This document shows positions 1-64,000 of a DNA stretch of 64,000 nt, in pieces. Origin of the DNA: Candidatus Eiseniibacteriota bacterium (GTDB lineage Bacteria > Eisenbacteria > RBG-16-71-46 > CAIMUX01). A program made the position numbers and the translations under genes. Every line of letters starts with the position of its first letter. The first letter of the stretch is position 1. The stretch is taken from positions 1,085-65,084 of the forward strand of contig JAXLXQ010000018.1 in the NCBI GenBank assembly GCA_046327845.1. Reading direction: 5' to 3'. Below the pieces are notes generated by a model. It searched no databases. It was given only the letters and a program-made list of their open reading frames with translations, and was not told the origin of the DNA.

Positions 1-2020
1 CCATGCGGAAGCCTGGGAGGATTTCGAACTCGAAGAAATTCTGGCCCGAGGTGTCGGGGAGATAGTAGGCGTCGGCTGGCGTGCAGGTGTAGTTCGCAGT
101 GATGAAGTACTGCAGCTGCGTCCCGGGCGTGTAGATCCCGTCCCGTAGCATCTCGTTGTTGTTGGTGAACTCGCCGACGTAGTCGTCGTCGTCTTCCCTG
201 AACTCGGAGATGAAGCGATCGCGATACGGAGTCGGGCTCACCTGCGCCGAGTCCATCCTCCCCATGGCGAACTGGCCGCTCGCGCCGACGATCGAAAGCC
301 CGTCGGACACCGCGGTCTTCCACGCGGCGTAACCGGAGGCCGAGGCCTGGCCCGGCCCCTCGCGCCGCACGCGGAACCAGAACTTGGCCTCGTACTTGGT
401 GGACGACGTCGGCGTCGGTCCTTTCACCAGCAGCGAATCACCCAGTCGCCCGATCGGCGGAGTGTTGTGCGCGAGGTCGTAGGTGATGTCGGCGTTCCCC
501 GGCAAGGTCGTCGACAGGAGAGGCGACTTGCTGAATCCGTCCTGGAAGTAGGTGCCGGGGTCAAACGCGATCACCGGCGCGCACGGGATCTTGGTGACTC
601 GGATCACCACGTTATCGATCAGCGGTGTGAAATTCGTAACGTTCGAGCACTGCTGCGGCGGAATCCCGAACGCGTCACACGACGAATACACTTCCCAGGC
701 AAACGACACGAGCTGCGCGTCCCCAGGGATCCCCCAATCGGTCGCGACGTTTCGGTTCTGGAAGCAGATCGGATCGATCCCGGTCGCGTTGAAGATCGAC
801 TGCCCCTTTCGGCCAGACCACATGGTGAGGCCACTGGTGGGACACACGTACGGGTAGTAGTTCCATCCGGGTCGATGGAATACGCCGTTGGCAATCGGCT
901 GGATCGAGTACTGATCCCACTCCGCCAGGATCGTGAAGCACCCGAGGCCGAGCCCGGACTTGTCGGCCGGCGGAGAGTAGGCAAGCACGTGCTGACCGTC
1001 CGGGTGGTCGCCAGCGTCGCCGCTTCCCGCGTGCAGTCCGAGCACGTTGCCCAGAAGCCCACAGCCACACGGATCGAGGATGGTGTACTCGGCGACGTCG
1101 TGGATCCCGAAGAAGGTCCCGACCCCGGAACAGATCGAATTCGTCCATCCCTGCGTGCCCGACTCGTAGTCATAGGTGACCGGGCTCGCCAGGCCCGGGC
1201 CCGTCAGAGCCACATTGTCGACGCCGAAGGGTCCGTAGTTCGTGGAATACTCCCCGTCCTCATCCGACCAGGCACCGTCGGACACGAACTCAAACACGAG
1301 AGAGAAGCTCGGCTGCCCCTGGAACGAGCTCTCTGAGCTCACGTAGGCCACGTGCTTGAAGTCATGCGTCGCCGGATCGCCGATCTTGTCGTCGAAGCCG
1401 GCGCCGTTGAGCGGGAGTCGGTCGCCGCTCGCAAGCTCGAGGCGCACGTGCGTGAAATCGAAGGTCGGCTCGGAGTCATTGAAGTAGTCGAACGCGACCG
1501 TGACGCTGCCGGTACCCACGTAGGAAAAGGCAGGGCTAACCCATCTCTGGCACCAGCGGTTTCCATAGCCGAGCCCTGCGGTCCAGCACAGCGCGTCGGC
1601 TTCGTCCTCGAATGCGCCGACCCAGGCACTCGCCGCGCCGGCGATGATCGGCGCGGCGACGCTGTTTCCGTGCCCCGTCCACGAGGCCGCATCGATGCGC
1701 CGGGCGAACTCACCTTCCCGCATCGACCGGTCCACCGCGTACCAACCTTCCAGACCTCCACCGCCGTGATCGAAGGTCCAGGCTTCGCCCGGCACCGCGT
1801 ACAGCTGCCCGCCGATCGTCTGCACGTAGCCGAAGTTCAGCGTGTCGGCTCGCTCGTGCGCCGCGGGAGCACGCGCGGGGAGATCGATGCCGCTGCATCC
1901 GCCGTCGATCGTCCAGAGCTCCCGACTCTCCGAACCGCGGGCCGCCGCGTCGGTCGACGCTCCGGCGATCCCGAGCAGTGCGAGCAGAAGCATCACGTTC
2001 GTTCGCTTGTCACGTTGCAT
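1..2020 (-). CDS. Large secreted protein, paralog 1 of the tandem family (N-terminal ~673 aa; gene continues past the window start)
   Basis: Absent from the ORF track because it is open at the window edge. Manual translation from ATG 2020 gives MQRDKRTNVMLLLALLGIAGAS (signal-like). The rest is collinear with the 2889 and 6445 products (YVQTIGGQLYAVPGEAWTFDHGGGG, FDYFNDSE, NFTPLIDNV, FISEFREDDDD). G-rich SD GGGGGGA lies 4 nt upstream. Confidence 0.8.
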   Translation of the reverse strand, partial: MQRDKRTNVMLLLALLGIAGASTDAAARGSESRELWTIDGGCSGIDLPARAPAAHERADTLNFGYVQTIGGQLYAVPGEAWTFDHGGGGLEGWYAVDRSMREGEFARRIDAASWTGHGNSVAAPIIAGAASAWVGAFEDEADALCWTAGLGYGNRWCQRWVSPAFSYVGTGSVTVAFDYFNDSEPTFDFTHVRLELASGDRLPLNGAGFDDKIGDPATHDFKHVAYVSSESSFQGQPSFSLVFEFVSDGAWSDEDGEYSTNYGPFGVDNVALTGPGLASPVTYDYESGTQGWTNSICSGVGTFFGIHDVAEYTILDPCGCGLLGNVLGLHAGSGDAGDHPDGQHVLAYSPPADKSGLGLGCFTILAEWDQYSIQPIANGVFHRPGWNYYPYVCPTSGLTMWSGRKGQSIFNATGIDPICFQNRNVATDWGIPGDAQLVSFAWEVYSSCDAFGIPPQQCSNVTNFTPLIDNVVIRVTKIPCAPVIAFDPGTYFQDGFSKSPLLSTTLPGNADITYDLAHNTPPIGRLGDSLLVKGPTPTSSTKYEAKFWFRVRREGPGQASASGYAAWKTAVSDGLSIVGASGQFAMGRMDSAQVSPTPYRDRFISEFREDDDDYVGEFTNNNEMLRDGIYTPGTQLQYFITANYTCTPADAYYLPDTSGQNFFEFEILPGFRM

Positions 2021-2069
2021 GGATCCCCCCTCGAGTGGTGTCACGCTCGCCGCGTCGTCGCGGCCAGGC

Positions 2070-2654
2070 TCACTTGATCAAGATCATCTTCCTCTGCGAT
2101 TCGTAGCCTCCGGCGCGGAGCTGCGACCAGTAGACGCCGGCGGGCAAGCGCGAGCCGGCATCGTCGGTGCCATCCCAGACCGCGGACTGCGGCCCCGCGG
2201 GCAGCACCGCGTCGACGAGGGTTCGCACCTTGCGGCCTCCGATGTCAAAGATCGAGAGTTCGGCCCTGCCCGAAGAACCCAACACGAAGCGCAGCGTGGT
2301 GCGCGGGTTGAAAGGGTTCGGCCGCACCGACTCGAGGCGAGTCGCCGGGCCGAGGTTCGCAGGTTCACCGTCGGGAGCATCGACCCCGCACTGAAAGCCG
2401 TTGTCCGTCGGGGGAATCGGCGACGTCCCGCGTTCGATCCACGCAAGGATCGCCTGCAGCTCGCTCGTAACTCCCGCCAGATTGTGCGCATCGGCGGCGG
2501 AGCACTCCGTGGCGACGTCGCGCGACGACAGGTCGGCGAAGGCGTAGCCGTTGACGATCGTGCGATAGTTGGGCGTGCCGCTCACCGAGCGCATCACTTG
2601 CGCGAAGGGGTGAGGGGCGGGCCCACGACCGTCAGTGCAATCGACGTGGTGCAT
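2070..2654 (-). pseudogene. Deletion remnant of the paralog family: conserved leader and first ~7 codons fused to the last ~185 codons (sorting-domain end only, no signal peptide)
   Basis: Begins MHHVDCT (compare MHQFDSS of the 2889 gene). It then jumps to FAQVMRSVSGTPNYRTIVNGYAFADLSSRD, which matches YAQITKSVTANGSDNYRTVLAGYALGHLSTRD near the C-terminus of the full-length copies. It ends with the same NPFNPRTTLRF...GVYWSQLRAGGYESQRKMILIK tail. The track ORF 2070..2759 is over-extended into the conserved non-coding cassette. Confidence 0.55.
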
Positions 2655-2888
2655 CTGTCCCCCTATCTCTAGTGCGGTAGAGATGTGCGTCGCGGCATCG
2701 CGAGTGCGGCGCCGCGGCGTGCTGCCTCGGGCGTGGGGGGACCCGATTTGCGATCGCACGGGGTGCTGGAGAACCCTGTGTTTTCGCCTGCAACTAGTCT
2801 ACGGACTCGCGCGCGCTGCGGACAGCGCCAAGTTCAGGGGCGACTCGGGGGGCGTGCGGCTCGTCATCGCCCCCCGAGCGGCCACAGC
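2655..2888 (-). repeat. Conserved structured intergenic cassette, copy A (four hairpins plus G-rich SD)
   Basis: Near-identical to 6210..6444. Hairpins: 2844-2878 (11-bp stem CTCGGGGGGCG/CGCCCCCCGAG), 2813-2828 (GCGCTG-CGGA-CAGCGC), 2757-2780 (CACGGGG-TGCTGGAGAA-CCCTGTG) and 2665-2684 (ATCTCTA-GTGCGG-TAGAGAT). The last one abuts the SD and start codon. Confidence 0.75.
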
Positions 2889-5800
2889 TCACTTGAGGAA
2901 GATCATCTTCTTCTGCGATTCATAGCCTCCGGCGCGGAGCTGGGACCAGTAGACGCCGGCAGCGAGCTTGCGTCCCGCGTCGTCGGTGCCGTCCCACACC
3001 GCCGTGTGCTCGCCCGCGACCAGCGCGGTGTCGACCAGCTTCCGCACCGTGCGTCCGTTCACGTCGTAGATCGCGAGCTCGACGTGCCCGGCCGCGGCGA
3101 CGGCGAAGCGCAGCGTGGTGCGCGGATTGAACGGGTTGGGTGTGTTGCCGAGGAGAGCAGTCACGCCGGCAGCGGCTGATGGCGCCTCCTCGTCCACGCC
3201 GGAGCAAGCGCACGAGCACGGATTCTCACACAACGAGGGCCGGGCCGCGTCGCTGCCGAAAATCCAACGCATCGCGGCCCGCAGCTCTTCCGCGACGGCG
3301 GGGACGATGTGCGCGGCGTCCCCGACGCATTCAGTCCCCGCATCCCGGGTCGAGAGGTGACCAAGGGCGTACCCCGCCAGCACCGTGCGGTAGTTGTCAC
3401 TTCCGTTCGCGGTGACCGACTTCGTGATCTGAGCGTAGTTCGTGTCCACCGGAGGGGTGCGGTCGTAATCCCGATAGACGCGGTTGCCCACGCCTCCTCC
3501 CACGTTGGTCAACACGTCGAAGGCGTAGTTCTGCGGGCACCAGTTGCCGTAGAGGTCGGAGTCGACGAGCGGGGCGTAGGCAGCGCCGGTCGCCGGCTCC
3601 AAACGAACGCATGAACTCTCATCGGCCGGAGCCGACGGTCCACACGTGGGCTCGTGATAGGCGTCACACGCGAGGCCCGCACCGCAGTAATTGGCGAGGA
3701 AGGCAGGCCCCTTCGCTTGCAAGATCGCGGCGAGATCATCACCCGCTCCCATGAAGCCCTGGCGCCCGCTCGTGCCGCTCACGTTCCCATTGCAGACAAG
3801 AGCAGTGAGCCAATCCTGGAACAGGGTGAAGTCGGCAACTTCCATCGATCCGGCCGGCGCCTGCCCGGTATAGAGCAGCACCTGTCGGTAACCCAACATC
3901 CCGTAGAGGGGAATCCCGTTGTTCCCGAGCACGCGGCGCGCGAGCGGCGCATTCCAGCTCGAGGACGCATCGTTGTAGTCGTATCGATCCCACAGAGTCG
4001 GACTTGGAACCGGATCTCCCGGGCCGGCGCCGTTCATCACCACGTTCAGCGCAGACTCGACGAGCGGCTGTTCTCCAGTGTTGAGGTCGACGGTGAGGAG
4101 GCAGGGGAACCTGCTGATACTATTCACCACGCGGAAGCTCGGGAGGATTTCGAACTCCAGGTAGTTTCCGCCGGTGGTGTCCGGCAGGTAGAAGTACTCC
4201 GAAGGCGTGCAGATGTAGTTGCTCGTCACGAAGTACTCGACCTGCGTTCCGGGCCCGAGAATGCCGTCCCGAATCATCTCGTTGCTGTTGGCACCTTCGC
4301 CGGTGAAGTCGTCGTCATCCTCGCGGAACTCGGAGATGAAGAGGGACCGGTAGGTCGACGTGCCGCTCTGGGCCGAATCCATCAGCCCGTAGGTGAACTG
4401 CCCGCCCGGTCCGACGATGTTCAAACCATCGCGCACTGCGTTCTTCCACGCAGCGTAGCCGGGGATTCCCGAGGCACCGGGCCCTTCTCGCCGAATCCGC
4501 CACCAGAGGCGAGCTTCCCACTTGGTGCTGGCACTGGGCTGCGGCCCCTTGACGACGAGTGAATCCCCGAGGAGGTCGGTTGCGTCGTTGTCCCGATGGA
4601 GGTCGTAGACGATGTCAGCGTTGCCAGCGTTGGTGGTGGCGATGAGCAACCCCTGCCCAAACCCATCCTGAAACTGCCCCCCCTCGGTGAAGGAGATCAC
4701 CGGCGCGTTCGGAATGCGCGTGACGCCGACCCGCACGTTGTCGATGAGCGGCGTGAAGTTCGTCGCGTGGGTGCACGCGGTGCTCGGGATTCCAAACGCG
4801 TCGCACGAGGAGTAGACCTCGTAGACGAAGCGCACCAGCTGAGCGTCGCTCGGCACGGCGCTTCCGCCGCTTGCGTTGAACTCGCCCGTGCACTCCGGCG
4901 CCTCGCCGTTGAAGAGGAAGGTGTCGTTGCCGACTCGCCTTGACCACTGCGTCTGCCCGGTATGGGGACAGATCTGCGGGAAGTACAACCACCCGGCGCG
5001 ATAGAAGACTCCGCTGGCCTGTGCCAGCGCGGCATACTGGTCCCACCGGGCTACGGTATCGAAGGTGCCGGCGCCGAGCGCGGACTTGTCGACGATCGGC
5101 GTGACCGCGAACTCGTGCTGACCGACGGGGTGGCTACCCTGGTCACCCGCCCCTGCGTGGAATTCCGCGACATTGCCGGTGAGCTCGCAGGCGCAGGGAT
5201 CGAGGATCGTGTAGTCGCTGAGCGGCGCGACTCCAAAGAAGCTGCCGACGCTCGCGCATGACGCCGCGGCCCAGCCCTGATCGCCCGACTCGAAGTCGTA
5301 GGTCAAGGTCGCGCCGACGCCGGGCCCGCTCAACTCGACGCCGTCGGCTCCGAAGGGTCCGTAGCTCGTCACGTAGTCGCCGTCTTCGTCGGAGTAGCCC
5401 CCGTCCGACACGACCTCGACGACAATGCGAAAGCTCCCCTGTCCTCCGAAGCTGGCTTCAGCCGCCGCGAACTGCGCGTGCGGGAAAACCTGGGTCGCTG
5501 GGTTGCCGATCTTGCCGGTGAAGCCGGCGCCGTTCAACGGCACCGCATCACCGTTCTCCAACTCGAGCCGAACTCGGGTGTAGTCGAAGTCCGCCTCGGT
5601 GTCGTTGAAGTAATCGAACGCGAGGCCCACATCGCCTGAGCCGGCGTAGGCGATCGATGGGCTCACCCAACGCTGGCACCAGTAGTTCCCGTACCCCAAT
5701 CCGGCGGCCCAGCAGAGCGCGTCGGCCTCGTCTTCCATCGCGCCGATCCAGGCGCTGCCGACACCGGCGATGATCGGGGCGGGCACCGCGTTGCCGTGAC

Positions 5801-6209
5801 CGGCCCACGCGGCCGCATCGATGCGGTGAGCGTAGAGCCCGGGCGTGACCGACAGGTCGACCGCATACCAACCCTCGGGGCCGCCCGCGCCGTGATCGAA
5901 AGTCCAAATGTCCCCGGGCACGGCGTACTGCACGCCCGCGATGGTCTGCACGTAGCCGTACCAGAGCGTGTCTGCGCGCTCGCCCCCGCGCGGTGCGCGC
6001 GCGGGCAAGTCGGCGAGTCCGCTCTGATCGCTCGCGACGGTGGAGAGCTCGGCCTTGCGTCCCTGCCCTGTCGCCGAGCCCCATTCGCGAGCACCGGCCG
6101 AACCAGTGGAGAACGCGAACGTCGCCATGAGCGCGGCAACGGTAACGAAATCAGGAGTCCGTTGATGAGGTTCGGACTCGGAGCGATGGCTGGAATCGAA
6201 CTGGTGCAT
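2889..6209 (-). CDS. Large secreted protein, paralog 2 (~1106 aa) with FlgD-Ig/T9SS-like C-terminal sorting domain; function unknown
   Basis: Track ORF 2889..6350 trimmed to the Met at 6209 (MHQFDSS...VAALMATFAFSTGSAGA signal-like), preceded by GGGGGGG SD. The upstream 141 nt belong to the conserved cassette. C-terminus: NPFNPRTTLRFAV...IYDVNGRTVRKLVD...WDGTDDAGRKLAAGVYWSQLRAGGYESQKKMIFLK. No HExxH or other catalytic motif recognised. Confidence 0.85.
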   Translation of the reverse strand: MHQFDSSHRSESEPHQRTPDFVTVAALMATFAFSTGSAGAREWGSATGQGRKAELSTVASDQSGLADLPARAPRGGERADTLWYGYVQTIAGVQYAVPGDIWTFDHGAGGPEGWYAVDLSVTPGLYAHRIDAAAWAGHGNAVPAPIIAGVGSAWIGAMEDEADALCWAAGLGYGNYWCQRWVSPSIAYAGSGDVGLAFDYFNDTEADFDYTRVRLELENGDAVPLNGAGFTGKIGNPATQVFPHAQFAAAEASFGGQGSFRIVVEVVSDGGYSDEDGDYVTSYGPFGADGVELSGPGVGATLTYDFESGDQGWAAASCASVGSFFGVAPLSDYTILDPCACELTGNVAEFHAGAGDQGSHPVGQHEFAVTPIVDKSALGAGTFDTVARWDQYAALAQASGVFYRAGWLYFPQICPHTGQTQWSRRVGNDTFLFNGEAPECTGEFNASGGSAVPSDAQLVRFVYEVYSSCDAFGIPSTACTHATNFTPLIDNVRVGVTRIPNAPVISFTEGGQFQDGFGQGLLIATTNAGNADIVYDLHRDNDATDLLGDSLVVKGPQPSASTKWEARLWWRIRREGPGASGIPGYAAWKNAVRDGLNIVGPGGQFTYGLMDSAQSGTSTYRSLFISEFREDDDDFTGEGANSNEMIRDGILGPGTQVEYFVTSNYICTPSEYFYLPDTTGGNYLEFEILPSFRVVNSISRFPCLLTVDLNTGEQPLVESALNVVMNGAGPGDPVPSPTLWDRYDYNDASSSWNAPLARRVLGNNGIPLYGMLGYRQVLLYTGQAPAGSMEVADFTLFQDWLTALVCNGNVSGTSGRQGFMGAGDDLAAILQAKGPAFLANYCGAGLACDAYHEPTCGPSAPADESSCVRLEPATGAAYAPLVDSDLYGNWCPQNYAFDVLTNVGGGVGNRVYRDYDRTPPVDTNYAQITKSVTANGSDNYRTVLAGYALGHLSTRDAGTECVGDAAHIVPAVAEELRAAMRWIFGSDAARPSLCENPCSCACSGVDEEAPSAAAGVTALLGNTPNPFNPRTTLRFAVAAAGHVELAIYDVNGRTVRKLVDTALVAGEHTAVWDGTDDAGRKLAAGVYWSQLRAGGYESQKKMIFLK

Positions 6210-6444
6210 CTGCCCCCCCAATCTCTCGTGCGGTAGAGATGTGCGTCGCGACCTCGCGGCTGCGGCGTCGCGGCGTGCTGCTTCGGGCGTCGGGGGGACC
6301 CGGTTCGCGATCGCGCGGGGTGCTGGAGAACCCTGTGCTTTCGCCTGCAATCAGTCTATGGACTCTCGCGCGCTGTCGACAGCGCCAAGTTACGGGCCAT
6401 CCGAGGGGCGCGCGGCTCGTCATCGCCCCCCGAGCGGCCGCGGC
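6210..6444 (-). repeat. Conserved structured intergenic cassette, copy B
   Basis: Same four elements as copy A: perfect 16-bp palindrome GCGCTGTCGACAGCGC at 6370-6385, GGGG-TGCTGGAGAA-CCC hairpin near 6313-6338, ATCTCT-CGTGCGGT-AGAGAT at 6221-6240, and an imperfect post-stop GC hairpin near 6403-6436. Confidence 0.75.
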
Positions 6445-9400
6445 TCACTTGAGCAGGATCATCTTCTTCTGCGATTCGTAGCCTCCGGCGCGAAGCTGCG
6501 ACCAGTAGACCCCGGCGCCGAGCTTGCGACCCAAGTCATTGGTCCCATCCCAGACCACCGTGTGCTCGCCCGCGACGAGCGCGGCATCGACCAGCTTCCG
6601 CACCGTGCGGCCGTTCACGTCGTAGATCGTGAGTTCTGCGTGTCCGGCCTCGGAGAGCGCGAAGCGCAGCGTGGTCCGCGGATTGAACGGGTTGGGCGAG
6701 TTGCCGAGGAGGGCGGACACACCCAAGTTCACGGGGGTCCCCTCCACCGCCGTCGGTCCATCCACGCACGGGTTCTGGCAGAACGACGGCCGGTTCGCGT
6801 CGCTGCCGAAGATCCAGCGCATCCCCGCGCGCAGCTCCTCCGCGGCGGCGGGGACAATGTGGGCATCGTCACCAGCGCATTCACTTCCGACATCCCGGAA
6901 GGAGAGGTGGCCGAGTGCGTACCCGGCCAGCACCGTGCGGTAGTTGTCCGTGCCGGACGCCGTGACCGACTTCGTGATCTGAGCGTAGTTCGTATCCAAG
7001 GGAGGGGTACGGTCATAGTCCCGATAGACGCGATTGCCCACTCCGCCGGAGAATTTGGTCAGCACGTCGAAGGCGTAGCTCTGCGGGCACCAGTTGCCGT
7101 AAAGGTCGGAATCGATCAGCGGTGGGTATGCAGCGCCGGTCGCCGGCTCCAGCCGAACACATGCACTCTCGTCGGCCGGACTCGACGGTCCGCATGTCGG
7201 CGCATGATAGGCATCGCACGCGAGGTCCGCGCCGCAGTAGTTGGCGAGGAAGTTCGGCCCCCTCTCCTGCAAGATCGCGCCGATGTCATCTCCCGCTCCC
7301 ATGAAACCCTGCCGCCCGCCGGATCCGCTGATGTTGCCATTGCAGAGGAGCGATGAAATCCAGTCCCCAAGGAAGTCAAAGTCCGCCGATTCCATCGATC
7401 CCGCCGGCGCGCGGCCGGTGTAGAGCAGAACTTGTCGGTATCCGAGCATCGTGATGAGCGAAAGGCCATTGTTTCCAAACGTGCTGCGCGCAAGCGGCGC
7501 ATTCCAGCTCGAGGACGCATCGTCGTAGTCATAGCGATCCCAGAGCGTCGGATTGGGGAGAGGATCCCCCGGGCCAGCGCCGTTCATCACGACGTTCAGC
7601 GCCGACTCAACCACCGGCTGTTCACCCGTGTTGAGGTCGATGGTCAGGAGGCAGGGAAACTTGCCGGTACCGCTCACCACACGCCAGCTCGGCAGGATCT
7701 CGAACTCCAGGTAGTTCCCGCCGGTGGTGTCCGGAAGGTAGAAGTACTCTGACGGCGTGCAGACGTAGTTGCTCGTCACGAAGTACTCGATCTGAGTCCC
7801 GGGAGGGAGAATGCCGTCTCGAATCATCTCGTTGCTGTTGGCGCCTTCTCCGGTGAAGTCGTCATCGTCTTCACGGAACTCCGAAATGAATCGAGAGCGG
7901 TAGATCGACGTTCCGCTCTGCGCCGAGTCCATCACTCCGTACGTGAACTGTCCGCTCGGCCCGACGATGTTCAGGCCATCGCGCACCGCGTTCTTCCACA
8001 CGCTGTAGCCGGCGACTCCCGTTCCTGGGCCTTCTCGCCGGATCCGCCACCAGAGGCGCGCTTCCCACTTGGTGCTGCTGCTCGGCTCCGGTCCCCTCAC
8101 GACCAGCGAGTCACCGAGGAGGTCAGGCGCGTCCGAGTCGAGGTGAAGGTCGAAGGTAATGTCGGCGTTGCCCGCGTTGGTGGTGGCGAGTAGCAATCCC
8201 TGCCCAAACCCATCCTGAAACTGCCCCCCCTCGGTGAAGGAGATCACCGGCGCGTTCGGAATGCGCGTGACGCCGACCCGCACGTTGTCGATCAGCGGCG
8301 TGAAGTTCGTGATGTTGGAGCAGACCGAGCTCGGGATCCCGAACGCGTCACACGACGCGAAGACCTCGAACACGAACGACGCCAGCGGAGTGTCGCCGGG
8401 GATTCCCCACTCGGTCGCTACATTGCGGTAGCGCGCGCACAGCGGCGCATCGCCCGTGAACTGATAGGTGCTCTGCCCCATGCGCCGTGACCACTGAGAG
8501 ACGCCGGTGATGGGGCAGATCCAGGGGTAGTAGCTCCACCCTGGTCGGTAGAAGACCCCGTTCGCCTGAGGCAGGATCGAGTATTGATCCCACTCCGCGA
8601 CGATCGCGGTGTTGGCCGGGCCCATGGCCGACTTGTCGATCGGCGGAGAGAAGAGCCGCTCGTGCTGGCCCACCGGGTGCGCGCCCGCGTCCCCCAGCCC
8701 CGCGTGCAAACCGACTACGTTTCCCGCGAGCCGACACTCGCACGGGTCGAGAATCGTGTACTTGGCGAGATCATGGATCGCGAAGAAGGTCCCCACCGCG
8801 GAACAGGGCGCCGCCGACCAACCCTGGGCATCGGCTTCGTAGTCGTAGTTGAGTGCCGAACCGACTCCGGACCCCGAGAGGACAATGTTGTCGACCGCGA
8901 ACGGCCCGTAGTCGGTGGGATAGGCGCCCTCCTCGTCCGACCAGCCGCCATCGCTAGTGAACTCGAACAGCAGGGTGAAGCTCGTTTGACCGACGAGCGA
9001 GCCTTCGGGCACGAGGTAGTTCGCGTGGGCAAAGCTCTGAGCCGCCGGGTTGCCGATCTTCCCGGTGAACCCCGCCCCGTTGAAGTCGATCTTGTCCCCG
9101 TTGGCCAGCGTGAGGCGTACGCCGGTGTAGTCGAACTGGTCTTCGCTGTCGTTGAAGTAGTCGAACGCGAGCGTCACGTCGCCGCTGCCTAAGTAGGCGA
9201 TTGGCGGACTGACCCAACGCTGGCACCAGTTGTTGCCGTACCCGAGCCCTCCCTCCCAGCAGAGCGCGTCGGCTTCGTCTTCCATCACACCGAACCAGGC
9301 GCTCCCGATGCCGCTGATGATCGGCGCCGGCACTTGATTTTCATGGCCCGCCCACGCGGCGACATCGATCCTTCGACAGTCTTGCGCGGTAGTGACCGAC

Positions 9401-9744
9401 AGGTCGACCGCGTACCAACCCTCCGCTCCGCCCGCACCGTGGTCGAAGGTCCAGGTCTCCCCAGGCACGGCGTACCGCACACCGGCGATGGTTTGCACGT
9501 AGCCGTACCAGACCGTGTCGGCGCGTGCGCCCCACCGCGGTGCGCGCGCGGGCAAGTCGGCAAGTCCGCTCTGATCGCCCGGGGCGGTGAAGAACTCGAG
9601 CGCGCGGCCACGCGCGGATGCGGTGTCGATCACGCGCGCATTCGTCCCGACGAACGAAAGGGTCGAGAGGAGTGGCAGGACGAAAGCGGTGAGCTGGGCC
9701 CCTAGCCGGACAGTGCGGCGAGAAGAACGATTCGTGCGGTCCAT
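6445..9744 (-). CDS. Large secreted protein, paralog 3 (~1099 aa) with FlgD-Ig/T9SS-like C-terminal sorting domain
   Basis: Track ORF 6445..9987 trimmed to the Met at 9744 (MDRTNRSSRRTVRLGAQLTAFVLPLLSTLSFVG). The longer form would overlap the gdh 3' end. GGGAGGAGAG SD. The C-terminal ~750 aa are nearly identical to paralog 2; the N-terminal third is more divergent. Confidence 0.85.
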   Translation of the reverse strand: MDRTNRSSRRTVRLGAQLTAFVLPLLSTLSFVGTNARVIDTASARGRALEFFTAPGDQSGLADLPARAPRWGARADTVWYGYVQTIAGVRYAVPGETWTFDHGAGGAEGWYAVDLSVTTAQDCRRIDVAAWAGHENQVPAPIISGIGSAWFGVMEDEADALCWEGGLGYGNNWCQRWVSPPIAYLGSGDVTLAFDYFNDSEDQFDYTGVRLTLANGDKIDFNGAGFTGKIGNPAAQSFAHANYLVPEGSLVGQTSFTLLFEFTSDGGWSDEEGAYPTDYGPFAVDNIVLSGSGVGSALNYDYEADAQGWSAAPCSAVGTFFAIHDLAKYTILDPCECRLAGNVVGLHAGLGDAGAHPVGQHERLFSPPIDKSAMGPANTAIVAEWDQYSILPQANGVFYRPGWSYYPWICPITGVSQWSRRMGQSTYQFTGDAPLCARYRNVATEWGIPGDTPLASFVFEVFASCDAFGIPSSVCSNITNFTPLIDNVRVGVTRIPNAPVISFTEGGQFQDGFGQGLLLATTNAGNADITFDLHLDSDAPDLLGDSLVVRGPEPSSSTKWEARLWWRIRREGPGTGVAGYSVWKNAVRDGLNIVGPSGQFTYGVMDSAQSGTSIYRSRFISEFREDDDDFTGEGANSNEMIRDGILPPGTQIEYFVTSNYVCTPSEYFYLPDTTGGNYLEFEILPSWRVVSGTGKFPCLLTIDLNTGEQPVVESALNVVMNGAGPGDPLPNPTLWDRYDYDDASSSWNAPLARSTFGNNGLSLITMLGYRQVLLYTGRAPAGSMESADFDFLGDWISSLLCNGNISGSGGRQGFMGAGDDIGAILQERGPNFLANYCGADLACDAYHAPTCGPSSPADESACVRLEPATGAAYPPLIDSDLYGNWCPQSYAFDVLTKFSGGVGNRVYRDYDRTPPLDTNYAQITKSVTASGTDNYRTVLAGYALGHLSFRDVGSECAGDDAHIVPAAAEELRAGMRWIFGSDANRPSFCQNPCVDGPTAVEGTPVNLGVSALLGNSPNPFNPRTTLRFALSEAGHAELTIYDVNGRTVRKLVDAALVAGEHTVVWDGTNDLGRKLGAGVYWSQLRAGGYESQKKMILLK

Positions 9745-9883
9745 CTCTCCTCCCCTCTCTAGTGCGGTAGAGATTGCAGCCAGGCGGAGCGTGCTCCGTG
9801 ATGGCGCCGGGTCGGTGGGGGGACCGGACTCGCGGTCGGCCCTGGGTGCTGGAGAGAACCCAGGGCCTCCGCGTGGGACTAGC
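9745..9883 (-). repeat. Conserved intergenic cassette, copy C (shortened; two of the four hairpins)
   Basis: TCTCTAGTGCGGTAGAGA at 9756-9774 next to the SD. Perfect 8-bp hairpin CCCTGGGT-GCTGGAGAGA-ACCCAGGG at 9840-9865 with the same loop sequence as copies A and B but a changed stem. It lies about 20 nt after the gdh stop. Confidence 0.7.
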
Positions 9884-11236
9884 TTACGGCCAGATGCCGC
9901 GCTCCTTGTACACCTTTTCGAGGCGACGCAGCGCGACGACGTAGGCGGCGGTCCGCCAGTCGACGTTGAACTCCTTGGCCGCGTCACGGACGCGGAGGTA
10001 GCCGCCCGGCTGTCCCTCTTCGCCGATGATCACGTCCTTGAGCTTGGTCACGACGTCGTTCAGCTTCCAGTACTCGCTGCGCTTGTTCTGCAGCCACTCG
10101 AAGTAGCTCACGATCACGCCGCCCGAGTTGCACAGGATGTCCGGGATGACGTCGATCTTCCGGCTCCACAGGATCTCGTCACCGTCCGGATCGGTCGGAC
10201 CATTCGCACCCTCGGCCACCAGCTTCACGTCGAGCTTCTTCGCGGTCTCGTTCGTGATCTGATTCTCGAGCGCCGCCGGGACGAAGATGTCGGCGCGGGT
10301 CGCGAGGAAGGTGGCCTTGTCGACCTCCTTGAGGCCGGGGAATCCCTTCACTCCGGCCGGACCCATGGCCCGCGCCTTCTCCTCCTGACGAGCCTTGCGC
10401 AGATCTTCGCGCTCCTTGTTCTGGCGATCGATGTGCTCGATCAAAGCGTCGGGATCGACGCCATCGGGCGCGACGAAGTGTCCGGTGACGTCGGCCACGG
10501 CGACGAGCTTCGCGCCGTGCGGCTTCATCAACTTCGCGGTCCACGAACCGACGTTGCCGAAGCCCTGAACGAAGTAGGTCGAACCTTTGAGATCGAACTT
10601 CTTGTCCTTGGCCCACTGCTCGATCGAATAGACCACGCCCTGACCGGTGGCGCGATCGCGCCCGAGGCTTCCACCCGACTCGATCGGCTTGCCGGTCACG
10701 ACGTGCATGCAGCGCGCGCGCTCGTGCGTGGGCTGCATCAGCAGGTAGGTGTCGAGGATCCAAGCCATGATCTGCGCGTTGGTGTTCACGTCCGGCGCGG
10801 GAATGTCGTATTCCGGGCCGATGACGTTGCCGAGCGCGTAGGTGAAGCGACGCGAGATGTGCTCCAACTCACGGAAGGACACTTCGCGCGGATCGAAGGT
10901 GATGCCACCCTTGGCGCCGCCGAAGGGGATCTCGTTGATCGCGGACTTCCAGGTCATCCACGAAGCGAGCGCCCGCACCTCGTTGATGTCGACTTCCGGA
11001 TGGAAGCGCAGCCCACCCTTGTACGGACCGAGCACGTTGTTGTGTTGTACACGGTACCCGGTGAACATCCGCACCTGACCGTTGTCCATCTCCACCGGGA
11101 AATTGACGATGGTCTCGGTGTTGGTCTTGTTCAGAATTACGCGGACGTCGGGGTCGAGCCCCATTTTCTCCGCGGCTTTGTTGAATTGGCGCTCGACTGA
11201 TTTGTAGACGTTGTATTCGTTCGGCGTGCTGGCCAT
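9884..11236 (-). CDS. gdhA: NAD(P)-specific glutamate dehydrogenase (Glu/Leu/Phe/Val dehydrogenase family)
   Basis: VQHNNVLGPYKGGLRFHPEVDINEVRALASWMTWKSAINEIPFGGAKGGI is the classic GDH active-site region. Rossmann motif GFGNVGSW. Start moved to MASTPNEY (11236), which has an AAGGAGG SD 9 nt upstream. Confidence 0.95.
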   Translation of the reverse strand: MASTPNEYNVYKSVERQFNKAAEKMGLDPDVRVILNKTNTETIVNFPVEMDNGQVRMFTGYRVQHNNVLGPYKGGLRFHPEVDINEVRALASWMTWKSAINEIPFGGAKGGITFDPREVSFRELEHISRRFTYALGNVIGPEYDIPAPDVNTNAQIMAWILDTYLLMQPTHERARCMHVVTGKPIESGGSLGRDRATGQGVVYSIEQWAKDKKFDLKGSTYFVQGFGNVGSWTAKLMKPHGAKLVAVADVTGHFVAPDGVDPDALIEHIDRQNKEREDLRKARQEEKARAMGPAGVKGFPGLKEVDKATFLATRADIFVPAALENQITNETAKKLDVKLVAEGANGPTDPDGDEILWSRKIDVIPDILCNSGGVIVSYFEWLQNKRSEYWKLNDVVTKLKDVIIGEEGQPGGYLRVRDAAKEFNVDWRTAAYVVALRRLEKVYKERGIWP

Positions 11237-11651
11237 GACGGCGCGCCTCCTTTCCATTCAACCCATCCCCTGCGCCTATCGCCATCGTGCCTGTCATGGC
11301 CAGCGAGCGATCGACTCTTCGAGGAAGAGCCTCCGCGCGCGGGCTCGTACCTTCGGCAGGCACCGCCTCGCTCGACACTGCACTCGGCGCTTCGGGAACT
11401 CCACCCGTTGTCGGGAAGCTCGGACCGAGCGCGGCCGAATGGGGCAGCGGGGCCAGATTCGTAGGCCGGATCGAAGCTAGACCCGGCCCCGAAAGGTGTC
11501 AACGACCGGGCGGTCGTTTCGGCGGCGCGATTGACATCGCGCAATCACGGGGGGCATCATCGCACCGCTTCACTAAGATTAGTGGCGTGGCCGAAGCAAG
11601 CGCTGGTCGGGACCTCTCGTTGGTGCGGACCTCGGGGGGCTGGGGGTAGGC

Positions 11652-12182
11652 ATGGCGGACGGGAACCTCGAGCAGTCGGGGAAGGGCAACGAACGACTGG
11701 CCGCCTGGACCACCGAACTCTTCCGATTCGGCGACCCCTTCCGCGGCTCGCGCGACGAGGCGGTCTCCCTCCTCCGGCAGCGGCACTTCCTGGAGCAGGA
11801 CCGCTGGGCCTGTCGGGACCTGCTCGCAGCAGTCGCACCGGGACGCAAGCTGGCCCGCGCGACCGGTCGGCAGATCGAGGACTGGGTCGCGCACGCCCTC
11901 ACCCGTGACCTCGTCCGGTTGGTCATCCCTCAACCCGTCGAGGTTCCGAGCCCCCAGCGCCGGAGGCGGCCGGACCCGGGGCCGACCGCCAGCGGCTCCG
12001 CTTCGGACAATTCCTATCGGCCGGCCGATAACGCCGAGCTCGACCTGTCGGCCGACGGTGGCGACGAGGTCGGGCTGACCGTCGGGGTGGAGGCAGAGGA
12101 ACCGCCGGCCGTCGGCGCCGACGTGAATCATGATCCTCCCCCGGGGGTCGCCGGCGAGGCGACCGTCGTGGCAAAACGCTGA
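11652..12182 (+). CDS. Hypothetical protein (176 aa)
   Basis: Strong third-position GC bias in this frame. GGGGGTAGG SD before the ATG. Sits 45 nt upstream of the metallopeptidase-like gene. No recognisable domain. Confidence 0.45.
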   Translation: MADGNLEQSGKGNERLAAWTTELFRFGDPFRGSRDEAVSLLRQRHFLEQDRWACRDLLAAVAPGRKLARATGRQIEDWVAHALTRDLVRLVIPQPVEVPSPQRRRRPDPGPTASGSASDNSYRPADNAELDLSADGGDEVGLTVGVEAEEPPAVGADVNHDPPPGVAGEATVVAKR

Positions 12183-12227
12183 ATTGAGTAACGCCCGACG
12201 TCGATCGGCTCGGGTGAGCAGGGAGCG

Positions 12228-14706
12228 ATGAGCGAGAACGTCTTCGAGGAATCGGTACTCAAGCTCAAGGTCGGAGTCACCGCGGGAAGTGTGGTGGATG
12301 GCAAGGGAGACTATGTCTTCCTGAAGAATGGATCCGAGATCGAGCGCAAGCCGGGCACCTTGACCAAGGCCCAGGAGTTCACGCTCGACTACCCCACCGC
12401 GAAGGTGGACGACGACAAGGACAACTACCTCCTTCAGTACTACGTCGACGCCGAGCTCAAGACCGCCCACGGCACGACTTTCAAGAAGAAGACCAAGGTC
12501 CTCGACACCGTGGTCTGGCCGCAGAAGATCAAACTCAAAGCATTGGAAGACGCTTCGGGCGCCAATGCCGCCGGCTTCAAATTCAAGATCAAGCAGGACG
12601 GCGCCAACGACCACGACGACAAGACCGCGGCCGACGGCACGGTCGAGGTGGATCTCCAGAAGCCGGCCGCCTACACCATCGAGGCGATCCCCCCGTGGGA
12701 GATCAAGTCGTGGACCAAGGACAAGGGGCGGAACCGCGAGGTCAAGGTCATCCGCCACTTCACCGCCAAGATCCTGAACCCTGTCGCCATCGCGCCGATC
12801 AAGCAGTGGGTCAACCTCGACACGACGCAGGATGGCCGTGACGCCAAGGGAAGCGTGGTCAAGATCGAGGTCGGGGTCAGCGAGGACGTCGGCAAGGCGG
12901 AGGACGATCGCATCGGCCGCGCCGACGACCCCATCTTCATCGAGGTCAACTTCAGCCGCGCGAGCAAACGCAACCTGCCGAAGCCGGAACTCAAGGATGC
13001 CGACGCGATCGCGGAGGCAGACGCGAGGAAGAAGTTCACCGGCCAGGTGAAGCTAGGCCCCAAGGAGCGCGTCCAAGACCTTCACCGTCGAGCTCGGTTT
13101 GGCGGGCGGCGACACCTGCACGGTCAAGGTCGGCAGCACGAACGCCTGCGCGGATCACTCCATCACCTTTGCGAACTGGCGGAAGCTCTACTACGAGCTG
13201 ATGTATCCGGACTTCATGACCGCCTCGCTGGAAGAGATCAACCTCCCCGACGGATCGAAGGTGTACGACATCCCGCAGGCGATCAAAGCGTCGATCGACG
13301 CCAAGCTCGCGCCGACTCATCTCGTGTATGAGCGGCTCCTTTCGCTCGTGTTTCCGGCGGCCAGCGCCCACGCGGCGACCCGCTATCCCGGGGCCTACCT
13401 CAAGCAGCCCGGCCGCGAGCGATTAGTGCTCGGTTCGGAGCTGGCCAAGGCGGCGCACGATCCGGTGGCCTTCACCGCGCCGCACGAGCCCCGCTGCGTG
13501 CACATCCGCATGTGCGATCGGATTTCGAAATTCGACGGCGACTTCGCGGCGAAGACGTCGCCGGACCTGACGGCGGTGGCCACCAACATCGCCCTCGGTA
13601 CGAAGGCCTACTACCTCACCTCTCCGGATGACGCGTCGGCGGGCGTGGACGTGACCGGCTGCGATTGGACCGCGAAGGTCGACCCGGCGGCCTGCATGAA
13701 GGACGTCGCACTGGTGATCGCCAATCCACTCGCTCCGGACACTGCAGGGGCCGCCGAGGGAACGGTCACGCTGACCGAGACGGTGCAGAACATCTCGACC
13801 GATCTCCTCTTCCCGAAGCCGCTCCTCTCGCACTTCGCGACCGACCTGGACGCGGGGTTGGAGACCCTGCTCGATCAGTTCGTGCAGAACATCTTGGCCG
13901 ACACCGCGGCCGTGCGTCGAAACGGCCTGCGGGTCAACGTTCGAATCAAGTCACTGACCGGGAACGACCGTCGCACCCGCCGCGTCGCCAACGTGGTCGC
14001 CGCGCTCAACGCGCGCTTCACACCCGGCGCACAGCAAATCGCCGATCACCCGGGCCTGGATGACGCCGGCACGCCACGTACCGGCGCGGTGGCCCTCGCC
14101 TGGCTGTCCTTCGCCGACGTCAACACGGTGCGCATCACCCTGCCGACTCGCGCGAATCCGGCCGACCCGATCGAACCCGGGGACTTCGTGGGTGCGCTCG
14201 GCGCCAACACCTGCCCCATCTCGGTCGAGTACCAGGTGCGCCCGCACAAGGGGGTCAACGGCTCTTCGTCCCGCGGGAAGGGACGGCACACGATGAACCT
14301 CCGGCCGGGTGCGGACGCCGGGGCGGTCGCGACCACCTTCTGCCACGAGCTTGGGCACAACCAGGGAATGACCAACATGGATGGCCGCTCGAAGATCCCG
14401 CCCGGCTGCGACCCGGCGCTCCACGTCGACAACGGAGGGGTCTACTACCTGAACGGCACACCGGTGGGCGGCGGGCTGCGCAACTGCCATCAAGGTCCGC
14501 ACTGCGCCACGGGCGTCGGCAACATCGCGGCTCCCGCGTACTCGGGCGCGAACGTCGGCACCTGCATCCTCTTCGGCTCGGGCGGCGACGTCGACACGCG
14601 ACCGAACTTCTGCCCGGTCTGCACCGGCTACATCCAGGCGCGCAAGCTGACCGACATCGTCAAGCTGTGGACCGACGCGGAACGACCGAATGCCGTGGAC
14701 TTCTAG
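12228..14706 (+). CDS. HExxH zinc-metallopeptidase-like protein (~825 aa if joined), no signal peptide; interrupted by one frameshift near 13055-13080
   Basis: Track ORFs 12228..13331 and 13099..14706 share coding character. The second frame is open back to a TAG at 13054-13056 and reads ...SKTFTVELGLAGGDTCTVKV. The first frame reads ...FTGQVKLGPKE. C-terminal FCHELGHNQGM motif is followed by a Cys-rich tail (CHQGPHC, CILFG, FCPVCTGY). The N-terminus is Lys-rich and beta-rich. Confidence 0.6.
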
Positions 14707-15853
14707 GCGCCGCGTCTCCTGGACGGCCTTGAATCGGGCGATCGTCATCGGGACGTTGCTGCTGGGCCTCGCGAGTTGCGCCGCGCACCGCGGGCAAGCC
14801 GATCTTGAAGCAAAGGAAGGATCGACCATGGATCAGCGCTTTGGCCTCGAAGACAGCCTCTTCTGGAGCAAGCCGCACCAGAACGACCTCGCGCTGATGC
14901 GAGCGACGCGAGACGCGCACTTCTCCGGTGTGCGGGTCGACGCGCCGACATTCATTCCGATCGATACGCGCACCACCTGTCCGCTTCTGGTGCAGCGCTG
15001 CGGCCCCGAGCGCGATCTCTGGGCGGTCGACTTCTCGCGGCACGGCCTGGTGGTGCTGAGCTCGACCGACACGCGGGTCGTGCGCGCCGAGTTCGCCCTC
15101 GACCAAGACTTCGCGGATCCGGAGGAGCCGGTCGATCCGGCCGATGCGCCCGACGGCTACGGGAGCCAGGCGCACCTGGTCGAGCTGCGCGAGCTGCTCA
15201 GCCTGCCGTGGAATCCCGCGCGCTACGCCACCTTCGTCGTCATGCGGGAGCACCGCTCGAACGCGGTCCTCCTCCACCTCGGTCGCTCCGGCTCGGCCTT
15301 CGACGACCCCGAGGTCGAGGCCTTCCTCGAGCGCGAACGGGCGAAGGCCTCGCCCGGATTGATCCACCCACCTCTTGGTCGGCCTGTGCCGACCTACAAG
15401 CGGCTCGACGTTTCGCCCCCGATCCCGGACGAGCCGGGGATCGCCTTGACCGTCGAGCGCGTCGTGGCACTCAAGCCGGGCGCCCAGTGCCTCGTGCGCG
15501 GGTCGTTCCGCCTGCCGGTGCTTCCCCAGGAGCGGGTGACAGGACGCTACGAAGGGCACTGCCCGGAGGGAGACCCGACCGCGCTGCTCTCGATTTCGCT
15601 CCTCGTCACCGGTGGGGATCGCGCCACGCCCACGGTGCTGCCGCTGGCCATCCCGACCTTCGATCCGCTCGATCGTCAGGCCGCGCGGCCGATCGCGACC
15701 GGCTACTTCTGCTTCGACCTCCTGAGCTTCGCGGCGATGTCGCACGACGTGCAGACCTACTTCGTCTATGCCATCGCCGGGGAGTTCGTGACGGGGCCGG
15801 CTCCTGCGGCGCTCGTGTCGCCCGACAGCCTGGAGACCCCGCGGCGGGGGTGA
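14690..15853 (+). CDS. Lipoprotein of unknown function (387 aa), overlaps the preceding gene by 17 nt
   Basis: Lipobox LLLGLASC after a positively charged N-terminus. No homolog recognised. Confidence 0.65.
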   Translation: MPWTSRRRVSWTALNRAIVIGTLLLGLASCAAHRGQADLEAKEGSTMDQRFGLEDSLFWSKPHQNDLALMRATRDAHFSGVRVDAPTFIPIDTRTTCPLLVQRCGPERDLWAVDFSRHGLVVLSSTDTRVVRAEFALDQDFADPEEPVDPADAPDGYGSQAHLVELRELLSLPWNPARYATFVVMREHRSNAVLLHLGRSGSAFDDPEVEAFLERERAKASPGLIHPPLGRPVPTYKRLDVSPPIPDEPGIALTVERVVALKPGAQCLVRGSFRLPVLPQERVTGRYEGHCPEGDPTALLSISLLVTGGDRATPTVLPLAIPTFDPLDRQAARPIATGYFCFDLLSFAAMSHDVQTYFVYAIAGEFVTGPAPAALVSPDSLETPRRG

Positions 15854-16058
15854 CGGGGAGCGCGAGGGGGGCAAACGAAGCCTCTGCACCGGGTTCCCCC
15901 ATCCTGCAGAGCCTGCGTTTCTCGGCGAGGCCGAGACCACTGGTGGACCGATTTATCTCGATCCTGCGCTAGCCTCAAATCTGTAGCGCCGGGGCGATGC
16001 TTCGCCCGCGGTTCGGAGGTGAGTACCGGCTCGGGATCGTCTTCTAACGGAGGCGCGC

Positions 16059-17453
16059 ATGTTTTTTTGCTCCGTCAATCCGACCACCGAGGAGGAAGAG
16101 GCCCGATTCCCCGCCGCCACTGACCCCGAGGTCGACGAGACCTTGGCCCGCGCCGATCGGGCTTGGCCCGTCTGGGCTGCCACCCCCCTGGCTGAACGGG
16201 CGGCGGCGCTCCGCCGCGTGGCCGGCCGACTGCGCGCGAAGAGCGAGGAGCTCTCCATCCTGGCGGCGCGAGAGATGGGCAAGCCGATTGGCGAGGGACG
16301 GGGCGAGGTCGAGAAGTGCGCCTGGACGCTGGAGGTGGTGGCTGAGAAGGGCGCCGAGTACTTCGCGCCGGTCGACGCTCCGACCGACGCCGCCCGGAGC
16401 TACGTCCGCTTCGATCCGCTCGGCCCGATCCTCGCGGTGATGCCCTGGAATTTCCCCTACTGGCAGGTCATCCGCTTCGGGGCGGCGGCCCTGCTGGCGG
16501 GGAACGGGATCGTGATCAAGCACGCGCCCAACGTGCCGCGCTGTGCTCTCGCCCTCGAGTCGGCGTTCCGCGAGGCCGAGCTGCCCGAGGGCCTAGTGCA
16601 GAACCTCTTCCTCGCCGTGGATCCGCCCGAGGCGTTCGCGCGCGTGATTGCCTCGCCGACCATCCGCGCCGTCACGTTGACCGGAAGCGAGCGGGCCGGG
16701 CGCGCGGTGGCGGCGCTCGCCGGTCAGCACCTCAAGCCGGCCGTGCTCGAACTCGGCGGGAGCGACCCCTTCGTCGTGCTCGACGACGCCGATGTGCCGG
16801 CCGTCGCCGCCGCCGCGGTGCGCGCCCGCGCGCAGAACAACGGGCAGAGCTGCATCGCGGCGAAGCGTTTCCTCGTGATGGAGTCGATCGCCGACCGCTT
16901 CGTCGAGGCCTTCGCCGCCGGACTTGCCGCATTGCGCGTGGGCGACCCGTTGGATGAGTCGACGCAGATCGGCCCCCTCGCGCGCGCGGACCTGCGCGAT
17001 GCGCTGGAAGCGCAGTGCCGGCGGGCCGTCGACGCGGGCGCGCGCTTGGTCGTCGGCGCCACGCGTGACGTCAACGGAGGCACGCGCACCGCGACGCGTG
17101 GCTGGTTCTTTCGCCCGACGCTGCTCGATCACTGCCGGCCCGGCATGGCGGCCATGGACGAGGAGACCTTCGGACCGCTCGGCGCCGTCGCCCGTGTCCG
17201 CGATGAAGAAGAGGCGATCTCCGTGGCCAACGCCTCGCGCTACGGGTTGGGCGCGAGCATTTGGACCGCCGACCCCGCGCGCGGCGAGAGGCTCGCGGCG
17301 CGGATTGAGGCGGGCTCCGTCTTCGTCAACGGAATGGTGAAGAGCGATCCGCGGCTGCCCTTCGGCGGGATCAAGTGCTCAGGCTATGGGCGCGAGCTGT
17401 CGGTCTTCGGCGCGAGGGAGTTGGTGAATCGGAAGACGGTGTGGGTGGGGTGA
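16059..17453 (+). CDS. sad: NAD(P)+-dependent succinate-semialdehyde dehydrogenase (aldehyde dehydrogenase superfamily, Sad/YneI-like)
   Basis: MPWNFPYWQVIRFGAAALLAGNGIVIKHAPNVPRCA, catalytic VLELGGSDPFVVLDDAD and NNGQSCIAAKRF. Collinear with E. coli YneI as I recall it. GGAGG SD. Confidence 0.9.
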   Translation: MFFCSVNPTTEEEEARFPAATDPEVDETLARADRAWPVWAATPLAERAAALRRVAGRLRAKSEELSILAAREMGKPIGEGRGEVEKCAWTLEVVAEKGAEYFAPVDAPTDAARSYVRFDPLGPILAVMPWNFPYWQVIRFGAAALLAGNGIVIKHAPNVPRCALALESAFREAELPEGLVQNLFLAVDPPEAFARVIASPTIRAVTLTGSERAGRAVAALAGQHLKPAVLELGGSDPFVVLDDADVPAVAAAAVRARAQNNGQSCIAAKRFLVMESIADRFVEAFAAGLAALRVGDPLDESTQIGPLARADLRDALEAQCRRAVDAGARLVVGATRDVNGGTRTATRGWFFRPTLLDHCRPGMAAMDEETFGPLGAVARVRDEEEAISVANASRYGLGASIWTADPARGERLAARIEAGSVFVNGMVKSDPRLPFGGIKCSGYGRELSVFGARELVNRKTVWVG

Positions 17454-17633
17454 TAGCGCGAAGGCTTTCACAGTCGAAGACTGCCCTGCGACGCACCACG
17501 ATGAAACCGACAGCGCAGGGCGAGCAGACGGCCGGCGAAGGGCTAGCGAGCGCCGAGCAGACCCCGCCCACCGCTCGCTCCCCGAATGTGTAGTCCGGAG
17601 CCGCTTCGATCCGGCGTTACCTGTACAGCGCCT

Positions 17634-18272
17634 TCACTCCTCCCCACGTGGAAGCTCGGGTGGCCGTCGGCGCCAGCTCGAACATCGCGCCGAGTGCCAA
17701 GTGCTTTCCTCCGGCCAGACCACATCGAGGCGCTGCCATCCCATGGGCCACTGCTGCGAAGGAGCGACCTTTGTCGCTGCCGTGACCTGGGCACCGTCCT
17801 CGTCCAACCCGATCCAGTACTCCGCCCAGGAGTCCACCCAGGGCGGCCAGAGTCCGATCCACCACGCGTTCCCGACCGTGACTGGCTCTTCGAACTCTCT
17901 AACGACTCGGGAGAACTCGGGCCAGCCATGCAGAGCCGGGATATGAATGTCGGTCCGTATTACGAGTACTTCTCCCGGCGCGCCCCCGTCGTCGGCCCAG
18001 ACCATCATCGTGCTGGGACCTTGCTCGGGAAAAATCAAGTCGGGATTCGTCAAATCGACTACGAGCGCTTCCACCAGGCCGCTCCCCTCGTAGCGCTCCG
18101 CGAACGACCCGAAATCCGGAGCCTGGACGCCACCGTACTGCCATATGACCGCCGTCTCGTACTCTGCGTCGGCGTTGAAGACCAGCTCGGCGCTCACGGC
18201 GCTGGTCGCGTTTGCTAGTAACGCGAGCAGCACCGCCATCGCGGCGCGACCTTGATGCCTCGTTGACCCCAT
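17634..18272 (-). CDS. Secreted hypothetical protein (~213 aa)
   Basis: Track ORF trimmed to MGSTRHQGRAAMAVLLALLANATSAVSA (signal peptide) with GGGAGG SD 5 nt upstream. Trp-rich. No known domain. Confidence 0.6.
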   Translation of the reverse strand: MGSTRHQGRAAMAVLLALLANATSAVSAELVFNADAEYETAVIWQYGGVQAPDFGSFAERYEGSGLVEALVVDLTNPDLIFPEQGPSTMMVWADDGGAPGEVLVIRTDIHIPALHGWPEFSRVVREFEEPVTVGNAWWIGLWPPWVDSWAEYWIGLDEDGAQVTAATKVAPSQQWPMGWQRLDVVWPEESTWHSARCSSWRRRPPELPRGEE

Positions 18273-18622
18273 GCGTGCCTCCCAGCTCACGACCACGATT
18301 CGATGGACTGCTGAACATGGCGCGATAGACCCACTGCCGAGGTGCTCCATGAAGAAGAAGGAACCGTGGCCACAGGAGCCTCCCGTTCGGTGACGCTGCC
18401 AGATCCCGGCGCTTGGACACACGTCCTTGGCGTTTTCGCCCCGCGGTTCGAACTTCCTTCGCGGGGCGCGAGCATGCCGGTCACCAGTGTAGACATCTCG
18501 AACTGCGGCATCGACGCGTCTTCGGCCCAACGTTGCGGATGCAGAGGCCCGCGCCGCGCTCTTCGAATGGCATCCCATGGACGGGACGGGGACAGCCCCG
18601 CTCTGAAGCCAACCACCCCCTG

Positions 18623-18689
18623 CTGAACCCTTCATCGTTGTGTTGTTGAAGTCCTGTACACAGATTCAACACTGCTGAATCGCTGAACA
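18623..18689 (+). promoter_or_regulatory. Candidate upstream activator sequence: cluster of G(C/T)TGAA half-sites including the dyad TGTTGAA-N14-TTCAACA
   Basis: Dyad at 18644-18671. Additional GCTGAA copies near 18623, 18674 and 18682. Lies 110-175 bp upstream of the sigma54-type promoter, the usual distance for bEBP sites. Confidence 0.35.
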
Positions 18690-18797
18690 CGCGCCGACGC
18701 GGACGCTCCTCGACTCCCTTCCGCGCGCGACCCGCCATCGCATTGACGCGCAGCCAGCTATCACTTCATTTCCTCCAGTGACCTCCGCGCGAACGAA

Positions 18798-18813
18798 CTG
18801 GCCCGACGCTTGC
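18798..18813 (+). promoter_or_regulatory. Sigma54 (-24/-12) promoter candidate
   Basis: TGGCCCGACGCTTGCC versus consensus TGGCACG-N4-TTGCW (10 of 12 defined positions, correct GG-N10-GC spacing). Located 52 nt upstream of the ATG at 18865. An NtrC-type activator is encoded in the same operon. Confidence 0.6.
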
Positions 18814-18864
18814 CCTACTGAACTCGGCAATGCAACACACGGCCGTTCGACCAAGAGGTGAACG

Positions 18865-19662
18865 ATGAAAAGCGAATCAGGAGGCCAGGCCTCGAGCGTC
18901 CCTCCCGCCAAGTGCGTCTGGATGGAGGCGGGAGTGGTCGACTATCGGCTCTGCGATCGCGACCTCGATTGCGAGGATTGTCCCTTCGATCGCGGCATGC
19001 GCCCGAGTGGGACGCGCGCCACGCCGATCGCGCCGGGTCACTCGAGCGAGGACTCGCTGCAGGTGCGCGGACTGCGCTTTCCGCGCGATCGATTCTATGA
19101 CCGCCATCACATGTGGGCGCGCGTCGAGGCGGGCGCACGGGTCCGGGTGGGACTCGACGCCTTGGCGGTGTCGCTCCTCGTGCAGAATCACGGCGTGCAT
19201 CCCCCGTCCGCGGAGCAGCGGGTCGGGCCGGGTCACGCGTCGTGGGAAGTGATCGGTCGCGCCGGGCTTCTGCGCCTCGGCTCGCCGGTGGTGGGTCGCG
19301 TGACCGAGGTGAACCGCAGCCTGCTCACCTCTCCGCGCCAACTGCTGCGCGACCCCTACGGCACGGGTTGGGTGTTCACCGTCACGCCGTCCCGCCTGCA
19401 GGCCGATCTTTCGAGCCTGCACCACGGCGACGAGTGCGCCCCTTGGATCGAAGAGGAGATCGACCAGGCGCTGCTCGCGTGGAGCGAGGCAGTGGCCGCG
19501 GACGATCCCTCGTTGACTCCGGTAATGGCCGACGGCGGTCGTTGGGACGGCGAAGGGCTGTTGCACCTGACCCGTCGTCAGCACCGCTCGCTTATACAAA
19601 GGACTCTCAGGCTCGGGCTCGGCGCGCCGCAGGACGGCTCGCACCCGGCGGAAAGGAGGTAA
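18865..19662 (+). CDS. GcvH-fold protein with N-terminal 4-Cys motif; lipoyl-lysine apparently absent
   Basis: YDRHHMWARVE...VGLDALA...SPVVGRVTEVN...DPYGTGWVF follows the glycine-cleavage H fold. When anchored on APVSGEIVAVN of E. coli GcvH, the lipoyl-Lys position aligns to Ala or Arg. N-terminus: CVWMEAGVVDYRLCDRDLDCEDCPFD. AGAGGTG SD. Confidence 0.7.
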   Translation: MKSESGGQASSVPPAKCVWMEAGVVDYRLCDRDLDCEDCPFDRGMRPSGTRATPIAPGHSSEDSLQVRGLRFPRDRFYDRHHMWARVEAGARVRVGLDALAVSLLVQNHGVHPPSAEQRVGPGHASWEVIGRAGLLRLGSPVVGRVTEVNRSLLTSPRQLLRDPYGTGWVFTVTPSRLQADLSSLHHGDECAPWIEEEIDQALLAWSEAVAADDPSLTPVMADGGRWDGEGLLHLTRRQHRSLIQRTLRLGLGAPQDGSHPAERR

Positions 19663-19666
19663 GACC

Positions 19667-20356
19667 ATGGTCGCCCTCCTCGTGGTGTGCACGATTCTCA
19701 TGCTTCTGGGTGTCGATCTGGTGGTGCAGGCGGTGGAGCGGAAGCGTCATCCAGTGGCGGCCGCAGCTCGAACCTTGCCGGCATTGACCCGCGGCCTTTG
19801 GCAGCGCGTGGTGCCGCAGGGAATGTTCCTCGATAGCGGTCACGCCACCGCCACGCTCGAATCCTCGGGTCGCGTGCGGGTGAGCGTCGATCAACTGGTG
19901 CTGGCGGCGATCGGCAAGATCGACCGCATCGAGACCTTGGCGCTCGGCGCGAAGGTGAAGCGCGGGCAGCCGATCTTGCGGCTCCACCGCGGCGACGAGG
20001 CGCTTCAAATCAACGCCCCGGCCAGCGGCACCATCCGCGACTGGAACACCTCGGTGATGAAGGATCCGGCGCTCGTCTACCAGCGCCTCTACACGCCCGA
20101 CGGCTGGATGCTCGAACTCGAGACCGAGCGCCTCGAGGAAGAGCTGCCTCTTTGGAAGATCGCGAAGGACACCGGCCGGTGGATGGCCGACGAGATCAAT
20201 CGCCTTCGCCTCTTCGCGGCCGAAGGGATCTTCTCCGGAACGCCCGAGGCGGTGCTCGCCGACGGCGGCAACCCGGTCGAAGGCTTCCTCGCCGAGACCG
20301 ACAAGACCGGGTGGGACCGGTTCAATCAAGAGTTTCTGCGCTCAGCCAGGAGGTGA
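19667..20356 (+). CDS. Membrane-anchored GcvH-fold protein; lipoyl-lysine absent
   Basis: N-terminal TM helix MVALLVVCTILMLLGVDLVV. GcvH-like core: GQPILRLHRGDEALQINAPASGTIRDWN...YTPDGWMLELE. Asp occupies the Lys position. Confidence 0.65.
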   Translation: MVALLVVCTILMLLGVDLVVQAVERKRHPVAAAARTLPALTRGLWQRVVPQGMFLDSGHATATLESSGRVRVSVDQLVLAAIGKIDRIETLALGAKVKRGQPILRLHRGDEALQINAPASGTIRDWNTSVMKDPALVYQRLYTPDGWMLELETERLEEELPLWKIAKDTGRWMADEINRLRLFAAEGIFSGTPEAVLADGGNPVEGFLAETDKTGWDRFNQEFLRSARR

Positions 20357-20362
20357 GCCGCT

Positions 20363-21184
20363 ATGCCGTACGCGATGCTGATCGACGTCACGCGCTGTGT
20401 GGGTTGTGGTCAATGCCGTGACGCCTGCCAAGCGGAGAACAAGCAGCCGACGAGCGACGCCGAGACCTTGAACTTCGAGCGCTTCAGCGTGGTGCAGACG
20501 CGCAGTTTCGACGGCGCTGAAGTCGAAGGGCGCAAGATCGAGGGCGGCGAGCGCTACGTTCGCCGGATGTGCATGCACTGCAAGGAGCCGGCCTGCGCCA
20601 GCGTTTGCCCGGTTGGGGCGCTGCACAAGACGTCGGACGGCCCGGTGCTCTACGACCCCGACAAGTGCATGGGCTGCCGCTATTGCATGGTGGCTTGCCC
20701 CTTCGGGGTCCCGACCTACGAGTGGAGCAGTCGCACGCCGCGCATCCGCAAGTGCTTCTTCTGTACTTCTCGCATCGCCAAGGGTCAGAAGACCGCGTGT
20801 GCCGAGGCCTGTCCGGTCGAAGCGACCAGCTTTGGCACGCGGGAAGAAATGCTGGCCGAAGCGCATCGTCGGATCGAGGAGTCGCCCGACACCTACGTGC
20901 ACACCGTCTACGGCGAGCACGAGGCGGGCGGCACGTCGGTCCTTTATCTCTCCGACATTCCATTCGAGAAGCTCGGGCTGCCGGTCGGGGTCCCGGAGGA
21001 ACCGCTGCCTGGCCTGACCTTCCGTGTGCTCGAGAAGATCCCGTCGGTGAGCACGCTTTGGGGAACGATGCTCGCCGGCACCTGGTGGGTCGTCCATCGT
21101 CGGATGACCTTGGCCGAGAACGCGGCGGACGCACACGGCTCGGCGCGGTCGACTGAACGGGAGGAAGGGAGGACGGGACGATGA
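20363..21184 (+). CDS. 4x[4Fe-4S] ferredoxin-type subunit (HybA/NrfC/DmsB family) with C-terminal TM anchor and no Tat signal
   Basis: CVGCGQCRDAC, CMHCKEPACASVCP, CMGCRYCMVACP and CFFC...CAEACP. Starts directly MPYAMLIDVTRC without an RR leader. C-terminal helix TLWGTMLAGTWWVV. Confidence 0.85.
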   Translation: MPYAMLIDVTRCVGCGQCRDACQAENKQPTSDAETLNFERFSVVQTRSFDGAEVEGRKIEGGERYVRRMCMHCKEPACASVCPVGALHKTSDGPVLYDPDKCMGCRYCMVACPFGVPTYEWSSRTPRIRKCFFCTSRIAKGQKTACAEACPVEATSFGTREEMLAEAHRRIEESPDTYVHTVYGEHEAGGTSVLYLSDIPFEKLGLPVGVPEEPLPGLTFRVLEKIPSVSTLWGTMLAGTWWVVHRRMTLAENAADAHGSARSTEREEGRTGR

Positions 21185-22422
21185 AACCGCGCGTGACCTT
21201 CTGGCGAGTCGTGCTCCTCTTGGTACTGACGGCAGGACTGGTGGCGACCGTCGCCCGCTTCGTGCGGGGCTTAGGCGGATCGACCCACCTGTCCGACGCG
21301 TTCCCTTGGGGCCTCTGGATCGGCTTCGACATCCTGTGCGGAGTGGGCCTCGCGGCCGGCGGCTTCACGCTGACCGCCGCGGTGCACATCTTCAACATCA
21401 AGAAGTTCAAGCCGGTCGTGCGGCCCGCGATCTTGACCGCGTTTCTCGGCTACCTGCTCGTGGTCTTCGCGCTGATCTTCGACTTGGGCAAGCCGTGGAA
21501 TATCTGGCACCCGCTCGTGATGTGGAATCCGCACTCGGTGATGTTCGAGGTCGCCTGGTGCGTGACGCTCTACACCATGGTGCTGGGGCTCGAGTTCAGC
21601 CCGATGCTGTGGGAGAAGCTCGGCTGGACAAAGGTGAAGAAGGTAGTGAGCAGCGTGACGCCGGTGCTCGTGATCTTCGGCGTGATGCTCTCGACCCTCC
21701 ACCAGTCCTCGCTCGGCAGCCTGTTTCTGATCGCGCCGGGCAAGCTCCACCCGCTCTGGTACAGCCCGTGGCTGCCGGTCTTCTTCTTCCTCTCGTCGAT
21801 CGCGGTCGGCTGCGCGATGGTGATCTTCGAGTCGTTCCTCAGTCGCCGCGCCTTTGGGCACTCGGTCGAGTTCCCCCTGCTGGTCGACCTCGGACGCGTG
21901 GCGTTGATCGTGTTGATCCTCTACTCGGAGCTGCGCTTCTTGGACCTCAAGGCGCGCGGCGCGCTCTCCTACGTCAACTTCCGCACGGAGGAGGGGAGCC
22001 TCTTCCTCGCGGAGATCTTCCTGGGCGTGGCGGTGCCGGTGTTCCTGCTCGCGATCCCGAAGATCCGGCAGCGGCAGGGCGGGCTCTTCGCCGCGGCCAC
22101 ATTCATCGTACTTGGATTCGTTCTCAACCGACTGAACGTGGGCCTCACCGGTCTTCAAGCGTCGTCGGGTGTCCGATATATACCTTCGTGGATGGAGATC
22201 GCGGTGACCACGTCGCTGGTCGGCGCAGGATTCGCGATCTTCGCGCTTGCCGTTCGGCACTTGCCGGTGTTTGCTGAAGAAGTCCACAGCGCCCGTCCTC
22301 CCCGGCCAATGAAGGCGGACGCTTCATCCGGAGTCGTGCCATGCGATCGCGCGCGCTGGGTTTGGCCGGGAAGCTCGCCGGAGGCCTCAGCCTCGGCCTC
22401 CTTCTCTCGTTCGGCGGACTAG
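21181..22422 (+). CDS. Integral membrane quinone-interacting subunit (NrfD/HybB/PsrC family)
   Basis: ATGA overlap with the preceding gene. FPWGLWIGFDILCGVGLAAGG and about 10 predicted TM helices, typical of HybB/NrfD. Confidence 0.8.
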   Translation: MKPRVTFWRVVLLLVLTAGLVATVARFVRGLGGSTHLSDAFPWGLWIGFDILCGVGLAAGGFTLTAAVHIFNIKKFKPVVRPAILTAFLGYLLVVFALIFDLGKPWNIWHPLVMWNPHSVMFEVAWCVTLYTMVLGLEFSPMLWEKLGWTKVKKVVSSVTPVLVIFGVMLSTLHQSSLGSLFLIAPGKLHPLWYSPWLPVFFFLSSIAVGCAMVIFESFLSRRAFGHSVEFPLLVDLGRVALIVLILYSELRFLDLKARGALSYVNFRTEEGSLFLAEIFLGVAVPVFLLAIPKIRQRQGGLFAAATFIVLGFVLNRLNVGLTGLQASSGVRYIPSWMEIAVTTSLVGAGFAIFALAVRHLPVFAEEVHSARPPRPMKADASSGVVPCDRARWVWPGSSPEASASASFSRSAD

Positions 22423-24013
22423 GCTTAGTCCACCTTCGCATTCAACGATCGCACCTCGAAGCAAGCATCCTTCAAAACGCGGCGCGGATCAGCGACATCA
22501 TTCGCCGATCCGCGCACGACTTGATGCTGCGGAACGATGTTGAAGGCTTATACAGGATGATTCGGACGATCGGGACCGAACCCGGTCTGTCCAAGATCCG
22601 AGTCTTCAATGCCGCCGGCCGGGTCTCCTACTCGACCGACTCGCTCGAAGTCGGCGTGGTGGTCGATCGGAAGGCTGAGGCCTGCATCGGTTGCCACGAG
22701 AACGACGGGCCGAGCAGCACGCTGCCGGAGACGGCACGCTCGCGATACCTTCGCGCGGCGGACGGCAGCCGAGTTCTCGCCCTCACCCAACCGATCCGAA
22801 ACGAGCCGGCCTGCTCCGAGGCTGACTGCCACGCCCACCCGCGCGAACGCCAGATCCTGGGCGTGCTCGACACCCAGCTTTCCCTCGCCGACCTCGATCG
22901 CCAGGCCCGCGCCATGACCCGCGCGCTCGCGGTGTGGCTGTCGATCTCGCTTGCGCTGGTCATCGTGCTGTCGATCGCGTTCCTCGAGGGGTTGGTGCTC
23001 CGGCCAATCGGCAAGCTGCGCGCCATGACCAACCGCATCGCCCGCGGAGATCTCGATCACGAAATCAAGGTCGAAACGCAGGATGAGCTGGGCGAGCTGG
23101 CCGGCGCGTTCAATCGCATGACCGGCGAACTCAAGGAGGCGCGTCACGAGTTGACCGAGTGGGGTCGTCGACTGGAGCTGCGCGTCGAGGAAAAGACGAA
23201 GGAGCTGGAGCGCGCGCACGAGCACGTCATTCGAGTCGAACGGATGGCGTCGATCGGCAAGCTGGCGGCGATCGTCGCGCACGAGATCAACAATCCGCTC
23301 GCGGGCATTCGGACCTACGCGCTCCTGCTGCAGCGTCGCGCCCAGCGAGAGGCCGCCGCGCGCGCTGCCGAGGAGACTGCAGGCGCCGGCGCCACCGCCG
23401 CGCCCGCAAACGGCGGCGATGCTCCCGACATCCTCGGCACCATCGCGAGCGAGGCCGGGCGTCTCGGCGACATCGTCCGGAATCTCCTGCAGTTCTCTCG
23501 GCCCTCGCCGCTCAAGGTGGCGCCGCAGACCGCCGCCGAGATCGCGCAACGCGCCGTGCGCTTGGTCCAGCACCAGATTGACCTGCAGAACGTGGAGCTG
23601 GTCCTGGATGTCGATCCCACCGTCGGCGAAATCCAGTGCGACGGCGCGCAGATCCAACAGGCCTTGATCGCGCTCCTCATGAATGCGCTGGAGGCGATGC
23701 GAGAAGGCGGTCGACTCGAACTCACCGTCCGATCGGCCGGCGACCAGGTCGAGATCCGAGTCGGCGACAACGGCATCGGCATGGATCCGGGCACGCTGGC
23801 CCACGTCTACGAACCGTTCTTCACCACCAAGGAGTCAACCTCGGCCAATGGACTCGGATTGGCCGTGGTCTACGGCATCGTCACGCGCCATCACGGAACG
23901 ATCGCGATCGATTCGGCGCCGATGCGAGGCACCACCGTCACCATGCTGCTGCCTCGCAGCGTGCAAGAGGCGAAGGACGCGCCGAGCGCGAGCCCTGAGA
24001 AGGAGGAACCGAA

Positions 24014-24038
<25 letters not shown>
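22341..24038 (+). CDS. Sensor histidine kinase with periplasmic c-type heme sensor domain, HAMP, HisKA and HATPase
   Basis: Between TM1 and TM2: CIGCH (CxxCH) and CSEADCH (Cx4CH). HAMP: DELGELAGAFNRM. H-box: AHEINNPLAGI. G-boxes: DNGIGM and GLGLAVVYG. The 5' end overlaps the previous ORF by 82 nt, so the start is uncertain. Confidence 0.8.
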
Positions 24039-25500
<1,462 letters not shown>

Positions 25501-25507
25501 GGGCGCC

Positions 25508-26068
25508 GTGCCCGGACGTATTTGGATCGCGCCCTTCTCTGGGGTCGACGCTGCCTGGCTCGACTACCTACGCGTCGCGCTCGAGGAGGAGCTCGGCGTC
25601 GTGCCGCGGATGCTGCCCGAACTGGATGCGTCGAGTGCCTATGATCTGGGACGCGGGCAGACCAACGCCGGCGTCCTCCTGCGCTTGCTCTTGGAGAATC
25701 TGCCGCCGGTCGACGGCGAATCGTGGCGGCGCGTGATCGGCATCGCGAGCGAGGATCTCTTTGCGCCGGTCTTGAGCTTCGTCTTCGGACAGGCGCAGCT
25801 CGGCGGCGAGGCCGCGATCGTCAGCGCGCACCGACTCGACGAGGCTCGCTACGGACTGCCGCCCGATCCGGAGCTGCTACTCGTGCGACTGGAGAAGGAG
25901 GTGTGGCACGAGCTGGGGCACACCTTCGGGCTCCGGCACTGCCACCGAAATGGGTGCGTGATGCGCTTCTCGAGCGAGGTCGAGGAGGTGGATCAGAAGC
26001 AGGCGCGGTATTGCGAGGAGTGTGCGGCCGCGATTCGGCGGTTTGGGGTGGAGTTGGTGAACGTGTAG
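25508..26068 (+). CDS. amzA: Archaemetzincin-family zinc peptidase (M54)
   Basis: HELGHTFGLRHC followed by CVM and CEEC zinc-ribbon cysteines. Size about 186 aa. GTG start. Confidence 0.85.
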   Translation: MPGRIWIAPFSGVDAAWLDYLRVALEEELGVVPRMLPELDASSAYDLGRGQTNAGVLLRLLLENLPPVDGESWRRVIGIASEDLFAPVLSFVFGQAQLGGEAAIVSAHRLDEARYGLPPDPELLLVRLEKEVWHELGHTFGLRHCHRNGCVMRFSSEVEEVDQKQARYCEECAAAIRRFGVELVNV

Positions 26069-26084
26069 GTCGCCGGCCGATTCG

Positions 26085-27515
26085 TCACCGACGCCGCGTC
26101 ATCACCAGGAGAAAGCCAAAGTCTCGATCGACCGCGAACTCACTCCGGATGCGCTGCCTCACTGAAGCGGGCAAGAGTCGAAAGTGGTCATCGACAATCA
26201 CCGCACGAACGCGAGGGTCATCTAGCACCCCGAGTAGTTCGCTCTCGAGTTTCCCTGGTGGCAGGAGTCGGATCACATCGGAGTTGAGGAAGAAGTAGCG
26301 ATAAGCCGGCAGGCGCGTGAGGTACAGGCCGGACCAGAGGTCGAGCACGCGGTCCTCGGGGCGCGTCGCGCGGAGCACCGTGCGCAGCACCTCGACTTCG
26401 ACTCCCTGGCGCTGCACCGGAAGCAGCGCGACGCAGGGCGGCACGAGCAGCGCCAGGGGGAGCGCGACCCGGAAGGCGACGCCGCGGAACGACGCCCCGA
26501 TCGCAAGCACGACGCGGTGGCTGGCCCATGCAGCGGTGATGGCGAGCGCCGGCAGCACGAAGAGGAAGTATTGCCGCAGCGGCGCGTTCATCAGGAAGAA
26601 GCCGGCCAGCGCCGCGAGCAAGCTGCACGGGATCATCGTTCGCGGCGGACACTCGGGGAGCACTTCGCGTGAGCGCAGCAGTTGCCCGACGCCGATCGCG
26701 CCCAGCACCCAGGTCACAGGGTTGGCCTTCAGGATCGCCCCGCCCAAGAGCCCCCACCGCGTGCCCCACGGATCGTCGATCGTCATGTGGGCCGACGTTC
26801 CGATGCAGTCGTGCCAGAAGCCGCGAAGCGCCCCGGTCGAGGCGAGGACCGCGAGGATCATGGACGAGACGATGGCCCCGCCCAGGAGAGTCCACACGAT
26901 CGGCGCGGCCGCAGCGAAGCTCTTGGAGTCGCGCGCTCGATCGGAGAGAAGTCTGCCGAAGAGCGCACCGACAGCGGCGAAGAGCGCCTTGGGCGTGAAG
27001 AAGAGTGCGAGTCCGAAGGCAACGCCGGCTGCGCTCCACGCCACGCGCCCGCGTCGCGCAAGCAACCAGATCCCGAGCAGCAGGAAGAAGGCTCCGGGCA
27101 CGTCGGGCCGCACCTCCACTCCCTTCTCGAAGAAGTAGGCGGAGGTGAGGAGGAGGAGAGGCGCCAACAGCGCGCCGGTCACTCCGGCCAATCGCCTGGT
27201 CACGAGCGCGGTGATGAGGAGGATGCCCAGGCACGGCGCGAGCATCGCCCAGCGCGCCGCGCGGATGAGCGGCTCGGCGCCGAGCCCGCTTCGCGCGAGC
27301 GGCTGGAGCGACCAGTAGAGGAGCGGCGGGTGATTCTCGAAGAGCGAACCGTAGAGCGACTCGCCGTGCGCGACGGCGTAGGCCGCATTCAGGTGCTCCA
27401 ACTCATCGACATCGAGGAAGCGAGTCGGCGTGACCGAGATCCGAAAGGCGAGCGCGACCAGCAGAAAGGCTCCAAGAACCCACAACCAAGCGCGCTCGAG
27501 GCGGGTCACGTTCAT
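26085..27515 (-). CDS. GT-C fold glycosyltransferase (ArnT/PMT-like, polyprenyl-phosphate-sugar dependent), ~476 aa, polytopic
   Basis: Trimmed to MNVTRLERAWLWVLGAFLLV, which gives an ATGA overlap with the GT2 stop. DVDELEH acidic motif in the first periplasmic loop. About 11 TM helices followed by a soluble C-terminal domain. Confidence 0.7.
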   Translation of the reverse strand: MNVTRLERAWLWVLGAFLLVALAFRISVTPTRFLDVDELEHLNAAYAVAHGESLYGSLFENHPPLLYWSLQPLARSGLGAEPLIRAARWAMLAPCLGILLITALVTRRLAGVTGALLAPLLLLTSAYFFEKGVEVRPDVPGAFFLLLGIWLLARRGRVAWSAAGVAFGLALFFTPKALFAAVGALFGRLLSDRARDSKSFAAAAPIVWTLLGGAIVSSMILAVLASTGALRGFWHDCIGTSAHMTIDDPWGTRWGLLGGAILKANPVTWVLGAIGVGQLLRSREVLPECPPRTMIPCSLLAALAGFFLMNAPLRQYFLFVLPALAITAAWASHRVVLAIGASFRGVAFRVALPLALLVPPCVALLPVQRQGVEVEVLRTVLRATRPEDRVLDLWSGLYLTRLPAYRYFFLNSDVIRLLPPGKLESELLGVLDDPRVRAVIVDDHFRLLPASVRQRIRSEFAVDRDFGFLLVMTRRR

Positions 27516-28315
27516 CCTTGCGGCATATCCGACCGCCGCGCCGGGTCGCGCTCCACCACCTCGAGCCTTCGTCCGTCGGCGCGCAGAAAACGTGGCGTGT
27601 AGATGCCGAGGCGATCGAGGAAACCGCCCCACGATGCGCCGAGCACGCCCAATCCATAGCGCACGCTCCGCGCGAAGTTGATGCTCGAGGCTTCCGGGAA
27701 GTAGCGCGTCGGACAGGTGATCTCGCCGATGGTGTAGCCGCGGCGAATGATCTGCACCAGCATCTGGTTGTCGAAGACGAAGTCATCGGAGTTCTCGAGC
27801 AGCGGCAGGCTCTCGAGCACGCGCCGATGAAAGGCGCGAAAGCCGGTGTGGTACTCCGACAGCTTGTACTTCACGAGGAGGTTCTCGATCAGGGTGAGCG
27901 CGCGGTTCGAAACGTACTTGTACAACGGCATGCCGCCGGACAGCGCGCCCACGCCCAGGATCCTCGAACCGAGCACGACGTCGAACTGCCCTGTCGCGAT
28001 GAGCGACGCCATCGCGGTGACCAATCGCGGTGAGTATTGATAGTCCGGGTGGACCATCACCACGATCTCTTCGCCGCCGCGGAGCGCCTCGGCGTAGCAG
28101 GTCTTCTGGTTGCCGCCATAGCCGCGATTCACGGGGTGCAGAAAGGTGTCGATTCCCAACCGCCGCGCCACCTCGACGGTGGCATCGGCGCTCTGATCGT
28201 CGACCAGGATGACGCGATCGACGACGTCGTGCGGCAGCTCGCGATAGGTCTGCTCGAGCGTCTTCGCCGCGTTGTACGCCGGCATGACGACGCATACTCG
28301 GCAACCGTCGATCAC
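27512..28315 (-). CDS. GT2 family glycosyltransferase (polyprenyl-phosphate sugar synthase, DPM1/ArnC/GtrB-like)
   Basis: VVMPAYNAAKTL, ILVDDQSAD, NRGYGGNQK, HPDYQY. GTG start at 28315 chosen because GGGGGA lies 3 nt upstream and a 12-bp hairpin occupies 28401-28429. The track ORF extends to 28432. Confidence 0.8.
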   Translation of the reverse strand: MIDGCRVCVVMPAYNAAKTLEQTYRELPHDVVDRVILVDDQSADATVEVARRLGIDTFLHPVNRGYGGNQKTCYAEALRGGEEIVVMVHPDYQYSPRLVTAMASLIATGQFDVVLGSRILGVGALSGGMPLYKYVSNRALTLIENLLVKYKLSEYHTGFRAFHRRVLESLPLLENSDDFVFDNQMLVQIIRRGYTIGEITCPTRYFPEASSINFARSVRYGLGVLGASWGGFLDRLGIYTPRFLRADGRRLEVVERDPARRSDMPQG

Positions 28316-28400
28316 ACTTCCCCCTTGCGTAGGCGCCCGCGGTCGCCGCCCGCTCCTCCGCGGTGGCCCCGGTCGCGCGGAGGACATCGTAACAGGCGAA

Positions 28401-28429
28401 GCCCCGCCCGGGGTCATCCCGGGCGGGGC
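28401..28429 (-). terminator. Strong GC hairpin (12-bp stem, 5-nt loop) between the 42-heme cytochrome gene and the glycosyltransferase genes
   Basis: GCCCCGCCCGGG-GTCAT-CCCGGGCGGGGC. Starts about 40 nt after the cytochrome stop. No clear U-tract, so it may be a terminator, an attenuator or an mRNA-stabilising end. Confidence 0.45.
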
Positions 28430-28469
28430 CACTCTTCGGGCGCCCGCGTGCCTCCGACCTAGCGTGCCG

Positions 28470-31400
28470 CTAGTGGGCCGCCGTGTGGCACTGGATGCAC
28501 AGATCGCGACGTCGATCGGCTTGCAGCTGGAAGTCGAACTGCGAGGCGTGCGGGTTGTGGCACGACAGGCAGGTCAACGGGCCGTCGTTCCGAGGATCCT
28601 TGTACTGCGCGCCCAGGGGGTGCGTGTGCTTGGTTCCGTCGGCGTGGCAGGTCTGGCACAGCTCGTCGACGTTCGCCTTCAAGAGCTTCCCTTGATCGGC
28701 GCCGTGCGGCTGATGGCAGGAGCTACAGTCCGGCGTCTTGTTCAGGTGGCTCGACTTCCCCTGGAACATCGCCGGGTCATGGCAATTGCCGCAGACCGCG
28801 AGCTGTGAGCTGCTCTTCATCAGCGCCTTGCCGCTGCCGGCGTGCGGCGAGTGGCAGTTGAGGCACGCCTCGTCCTCGGTCATGGCCGGGTGCGTCACCG
28901 ACTTCGCCATCTCCTCCTTGATCTTGGGATGGCAGGTGGTGCACGCCTCCGGCCCCGTCGCCTTTCGCCCGCCGTTCGGGGTGTGGCAGGCCGCGCAGTT
29001 CCCCTGCGCGAAGGGCGGGTGAGTCGAGGCCTGCATGAGGTTGAGCTGCTTCGACGCGTGCGGGTCATGGCAGCTCAGACACGCGTCGGCCTCAAGCGCG
29101 TAGTTCTTGTGCTTCGCCTTGAGCGCGGGCGTGATCTGATGGCACGACTGGCAAAGCTCGCCCATCGGCTTCAAGAGTAGCGACTGCTCGCCGGAGCCGT
29201 GCGGGTTGTGGCAAGCCTGGCACTTGTCCTTCGCCACCGGGTCGTGCAGCTTCGCGCCCTCGAACGAGGCGACCAGATCCTTGTGACACTCACCGCAGAG
29301 CGCCTTCCCCTCCGCCTTCAGCAGCTTGGGATGGGTCGAGCGATGCGGATCGTGGCAGTCGCCGCACTTCCCTTCGGCCACCGGCGGATGGTGGACGCTC
29401 GCCCCCTCGGCGATGTCGGAGTGGCACTCCTTGCACAGATCCGGCTGCGCCTTCTGCAGCAGCTTGTCACGCTCGGAGGCGTGCGGGTTGTGGCAGATCA
29501 CGCACTCGCCGTCGGCAACCGGCGGATGCACCGACTCGCCGGCCGCGGCCGGCGCGGTGATGTCGGGATGGCAGGTGGCGCACTTCTCCGTCATCGAGCC
29601 GGTGAGCGGGCCCGGAGTGCCTTCGCCGTGACAGACCGCGCACTCGCCCGAATCGAATGGCGGGTGCCGCTTGGATGCGAGCAAGCCCTTCGACTCGGAC
29701 CCGTGCGGCTGATGGCAGCCGACGCAGTTGAGCTTCGCCAGCTCGGCTCCCTTGTGCTTCGCCTGGAGCGCAGGGTCGCTGGTGTCGTGACACTGCGCGC
29801 AGAGTTCGGTGGCAGCCGCGATCAGCATGCCGGGCGAGTCGCTGCCGTGGGCAACGTGGCAGGCAGTGCAGGCGCCGTCCCGTGCCGGCGGGTGCGCGGT
29901 GGGCAGGTTGATCGCCTTGGCGATGTCGGCGTGGCAGCTCAAGCAGGTCGCGCGCTCCGACGCGATCAGGAGGTGCGGCTCCTTGGATCCATGTCCACGG
30001 TGGCAGGAGTCGCAGCGCCCTTCCTTTACCGGCTCGTGCGGATTGGTCTTGGCCGCCGCCTGCTCCAGCACGTCGCCGTGGCACTCGCCGCACACTTCCT
30101 TCGCCTCGGCGCGCAGCCCGTTTTCCTTCTTACCAGAGTGCGGCGCGTGGCAGATCAGGCAGTCCTGATCGACGAAGCCTTGGTGCACGACCGGCAGGTT
30201 GCCCTGCGCGACCACGCCAGAGTGGCAACCCTTGCACAGGTCGGGGCTCTGCGCCTTCAGGAGGTGCGCCTGATCTCCGCCGTGCACCGTGTGGCAGGAG
30301 CCGCAATCGCCGCCGGCGAAGGGCGGGTGCGCGTACTCGTCGCCGCGAGCCGGTTCGGCATTCTCGTGACACTGCCCGCAGAGCTTTGCCTCGGGCGCGG
30401 CCAGCAGGTGGGGTTCATTGGAGAGGTGCGGGGCGTGGCAGTCGGTGCAGGCCATCGACTCGAGCGCGGGGTGCTTGACCGTGGCGTTGGTCGCGAGTGA
30501 GTCGATGTCGGCGTGGCACTGCTTGCAGGTTTCGCCGTTCTCCGCGCGAAGGAGACCACCGTGATCCGAGCCGTGGGGGTCGTGGCACTTCCCGCATTGA
30601 TCATCGTTGAACGGCGCGTGCACGGAGGCCACCGGGCTGGTCGGAATGAGCCCGTCGTGGCATTCGTTGCAAAGCTCCTTCACTTCCTTCTTGAGCACCG
30701 CCTCGGTCGTGCCCTTGTGCGGGTCGTGACAGGTGAGGCACTCCCCTTCGGCAGCAGGGGGATGCGGATGGGCGCGATCGCCGAGCTTCTCCAACTCGCC
30801 GTGACAGGTGGTGCAGAGTTCCGGCACCTGCGCCACGAGCGCTCCGCCGGTCGGGGTGGTGTGACAGGCCTCGCAGTTGCCCGTCCTGTACGGTTCGTGA
30901 CCGCCGGTCACGAGAAGCTGCTTCTCCCTGCTGCCGTGCGGCTCGTGGCAGGCGCCGCAGGGCGCTTGCTTCCACCCGTCGCCCGGGTGTTTGGCGGCGA
31001 GGGCGTCGCGTGACTTGCCGTGGCAGCTCAGGCAGAGCGCTTCCTCGTCCTGGTTGAGCAGCTTGGCCGTGGTGTTGCCGTGCACGGTGTGGCATGTGCC
31101 GCACTTCTCGCTCGAGGCCGGCGGATGCCCGCCCGCCGCGATCTTCTCTTTCACGTCCTCATGACAGGCAAGGCAGGAGAGATCGGCGTCGTAGCGACGG
31201 AGCAAGCCGTCGTCGGTCGAATTGTGAGGCGAGTGACAGACGAGGCAGTCGCCCCGCTCGGGCACGGGGTGGCCGGACTTCATCGCGCCGGTCGCGCTCT
31301 GCTCCGCGTGACAGCCGATGCAGAGGTCGGGCGGATTGGCCAGGAGAACGAGCTTTTGATCGAAGCCGTGACGCTTGTGACAGGCCTCGCACTTTCCGTC

Positions 31401-31574
31401 CGCCACCGGCTTGTGCTCGGTACCGGCCTTGTAGCGCTCGACCGCGTCAGCGTGGCAGTCGACGCACTCGCGCCCGCCCTTCGACTTCGACGCGGAAAGG
31501 CTGGACGCCGCCGGCCAGAGCGCGGCGATCGAGACGAGAGCCGCGATCGAGAACAGCTTCGCGGCGCGTTTCAT
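28470..31574 (-). CDS. Giant multiheme c-type cytochrome, 42 CxxCH motifs, built from ~21 tandem diheme (paired-CxxCH) repeats; Sec signal peptide
   Basis: I counted 42 CxxCH motifs in 1034 aa (one per ~25 aa). Recurring unit: HPP-x-G-x-C-xx-CH-x-PH-x(5-8)-LL-x(6-10)-LC-xx-CH. N-terminus: MKRAAKLFSIAALVSIAALWPAASS. Confidence 0.95.
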   Translation of the reverse strand: MKRAAKLFSIAALVSIAALWPAASSLSASKSKGGRECVDCHADAVERYKAGTEHKPVADGKCEACHKRHGFDQKLVLLANPPDLCIGCHAEQSATGAMKSGHPVPERGDCLVCHSPHNSTDDGLLRRYDADLSCLACHEDVKEKIAAGGHPPASSEKCGTCHTVHGNTTAKLLNQDEEALCLSCHGKSRDALAAKHPGDGWKQAPCGACHEPHGSREKQLLVTGGHEPYRTGNCEACHTTPTGGALVAQVPELCTTCHGELEKLGDRAHPHPPAAEGECLTCHDPHKGTTEAVLKKEVKELCNECHDGLIPTSPVASVHAPFNDDQCGKCHDPHGSDHGGLLRAENGETCKQCHADIDSLATNATVKHPALESMACTDCHAPHLSNEPHLLAAPEAKLCGQCHENAEPARGDEYAHPPFAGGDCGSCHTVHGGDQAHLLKAQSPDLCKGCHSGVVAQGNLPVVHQGFVDQDCLICHAPHSGKKENGLRAEAKEVCGECHGDVLEQAAAKTNPHEPVKEGRCDSCHRGHGSKEPHLLIASERATCLSCHADIAKAINLPTAHPPARDGACTACHVAHGSDSPGMLIAAATELCAQCHDTSDPALQAKHKGAELAKLNCVGCHQPHGSESKGLLASKRHPPFDSGECAVCHGEGTPGPLTGSMTEKCATCHPDITAPAAAGESVHPPVADGECVICHNPHASERDKLLQKAQPDLCKECHSDIAEGASVHHPPVAEGKCGDCHDPHRSTHPKLLKAEGKALCGECHKDLVASFEGAKLHDPVAKDKCQACHNPHGSGEQSLLLKPMGELCQSCHQITPALKAKHKNYALEADACLSCHDPHASKQLNLMQASTHPPFAQGNCAACHTPNGGRKATGPEACTTCHPKIKEEMAKSVTHPAMTEDEACLNCHSPHAGSGKALMKSSSQLAVCGNCHDPAMFQGKSSHLNKTPDCSSCHQPHGADQGKLLKANVDELCQTCHADGTKHTHPLGAQYKDPRNDGPLTCLSCHNPHASQFDFQLQADRRRDLCIQCHTAAH

Positions 31575-32065
31575 GGGGTGGTCCTCCCTATCCCTGGAGT
31601 CGCTGTCGTCGGGGCCTTGCCCGGCGCCCAGATCAGCGAGTCGACTTGAAACGAGAGCTCGGACTTGGGCGCGAAGTGCGGCACGTCGGTGAAGAAGGCC
31701 CAGCTGGCCTCGACGCGTTTGCTCCCCTCGTACACTTCCACCTTGAGCGCCGGATTGCGCATCTCCTTCGACCGCGAGATGACCTTCTTCGTGCGGTCGT
31801 CGATCGCGAAGTCAGGGACGAAGTCGACGATCTTGCCGTAGAAGTCGGTGTCGCCGATCTGAAACTTCTCACCGGGCACTGCGCGCTCGATCTCCACGAA
31901 GTCGGGGTGCATGCGGTGCGTGACCCGGAGCTGCACCGCCTGGAGCGAGGAATCGCACGAGGAAATGACGAAACCTAGGAGGGCCGCGGCGAGCAAGCGC
32001 ACGCGCGGGTTCCACCGCTCGAGTCTGGCGTCGAGTCGATGGCGGAAGCCGGGGAACTTCATCAT
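31571..32065 (-). CDS. Small lipoprotein (164 aa), unknown function
   Basis: Lipobox LLGFVISSC. ATGA overlaps with both flanking genes. Confidence 0.7.
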   Translation of the reverse strand: MMKFPGFRHRLDARLERWNPRVRLLAAALLGFVISSCDSSLQAVQLRVTHRMHPDFVEIERAVPGEKFQIGDTDFYGKIVDFVPDFAIDDRTKKVISRSKEMRNPALKVEVYEGSKRVEASWAFFTDVPHFAPKSELSFQVDSLIWAPGKAPTTATPGIGRTTP

Positions 32066-32721
32066 CGATCGTTCTCCAACGAGGCTCGGCGCGCGGGGTC
32101 CAGGGGAGGACCGACGCGACAGACGTTGCGCATCGACTGCGCCAGCTGGTGCGAGATGACCGCTGCCAGTCGGTCCGCGGTGCGGATGCGTCCGATGCCG
32201 AAGAAGGTCTCGCCGTCGTCTCCCTCGCGCGAGGCCGATCCAGCCCAGATCACGAGGCCGTTCGAAGCGTCGATCAGGCGCAGGGTGATCGCCACCACCG
32301 GCAGACCACGCGGCCGGTCCTTACCCTCCGCGTAGTCGATGCCACGCCCACCAGGGAGGTAGTCGGCGCCGGCATGGGAGGCGAGCGATTCCATCTGCTC
32401 GGCCGACATCCGGTCGGGGTCGAGGATGCGAAGCTGACGGAGGGCGCCGGACACCAGGCCCGGATCCTGGATGCGGAAGTGATCCAGCGCGCCCAATTCG
32501 ACCAGGAGCTTCTGCACGAAAACATTCCCCGCCGCCTCGGACGAGGTCAGATTGCCGAGCGGCAAGAACGCGACGGTGGCGCCCGGTCGAACCCCTGATT
32601 CGGCGACCGTGAACTGCTGCAAGCCCGGGGCGCATCCGACGAGGGTCACGAGCAGGAGCAGCGACAGGGCGGTCGCGGCCACCGACATCCGTCGTGAGTG
32701 CGAAGGGATCACGCGCTGCAT
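32062..32721 (-). CDS. Lipoprotein with LpoB/PelC/TolB-N-like signature
   Basis: Trimmed to MQRVIPSHSRRMSVAATALSLLLLVTLVGC (lipobox) with GAGAGG SD. ATVAFLPLGNLTSSEAAGNVFVQKLLVELG matches the (V/I)A(V/I)LPF-x-N pattern of this lipoprotein fold class. Confidence 0.65.
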   Translation of the reverse strand: MQRVIPSHSRRMSVAATALSLLLLVTLVGCAPGLQQFTVAESGVRPGATVAFLPLGNLTSSEAAGNVFVQKLLVELGALDHFRIQDPGLVSGALRQLRILDPDRMSAEQMESLASHAGADYLPGGRGIDYAEGKDRPRGLPVVAITLRLIDASNGLVIWAGSASREGDDGETFFGIGRIRTADRLAAVISHQLAQSMRNVCRVGPPLDPARRASLENDR

Positions 32722-32731
32722 CTTGCGCCTC

Positions 32732-33349
32732 TCAGTCCGGCAGGCGCCCGACCAGCTCATCCGCCACCGACTCGGTCAGCTCGGAGAGGGTCCGCGCGCC
32801 GCCCAGGTTCAAGATCGGTATCGCGGCGCCACCGCGTCGCGTCACGCTGGTCGACCAGACGATCGTGCCCGTCTTGACGTCGACCAATCGAACCTCGACC
32901 GACACCAGCGGCCGTCCGGTGGCCGATCCCTCGAGGAAGTCGCGCACCGTCCCCTCGAAGATGCCCTGCACGCCGGTCGAATCGCCGAGGGCCGAGAGGT
33001 TGGTGATCGGCAGCCCGATCGGCGGCGCGGTGTTGGCGCCGACCGAGATCGAGTAGGCCGAGAGGAACTGCCCCGGTTCAGCCACGGCAAACTTGCGCGA
33101 GAAGATGAGGTGCGAGGTGAAGGCGGAGGACATCTTGTCCCCGGCCAATCGATCGTTGGTCAGCGATGCGAACGGAAGGACGCCGACGCGCTCGTAATAG
33201 CCCCAGTCGGCCTCCTCGTGGAGGAAGCTGTTGCTGCCGCCACACCCCATGGCCAGCAGCAGGAGGATCGCACCGATCAGCAATCGCACTCGCACGACTT
33301 CCCCTCCCCTCGTTCCTCCTGCCCAACTACCCGGTCGCGATTGGCTCAC
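32732..33349 (-). CDS. Lipoprotein, distant paralog of the previous one (LpoB/PelC/TolB-N-like)
   Basis: Lipobox LLLLAMGC. RVGVLPFASLTNDRLAGDKMSSAFTSHL. Starts 4 nt after the barrel gene stop. Confidence 0.65.
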   Translation of the reverse strand: MSQSRPGSWAGGTRGGEVVRVRLLIGAILLLLAMGCGGSNSFLHEEADWGYYERVGVLPFASLTNDRLAGDKMSSAFTSHLIFSRKFAVAEPGQFLSAYSISVGANTAPPIGLPITNLSALGDSTGVQGIFEGTVRDFLEGSATGRPLVSVEVRLVDVKTGTIVWSTSVTRRGGAAIPILNLGGARTLSELTESVADELVGRLPD

Positions 33350-33353
33350 GAAG

Positions 33354-34994
33354 TCAGAAGCGCTGGAGCAGCGACGCGCTCCACAGGCTCGACCCCGAAC
33401 CGACCGCGGGCAGCGCTCGCGTGTGCGACGCCGTCATCTCCCACAGCCGGGAGACGCGAACACGAAGACTCCCGCCGCTGGTGATGCCGAAGGTCCGGCC
33501 CCTTCGCGCATCCTGATCGGAGGCGCGGACGGCGCTCCAGCTCCACGCGGCATCTCCCCAGCGCCACGGCGCCGACACGCTGCCCGAGACGCCGTACTTC
33601 GATCCGGCCGCCTGCTCGCGCAGTTGGTGTCCGTCGTAGCGCATCGTGATCGAACCACCGCGGGCCAAACTCAGAATCGTCTCCACCGTGTAGTAGACGC
33701 GATCCATGTGGCGCAGCGAGATCTTCTGACCTAAGCGATCGGCTTGGGTGCTGGCCTGAACTTGTACACCGTCCACCGGCCGGAGGCGAAGCTCGATGTT
33801 TTGGGCCACCCGGTAGCGCTGCGCGGCGGGTACGCCCTCCAACGCCTGACCGGTCCAGTCGATGGCAAAGATCGCGCCGGGGCGGAGCGGACCATCGAAG
33901 CGCAGGCCCAACTGATCTGAAGGAGTGCTGGCGCCGGTCTGCGCCAGGACCCAGTTGCGGGCCGCGGTCGCGGTCGCGGTCATCTCCGGCAGGACGTGGT
34001 GGCGGGTGACCAGCTGCGCGCGCATGTAGTCGTTGATCGACTCCGCGCCGGAGACGAGCTGCCGTTGATAGGTGCGAATCACCGCCACGTTCGAACCCTG
34101 CCAAGGCTCGATCGAGGTGTTGACGCTGCCGTCCAGATTGCGGTCGTTGCGATCGCGCCTGGCGCGTTCCCGGTAGCGCAGCGTCTCCCAGTTCAGGTCG
34201 CCGCCCAGGCTCCAGACGCGGGTCGGGCGGAGGGTGACGCGCGACTCCAAGTCATCTCGGGTGTTTCGCCGGGTGGAGCCGTCCCCGATTCGATCACGCC
34301 CCTGCACGTGCCGCGCGCCGAAGCCGCTCGTCATCCAGCTGCCGGTGGTGTGCTGCGCCTCCGCGCCGAATTGGGTCTCGCGCGTGCGACGACGCACCGC
34401 GGCCGCGCCCGGAATGGGGATCCCACCGATCGTGCGCTGACTGTTCGAGTCCTGCCAACGGTCGGAATAGTCGAAGTCGATTCCGCGGAGCCTCTGCGCC
34501 ACGGCGAGCCGTTGCTCGTCGACCTGCGTGTTGTTGGGATTGCCGATGCTGTTCGAACCGCCGTAGCGGCGTTCCCTCGAGGTCGACTCGAAGCGCAGGT
34601 TGGGCAGGCCTTCCTTGTGGAGCTGCCCGCCCCACGAGGTCTCATTGAGCTTCCACGTGGGCGGTTGATTGATCGAGACGCGCTGATCCGGGCGGTTGCG
34701 GAAGTAGAGGTCGAGCGGCGTGCTTCGAAACTGCAGGTCGCCGCGTCCGCGGAAGGTGTGGACACGCTGCTCGAAATCTTCTTCACGCTGCAACTGCCCG
34801 AGGAAAACGAGGGACCGGTCTAGGCCAAGGTGAAAGAGGGTGCGGCACTCTAGCACTTGATCGGACGTGCGGAATCTCCCGTTTGCTAGGCGGGAGGAGA
34901 GGTAGGTCGAATGCAGGCGATAGTCGACCTCGGCCTGGGCCGGTCCAACGAAACTCAAGACGGCAATGGCCACGAGACCGCTCCGGGCGCGCAT
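33354..34994 (-). CDS. Outer-membrane beta-barrel protein (546 aa)
   Basis: Signal peptide MRARSGLVAIAVLSFVGPAQA. Alternating amphipathic strand pattern rich in R, D, Y, G and T. C-terminal SLWSASLLQRF with terminal Phe (OMP signature). Its start overlaps the stop of the upstream cytochrome gene (TAATG). Confidence 0.8.
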   Translation of the reverse strand: MRARSGLVAIAVLSFVGPAQAEVDYRLHSTYLSSRLANGRFRTSDQVLECRTLFHLGLDRSLVFLGQLQREEDFEQRVHTFRGRGDLQFRSTPLDLYFRNRPDQRVSINQPPTWKLNETSWGGQLHKEGLPNLRFESTSRERRYGGSNSIGNPNNTQVDEQRLAVAQRLRGIDFDYSDRWQDSNSQRTIGGIPIPGAAAVRRRTRETQFGAEAQHTTGSWMTSGFGARHVQGRDRIGDGSTRRNTRDDLESRVTLRPTRVWSLGGDLNWETLRYRERARRDRNDRNLDGSVNTSIEPWQGSNVAVIRTYQRQLVSGAESINDYMRAQLVTRHHVLPEMTATATAARNWVLAQTGASTPSDQLGLRFDGPLRPGAIFAIDWTGQALEGVPAAQRYRVAQNIELRLRPVDGVQVQASTQADRLGQKISLRHMDRVYYTVETILSLARGGSITMRYDGHQLREQAAGSKYGVSGSVSAPWRWGDAAWSWSAVRASDQDARRGRTFGITSGGSLRVRVSRLWEMTASHTRALPAVGSGSSLWSASLLQRF

Positions 34995-36103
34995 TAGTCC
35001 TCCCCCTCACCTGGGTGGTGGACGTTCTCGCTGGTCGCGGAGCTGTAGTCGGAACCGTGGCAACCGAAGCATCCCCGGACGTCGGTGGCCGCGTGGCCGC
35101 CCTCGTCCGGGAGCGTGTTCATCACGATGCCGTCGACCGTGATGGAGCCCGGCACGCCGTTCGCCGGGATGTGGCAGCCAAGGCAGAACGCCCGGTTGGC
35201 CGCCGGATTGGTTTGGGTATCGACGAGCCCACGCCAGCCGGGTCGCTCGTCGCTGATCAAGAAGGCGTTCGGCGAAACGCCGTCGTTCCCGCGCGAACCG
35301 TGCGGGTTGTGGCACTCGTAGCAGGGGAGCGGATCGCCCGCCCGCATGTAGCTGGGCCAGGAGATCGCGATCTCGGGATTGCGGCGGATCTGGTGGCCGG
35401 CGCGCTGGTCATTGTTGATCGCGGGGTCGTAGTAGTCGGCGATGAGGCGATTCGGCGCATCCATGCCGACGGGACCCGAGGGACCGTGGCAGTCGAGGCA
35501 GGCCGCCATCCGAACCGCCGCGCGACCGGGCCAGCTTCCGCCCCAGGGTTGGTAGACGGCCTTCAAAAGATCGTGCGGGCCCGCCCCTTCGTGGGGATCG
35601 TGGCAGTTGCGGCAAAGGCCGCTGCCGTCGCCGTCTTCGATCGGCATGTCGGGGTCGTTGCGGTGCGGCGAGTAGTAGTGGCCGTTCGCGGCGACCCGCG
35701 TGTCTTCGAAGACCAGCATCCCCGGCCAGCGTCGTCTGAGCAGCACGCCCGGGGTGCGTTGGCCGCCGCTGTTGGCTTCGAAGTAACCAGGAGCGTCGGC
35801 GGTCTCGGGGAGGCGATCACTCTCGATCGCGGGATAACCCGGCGGGCGCTGATCATGGCAGCCACCGATTCCGCCGGCCCCGTAGCAAAGTTGATTGTCG
35901 TTCGGAGCGAAGAGGATCTTCGGCTCGGGCGTCATCCCCTCGTTGTCGTGAAGCGGATGGCACTGCGAGCACTCGCCGATGGTGGGTGGATCGGTCGGGA
36001 TGCGGTTGACGCCGTAGATCGGGTCATAGTGCGGATTGGCGCTCGGTGTCTGCGCCAGGCTGAGCAAGGTCATGAGAACGATCGGTCCGCCGGGTACGAA
36101 CAT
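34994..36103 (-). CDS. Multiheme c-type cytochrome: 6 CxxCH plus one possible Cx8CH site
   Basis: CSQCH, CRNCH, CLDCH, CYECH, CLGCH, CFGCH and CYGAGGIGGCH. Trimmed to MFVPGGPIVLMTLLSLAQTPSA (signal) with GGTGAGGAGA SD. The longer track ORF would run through a hairpin. Confidence 0.85.
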   Translation of the reverse strand: MFVPGGPIVLMTLLSLAQTPSANPHYDPIYGVNRIPTDPPTIGECSQCHPLHDNEGMTPEPKILFAPNDNQLCYGAGGIGGCHDQRPPGYPAIESDRLPETADAPGYFEANSGGQRTPGVLLRRRWPGMLVFEDTRVAANGHYYSPHRNDPDMPIEDGDGSGLCRNCHDPHEGAGPHDLLKAVYQPWGGSWPGRAAVRMAACLDCHGPSGPVGMDAPNRLIADYYDPAINNDQRAGHQIRRNPEIAISWPSYMRAGDPLPCYECHNPHGSRGNDGVSPNAFLISDERPGWRGLVDTQTNPAANRAFCLGCHIPANGVPGSITVDGIVMNTLPDEGGHAATDVRGCFGCHGSDYSSATSENVHHPGEGED

Positions 36104-36135
36104 CGTCCTTGTCTCCTCACCGCCCCTAGTGACTT

Positions 36136-36167
36136 GGGGCACGGCTGCGCGATGCGCCCCGTGCCCC
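36136..36167 (-). other. GC-rich hairpin in the OmcS-like / heptaheme intergenic region
   Basis: GGGGCACGG...CCGTGCCCC with an inner GCGC-GAT-GCGC extension. Lies about 35 nt upstream of the next start codon. Confidence 0.4.
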
Positions 36168-36240
36168 TCGTCTCTTCGTCCTCAGCCCTGCCGCCTTCCC
36201 CAGGGTCGCCGGGCGCTGGCGGCCGGAGCGAGTCGGAACG

Positions 36241-36266
36241 GCTCGCGCCGCCTACGCGGCGCGAGC
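36241..36266 (-). terminator. Perfect 10-bp hairpin immediately after the OmcS-like gene
   Basis: GCTCGCGCCG-CCTACG-CGGCGCGAGC, 10 nt after the TAG at 36277-36279. No U-tract. Confidence 0.5.
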
Positions 36267-36276
36267 GTCTATCCTA

Positions 36277-37281
36277 CTAGCCCTGAATGTGGCACTGCTT
36301 GCAGAGATCCTTCACCGCCACGCCATCGTCACCTTCCTCGGACACGGTGCCCGTGCCCTTCATGAAGATGAGGCCGAAGGCGTGCTTGTTGCCGTGCGCC
36401 TTGTGGCAGCTCATGCAGGACGGGGTCACGCCGGACGGCGGGGGATCCCACACGCCGGTCGGGCTCATCACGTGCACGCGGTTGGTGCGGCTGGTGAAGG
36501 TGGTGAGGCTGGAGTGCCCACCGGTCAGGCCGCCGATGTTGGCGTCAGCGTTCGGGTGGCGGAGCCACTCGGCGCCAGTCGCGTCACCGCCGACTTCCGG
36601 GCCGCCCTTGGCGCCGTGGAAGTTGGTGTGGCAGCCCTTGCAGAACATCGCGTACTTCGACGCGGTCTGATCCGGCTCGTTCCAGTCGACGTTGTTGTAG
36701 GCGTAGTGCGAGGTCATCGGGGTGGTGGCGCGCTCGAAGATGTCCTTGGTCAGGTCGTTCGTGCCGATCGCGTAGGTCACCGTCGAGTTCGACGGGGCCG
36801 TACCGGTCTTCACCCGAAGGTTACGATAGGCGCCGCCGGCACCGTGCTGATGGTGGCAGTCGGTGCAGCTCAGGCCGTTCGTGTTCGACCAGGTGCCGCC
36901 AGGAGCCACGTCGGTCGCGTCCAGGGTGTGGCCGGTCGCGTGGTAGTAGGGCGCCGAGCCGTTGCGGTTCAGACCACCAGCCTCGCGAACGTAGCTGTTG
37001 GAGTTCGCGCCGAGGACGTCCGGTGCGAACGAGGTGTTGTTGTGGCAGGTCAGGCACAGGTCGTTGACGTCATTACGCAGCAACGCCTCGTACGGACCAC
37101 TGGCGCCGAGCGGCGCGTAGATCCCGGTGCCGTCCTCGTTGTAGCCGTGGGTCTGGCTATAGTGCATGACGTGGCAGTCGGCGCAAACTAGCGTCGTCCC
37201 GGTGTGAAAGTCCCCGGCCATGGCAAGGGGGACTCCGATCAGAAGCGCGAATGCTCCGAGAAGAAGTCCGAGCCGTTTCAT
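36277..37281 (-). CDS. OmcS-like hexaheme c-type cytochrome (candidate filament-forming subunit)
   Basis: Six CxxCH: CADCH, CLTCH, CTDCH, CKGCH, CMSCH, CKQCH. Signal MKRLGLLLGAFALLIGVPLAMA. The mature end GDFHTGTTLVCADCHVMH resembles Geobacter OmcS FHSGGVAECEGCHTMH (from memory). FCKGCHTNFHG...WLRHP resembles WCANCHT...LRHP. The final LCKQCH resembles LCNKCH. Confidence 0.75.
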   Translation of the reverse strand: MKRLGLLLGAFALLIGVPLAMAGDFHTGTTLVCADCHVMHYSQTHGYNEDGTGIYAPLGASGPYEALLRNDVNDLCLTCHNNTSFAPDVLGANSNSYVREAGGLNRNGSAPYYHATGHTLDATDVAPGGTWSNTNGLSCTDCHHQHGAGGAYRNLRVKTGTAPSNSTVTYAIGTNDLTKDIFERATTPMTSHYAYNNVDWNEPDQTASKYAMFCKGCHTNFHGAKGGPEVGGDATGAEWLRHPNADANIGGLTGGHSSLTTFTSRTNRVHVMSPTGVWDPPPSGVTPSCMSCHKAHGNKHAFGLIFMKGTGTVSEEGDDGVAVKDLCKQCHIQG

Positions 37282-37325
37282 GTCAATCCTCACTTTCGGT
37301 ACGTCTTGGGGCGCCGAAACTACCG

Positions 37326-38441
37326 CTACCGCGAAGCCCCCGGCGCCAGGATGTCAGTCCGTCCACCCAACCCATCCACCCCAACTCCCACCGAGTCCCG
37401 ACCCGTGGGGGTCGTAGCCTCGGCTGAGATCTCAGGCGCGCTCATCTGGAAAGCAGAGAGGCGCGCGCCCAACCTCTCCAGCACGAACAGGCGATCCTTT
37501 CCGTCCGTGGCCATCGCCGCGGGATAGAGAAGATCGCCCAGCTCCCTGCCTGCCGCCCCAACCATTCCGACGTAGGTCCCGTCCAGAGCGAAGACCTTAA
37601 TCGTCTGGCGGATCGCATCCGCCACCCACATCCGCCCGGAGGCGGCCACCACTGCGGTAGGAAGAGAGAAGTTCTCGTTGCCAACATCGTGCGTTCCCAG
37701 CGCGAGCAGAAGCTCGTGCTCGGAATCGTAGACACGGACCGGCGGCTCGGCCGTCGCGTCCGTGATGTACAAGCGACCCGCGGGGTCCATGTACAAACTG
37801 GTGATCGCGCCGAAGGGCTTCGCCCCGGCGTCGCGGCCATCCACCGTCCAGAGGATCGTGTCGTCGCTCGCCACGCAGACGATCACGGCGTCATGCGAGC
37901 CGACCGCGACGATGAGGTGATCTTCGGGATCGAGCGCTAATGACACCGGTCGGAAGTCGCCGGGAATCGCGCTGGAGGAGTTCGGGTCGGGCGCAGCCCA
38001 TCCCTTGAACTGCGCCGGGTCGATCTGGCGGACGGGCTGGCCGAGGAGGTCCATCACCTCGACCCGGTCCGAGAGGGCGTCGATCAAGTAGAGGAGACCA
38101 TCCCGCGTCACCGCGAGATTCTTCGGCTCGCCCGGAATCGGACCGCGCGGGCTATCCGCGAAGACTTGGTAGCTACGAATCTGCATCCCCGACCCGTCGA
38201 GGGCGCGGATGCGGTGGTTGCCGGTGTCGGCGACCCAAAGAAGGTCCCCCTGAGCGTCGTAAGCCAGGCCGAGAGGGCGGTTGAAGTCGACCGCGGCGGA
38301 AGTCCTGTCGACCATCCAAAGAGGGGTCGCCTGCACAGCCCCCTCGGCTTGGCTTGGCGACGCCCAGAGGGATGCGGCCAGGACACCCGAGATCCAGCCC
38401 GTCACGATCCACCCACCGGACCGCTGCGGAAGGCGCCCCAT
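37326..38441 (-). CDS. NHL-repeat six-bladed beta-propeller protein, secreted
   Basis: Repeats such as LLWVADTGNHRIRALD, LLYLIDALSDRVEVMD, RLYITDATAEPPVRVYD, RMWVADAIRQTIKVFA and RLFVLERLGARLSAFQ. Start at MGRLPQRSGGWIVTGWISGVLAASLWASPSQA (GGAGG SD). The track ORF extends to 38525. Confidence 0.8.
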   Translation of the reverse strand: MGRLPQRSGGWIVTGWISGVLAASLWASPSQAEGAVQATPLWMVDRTSAAVDFNRPLGLAYDAQGDLLWVADTGNHRIRALDGSGMQIRSYQVFADSPRGPIPGEPKNLAVTRDGLLYLIDALSDRVEVMDLLGQPVRQIDPAQFKGWAAPDPNSSSAIPGDFRPVSLALDPEDHLIVAVGSHDAVIVCVASDDTILWTVDGRDAGAKPFGAITSLYMDPAGRLYITDATAEPPVRVYDSEHELLLALGTHDVGNENFSLPTAVVAASGRMWVADAIRQTIKVFALDGTYVGMVGAAGRELGDLLYPAAMATDGKDRLFVLERLGARLSAFQMSAPEISAEATTPTGRDSVGVGVDGLGGRTDILAPGASR

Positions 38442-38642
38442 GGTGGCCTCCGTCGCGATCCCCGTTTCGTGAATGGACTGGTTCATCTTGGTGTCCCTGG
38501 TTATGTGCCAGTTTTCACTAGTCACCTCGCGTGCCGAATTGGTCCAGAATTGGCCCTCAAACCAGCTGGGAGCTAATTGCCTGCGCAGAGGAAAGTTACG
38601 GAGAGAAAATCAGCAGCCCGGTCAAGTCGTAGCGTGGATGAG

Positions 38643-38667
38643 GATCCGCCGGGGGGCCCGGCGGATC
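38643..38667 (-). terminator. 11-bp perfect GC hairpin downstream of the methyltransferase gene
   Basis: GATCCGCCGGG-GGG-CCCGGCGGATC, about 85 nt after the stop at 38750. No U-tract. It could alternatively be a 5'-leader structure of the cytochrome locus. Confidence 0.35.
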
Positions 38668-38681
38668 GACTTCCCTGGAAT

Positions 38682-38697
38682 CGCGAACTCCCTGCCT
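38682..38697 (-). promoter_or_regulatory. Weak sigma54-type promoter candidate facing the cytochrome locus
   Basis: The minus strand reads AGGCAGGGAGTTCGCG. GG-N10-GC spacing is correct and 9 of 12 consensus positions match. About 240 nt upstream of the NHL gene start. Confidence 0.25.
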
Positions 38698-38749
38698 CTA
38701 GGTCTCAAGAGTTGTTGGTCGAGAAATCAAAGAGGGGGGCTTGGCGAAA

Positions 38750-39445
38750 TCAGGCGAGCCGATAGAGACCGTTGATCGTGACACGGCGAGTCCCGTCGGC
38801 TTCCCGCACCACGGTCTCGGTCGGGACTTCGGGGACGAGGCCGTGGCGGCCGAAACGCAGGTCGAGTTCACCAGCGTCCAGGAGGCAAACTCGACCCAGT
38901 CGGGGATGCATGAAGAGGTGTGCGCTTCCTCCGACTGGCTCGAGCGGGCTGTCGATCGGACCGAACCCGGGACCGAAGTTCGCGACCAGGGCGTGCCCTC
39001 CCGAGCGGAGCACCCGACGCGTCTCGGCAATGGCCGCCTCGAATTCCCCCTCGTCCTTCGCCAGGAAGTACACCCCGAGGGCAATCACCCAGTCGAAGCT
39101 CCCGCTGGCGAAGCGATCCAACCGATCCATACGAGCCGCCTGAGCTCTCGCGGTCGCCTGCTCAAGACCGAGGATGGGAACGAGCCGCTCGCGCGTGTGC
39201 TCGACCATCGCACTCGACGCGTCGACCGCCTCGAGATCGAATCCCATCGTGGCTAGGAAGACGGCGTTCCGACCCCCGGCGCAGCCCAGGTCGAGAACCC
39301 TTGTCGCGGACGGGCTGGGGACACTCCCGAGGATCGCTGACACGCGATGGTCCACCTCGCGCGCCGCGAACTCCCGCACCTGCTCGGGCTCCTCCCAGAA
39401 TGGATCGCCGAAGTTCATGTGAACGATTTCTCCATCTTCTTGCAC
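38750..39445 (-). CDS. Class I SAM-dependent methyltransferase
   Basis: Motif I VLDLGCAGGRNAVFLATMG followed by AVDASSAMVEH. About 230 aa. Confidence 0.8.
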   Translation of the reverse strand: MQEDGEIVHMNFGDPFWEEPEQVREFAAREVDHRVSAILGSVPSPSATRVLDLGCAGGRNAVFLATMGFDLEAVDASSAMVEHTRERLVPILGLEQATARAQAARMDRLDRFASGSFDWVIALGVYFLAKDEGEFEAAIAETRRVLRSGGHALVANFGPGFGPIDSPLEPVGGSAHLFMHPRLGRVCLLDAGELDLRFGRHGLVPEVPTETVVREADGTRRVTINGLYRLA

Positions 39446-39638
39446 CCCGGAGCGGCGCCGTCTTGCTCACGCGAGGGACGATCTCTAGACTCCCCGCACG
39501 CAACTGAAGGCGGCTTCGCGCAAACGCAGGCGTTGCGAGCGCCGTAGCCACCCTCCGCTGCTCCCCGGCAAGCCAGTGTACGTGATCTCACTTGTCCGCA
39601 TGGAAGTTGAACGTTCGAACAAGGAGGACAGTGTAGCA

Positions 39639-41969
39639 ATGAGGTCCCCAGCCATCCGCGTCAGTGGCTTTCTTGCCATCGCCGCCATCGCCACCACGTC
39701 TTCGGCAATGGCACCCCCCCCAGGCACGACCTCGGTCGCGCAAGATCCGTGGGTGCACGGCGAGATCCTTGTACAACTTTCGACCGCGGCGATGCGGTCG
39801 GCGGACTTTCACAGCAACCTGATGTCGTCGGGCCGGACCGGAATCGCGTTGGTCGACCAGAGCCTCCGCGCCATCGGGTCATTCGAGGTCTCGAGTGTCT
39901 TCGAGCGGGGCAACGATCCGGGCGCCCGCTCCGCCGCCGGACTGGACCGCATCTTCCGCGTGCGCTACGCCGATTTGATGACTCCTGATCAGGCGGCCCG
40001 GATGTTCGCCGCGAACGGCGACGTCGTGTTCGCCGAACCGAATTTCATCGCGCACGCGCTGGTCACGCCGAACGATCCGACCTACCCACTGCAGTGGGCG
40101 CACAACAACACCGGTCAGGCGATCAGCTACACCGGCGGCAACGTCGGTACGGCCGACTGCGACACCGACACTGATCAAGCGTGGGATCTGCAGACCGGCA
40201 GCGCGACCTTCATCCTCTCGGTGATCGACACGGGCGTCGACACCGGGCATCCGGAGTTCGCGGGACGAATCGTCGCCGGCTTCGACTACGTGAACAACGA
40301 CTCGAACCCGACCGACGACAATGGCCACGGCACCTGCTGCGCCGGAATCGCGGCCGGGGCCGGCAACAACGCGGCGGGCACCGCCGGCGTGGCCTGGAAC
40401 GTGAAGATCATGCCGGTCAAGGTGCTCGACTCCGCCGGCAGCGGCTCCTACACCTGGGTCGCGAATGGAATGACCTTCGCCGCCGACAATGGCGCCAAGA
40501 TCCTCTCCATGAGCCTCGGCGGTCCGGCATCCTCGACGCTCCAGACCGCGGTGAACTACGCGGTGAATACGAAGGGGTGCGCCCTCTTCGCTGCCACTGG
40601 CAACTCGAACGCCTCGGCGCTCGATTATCCGGCGGCATACAGCAACGTGATCTCGGTCGGCGCGCTGTCGCCGTGCAATGAGCGGAAGAGCCCGTCGAGC
40701 TGCGACGGCGAGAACTGGTGGGGCTCGAACTACGGCACCGGGATCGACTTCATGGCGCCCGGCGTGCGCATCCATTGCCCGGACATCCGCGGTGCCGGCG
40801 GTTTCGGTTCCGGTGACTACATCTCGGACTTCAACGGCACCTCATCGGCCACTCCGCATGCCGCGGGGATCGGTGCGCTCGTCTGGTCACAGAATCCGGC
40901 GTTGACCAACACCGGACTCCTCACCGTTCTGCAAAACAACTGCGATGACATCGGCACCGCCGGCTATGACACGCAGACCGGCTACGGTCGCTTGAACGCC
41001 TTCCGCGCCGTGCAGAACGCCGCGGGTGGTGGTGGCGGCGGCGGCACTCCCATCACCGTCTTCTCGGAGGACTTCGAGACCAACGTGGTGCCCGGCACGG
41101 TCTGGGGCGCCAACGACGCGAACGGCACGAGCGGTGCCGACTACTGGGGCGACCAGTCGAGCGGCTCGGGTGCGCGGGTACACGGTGGAAGCTGGAGCGC
41201 CTACTGCGCGGACAATTCCAGCGTCGCCGGGCAGCGCTACGACAACAACATGACCGCGTACATGACCAAGACCGCATCGGTCAGCCTGAGTGGCGTGACC
41301 AACGTCACCTTCTCCTTCTGGTTCTGGAACGCGACCTTCAACGCCAGCGACTACCTGGCCTTCCAGTACTGGAACGGCACAGCTTGGGTCGAGCAGCAGC
41401 GCTGGTCCGGCGCGAGCACCGGCTGGACGCAGGCGAGCTACACGCTCACCGGCTTCACCACGTTCCAGTGGCGCTGGCTCTTCTTCTCGAACTCCAGCAG
41501 CACTGCCGAAGGGGCGTACATCGACGACATCGTGATCTCCGGCGTGACCGCGATCGCCCCGCCGCAGCCGATGGCGGTAACCCTTCTTAGCGAACGCACC
41601 GAGCCCGACATGACCGCCTCGCTTCGGGGCGATCTCTCGAGCGTGAAGGGAAACCCGGTCGAGATTGAAGCGCCCGAGCTGGCGTCGATCGAGCCGGGGC
41701 ACCTGGCCGCGTCTCCCAACCCGGTGATGAGCAGCGCGACGCTCCGCTTCGCCCTCGCCATCCCTGGTTCGGTGAGTCTTGAGGTGTACAGCGCGGATGG
41801 ACGGCGCGTGGCTCGAGTCTTCGAGGGCGCTCTCGCCGCCGGTCCGCACAGTCTCGACTGGAACGGCGCGGGCGGCGACGGGCGCGCGCTTCCCGCCGGG
41901 GTCTACTATGCGCGGCTCAGCATCGACGGCGCGCTGAGCGCCGTCTCGAGGATGGTCCTCGTGAGGTAG
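39639..41969 (+). CDS. Subtilisin-like serine protease (S8) with FlgD-Ig/T9SS-like C-terminal sorting domain
   Basis: Catalytic triad contexts VIDTGVDTGHPEF, GHGTCCAGIAAG and GTSSATPHAAG. Start at MRSPAIRVSGFLAIAAIATTSSAMA with AAGGAGGA SD. C-terminus: SPNPVMSSATLRFAL...VYSADGRRVARV...GVYYARL...RMVLVR. Confidence 0.9.
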   Translation: MRSPAIRVSGFLAIAAIATTSSAMAPPPGTTSVAQDPWVHGEILVQLSTAAMRSADFHSNLMSSGRTGIALVDQSLRAIGSFEVSSVFERGNDPGARSAAGLDRIFRVRYADLMTPDQAARMFAANGDVVFAEPNFIAHALVTPNDPTYPLQWAHNNTGQAISYTGGNVGTADCDTDTDQAWDLQTGSATFILSVIDTGVDTGHPEFAGRIVAGFDYVNNDSNPTDDNGHGTCCAGIAAGAGNNAAGTAGVAWNVKIMPVKVLDSAGSGSYTWVANGMTFAADNGAKILSMSLGGPASSTLQTAVNYAVNTKGCALFAATGNSNASALDYPAAYSNVISVGALSPCNERKSPSSCDGENWWGSNYGTGIDFMAPGVRIHCPDIRGAGGFGSGDYISDFNGTSSATPHAAGIGALVWSQNPALTNTGLLTVLQNNCDDIGTAGYDTQTGYGRLNAFRAVQNAAGGGGGGGTPITVFSEDFETNVVPGTVWGANDANGTSGADYWGDQSSGSGARVHGGSWSAYCADNSSVAGQRYDNNMTAYMTKTASVSLSGVTNVTFSFWFWNATFNASDYLAFQYWNGTAWVEQQRWSGASTGWTQASYTLTGFTTFQWRWLFFSNSSSTAEGAYIDDIVISGVTAIAPPQPMAVTLLSERTEPDMTASLRGDLSSVKGNPVEIEAPELASIEPGHLAASPNPVMSSATLRFALAIPGSVSLEVYSADGRRVARVFEGALAAGPHSLDWNGAGGDGRALPAGVYYARLSIDGALSAVSRMVLVR

Positions 41970-42055
41970 GCCCGCACACAAGGTTGCTCGCATTCTCCTT
42001 TCGAGGAGACGAGCAAGGGGCGCTCCGAGGAAACTCGTGAGCGTGGTGAGCACCG

Positions 42056-42086
42056 GCGGCCCCCGGTTATTCTGATCGGGGGCCGC
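42056..42086 (+). terminator. Intrinsic-terminator-like hairpin after the S8 protease gene
   Basis: GCGGCCCCCG-N11-CGGGGGCCGC followed by ACCTATTTGG. Confidence 0.5.
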
Positions 42087-42103
42087 ACCTATTTGGAGGA
42101 TTC

Positions 42104-42949
42104 ATGCGCTGGCAGGGAGAGCGACGGAGCAGCAACGTTGAAGATCGCCGCGGACGAATTCCCGGCGGCGGAATCGCGCTGGGGGGAGGCGGCCTGCTGC
42201 TCGTGCTCTTGGCGGTCCTGTTCGGCGCCGATCCGCGTCAGGTCTTGGAGCAGCTGGGCGGAGGGAATTCGACGGAGAGCGTCGAGGCACCGCGGGACCC
42301 GGCCGAGGACGCGATGGCGGAGTTCGTCTCCGTCGTGCTGGCAGAGACCGAGGATGTGTGGAACGCCGAATTCCAGAAGCGCGGGAAGGCCTATCGCGAG
42401 CCCACCCTCGTCCTCTTCACCGAGCGGGTGGAGTCAGCCTGCGGCCTGGCGAGCCAAGCGATGGGACCCTTCTACTGCCCGGGCGACGAGAAGGTGTACA
42501 TCGACCTCGCCTTCTATCAAATGCTCAGGGACCGCTTCCAGGCGCCCGGAGACTTTGCTCAGGCCTACGTCATCGCCCATGAGGTCGGTCACCACGTACA
42601 GAATCTCCTTGGGATCAGCGACCAGGTGGCCGCGATGCGGGAACGCTTGAGCCAGGAGGAGTACAACCAACTCTCGGTCCGGCTTGAATTGCAGGCCGAC
42701 TTCCTGGCTGGCGTGTGGGCGCACCACACCGAGCAGCTGAAGCAGAACCTCGAGCCCGGCGACATCGAGGAGGCGCTCAACGCCGCAACCGCGATCGGCG
42801 ACGACCGGCTGCAGATGGAATCGCAGGGCTACGTGGTCCCGGATGCATTCACCCACGGTACGTCGGAGCAGCGGCTTCGGTGGTTCCGAAGGGGGTACGA
42901 GAGCGGCGACCTGGAAGACGGCGATACCTTCGCCGCCGACGAACTCTGA
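42104..42949 (+). CDS. ypfJ: YpfJ-family neutral zinc metallopeptidase
   Basis: MRWQGERRSSNVEDRRG N-terminus, TM helix, GPFYCPGDEKVYIDL and AHEVGHHVQN are hallmarks of the family. Confidence 0.9.
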   Translation: MRWQGERRSSNVEDRRGRIPGGGIALGGGGLLLVLLAVLFGADPRQVLEQLGGGNSTESVEAPRDPAEDAMAEFVSVVLAETEDVWNAEFQKRGKAYREPTLVLFTERVESACGLASQAMGPFYCPGDEKVYIDLAFYQMLRDRFQAPGDFAQAYVIAHEVGHHVQNLLGISDQVAAMRERLSQEEYNQLSVRLELQADFLAGVWAHHTEQLKQNLEPGDIEEALNAATAIGDDRLQMESQGYVVPDAFTHGTSEQRLRWFRRGYESGDLEDGDTFAADEL

Positions 42950-43030
42950 TTCCCTTTGCTCGAGTCGGAATCGAGAGTCCGGCGCGAGAGGCGCGGTGTG
43001 ACCCGCGCCCCTCGCCGGCCTGTTCAGTGG

Positions 43031-44008
43031 TCAATCGCGCGAGACGTAGAACGCGACCCAGCGCGTTTCACCGAGGGATAGCTCGACCTCCCGAGCCGGA
43101 TTGGACTGCCGATCCATCAGGTGATAGCCCACGGGCACGTCGATCTCCGCATCGTATGTGCCGGCGGGCAGGCTCCAAGTCACGAGGCCGCGTTCCCCCG
43201 TTTCGCCGCTCGCCACGAGTTCGCCCGTACCGGAGAGCTTGATCCGCACTGGAACCTGCTCCAACCCAAGACTGTCGGCTGCGGTACCCGAACCGACTAC
43301 CTGGATGAACAGGTCGCCCGTGGTCGGAGGTGGCGTCGCGAAGAGGTCGATCTGCACCTCCGCGGTGGACTCCTCCGACACGATGAGGTCCTCCGGCTGA
43401 ACGCGGAGGAACCCGTAGCCATTCGGCGGCTCGACCCGCAGCGCGCAGTGACCGACTGGCGCCCACATCTCGCCGTTTCCATTCGCATCCGTGACGCCGC
43501 GAGCTTGCGCGCCACCATCCTCGCCGAAGGAGTAGAGCAGGACGTCCGGCACCGGCGCGCCATCCGCCCGCGCGTGGAATCGAATCAGGCCGACCTCGCC
43601 CGGAGGGATCCAAGTCGTGTCCGAGGTGGCGAGAAGGAAGTTCACCTTGATGACATCGCCTTGAGTCACGGAAACACTGCGCGCAACTTCACCCTCCGCG
43701 GCGGCGAAGCCTGCTGGCGGAAGATAGCTGACCTCGTAGTCGCCCGGCGCCAGGCCGGAGAAGTCGAATCGACCGAGCGCATCGGTGTGCACGACGCTCG
43801 AGGGGGTGAGCGTCGACCCGAGCGAGATCAAGGTCGCGGGGAGGGATGATCGACCCGGCGCCACGAGTCGCCCCTCGACCCGGCCCGTGAGCGAATCCCC
43901 CGAGTCAACGCGGAGCGTCCCATCCCTGCCGCCGCACCCCGTGAGCAACGCGAGAAGAATCCACGCTGCGCCCGCGACGCCGCCGCTTTGGAATCGTGAT
44001 TGGTTCAT
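43031..44008 (-). CDS. Lipoprotein with carboxypeptidase-regulatory-like (prealbumin-fold) repeats
   Basis: Trimmed to MNQSRFQSGGVAGAAWILLALLTGC (lipobox) with GGAAGGAGAG SD. Repeats of the type TDALGRFDFSGLAPGDYEV and TDANGNGEMWAPVG. Confidence 0.7.
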   Translation of the reverse strand: MNQSRFQSGGVAGAAWILLALLTGCGGRDGTLRVDSGDSLTGRVEGRLVAPGRSSLPATLISLGSTLTPSSVVHTDALGRFDFSGLAPGDYEVSYLPPAGFAAAEGEVARSVSVTQGDVIKVNFLLATSDTTWIPPGEVGLIRFHARADGAPVPDVLLYSFGEDGGAQARGVTDANGNGEMWAPVGHCALRVEPPNGYGFLRVQPEDLIVSEESTAEVQIDLFATPPPTTGDLFIQVVGSGTAADSLGLEQVPVRIKLSGTGELVASGETGERGLVTWSLPAGTYDAEIDVPVGYHLMDRQSNPAREVELSLGETRWVAFYVSRD

Positions 44009-44143
44009 GTCCGGCTCTCCTTCCGACCCCGTCGCGACCGCTGGCGCGCGGGGATCCGAGCAACCCCTGCCACACGGGAAACCCAACGACGACGCGCCCG
44101 GTCACATGAATTCGTCGCCGGTGCGCGCGAGGCACCGCCGAGT

Positions 44144-44173
44144 GGGAAACTTGCCGTGGCCCGAGAAATCTGT
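44144..44173 (+). promoter_or_regulatory. ECF (sigmaE-type) promoter candidate upstream of the ECF sigma gene
   Basis: GGGAAACTT-N16-TCTGT versus E. coli sigmaE-type GGAACTT-N16-TCTGA. If it is used, the sigma gene probably starts at 44208 rather than 44181. Confidence 0.4.
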
Positions 44174-44180
44174 GACGCGA

Positions 44181-44744
44181 ATGCAGCCGGCGGGGTTCTC
44201 TCCAGTGATGACCGACGAGGAGGCGATCCGGCAGGTGCAGAGGGGGAACGACGACGCCTTCTCTACGCTGGTCGATCGGTATCACGGTTCCTGCCGGCGA
44301 TTCGCGTTGCGCATGCTGGACGACCCGACGGATGCCGACGAGGTGGTGCAAGACACCTTTCTGCGCGCGTTCCGCGCTCTCGGACGCTACGACCACCGGG
44401 ATCGATTCGCGGCGTGGCTCATGCGGATCCTCATCAATCGGTGCCGTACCGCGGCCCGACGCGCGCGGAAGCACAACGCTCCGCTGGTCCCCCTCGAGGC
44501 GGCGAGCAGGGTGGAGGACCAGGCGACGACGCCAGGACGATCGACCGAGGGCGCCGAGATCGAAGCGGCGATCACCGAACTCCGGCCGGAGCAACGCGAG
44601 CTCTTCCTGCTTCGCTTCGTCGAGCGCCTGAGCTACGAAGAGATCGCGACGGTGACCGGAGTCGGCGTCTCGGCGCTCAAGATGCGGGTTCTTAGGACCC
44701 GCGACGAACTGAGGCGAAAACTCCGAGGTGAGGTACGCGAATGA
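44181..44744 (+). CDS. ECF-family RNA polymerase sigma factor (sigma70 regions 2 and 4)
   Basis: Region 2: DADEVVQDTFLRAFRALGRYDHRDRFAAWLMRILINRC. Region 4: LRPEQRELFLLRFVERLSYEEIATVTGVGVSALKMRVLRTR. The track ORF 43785.. is over-extended. Confidence 0.9.
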   Translation: MQPAGFSPVMTDEEAIRQVQRGNDDAFSTLVDRYHGSCRRFALRMLDDPTDADEVVQDTFLRAFRALGRYDHRDRFAAWLMRILINRCRTAARRARKHNAPLVPLEAASRVEDQATTPGRSTEGAEIEAAITELRPEQRELFLLRFVERLSYEEIATVTGVGVSALKMRVLRTRDELRRKLRGEVRE

Positions 44745-45361
44745 CCCCCGATGCACGCGGACCGCGACCCGACGACGCGGAGGAGCTACGGGAAGCAGAG
44801 GCCTGGCTGCTGAGGCAGGCAAGCCTGCTCCCTCCGGTCCCCGCGAGCGAGGACGTGCGACGCAAGCGCGAGATCCTGTCCGCGATCCACCAGAGGGGAG
44901 CGCGACGCTCATCTTTGGCTGCACTGATTGCGTGGCTCCGTGAACCGCGCGAAGTCCGACTCTCGCCTCTGGGCGTGGGCGGGCTGGCCCTCGCGGTGGC
45001 AACGATCGGGTTGGTGCTGGGGTTCACGTGGAGTCGTCGGGTGGAGGTGGGCGCGAATTTCGAGGTTCGGGAATCACCCATCGGCGGTGCTCGCGAGTCC
45101 GTGCGTTTTACCTTGGAGGCGCCCAACGCGCGCCAGGTCGTGTTGGTCGGAGACTTCAATGACTGGGATCCGACGGCCACGCCTCTCTCCCGCTCCGGCC
45201 GTGAGGCTTGGATCGTCGACCTGCCGCTCGAGCCGGGGCTTTATCACTATTCGTTCGTGGTGGACGGCAGACTGCGAAGCGGCTCCGGTGGGCCGCTCGA
45301 GTCATCCGATGGACTTGGAGGAAGAAACTCGGTGGTGATCGTTCAGGGAGTGGCCCTGTGA
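44741..45361 (+). CDS. Anti-sigma factor candidate: single TM helix plus extracytoplasmic CBM48/AMPK-beta-like E-set domain
   Basis: ATGA overlap with the sigma gene. TM helix LGVGGLALAVATIGLVLGF. VVLVGDFNDWDP...WIVDLPLEPGLYHYSFVVDG. Confidence 0.7.
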   Translation: MTPDARGPRPDDAEELREAEAWLLRQASLLPPVPASEDVRRKREILSAIHQRGARRSSLAALIAWLREPREVRLSPLGVGGLALAVATIGLVLGFTWSRRVEVGANFEVRESPIGGARESVRFTLEAPNARQVVLVGDFNDWDPTATPLSRSGREAWIVDLPLEPGLYHYSFVVDGRLRSGSGGPLESSDGLGGRNSVVIVQGVAL

Positions 45362-45987
45362 TTCCACGCCGGACGTTGGGCATTGCTGCCCTCTCCCTGC
45401 TCCTGGTCTTGAGTGGAGCGGAGGCTTGGGGTTCAGCGGCCGATCTCGATGCAAGATTGGCTAAGCGACTCGATCCACCACTGCTGACCGAAGTCCGCGC
45501 GATCGTGGCAAGCGCGCAGGCCGAGTCGCTCCCGGAAGAACCTCTCGTCTTGCGATCGCTCGAAGGGGCGGCGAAGGGAGCCTCACCGCCGCAGATTCTG
45601 GAAGCCTTGCGGGTCCTGCTCGGACACCTGCGCGTGGCTCGCGCCGCGCTCGGACAAGACGCCGCGGTCGATGCGCTCCGTGCGGGCGCCGATGCCTTGG
45701 CCGCGGGGGTCGATTCCACCACCGTTGCGGGCTTCGCGCCAGGCGCGGCGTCACGAGCCACGGTGGTCGGTTTGGTCGTCCTCTCCGACCTCGTCACGCG
45801 AGGCGTACCGGCGCCGCTCGCCGCACATGGACTCCGAGCGATGATCGCGGCGGGCACCGCCGAACTGGAGTTCCTCGACCTGCGCTCGGCGGTCGAGCGC
45901 GACATCGCCAAGGGCACGGCACCAAGCAGAGCGATGGAGAAGCGAATCGAGTCGATGATGCGCGATCTGCCGCTTGAGCGCCGGTAG
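45358..45987 (+). CDS. Secreted hypothetical protein (209 aa), third gene of the ECF module
   Basis: GTG start overlapping the anti-sigma stop (GTGA). Signal LGIAALSLLLVLSGAEAWGS. Ala- and Leu-rich helical protein. Confidence 0.55.
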   Translation: MIPRRTLGIAALSLLLVLSGAEAWGSAADLDARLAKRLDPPLLTEVRAIVASAQAESLPEEPLVLRSLEGAAKGASPPQILEALRVLLGHLRVARAALGQDAAVDALRAGADALAAGVDSTTVAGFAPGAASRATVVGLVVLSDLVTRGVPAPLAAHGLRAMIAAGTAELEFLDLRSAVERDIAKGTAPSRAMEKRIESMMRDLPLERR

Positions 45988-47172
45988 GAGGAGAAGGAGC
46001 ATGACGGAAGCGCGAGCAGTCCATCGCGGAAATGGGCAGGCGGGGTCCGTGCTCTTCCTCGGTCTTCTGGCGCATGCGCGGCTCCCGCCCGCGCGGCCGG
46101 TGCGGCTGGAGACCGCGCGGCCGGTGCGGGCACGTCAGGCTACCTGGAGTTGCCGACCCAAGCATCGGCGGCCTGCGCGGCGCCTTCGAGCTGACGATGG
46201 CGCGGGAACTCCAAGGCGACTCGGCACTCGAGCTGCCTCGTCGCGGGTTGCCGTGGCCTGCTCAGCGGAGCGATTCGGTCCGTTCTCCGCGAACGGCGCG
46301 GAGATCGAGCCCTTCGTCGAGCGACGCGGGGAGCGGGCGAGCTCCGCTCTCCGCAGGAGTGACCTGCGCGCTGGCGCTCGGGACTTGGAGAAGCACCGAG
46401 AGCGTCGCGGTGTGCGGCGCACTCCGGCTCAGAACCCTCCGGTTGGAGTTGTCCTGCCGGCCGCACCACGTTCGTGCCCCCGCGCAGTTGGCAGGAAGCC
46501 GGCACGACGGAAGATCCCGACTCGGTCCGACGCGGCTCACTCCCCTCGTCACGCGCACCTGTCCCGGCGCGGCCTCGACCGACGGAACGCTTGAGGTGCG
46601 GGTGGCAAGGCGAATTGCGGACGGTCGGAGCGCAGGGTGGAGTGCGCTTCGGCTTGGTGGATCGCGCCTCCCGCTTCGCCGGGCGCGTGCTGGCCGAGCG
46701 CTGGGTGGCGTCACACCTTCCGGTCATCGCCCACGCCGGTTGGAGCCCGGCATCGTTGAGCTCGGCTCGCCGGCGCGACGCACCGGCGGAGTCGCGTTAA
46801 AGGTCAAGGGAACGGAGCCGCGCCTACCGCGTGCGCTCGCTTGCCCCGTGCGTCGTCCGCTGGAGAGTTTCTCCGTGCGCACGGTCGATCATGACGTGCG
46901 TGTCCTCCGACTTCCTTGCCTTCGGCTAGCGTGGTCGAGATGTCCGCCGACTTCACCGAGTGGCGGCGGTCGCCCTCACCCGGCGGGAGACGCGGGAAGC
47001 GCGGCTTCCCATCAAGGCCGGAGTTCATCGTCTGAGCGTGCGCGTCGATCACGGCCGTGGACGGCGCCCCCGGCTTAGTCCCTCTCTCCGATGGATTTGG
47101 CGGCTCGGTCGGGACCCTCTGCTTGCCCTGAGAGTCCCCGCCCCCCTCGATAATTGGGGATGCCTCCCGGGG

Positions 47173-47204
47173 CGCCGGAGCGGTTACAATCCGGCGTCTT
47201 TTTG
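47173..47204 (+). terminator. Rho-independent terminator candidate upstream of hppA
   Basis: CGCCGGA-N10-TCCGGCG followed by TCTTTTTG. This implies a plus-strand transcript ending here from the otherwise unannotatable 46.0-47.2 kb region. Confidence 0.45.
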
Positions 47205-47265
47205 TCTCGAAACCGGAAGGCCCAAGCCTCCGCGCAACCCCAACCCACGGAGACTGGCGAAGGAC

Positions 47266-49697
<2,432 letters not shown>

Positions 49698-49815
49698 TTC
49701 GAGCGCGGGATCTGAAGTGAGCGGCGGTGGCCCCGCTCGCACACAAGGAGAAGCCGAGTGGGTTCGATCCCACTCGGCTTCGTCGTTTCGAGGCGATGCT
49801 GCTCCGAACCGCGCG

Positions 49816-51197
49816 CTACTTCAGGAGCAGGACCTTCCGCGCGTCGGACGCCGGCGCTTGGTCGAGCGAGTAGAAGTAGACACCCGACGCCATCCGCGCT
49901 CCGCCCTCGTCGCGCCTCGTCCCAGACGATCGAGAAGCGGCCGGCCGTCTCGTGCTCGCGGTTGAAGTCTTCGAACGAGCCGCCCGCTCGCATCGACCAG
50001 GTTGATGCCCACCTGCCTGGCGACTCGACCCGGTAGCGAATTCCGTCGACTCGAGCACCGGGTTGGCAGGTTCTGCTCGAGGAAGGCGCGCGCCGTGGTC
50101 GCGCGAGGCGCGCTCACCGCGGAGGCGGGATTGACGCGGTACTCGATGAGCTGCGAGGCGATGGCGTAGATCGGCTCGGTGTGCCCGTTGTTGTCGTACT
50201 GGCAGTTGGTGCAGGTGCTGCCGGAAATGCAGTTCGGATTGTAGGCAGCAAAGTTGGTGTACGGCTGCACGCTGTAGTCGAAGGTCGCGCTCGAGCCGGC
50301 GACGATCTGCCCGGTGACGTCGACCTCCCACGGATCGACCTTGTCCCCTGGGCACCAGCCGGCCCGCGGCAGCGTCCAGGTGCCGCCCTGCGACCTGAGG
50401 CTGTTCTCCAGGCAAAGTGCGTTCGAACGCCAGAGGGTGTGGGTGAAGTCGGACCCGTTGGCGTTGACCGTGTGCTGCTTGCTGCAGAACTCCGCGCAGT
50501 TGCCACTATTCCCCTGGCCGTGGCCGGTGGTGGTGACCCGGACCTTCGCACCCACCGCCTCGGGGTCGATCATCACGCCGATCGGCGCGAGCAAATCTTC
50601 GATCGGACGACTCGGATCGCCGTAGACCGCGTAGTAGTTGTTCCACAGGTTGGTCACTCGGTAAGGAATGAGGGCCGGCTCGCCCTCGACGAAGGCGAAG
50701 TCGATCGAGACGAGCCAGCCCCGCGTGCCGCCGATCCACGACTCGATGTAGTTGCTCAGCATCACCTGGTCATGCAGTAGGGACGCGTAGTCGCTGACGT
50801 CGAGCAGCCAGGTACAGGTTCCGGGGCGGCTCCCGCCGGTGATGTCGTACGGCGTGATCACCCGCGCGATCTCGACCGGTTCGATCGCGAGCGAGGCGCC
50901 GCGGTCCACCTCGCGGAGCACGCGGAGATAACCGATCCGATCCCACGGGTCGCAGTCGTCCGGTGTCGGCGGGCATCCGATGCGGTAGCGAAGGAGGATC
51001 TTCCGCCAGTTGCGCGCCGCCGGGAAGCCGAAGCTCTGTTCGTGGGGCGTGGCCCAGTTATAGAAGTCGTTGTGGAAGGTGTTGACCCAGGTGGTGTCGC
51101 CTGGCGTCGCCGCCGCCCGGTGCGGCATCGTGACGAGCAGAGCGAACAGGGCCGCTCCGCTCACGATCCATCCAACCCAGCTTGCTCTTCGACTCAT
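49816..51197 (-). CDS. PNGase F-like peptide-N-glycosidase domain protein with FlgD-Ig/T9SS-like sorting domain; 3' ~260 nt frameshifted
   Basis: [13 protein letters not shown]...[25 protein letters not shown] and [23 protein letters not shown] parallel Elizabethkingia PNGase F (CDEWDRYANVYV...FITPY, CAEWCFRTHTI, RAGWCPGMAV; from memory). Start at [22 protein letters not shown] with GAGGAGAG SD. The tail [22 protein letters not shown] is in another frame. Confidence 0.8.
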
Positions 51198-51428
51198 GAC
51201 GCTCTCCTCTTCGAGACTCGATCCGACGCCACGCGGCACGGCCACGCGAAAAGATGGCGCGTCGATGGTACGCCAAGTGCCTCGATCCCGTCTCCCGCGG
51301 TCACCGCGAGATTCGATCGCAGAAGTCGCGCCACGCACGAGACAAAGTGAGCCGACCAACGCGATGCGTGTTCCGTATCGCCTGCTCCATTTCTTACGAT
51401 GCGTGTTCGGAAGAGGAGGACCTATCCG

Positions 51429-52692
51429 TGCTCGCAACGACACCGATCCACGAGCCGCACAAGATCAAGACCGTCCGCCTGATCAACTTCCCCACCCTAG
51501 AAGAGCGGAAGCGCAATCTGCAGCGGGCGCACTTCAACACGTTCAACCTCACCCCCGCAGAGATCGCCTTCGACATGGTCTCCTACGGCACGAGCGCGAT
51601 GAGCCAGGAGCAGATCTCGGGTCAGCTGATCGGCGACGAGGCGTATGCGGGCGCGCGGAACTTCGAGACGTTGACGGCGACCGTCACGCGCGTGCTCGGT
51701 CACACCTACGTCTGCCCAACCCACAACAGCCTGGGCGCGGTGAAGCTGATCGTGGCCACGCTCACCCCGAAAGACTCGGTCATCGCGAGCAACGCGCGCG
51801 GGCGGATCGAACTCCACGCTCCGCGCGGTATCGAAACGGTGAACGTTCGAGACACCCAGGAGAAGCTCTGGACCGGCAACGTTGATCTCGCGGCCTTCGA
51901 GGCGACGATCAAGGAGCGGAAGCTCGCGATTCTCGGCATGCAGTGCTACGCCGACGGGCAGCATCCCTTCAGCCTGGCCAATCTCCGCGCCGTCCGGACC
52001 ATCGCCGATCAGCATGGGCTGCGCCTGGTGCTCGACATCTCCCGCGTGATCGAGAACGCCTGGTTCATCCAGCGTCACGAACCGGGGCAGGCCGATCGCA
52101 GCATCGCTGATTTGGTGAAGGCGATCGCCAAGACCGCGCATGTCGTCCTGCTGGACGGAGCACAGGACGCGAAGAGCAACACCGGCGGCCTGCTCGCCAC
52201 CGACAATCCGGCCGACCACGAGCACTTCATGAACGAGGTGGTCGTCTACGAGGGGCTCCACACCTACGGCGGCATGGCCGGCCGCACGATGGAAGTGCTG
52301 GCGCGCGGACTTGCCGAGATGTGCGACGAGCATGAGGTGCAGTGGGTGATGCACCAGACGACCCGCTTCACGGAGCGGTTGCGGGCGGCCGGGCTGCCGC
52401 TCCTGGCCGGATGCGACGGCGTCTACCTGCAGGCGAAGGCATTTCTCCCGCAGGTGAGTGCGCACCCCTCGCACGCGTTGGCGGCGGCCCTCTATCAAAC
52501 CTCCGGCGCGCGCGCGATCGTCCCCAGGCACACCGGCCGCGATGATCTCTTGCCCATCCAGATCCCGCGGCTCGCGATGACCAACTGGCAGTTGGATCAG
52601 GTGGCCGACGCGCTGATCAGTCTCCACCGGCAGCGAGAGAAGGTGGCGCCGCTCGACGTCGAGGTCGAAGGCCCTTTGGAACCTGCGCTTCC
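51429..52692 (+). CDS. Tryptophanase/tyrosine phenol-lyase-like domain 1 (PLP-lysine and phosphate-binding motif substituted)
   Basis: EPHKIKTVRLINFPTLEERKRNL, GDEAYAGARNF. PTHNSLGAV replaces PTHQGRGAE. DGAQDAKSNTGGLL replaces SAKKD...GGLL. Ends EPALRFRSVLADL after a frameshift and then runs without a stop into the next lyase copy. Confidence 0.65.
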
Positions 52693-56897
<4,205 letters not shown>

Positions 56898-56990
56898 GCG
56901 ACGGCTCACATCTTCGTGCGATGGCGTCGGCGCGGCGAGCGCCGCAATCTAAGCGTCGCCGACACGTTCACGCACACATAGGAGGAGTCG

Positions 56991-57287
56991 ATGATCGTCA
57001 TTCGCGATGAACTCAGGATCGCGCCCGAAGGAATGAAGACGGCGAGGGAAGCGGTTGCGGCGATGTTGAAGATCGAGTCGGGACGCGAGCTGGGCCGCGT
57101 CCGCGTACTAACCGACCTGGTCGGGGAGTACTACACGCTGGTGATCGAGACCGAGACCGAGAGCCTCAGCACCTACGAGCTCTGGATGCAGAAGCTCATG
57201 CCGAGCGATGCCTGGCAGAAGGCCTACGCGGGGTTGCGGCCACTCGTACGCGGGGGGAAGCGATCGGTCTATACGCTTCTGTCCTAG
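56991..57287 (+). CDS. Small hypothetical protein (98 aa), possibly alpha+beta-barrel fold
   Basis: TAGGAGGAG SD. Good coding bias. No motif recognised. Confidence 0.5.
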   Translation: MIVIRDELRIAPEGMKTAREAVAAMLKIESGRELGRVRVLTDLVGEYYTLVIETETESLSTYELWMQKLMPSDAWQKAYAGLRPLVRGGKRSVYTLLS

Positions 57288-57356
57288 CGCGGGACCAAGT
57301 GTGGCGCGGAGAGGTCGGTCGGCGGTGGGTCCACGCCGACCGACCCTCCCGTCCAA

Positions 57357-60300
57357 CTAACGCTTGATCGTGTCCGATCCGCCCTTCGCCTTGTTCGGGA
57401 AGGGTGGCGGCTCCGGCCGCGGTACCGGCCGCTCCGCGATCTTCTGCTTCAGATAGGCAATGGCGTGATCGAGCTGCGGGTCGCGGCCTTGCATCAGCGC
57501 GGTCGGGTCATCCTCGACCACCACGTCGGGATCGACGCCGCGGCCTTCGATGATCCAACCATCCCCGGGGTCCAGGCGGCGTAGTTCGGGATGAAGAGCG
57601 CGCCGCCATCGACCAGCGCGTAGCCGCCTCCGCTCCCAACCTCACCACCCCAGCTGCGCGTGCCGATCACTGGCCCGAGCTCGAGGCGCTGGAAGGCGTC
57701 GCAGAATTCTTCGGCGTTCGATCCGCTGCCGTCATTGACCAGCGCGGCACTGTATCCCGGGAACGACCAATCTTGTCGTGACCACGACTTGCCGTGCCGA
57801 GGTTTGAAGTACGAGTACGGCTTGCTCGACATCTGGAGGAGAAGCATCGCGTTGATGTAGCCGCCGCCGTTAAAGCGCACGTCGTAGACGATGCCGTCCT
57901 TGCCCAGGTTGGAGTAGTAGTGCTTGGCGAACTCACGGAAGCCCCCGCTGGACATGTCGGGGATGTGGACGTAGCCGAGGTTCTCTCCTCCGTGCTCACG
58001 CACGTAGGCGACGCGGCTCGCCACCCAGTCGTAGTAGCGGGCGCCCCGCTCGGAGTTCATCGGCTTGACCAGCACTTCGCGGGCGCCGTCGAGGGAAGGC
58101 TTGCTGTTCACGGTGAGCGCGATGGTGAACCCGGCGGTGCCGGCGAGAAGCGCCTGAATGTCCTGATACGCGCGGATCGGCTGGCCCGCAACCGCCAAGA
58201 TGTACTCCCCCACTTTCACGGACGAACCGGGCGTGAGCAGCGGAGAACGCGCCTCGAGGTCGAAGCCGTCACCAGGAAAGATCTTCACCACCTTGTATGC
58301 GGCGTTCGCGCCGTTCACCGGCTCGAGATCGGCCCCGAGAAAGCCCATCGGTTGATGTGGCGCTCCGGGCTGGTCTCCGCCAAAGACGTAGGCGTGGCCG
58401 CAGTTCAACTCCGCGATCATCTCGCCGAGGAGGAAGTTCAGATCGCTGCGATCCGCGACCGCCGGAAGTAGCGCCTCCAGCTTCGCGCGCACCGCGGGCC
58501 AATCGACGCCGTGCAGGCTCGGGTCGTAGAAGAAGTCGCGACCGATGCGCCAGGCTTCGTGGAAGATCTGCCGCCACTCGGAAACCGGATCGATCGTCAG
58601 ATTCCAACCGGCGGTATCGACCTTGCCCTTGTCGCTCGGCATCTCGTCGGCGGTCGCGTCCATCACCGTGAAATTTTGATCGTCACGAATGAGCAGCTTC
58701 TTCGAGTCGCCGGAGAGCTGATAGCCACCCATCTTCTCGACGACCACCTTGAGCTTCTTGTCTTCGAGGACGTAGGCGCGGAGGCGATTGGTGCCTGGTT
58801 CGTCACCGACGGCCGGCTCCCAACTGGCGAGGAGCAGTCGCCCCTCCACGCCCTCGATGCTCCAGTAATGATCCGCCGCGACCGGAACGTCCATCACCCG
58901 CGAGGTCAGCCCCTCGAGATCAACCTTGGTCGCCGGAAGCTCTGCCGCGGAGTCGTCCTTCTTCTCCCCCTTCTTGTCCGACTTCTTTTCGTCCTTCTTG
59001 TCGTCCTTGTTCGCGTCGTCCGCGTCCTTCGGCTCGCCCTCCACGTCGTTCTCGTCCAAGAACGGCGACTTCGAGTCGGCCGCCAGGGCCAGCGCGACCG
59101 GCTTGGTGTAGCGGTCGAAGGCGAAGTAGTGGCTCGCGCCCACGTAGCGTGGGTCGAAGTCGCGGTCGGCGAGGTAGTAGAGGAACTTCCCCGCCGCGTC
59201 GAAGGCGGGCGAGTAGCAGCTCATCTCCGGGTCGGTGACGAGCACGTCCTTCTTGGTCGCAATCTCGTAGAGGTGCACCGCCCAGTTCAGGCTGTCCTCG
59301 ATGCGCGCATAGGTGAGCCACTTGCCGTCCGGGCTGAACCGATACGATTCGTTGGTGAGGTTGTAGGAGGAGCCCTGAGGGCACTCGTCCACCAGCACCA
59401 TGGCGCCGCTCTTGGCGTCGATCAGGAGGATGCTGAACTCCCGGTCGTTGGTCGCGATCCACTTGCCGTCCGGAGACCACAGCAGTTGTCCCAGCGGCCC
59501 GACGTGATCGCGGGTGAGCTGCTTCGCCTCGCCGCCGGCGGCCGGGGCGAGCCACACCTGCTCTTCGCCGCTCTTGTCGGAGACGAAGGCCATCTGCTTT
59601 CCGTCGGGCGACCAGCAGGGGTACTGACAGCGGCTCCCGTCTTGGGCCATCACCACACGCACGTCGCCATGCTCCACCGGCGCGCTCAGGATCTGTCCCC
59701 GCGCCGACACGAGCAGACGCTTGCCGGTCGGGCCGAAGGTCACGCTGAAGAGATTCTGCATCGCGGACACGATGCGCGGGCGCGTGTGCAGGCGATCGGA
59801 GTGGAGATCGAGTTCGAGATCCTCTGCCTTATTCGTCGCGGGATCGAAGAGCGCGAGCCCGTTGCCATGCTCGAAGATCAGCTTCTTCCCATCGGTGCCG
59901 GGATAGCGCACGTCATAGTCGGTGAATCGCGTGGCGGCCTGCACCGCGCCGCTTTGCGGGTCCAGCCGATAGAGGTTGGCCAGCCCATCGCGCTCCGACA
60001 CGAAGTAGATCGAGTTGCCGACCCACTGCGGCTCGGTGTCGACGCCGGCGTCGTCGGTCAATCTCCGGAACGCGCCGCTCTTGAGGTCGGCGAGCCAGAT
60101 GTCATCCGCCTCACCGCCACGGTAGCGCTTCCAATGCTGCCACTCCGCGCTGATCGGGACGTAGGCGACTCGCGAACCGGCATCGTCCATCGCGGCGAAT
60201 TCGATGTACGGGATCGGCAGCACTCGAGGACTGCCTCCCGCGGCCGACACCGCCCAAAGTTCGCTTCGACGGCCGGGATTACGGCGCGACGAGCGGAAGA

Positions 60301-60715
60301 GAACCTCTTTACCGTCGCTGGTCCACCCCAACGCGAGCGCGCCAAACGGATCCCAAGTCAGCCGCCGCGGCGCGCCGCCGGTCACATCCATCACATAGAC
60401 ATCGTAGCCGCCGTCGTACTGCGCGCTGAACGCGATGGTCTTGCCATCCGGGGAGAAGCTGGCGGCGCTCTCCGAGCCGTCGGCGGAGGTAATGCGCGTG
60501 GCCGAGTGACCCGAGATCGAGCCGAGCCAGAGGTCCCCCTCGCTGGTGAACACGATCGCATCGCCGTGGATGTCGGGGCGACGAAGGAACTGGGGTTGTG
60601 CTTCAGCGCGCGCGGTGGCCGCAATGAGCGGCATCACCAGCGCGGCAAGTACGAGGGTCGAGAGCGCGTGATCAACGACGCGTTGCGCGATTGGCGCACG
60701 CGATCTTCCATGCAT
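57357..60715 (-). CDS. Tricorn protease homolog (S41 family; beta-propellers, PDZ, C-terminal peptidase); one frameshift near 57565
   Basis: FLRRPDIHGDAIVFTSEGDLWL, FSPDGKTIAFSAQYDGGYDVYVM and repeated SPDGK propeller blades. Start at MHGRSRAPIAQ with signal. After the shift the frame reads WIIEGRGVDPDVVVEDDP...DPQLDHAIAYLKQK and ends at the TAG at 57357. Confidence 0.9.
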
Positions 60716-60873
60716 GGCGAATCCCCCTGTGCGCGGACCGGGTCCTGGTTGGCGCGGCGCGGCAGGAAGGTAGCATGGCGCCGCAATCCGGAAGGGTCGA
60801 ATTGTCCTGATCGCGACGGCATGGGCCGCAATCCTGTTGACCCTCCTCCCGACGCTCGGACTAGGCTGTGTGC

Positions 60874-61959
60874 ATGCGCAATCAGGTCGTGCCTTCAGGA
60901 CTCGCTGCACTCGGAACCATTCTGCATTGGCGCCGCCTGGTGATCAGCATGGCCTTCGCGACTCTCGGCGGGCTGATGCTCTCTCCCGGATGGACGCCCG
61001 GTCCGGCCTCCGTCATCTTCCGAGTCTGGGAGGTTGGGTTCGTTGCGCTGCTGGTTTTCGGCGTGCTGGAGCGATGGCCGCGGCGACTTCCATCCTGGCT
61101 AGCGCGATGGGTCGCGCAAGTCGTCGGGGTCGGCCTGTCCGTTCCGCTGACCACCCTCGTCATCTACCTTTGGAACACCCCGCCGGGCGGGCCGGCCTTT
61201 TGGGAAGTGCCCGCCCGACGCGAGGGATTCCAAAACATCTGCGTGCTCGGCGCCCTCCTCGGGCCCTGGGTTGCCCTGGGGGCGCTGGTCCGACAGAAGG
61301 AGGCGCTGGCGCAGCATCAGGCGCTTGGCTTCGCACTCGAGCGCAGCGAGCTGGAGCGCGAGGTGCTCGATGCGCGCATGCGACTGCTGCAGGCGCAGGT
61401 CGCGCCGCACTTCCTCTTCAACACGCTGGCCAACGTGCAGGCGTTGGTGGAGACCCAGGCACCGCAGGCGCCGCAGGTGTTGCGGAATTTGATCGGGTAC
61501 TTGCGCGCGTCGGTGCCGCGGCTCGACGACGCGGAGACGACGCTGGGAGATGAACTGGGACAGGTGCGCGCCTACCTCGAACTCATGCAGCTCCGCATGG
61601 CCGATCGCCTGGAGTTCCGCCTCGATGCCGACCCGGAGTCCCTAGCTCTCGTCTGTCCGCCGGTCACTCTGCTCACCTTGGTGGAGAACGCGATCCGTCA
61701 CGGGATCGATCCCAGTGAAGAGGGAGGTCGAATCTCGGTCGAGATTCGACGAGGGCCGGAGCAGTGCACCGTTCGCGTGGTCGACACCGGCGTCGGCATG
61801 GCCGCCCACGGCGGCAAGGAAGGTACCGGCCTCTCCGGACTGCGCGAGCGAATCGCCCTCTTCTATGGACCCGCTGCGAGCCTCTGCACCTTCGCCAATC
61901 CGCCGCACGGCGTCGTGGCCGAGCTGGTTCTCCCGATTCGACCGGAAGGACGAGCATGA
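60874..61959 (+). CDS. LytS/YehU-family sensor histidine kinase (His_kinase plus HATPase)
   Basis: N-terminal TM segments. QVAPHFLFNTLANVQALVE signature. LVENAIRHG and VDTGVGM ATPase motifs. Confidence 0.85.
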   Translation: MRNQVVPSGLAALGTILHWRRLVISMAFATLGGLMLSPGWTPGPASVIFRVWEVGFVALLVFGVLERWPRRLPSWLARWVAQVVGVGLSVPLTTLVIYLWNTPPGGPAFWEVPARREGFQNICVLGALLGPWVALGALVRQKEALAQHQALGFALERSELEREVLDARMRLLQAQVAPHFLFNTLANVQALVETQAPQAPQVLRNLIGYLRASVPRLDDAETTLGDELGQVRAYLELMQLRMADRLEFRLDADPESLALVCPPVTLLTLVENAIRHGIDPSEEGGRISVEIRRGPEQCTVRVVDTGVGMAAHGGKEGTGLSGLRERIALFYGPAASLCTFANPPHGVVAELVLPIRPEGRA

Positions 61960-62738
61960 TCATTCGACCCACCGCGCTGATCGCGGACGACGAGCCGCTA
62001 CTCCGAGAGTCGCTCGCGCGCTTGCTCGCGGCCGCCTGGCCGGACCTCGAGGTGATCGCGATGGCACGCAACGGTCGGGAAGCGCTCCGGCTCTTCGAGG
62101 AGCGGCGACCTGACGTCTGCTTCCTCGACGTGCACATGCCCGGAACGAACGGAGTCGAGGTGGCACAACGAATCGCGCGCCGGGCGGAGATCGTGTTCGT
62201 CACCGCGTACGACCAGTATGCCCTCAAGGCCTTCGACACCGGCGCGCTCGACTACTTGCTCAAGCCGGTGGATCCGATCCGCCTGGCCGACACCGTCGCG
62301 CGCGTCCGAGAACGCCTGCGTGACGCGCGCCCCGCTCCGGCCGCGGAGTCGATCCTCGATCAGCTCGTGAACAGACTCCGGCGAGCGGACGACGGCGCTT
62401 CGCTGCGCTGGATCCAGGCGCAGTCGGGGCGCGAGCTGCGGATGATCGCGGTGGATCAGGTCGACTACTTCCGCTCCGACACCAAGCACACGGTGGTCGC
62501 CTGGCGCGACGAAGGCGGGCGACCGAGCGAAGCGTTGATCCGCACCTCGCTCAAGACCCTCGTCGAACAGCTCGATCCGGAGCAGTTCGCGCAGGTGCAC
62601 CGCGCGGTCGTCGTGAATCTCCGCTCGATCCGCCTGGTCAGACGCGATGACGCCGAGACGGCGGACATCCACCTCATCGGTCGAACCGAGGTGTTGCCGG
62701 TCAGTCGGAAGTTCCTGCATCTCTTCCGTCAGATGTAG
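61956..62738 (+). CDS. LytTR-family response regulator (REC plus LytTR DNA-binding domain)
   Basis: ATGA overlap with the kinase gene. ALIADDEPLLRE...CFLDVHMPGTNG...VFVTAYDQYALKAF. LytTR: IAVDQVDYFRSDTKHTVV...FAQVHRAVVVNL. Confidence 0.9.
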   Translation: MIIRPTALIADDEPLLRESLARLLAAAWPDLEVIAMARNGREALRLFEERRPDVCFLDVHMPGTNGVEVAQRIARRAEIVFVTAYDQYALKAFDTGALDYLLKPVDPIRLADTVARVRERLRDARPAPAAESILDQLVNRLRRADDGASLRWIQAQSGRELRMIAVDQVDYFRSDTKHTVVAWRDEGGRPSEALIRTSLKTLVEQLDPEQFAQVHRAVVVNLRSIRLVRRDDAETADIHLIGRTEVLPVSRKFLHLFRQM

Positions 62739-62939
62739 CCCCACGCCGCTCGCGCACCGGATCGAACCCATCGCCGGAAGTCATCCGCCCCCGTCGTGCG
62801 CCGTCGCACCAGGTCGTCGTTCGTCGCATCGTGGTGGCCCCTCCCGCTCGCGAGTGTGACCGTCTTCTCGCGGGGTCGCGCGCATCGCGGCCACGGCCGG
62901 ACACGCCGGCCCACTCCGCCCAACGCACGGAGCCTTGTC

Positions 62940-63371
62940 ATGTCAGAGGTCTCGCTCGTCCGACTCTATGTACTCCGCGCCACCTACCTGCTCATCGTGG
63001 TGGGGCTAGGAATCGACGTGCTACCCGAACTCTTCCACCACCCCGCGACCTGGAGCCTGATGCGCGGCGTGGTCTGCTGCCTCCTGTCGACCGTCGCCCT
63101 CCTCGCGCTCCTCGGGCTTCGGCATCCCCTCGCGCTGCTCCCGCTCCTCCTGTTCGAAGTGGTTTGGAAGGCCCTCTGGTTGGGCGTGTTTGGGATTCCC
63201 CTCGCGCGCGCCGGGCAGCTCGACGCGGCAACGCGTGAGACAGTGAAAGCCTGCGCCATGGGATTGGTGATCTTTCCGCTCGCGATCCCTTGGGGGTACG
63301 CCTACCGGCGGTACCTGCGGGCGCCGGCCGATCGATGGCGGCCACGTGCCACCGAAACGCGGGAGGCGTAG
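62940..63371 (+). CDS. Small integral membrane protein (143 aa, ~4 TM)
   Basis: Trimmed to MSEVSLVRLYVLRATYLLIVVGLGI. Hydrophobic segments throughout. Confidence 0.55.
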   Translation: MSEVSLVRLYVLRATYLLIVVGLGIDVLPELFHHPATWSLMRGVVCCLLSTVALLALLGLRHPLALLPLLLFEVVWKALWLGVFGIPLARAGQLDAATRETVKACAMGLVIFPLAIPWGYAYRRYLRAPADRWRPRATETREA

Positions 63372-63374
63372 CGA

Positions 63375-64000
63375 ATGGAATCCGCAGCTCCCGCCGTGCA
63401 GGTTCGACGCTTCACCCGAATCGGAGGCGCGCTCTACCTCCTGATCATCCTCGCGGGTCTGTGGTGCGAGGTCTTCGCGCGACCGCGCGTGATCGTGGGA
63501 GGGGACGCGGTCGAGACCGCTCATCGATTGCAGGCACTCGAATCCCTGTGGCGCTCGAGCGCCGCGGTCGAACTGGCCGCCGCTGCCATGACCGTCGGGC
63601 TGGCCTGGTGCTTGTACACGCTGCTTCGCGTGGTCGACGAGGGACTCTCCGCCCTGATGCTGTACATCGATCTGGTCGCAATCACTCTTCAGACTGGATT
63701 CGCCCTCTACCTCTTGACCGCGTTGGCGCCGTTGACCCCGGCGACCTATCTTGAAGTGTTCACGCCCGAACAACGAGCCGCTCTTTCGTACCTCGCGATT
63801 CGCGCGCGCAACCTCGGCTTCGGCATCAGCCTTCTCTTCTTCGGTCTGGTCTTTCCGATTCGGGGGTACCTGATCCTGCGGTCCGCCTTCCTGCCGAGGC
63901 TCCTCGGCATACTCGTCGCGATCGCGGGCGTCGGGTACGTCGTGAACGGATTCGCGTTGGTGCTCGCCCCGCGCATCGCCGGCCAGGTGTTCAACTTCGT
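63375..64000 (+). CDS. DUF4386-like integral membrane protein (partial; runs off the window end)
   Basis: Not in the track because it is open-ended. ATG at 63375 after GGGAGG. MESAAPAVQVRRFTRIGGALYLLIILAGLWCEVFARPRVIVGGDAVETAHRLQALESLWR resembles the DUF4386 N-terminal pattern. Confidence 0.55.
   Translation, partial: MESAAPAVQVRRFTRIGGALYLLIILAGLWCEVFARPRVIVGGDAVETAHRLQALESLWRSSAAVELAAAAMTVGLAWCLYTLLRVVDEGLSALMLYIDLVAITLQTGFALYLLTALAPLTPATYLEVFTPEQRAALSYLAIRARNLGFGISLLFFGLVFPIRGYLILRSAFLPRLLGILVAIAGVGYVVNGFALVLAPRIAGQVFNF

Follow-up and report, generated by a model that had tools for sequence, protein, structure and literature searches.

To our knowledge, cytochrome nanowires have been solved solely from a few cultured Desulfuromonadia and two archaea. 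In OmcS, the axial heme ligands are 12 histidines, 11 of them supplied by the protomer itself and one by its neighbour, on heme 5 (PMC6584659); this is His16, which ligates heme 5 of the adjacent subunit (PMC13319180). GSU2505 has been described as an NHL-type gene (PMC9070056), loci for OmcS and OmcE nanowires typically carry large beta-barrels and beta-propellers (bioRxiv 10.1101/2025.10.22.684050), and the block of genes that accompanies omcS has been linked to maturation and secretion of the OmcS nanowire (PMC12977616, which cites Shen et al. 2025). In Desulfovibrio ferrophilus, gene clusters encode cytochromes that are co-expressed with NHL propellers and associated with the cell surface or with nanofilaments, and which the authors describe as divergent from OmcS (PMC5815863). 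Homologs of OmcS have already been reported from Anaeromyxobacter, Geoalkalibacter, Coriobacteriales and Krumholzibacteria. The natural reach of cytochrome nanowires and their minimal parts are the questions addressed by the locus described here, which lies in a 64-kb stretch of DNA (the window). The first-pass annotation of the window had presented its hexaheme cytochrome as an OmcS-like protein outside Geobacter; a homolog is indeed found in this Eisenbacteria-like host, but such an occurrence is not new, given the reports from other non-Geobacter taxa. Since earlier publications already cover OmcS-like genes from beyond Geobacter and an assembly machinery called "widespread", the window protein adds a divergent, compact member to a known group.

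The cytochrome gene (Table 1) starts at the ATG at 37281, with GAGGA 6 nt upstream, and ends with a TAG at 36277-36279; an alternative, longer GTG start at 37293 overlaps this ribosome-binding site. Its product is a precursor of 334 aa, corresponding to a mature protein of ~312 aa, in which the six CxxCH motifs start at residues 33, 76, 139, 214, 289 and 327. The signal-peptide region has a predicted helix at residues 2-15 (AlphaFold model), A22, G23 and D24 are near-invariant within the window-type family, and the Sec signal peptide is the only export tag, with no lipobox or recognisable secretion tag. Codon bias is unremarkable: the gene has the lowest Nc and the highest GC3 among 17 neighbours, only marginally so in both cases.

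Table 1 Features of the cytochrome locus, with positions in the window.
Feature	Position	Strand	Basis or remark
Compact OmcS-type hexaheme c-type cytochrome precursor gene	36277..37281	(-)	ORF and translation, six CxxCH, OmcS homology, OmcS-like fold
Sec signal peptide, residues 1-22, ...LAMA cleaved before GD	37216..37281	(-)	Sequence reading; no lipobox cysteine
N-terminal arm with heme-1 motif and His40 (GDFHTGTTLVCADCHVMH)	37162..37215	(-)	Residue-for-residue alignment with OmcS F1..H16 (hhalign, HMMER)
Heme-5 motif C289-M-S-C292-H293-K-A-H296, presumed acceptor of neighbouring-protomer His	36394..36417	(-)	Aligns with OmcS CLSCHRAH (C328..H335)
Perfect GC-rich stem, 11 bp, 4-nt loop (36241-36251/36256-36266)	36241..36266	(-)	Begins 10 nt past stop codon; no U-tract
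Second stem-loop, 9-bp outer stem (36136-36144/36159-36167) and inner 4-bp stem	36136..36167	(-)	Just upstream of next gene's RBS
NHL-repeat beta-propeller protein, co-oriented, probable ATG 38486	37326..38486	(-)	Pfam NHL E 1.9e-16; ends 44 nt upstream of cytochrome gene
MHC382, second secreted hexaheme cytochrome, 369 aa from ATG 36103	34994..36103	(-)	Six CxxCH
546-aa protein with signal peptide and C-terminal Phe, putative outer-membrane beta-barrel (channel or anchor)	33354..34994	(-)	Start overlaps upstream gene's stop
CsgG/GNA1162-like lipoprotein, lipobox LLAMGC	32732..33349	(-)	Pfam CsgG and GNA1162-like, weak
LpoB-like lipoprotein, lipobox LVTLVGC	32062..32760	(-)	Pfam LpoB, weak
Small lipoprotein, 164 aa, lipobox FVISSC	31571..32065	(-)	Syntenic in 37/82 loci
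42-heme cytochrome, 1034 aa, 22 paired-CXXCH units	28470..31574	(-)	42 CxxCH; Pfam Paired_CXXCH_1 E 8e-207

The cytochrome is a true but divergent homolog of OmcS (~25% identity), within the superfamily of OmcS/OmcT/OmcJ/GSU2501-like hexaheme cytochromes. The first-pass annotation had proposed an OmcS-like identity, with alignment and AlphaFold modelling as ways to check it, and this identity is borne out by profile, profile-profile, pairwise and fold comparison. A profile of the family has OmcS as its sole match in the PDB (E 3.5e-7), and hhalign aligns the window family with the canonical OmcS family at 99.7% probability (E 1.7e-25) over 258 columns, spanning the mature N-terminus to beyond heme 5, a similarity that goes beyond generic CxxCH spacing. 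Pairwise BLASTP between the window cytochrome and OmcS gives E 2e-8, and the window-family profile matches OmcS-length members (437-440 aa) at E ~1e-46. A single-sequence phmmer search with the window cytochrome against the PDB returned zero matches even at E <= 10, showing that the family profile is needed. Pfam and NCBIfam assign generic paired-CXXCH, c7 and decaheme domains alone to the window cytochrome, and true OmcS likewise receives generic matches alone, so that there is no curated OmcS model to test with. The CxxCH-x-x-H arrangement, present at four places in the window cytochrome, is the generic Paired_CXXCH signature, and the OmcS signal is therefore carried by position and context and not by the motif. 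An AlphaFold (AF2) monomer model built from an alignment of 146 sequences is confident (pLDDT 93.2, pTM 0.88), whereas an input of 32 close homologs gave pLDDT 47. A Foldseek search with the confident model has OmcS 6ef8_A as its only significant match (E 1.2e-6, prob 1.00); the TM-scores are moderate (TMq 0.49, TMt 0.41, 420 columns) because of loop deletions in the window cytochrome. OmcE (7tfs) is not significantly matched by the model (Foldseek E 4.1, prob 0.03), and sequence searches against the PDB also gave no OmcE match.

The window cytochrome retains every one of the six CxxCH motifs and of the six distal-His positions. In the joint alignment of 146 sequences (128 window-type and 18 OmcS-type), exactly 12 histidines are invariant or nearly so (H26, 37, 40, 80, 118, 143, 146, 218, 242, 293, 296 and 331), as are all 12 cysteines of the six CxxCH motifs, and by analogy with OmcS these histidines would be the axial heme ligands. 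His26, His37 and His40 are conserved across the superfamily. The parallel that the first-pass annotation had drawn between the mature N-termini is exact in its spacing: G23-D-F-H26-T-G-T-T-L-V-C33-A-D-C36-H37-V-M-H40 of the window protein follows F1-H2-S-G-G-V-A-E-C9-E-G-C12-H13-T-M-H16 of OmcS, with the block FH-x-G-x4-CxxCH-x-M-H common to both. The role that it had given to OmcS His16 agrees with the two papers cited above (PMC13319180, PMC6584659), and His40, the residue aligned with it, is kept in 126 of the 128 window-type and 17 of the 18 OmcS-type sequences. Its other landmarks are equally recognisable, with F213-CKGCHT...L240-R-H242-P around heme 4 matching W-CANCHT...LRHP of OmcS, and the final DLCKQCHIQG matching its ALCNKCHAKD, both proteins ending 3 residues past the last heme His. 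The heme-5 motif is invariant across the 146 sequences. Window-type proteins have additional well-conserved histidines, namely H222 (121/128), H45 (109/128) and H256 (71/128), any of which could in principle be an in-cis ligand of heme 5.

The main difference from OmcS is size. At 334 aa, the precursor falls short of the 434 aa of the OmcS precursor by exactly 100 aa (the early estimate was about 100), and the spacings between motif starts are 43/63/75/75/38 as compared with 38/93/99/89/74 in OmcS. The loss is spread across the loops between hemes 2-3, 3-4, 4-5 and 5-6, at 14-36 residues each, and the heme 5-6 segment, with 38 vs 74 residues between motif starts, is left unaligned by hhalign. 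Being 23% shorter than OmcS, the window cytochrome falls outside the range of about 10% around the OmcS length that was used to collect OmcS proteins in PMC12977616, and it thus belongs to a separate compact subfamily and not among the Geobacter-type orthologs.

The flanking genes are also related to those of omcS. The window NHL protein matches the 315-aa NHL-like protein directly upstream of omcS in Geobacter (E 3e-7) and its 320-aa counterpart in Geotalea (E 1e-8). Across 82 loci the gene order is fixed, with an NHL gene upstream of the OmcS-like gene on the same strand in 68 and individual downstream genes in 37-62, and the cluster is conserved across at least 10 mostly uncultured phyla. 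MHC382 is syntenic in 55/82 loci, and one of its modules, comprising three hemes, shows distant similarity to the OmcS-like protein's N-terminal half (hhalign 93%, E 2.7e-7, 104 columns); as the similarity is confined to this module, MHC382 was rejected as an OmcT-like full paralog. In P0374, an OmcS-like module and an MHC382 homolog are naturally fused. The 546-aa protein has zero Pfam or NCBIfam matches, including to any porin family; its slot is occupied in 53 loci by an ORF of median 563 aa, and it shows a weak profile match (84%, E 8e-6, 131 columns), with no BLASTP match, to a 739-aa protein of the Geotalea block. The GNA1162-like lipoproteins of window and Geotalea are homologous over their full length (E 4e-21), the window LpoB-like lipoprotein is homologous to the C-terminal domain of its Geotalea counterpart (E 3e-15), and both are syntenic in 62/82 loci; the 164-aa lipoprotein has no family match in Pfam or NCBIfam. 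The 42-heme cytochrome, probably a periplasmic electron conduit, has DmsE/GSU2203-type decaheme repeat matches, is homologous to a multiheme protein of 657 aa in the Geotalea block (E 6e-97) and is syntenic in 56/82 loci. Four window components (the NHL protein, the two CsgG/LpoB-like lipoproteins and the giant multiheme cytochrome) are therefore homologous to, and collinear with, the Geobacterales omcS-companion block. Near the cluster, a GT2 and PMT_2 pair and a histidine kinase (HK) with a sigma-54 regulator parallel the surroundings of omcS in Geobacter; all were rejected as parts of the conserved cluster, GT2 and PMT_2 being absent from the other 80 loci and HK present in only 9 of them. 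An NrfCD-type module also lies near the cytochrome cluster.

The first-pass annotation had further described two hairpins after the gene as an arrangement common for very highly expressed structural subunits. Both hairpins are present and the first is perfect, but its stem is 11 bp and not 10 bp. The intergenic RNA after the cytochrome gene folds at -96.2 kcal/mol (z = -3.56 vs dinucleotide shuffles), and of 80 related loci, 72% have a stable stem-loop after the gene, compared with 3-8% at control positions (median z -3.0 vs ~0 at controls), which lends support to the idea of high expression. A consensus terminator scan detected neither hairpin, because they lack a T-tract. No sigma-70-like promoter was found in a scan, and a sigma-54 promoter was rejected: its consensus occurs 10 times where chance alone predicts 19, and never upstream of either the NHL or the cytochrome gene.

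What does this protein do? The reading that we favour, with moderate confidence, is that it is a secreted, head-to-tail polymerising, OmcS-type nanowire subunit, charged via the 42-heme cytochrome and MHC382, and with a dosage raised by the stem-loop. Polymerisation and surface export are both predicted from the sequence, export from the channel-type neighbour genes. Hemes would be attached in the periplasm, and the protein would then pass through, or be mounted on, an outer-membrane channel for which the 546-aa putative barrel and the two lipoproteins would supply the parts. During polymerisation, the N-terminal arm of one protomer would reach into the next, where its His40 (mature His18) would complete the coordination of heme 5 (C289/C292/H293) as sixth ligand; with heme 1 stacked on heme 6', the bis-His hemes would form one continuous, insulated chain. 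Electrons may flow from the quinone pool to the 42-heme periplasmic cytochrome and MHC382, the latter a possible base or adaptor, and on to the filament. The stem-loop could raise the dosage of the major subunit, as transcript and as protein, above that of the accessory genes further downstream, either by partial termination or by 3'-end protection. Several findings count against this reading: the heme 5-6 segment, which is part of the OmcS subunit interface, has half the OmcS length, and there are the extra conserved histidines, the absence from the window of YncE-type and PPIase homologs, the weak barrel match and the unremarkable codon bias.

The P0374 fusion is no harder to reconcile with a fixed surface complex than with a homopolymer, and the strongest rival is a non-polymerising cytochrome of OmcS fold that, docked as a monomer or in a hetero-oligomer on MHC382 and the 546-aa barrel, would serve a porin-cytochrome conduit as its extracellular terminal reductase or oxidase, much as MtrC/OmcA or ExtC do. 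The operon does hold the parts of such a conduit (a putative barrel, a 42-heme periplasmic cytochrome and secreted multiheme cytochromes), P0374 joins the OmcS-like module covalently to an MHC382 homolog, and most OmcS paralogs in Geobacter are not known as wire formers. However, the trans-ligating His and the whole N-terminal arm are 98% conserved across the family, and heme 5 would miss its sixth ligand in a protein that has no partner chain. The accessory genes are moreover homologous to a block linked to nanowire maturation and secretion, and the conserved stem-loop implies a dosage far above that of the partner genes, which would be needless in a 1:1 complex. We regard such a conduit as a serious possibility, albeit not a probable one.

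It is very improbable that the protein is a soluble periplasmic hexaheme carrier, shuttling electrons from an inner-membrane quinol dehydrogenase to an outer-membrane complex: a Sec signal peptide that is the only export tag and the nearby NrfCD-type module would suit this role, but OmcS, the protein's sole structural relative, is extracellular, a 42-heme cytochrome that spans the periplasm is already present in the cluster, and the gene is linked to channel-type lipoproteins and a barrel. Finally, the generic Pfam and NCBIfam domains and the empty phmmer search could suggest that the OmcS resemblance is mere multiheme CxxCH spacing with no common ancestry, a notion to which we assign next to no probability, as it is refuted by the PDB profile match, hhalign and Foldseek, true OmcS itself receives generic domain matches alone, OmcS alone out of hundreds of multiheme cytochromes in the PDB is matched by profile and fold, conservation extends to 12/12 ligand positions, and flanking genes are common to both systems.

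Returning to the nanowire reading, grouping at 50% identity divides the window-type family into at least 1,053 clusters, and its members are present in at least 180 species-level genomes, among them genomes of Eisenbacteria, Krumholzibacteriia, Latescibacterota, Zixibacteria, Gemmatimonadota, Ignavibacteria, Planctomycetota, Acidobacteriota and Armatimonadota. A shortened OmcS relative within a conserved cluster related to nanowire-assembly genes suggests that OmcS-type wires are probably made well beyond Geobacter. A bolder proposal, which we consider unlikely to hold as a whole, is that the family represents a distinct, minimal nanowire system and the dominant OmcS-type wire in nature. Its 312-residue subunit would polymerise via His40 and heme 5 with no PPIase or YncE protein, and MHC382 would be a dedicated base or adaptor whose N-terminal CxxCH-x-x-H caps the open heme 5 of the first protomer, wiring the filament to the 42-heme cytochrome through the barrel-lipoprotein channel; P0374 might then be a fossil of this junction. 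The locus offers a concrete, compact candidate, in which the subunit is 23% shorter than OmcS with every heme ligand kept, and its conserved eight-gene cluster is found in phyla that are plentiful in soil, sediment and subsurface habitats but scarcely, if at all, represented in culture. Should the protein polymerise, many uncultured lineages would be capable of extracellular electron transfer over long distances. The smaller subunit and reduced accessory set would be attractive for heterologous production of conductive protein wires, and through the conserved NHL partner, the lipoprotein pair and the fusion with MHC382, the secretion, anchoring and charging of OmcS-type wires become directly testable.

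How does the locus compare with known systems? The DFE_0448-0451 and DFE_0461-0465 clusters of D. ferrophilus, compared here by description only, resemble it in co-encoding multiheme cytochromes with NHL-repeat beta-propellers. OmcE and the archaeal tetraheme nanowires (PDB 7TFS; PcECN, AvECN) have an insulated chain of hemes to which the adjoining subunit supplies a His, as proposed for the window protein, but differ in having four hemes instead of six and an undetectable sequence or fold relationship to the window cytochrome. OmcS itself (GSU2504, G. sulfurreducens, PDB 6EF8/6NEF) shares with the window protein six collinear CxxCH motifs, the 12 axial-His positions including the His16 equivalent, a low content of secondary structure, an NHL-type propeller gene as immediate upstream neighbour and a C-terminus that lies 3 residues past the last heme His. 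It differs in that its mature form has 407 aa as compared with ~312 aa, at ~25% identity, and lacks the two extra N-terminal residues (G-D) of the window protein, of which Asp24 is conserved in the window family. The window locus has no omcT-like tandem paralog, and its host is an uncultured, high-GC Eisenbacteria-like bacterium for which filaments are predicted. Relative to the Geobacterales block, the window has the extra hexaheme MHC382 and the 164-aa lipoprotein in place of a YncE-type propeller and a SurA/rotamase chaperone; tblastn with the Geotalea 580-aa and 474-aa proteins (PPIase SurA/rotamase and YncE-type propeller) found none at E <= 1e-3 in the whole 64-kb window, and such genes may lie outside it. 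The barrel candidate has 546 aa as compared with 739 aa for its weakly matching Geotalea counterpart, and the big cytochrome has 42 hemes and 1034 aa as compared with 657 aa. The locus of the GSU2501-type OmcS-like cytochrome with its downstream omcS-companion block (GSU2500-GSU2493; Geotalea daltonii locus L085) has, interspersed with other genes, the same series as the window, namely an NHL protein, an OmcS-like cytochrome, a large signal-peptide protein with no Pfam match, a GNA1162/CsgG-like protein, an LpoB-like protein and a giant paired-CXXCH cytochrome, in that order.

The 334-codon open reading frame of the cytochrome gene (ATG at 37281, TAG stop) is preceded by a ribosome-binding site, GAGGA, 6 nt 5' of the ATG. 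It encodes a precursor that opens with a typical Sec signal peptide (MKRLGLLLGAFALLIGVPLAMA, then GD...), lacks a lipobox and contains six CxxCH motifs, starting at residues 33, 76, 139, 214, 289 and 327. The landmarks behind the OmcS-like assignment in the first-pass annotation are all in place: the N-terminal block reads GDFHTGTTLVCADCHVMH, the heme-4 context FCKGCHT...LRHP, and a final LCKQCH lies 3 residues from the C-terminus; the precursor, put at about 100 aa shorter than OmcS, is shorter by exactly 100 aa. Generic domain libraries detect only paired-CXXCH/c7 domains in the cytochrome, and a PDB search with its single sequence gives no match. Its family is large and tightly conserved (1,225 clusters at 90% identity), all clusters being named 'hypothetical' or 'cytochrome c3 family' only. 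A 32-member profile of this family matches OmcS (6EF8/6NEF) as the sole kind of structure in the PDB (E 3.5e-7); the match is collinear, starting at the mature N-terminus and running through heme 5. The canonical OmcS family, gathered with the OmcS residues shown in that profile alignment, includes P0121, named 'c-type cytochrome OmcS [Geobacter]', and hhalign aligns its profile with that of the window-type family over 258 columns (probability 99.7%, E 1.7e-25). In pairwise BLASTP, the cytochrome and OmcS are 25% identical (E 2e-8). Searched exhaustively with the family profile, 1.84 billion representatives yielded 1,053 clusters at 50% identity, 207 of them at E <= 1e-30; since OmcS-length proteins (437-440 aa) are among these matches at E ~1e-46, the compact window-type and canonical OmcS-type proteins form a continuum. 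AlphaFold2 on a 146-sequence joint alignment yields a confident model (pLDDT 93.2, pTM 0.88; pLDDT 47 on a shallow alignment), for which 6ef8_A, OmcS, is the sole significant Foldseek match in the PDB (E 1.2e-6, probability 1.00, TMq 0.49). This match is weighty because the OmcS fold normally matches its own homologs only (PMC9473688). The profile, profile-profile, BLASTP and fold evidence, together with the continuum, refutes generic CxxCH similarity without homology, and the proposed identity stands: the protein is a homolog of OmcS and has its fold.

The ligand set is conserved as well. Exactly 12 histidines are invariant or nearly so in both groups of the joint alignment (H26, H37, H40, H80, H118, H143, H146, H218, H242, H293, H296 and H331); in OmcS, a subunit supplies 11 of its 12 axial His ligands itself, and the adjacent subunit donates the twelfth, to heme 5 (PMC6584659). 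The donated ligand had been taken to be OmcS His16, with a counterpart in the window protein, correctly in both respects: His40 aligns residue for residue with His16 in a block common to both proteins (F-H-[ST]-G-x4-C-x-x-C-H-x-M-H), and the position is kept in 126 of 128 window-type and 17 of 18 OmcS-type sequences. By itself, CxxCH-x-x-H is a generic paired-CXXCH signature. The CxxCH spacings (43/63/75/75/38, versus 38/93/99/89/74 in OmcS) indicate that the inter-heme loops 2-3, 3-4, 4-5 and 5-6 are trimmed with all cofactor-binding residues kept. The heme 5-6 segment, in OmcS part of the subunit interface, is halved, and hhalign of the two families left it unaligned. The mature N-terminus probably has two residues (G-D) more than that of OmcS; Asp24 is conserved within the window-type family.

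The gene lies within a co-oriented, tightly packed cluster, whose 42-heme cytochrome, a single 1034-aa chain with 42 CxxCH motifs and 22 paired-CXXCH units, could be a periplasm-spanning wire.

Coordinates of the cytochrome cluster and neighbouring features in the window
Feature	Position	Strand
S8 subtilase	39576-41969	+
NHL beta-propeller	37326-38486	
OmcS-like cytochrome	36277-37281	-
First hairpin	36241-36266	
Second hairpin	36136-36167	
MHC382, second hexaheme cytochrome	34994-36103	-
Putative outer-membrane barrel (546 aa, signal peptide, C-terminal Phe, no family match)	33354-34994	
LP205, CsgG/GNA1162-like lipoprotein	32732-33349	
LP232, LpoB-like lipoprotein	32062-32760	
164-aa lipoprotein	31571-32065	
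42-heme cytochrome	28470-31574	-
GT2 glycosyltransferase and PMT_2-type GT-C	26085-28432	-
HAMP histidine kinase and sigma-54 response regulator	22341 to ~25400	+
NrfC-like and NrfD-like proteins	20363-22422	+
Tandem H-protein-domain ORFs	18865-20356	+

Among species-representative genomes, relatives occur in at least 180. The best 80 of these are all MAGs, the closest labelled Eisenbacteria (81% amino-acid and ~80% nucleotide identity), with further labels including Krumholzibacteriia, Latescibacterota, Zixibacteria, Gemmatimonadota, Ignavibacteria, Planctomycetota, Acidobacteriota, Armatimonadota and others. Gene order is kept across 82 loci, with the NHL gene directly 5' of the cytochrome in at least 68, LP205 and LP232 in at least 62 each, the giant cytochrome in at least 56, MHC382 in at least 55 and the small lipoprotein in at least 37, all lower bounds because many contigs are incomplete; the barrel slot holds an ORF of median 563 aa in 53 loci. 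A second, rearranged architecture, in which the MHC382 homolog is not directly downstream of the OmcS-like gene but upstream, at a distance of ~6.5-7.8 kb, is seen in MAGs labelled Ignavibacteria or Zixibacteria and in some labelled 'uncultured bacterium' only (L021, L024, L025, L028, L032, L035, L047-L049, L059, L073, L078-L080, L084).

Both hairpins reported 3' of the gene are real, the first having a perfect 11-bp stem, not 10 bp, with a 4-nt loop, and the second a 9-bp stem; the folding energy of the 186-nt intergenic RNA is -96 kcal/mol (z = -3.6 vs. dinucleotide shuffles). The post-gene stem-loop is conserved and not peculiar to the window: over the first 100 nt 3' of the stop, 80 related loci have a median z of -3.0, with z < -2 in 72%, whereas control positions of these loci give a median of ~0 and 3-8%. 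In loci that continue with MHC382, this gene mostly starts ~90-250 nt further on. By analogy with major pilus subunits, this layout would be expected if the cytochrome were required in far greater amounts than its partners, the stem-loop acting through partial termination or 3'-end stabilisation. Codon bias of the gene gives no clear added support for high expression.

On balance, we lean towards an OmcS-like protein that polymerises. It would be exported through, or onto, the barrel-lipoprotein channel, would assemble head to tail through His40 ligation of heme 5' and heme 1/6' stacking, and would be supplied with electrons via the 42-heme cytochrome and MHC382. In the main alternative, judged less likely, the cytochrome would not polymerise and would dock at the cell surface on MHC382 and the barrel. 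Wire formation is not known for those Geobacter paralogs that retain His16 (PMC12977616), and the extra, fairly conserved histidines of window-type proteins (H222, H45 and H256) might in principle serve in cis. In P0374, a metagenomic 1,879-aa fusion protein, an OmcS-like module (residues 1 to ~325) is directly followed by an MHC382 homolog (330-671; 39% identity, E 2e-65), a Rosetta-stone link between two adjacent window genes which shows that their products work together, and which is compatible with both a filament base and a fixed complex. Beyond the MHC382-like part, the chain continues for more than 1,000 heme-rich residues. In MHC382, a C-x8-CH stretch (CYGAGGIGGCH, residues ~72-82, window 35860-35900, minus strand), in addition to the six CxxCH motifs, may be a seventh, atypical heme site; P0374 has C-x4-CH (CLTVGCH) at the homologous position. 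The wider importance of the cytochrome hinges on demonstrating polymerisation.

Directly 3' of the cluster are the GT2 and PMT_2-type genes, with the histidine kinase and sigma-54 regulator not far away. Geobacter omcS is likewise flanked by members of these four families (L001), its GT2 sharing 56% identity over 59 aa with that of the window. The four genes are not part of the conserved cluster, with no GT2 or PMT_2 and nine kinase matches in the 80 other loci, and may represent either a cytochrome-glycosylation system or coincidence. The tandem genes for an NrfC-like 4Fe-4S protein and an NrfD-like membrane protein could encode a quinol-oxidising module feeding periplasmic cytochromes; just 5' of them, in an unusual arrangement, are two ORFs of 265 and 229 aa, each with a glycine-cleavage H-protein (lipoyl-type) domain. 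The S8 subtilase has a propeptide domain at its N-terminus and a FlgD_ig domain at its C-terminus; although OmcZ nanowires require a subtilisin-like protease, OzpA, just 8 of 82 loci have the subtilase gene near the cytochrome, and a link is unlikely.

OmcS homologs outside Geobacter have been described in Anaeromyxobacter and Geoalkalibacter (PMC10954620) and, at 28% identity, in a Coriobacteriales MAG (PMC7399161), and there are FeGenie 'OmcS' matches in Krumholzibacteria and Thermodesulfovibrionia (PMC7914226, PMC8478452). The searchable literature yielded no description of the compact ~312-residue subfamily as such, of its breadth over FCB-group and other uncultured phyla, or of this particular eight-gene cluster, so that, given the earlier homologs, the cytochrome is a divergent addition to the known OmcS kind. 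Shen et al. 2025 are said to call the assembly machinery widespread and ancient.

The conserved cluster is akin to the genes that accompany omcS-type genes in Geobacterales. In Geobacter, an NHL-like propeller of the GSU2505 type, homologous to the window NHL (E 3e-7, full length), is directly 5' of omcS, and a need for it in OmcS assembly or expression has been suggested (PMC9070056). GSU2501-type OmcS-like genes always have the eight-gene block GSU2500-2493 downstream of them (mBio 2026 comparative study, PMC12977616), for which Geotalea daltonii served as comparison locus. The order there is HK/RR, NHL, OmcS-like, YncE propeller, 739-aa protein, GNA1162-like lipoprotein, LpoB-like protein, PPIase, 657-aa multiheme and a further multiheme. 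LP205 matches the GNA1162-like protein over its full length (E 4e-21), LP232 the LpoB-like protein (E 3e-15), the 42-heme cytochrome the 657-aa multiheme (E 6e-97) and the window NHL its Geotalea counterpart (E 1e-8), while the barrel candidates match at the profile level only (84%, E 8e-6, 131 columns); no YncE or PPIase homolog was found in the 64-kb window. By this comparison, the window cluster is a pared-down form of the omcS-companion system. Independent work describes large beta-barrels and beta-propellers as typical of OmcS/OmcE nanowire regions and porin-like mounting as the model now preferred (bioRxiv 10.1101/2025.10.22.684050).
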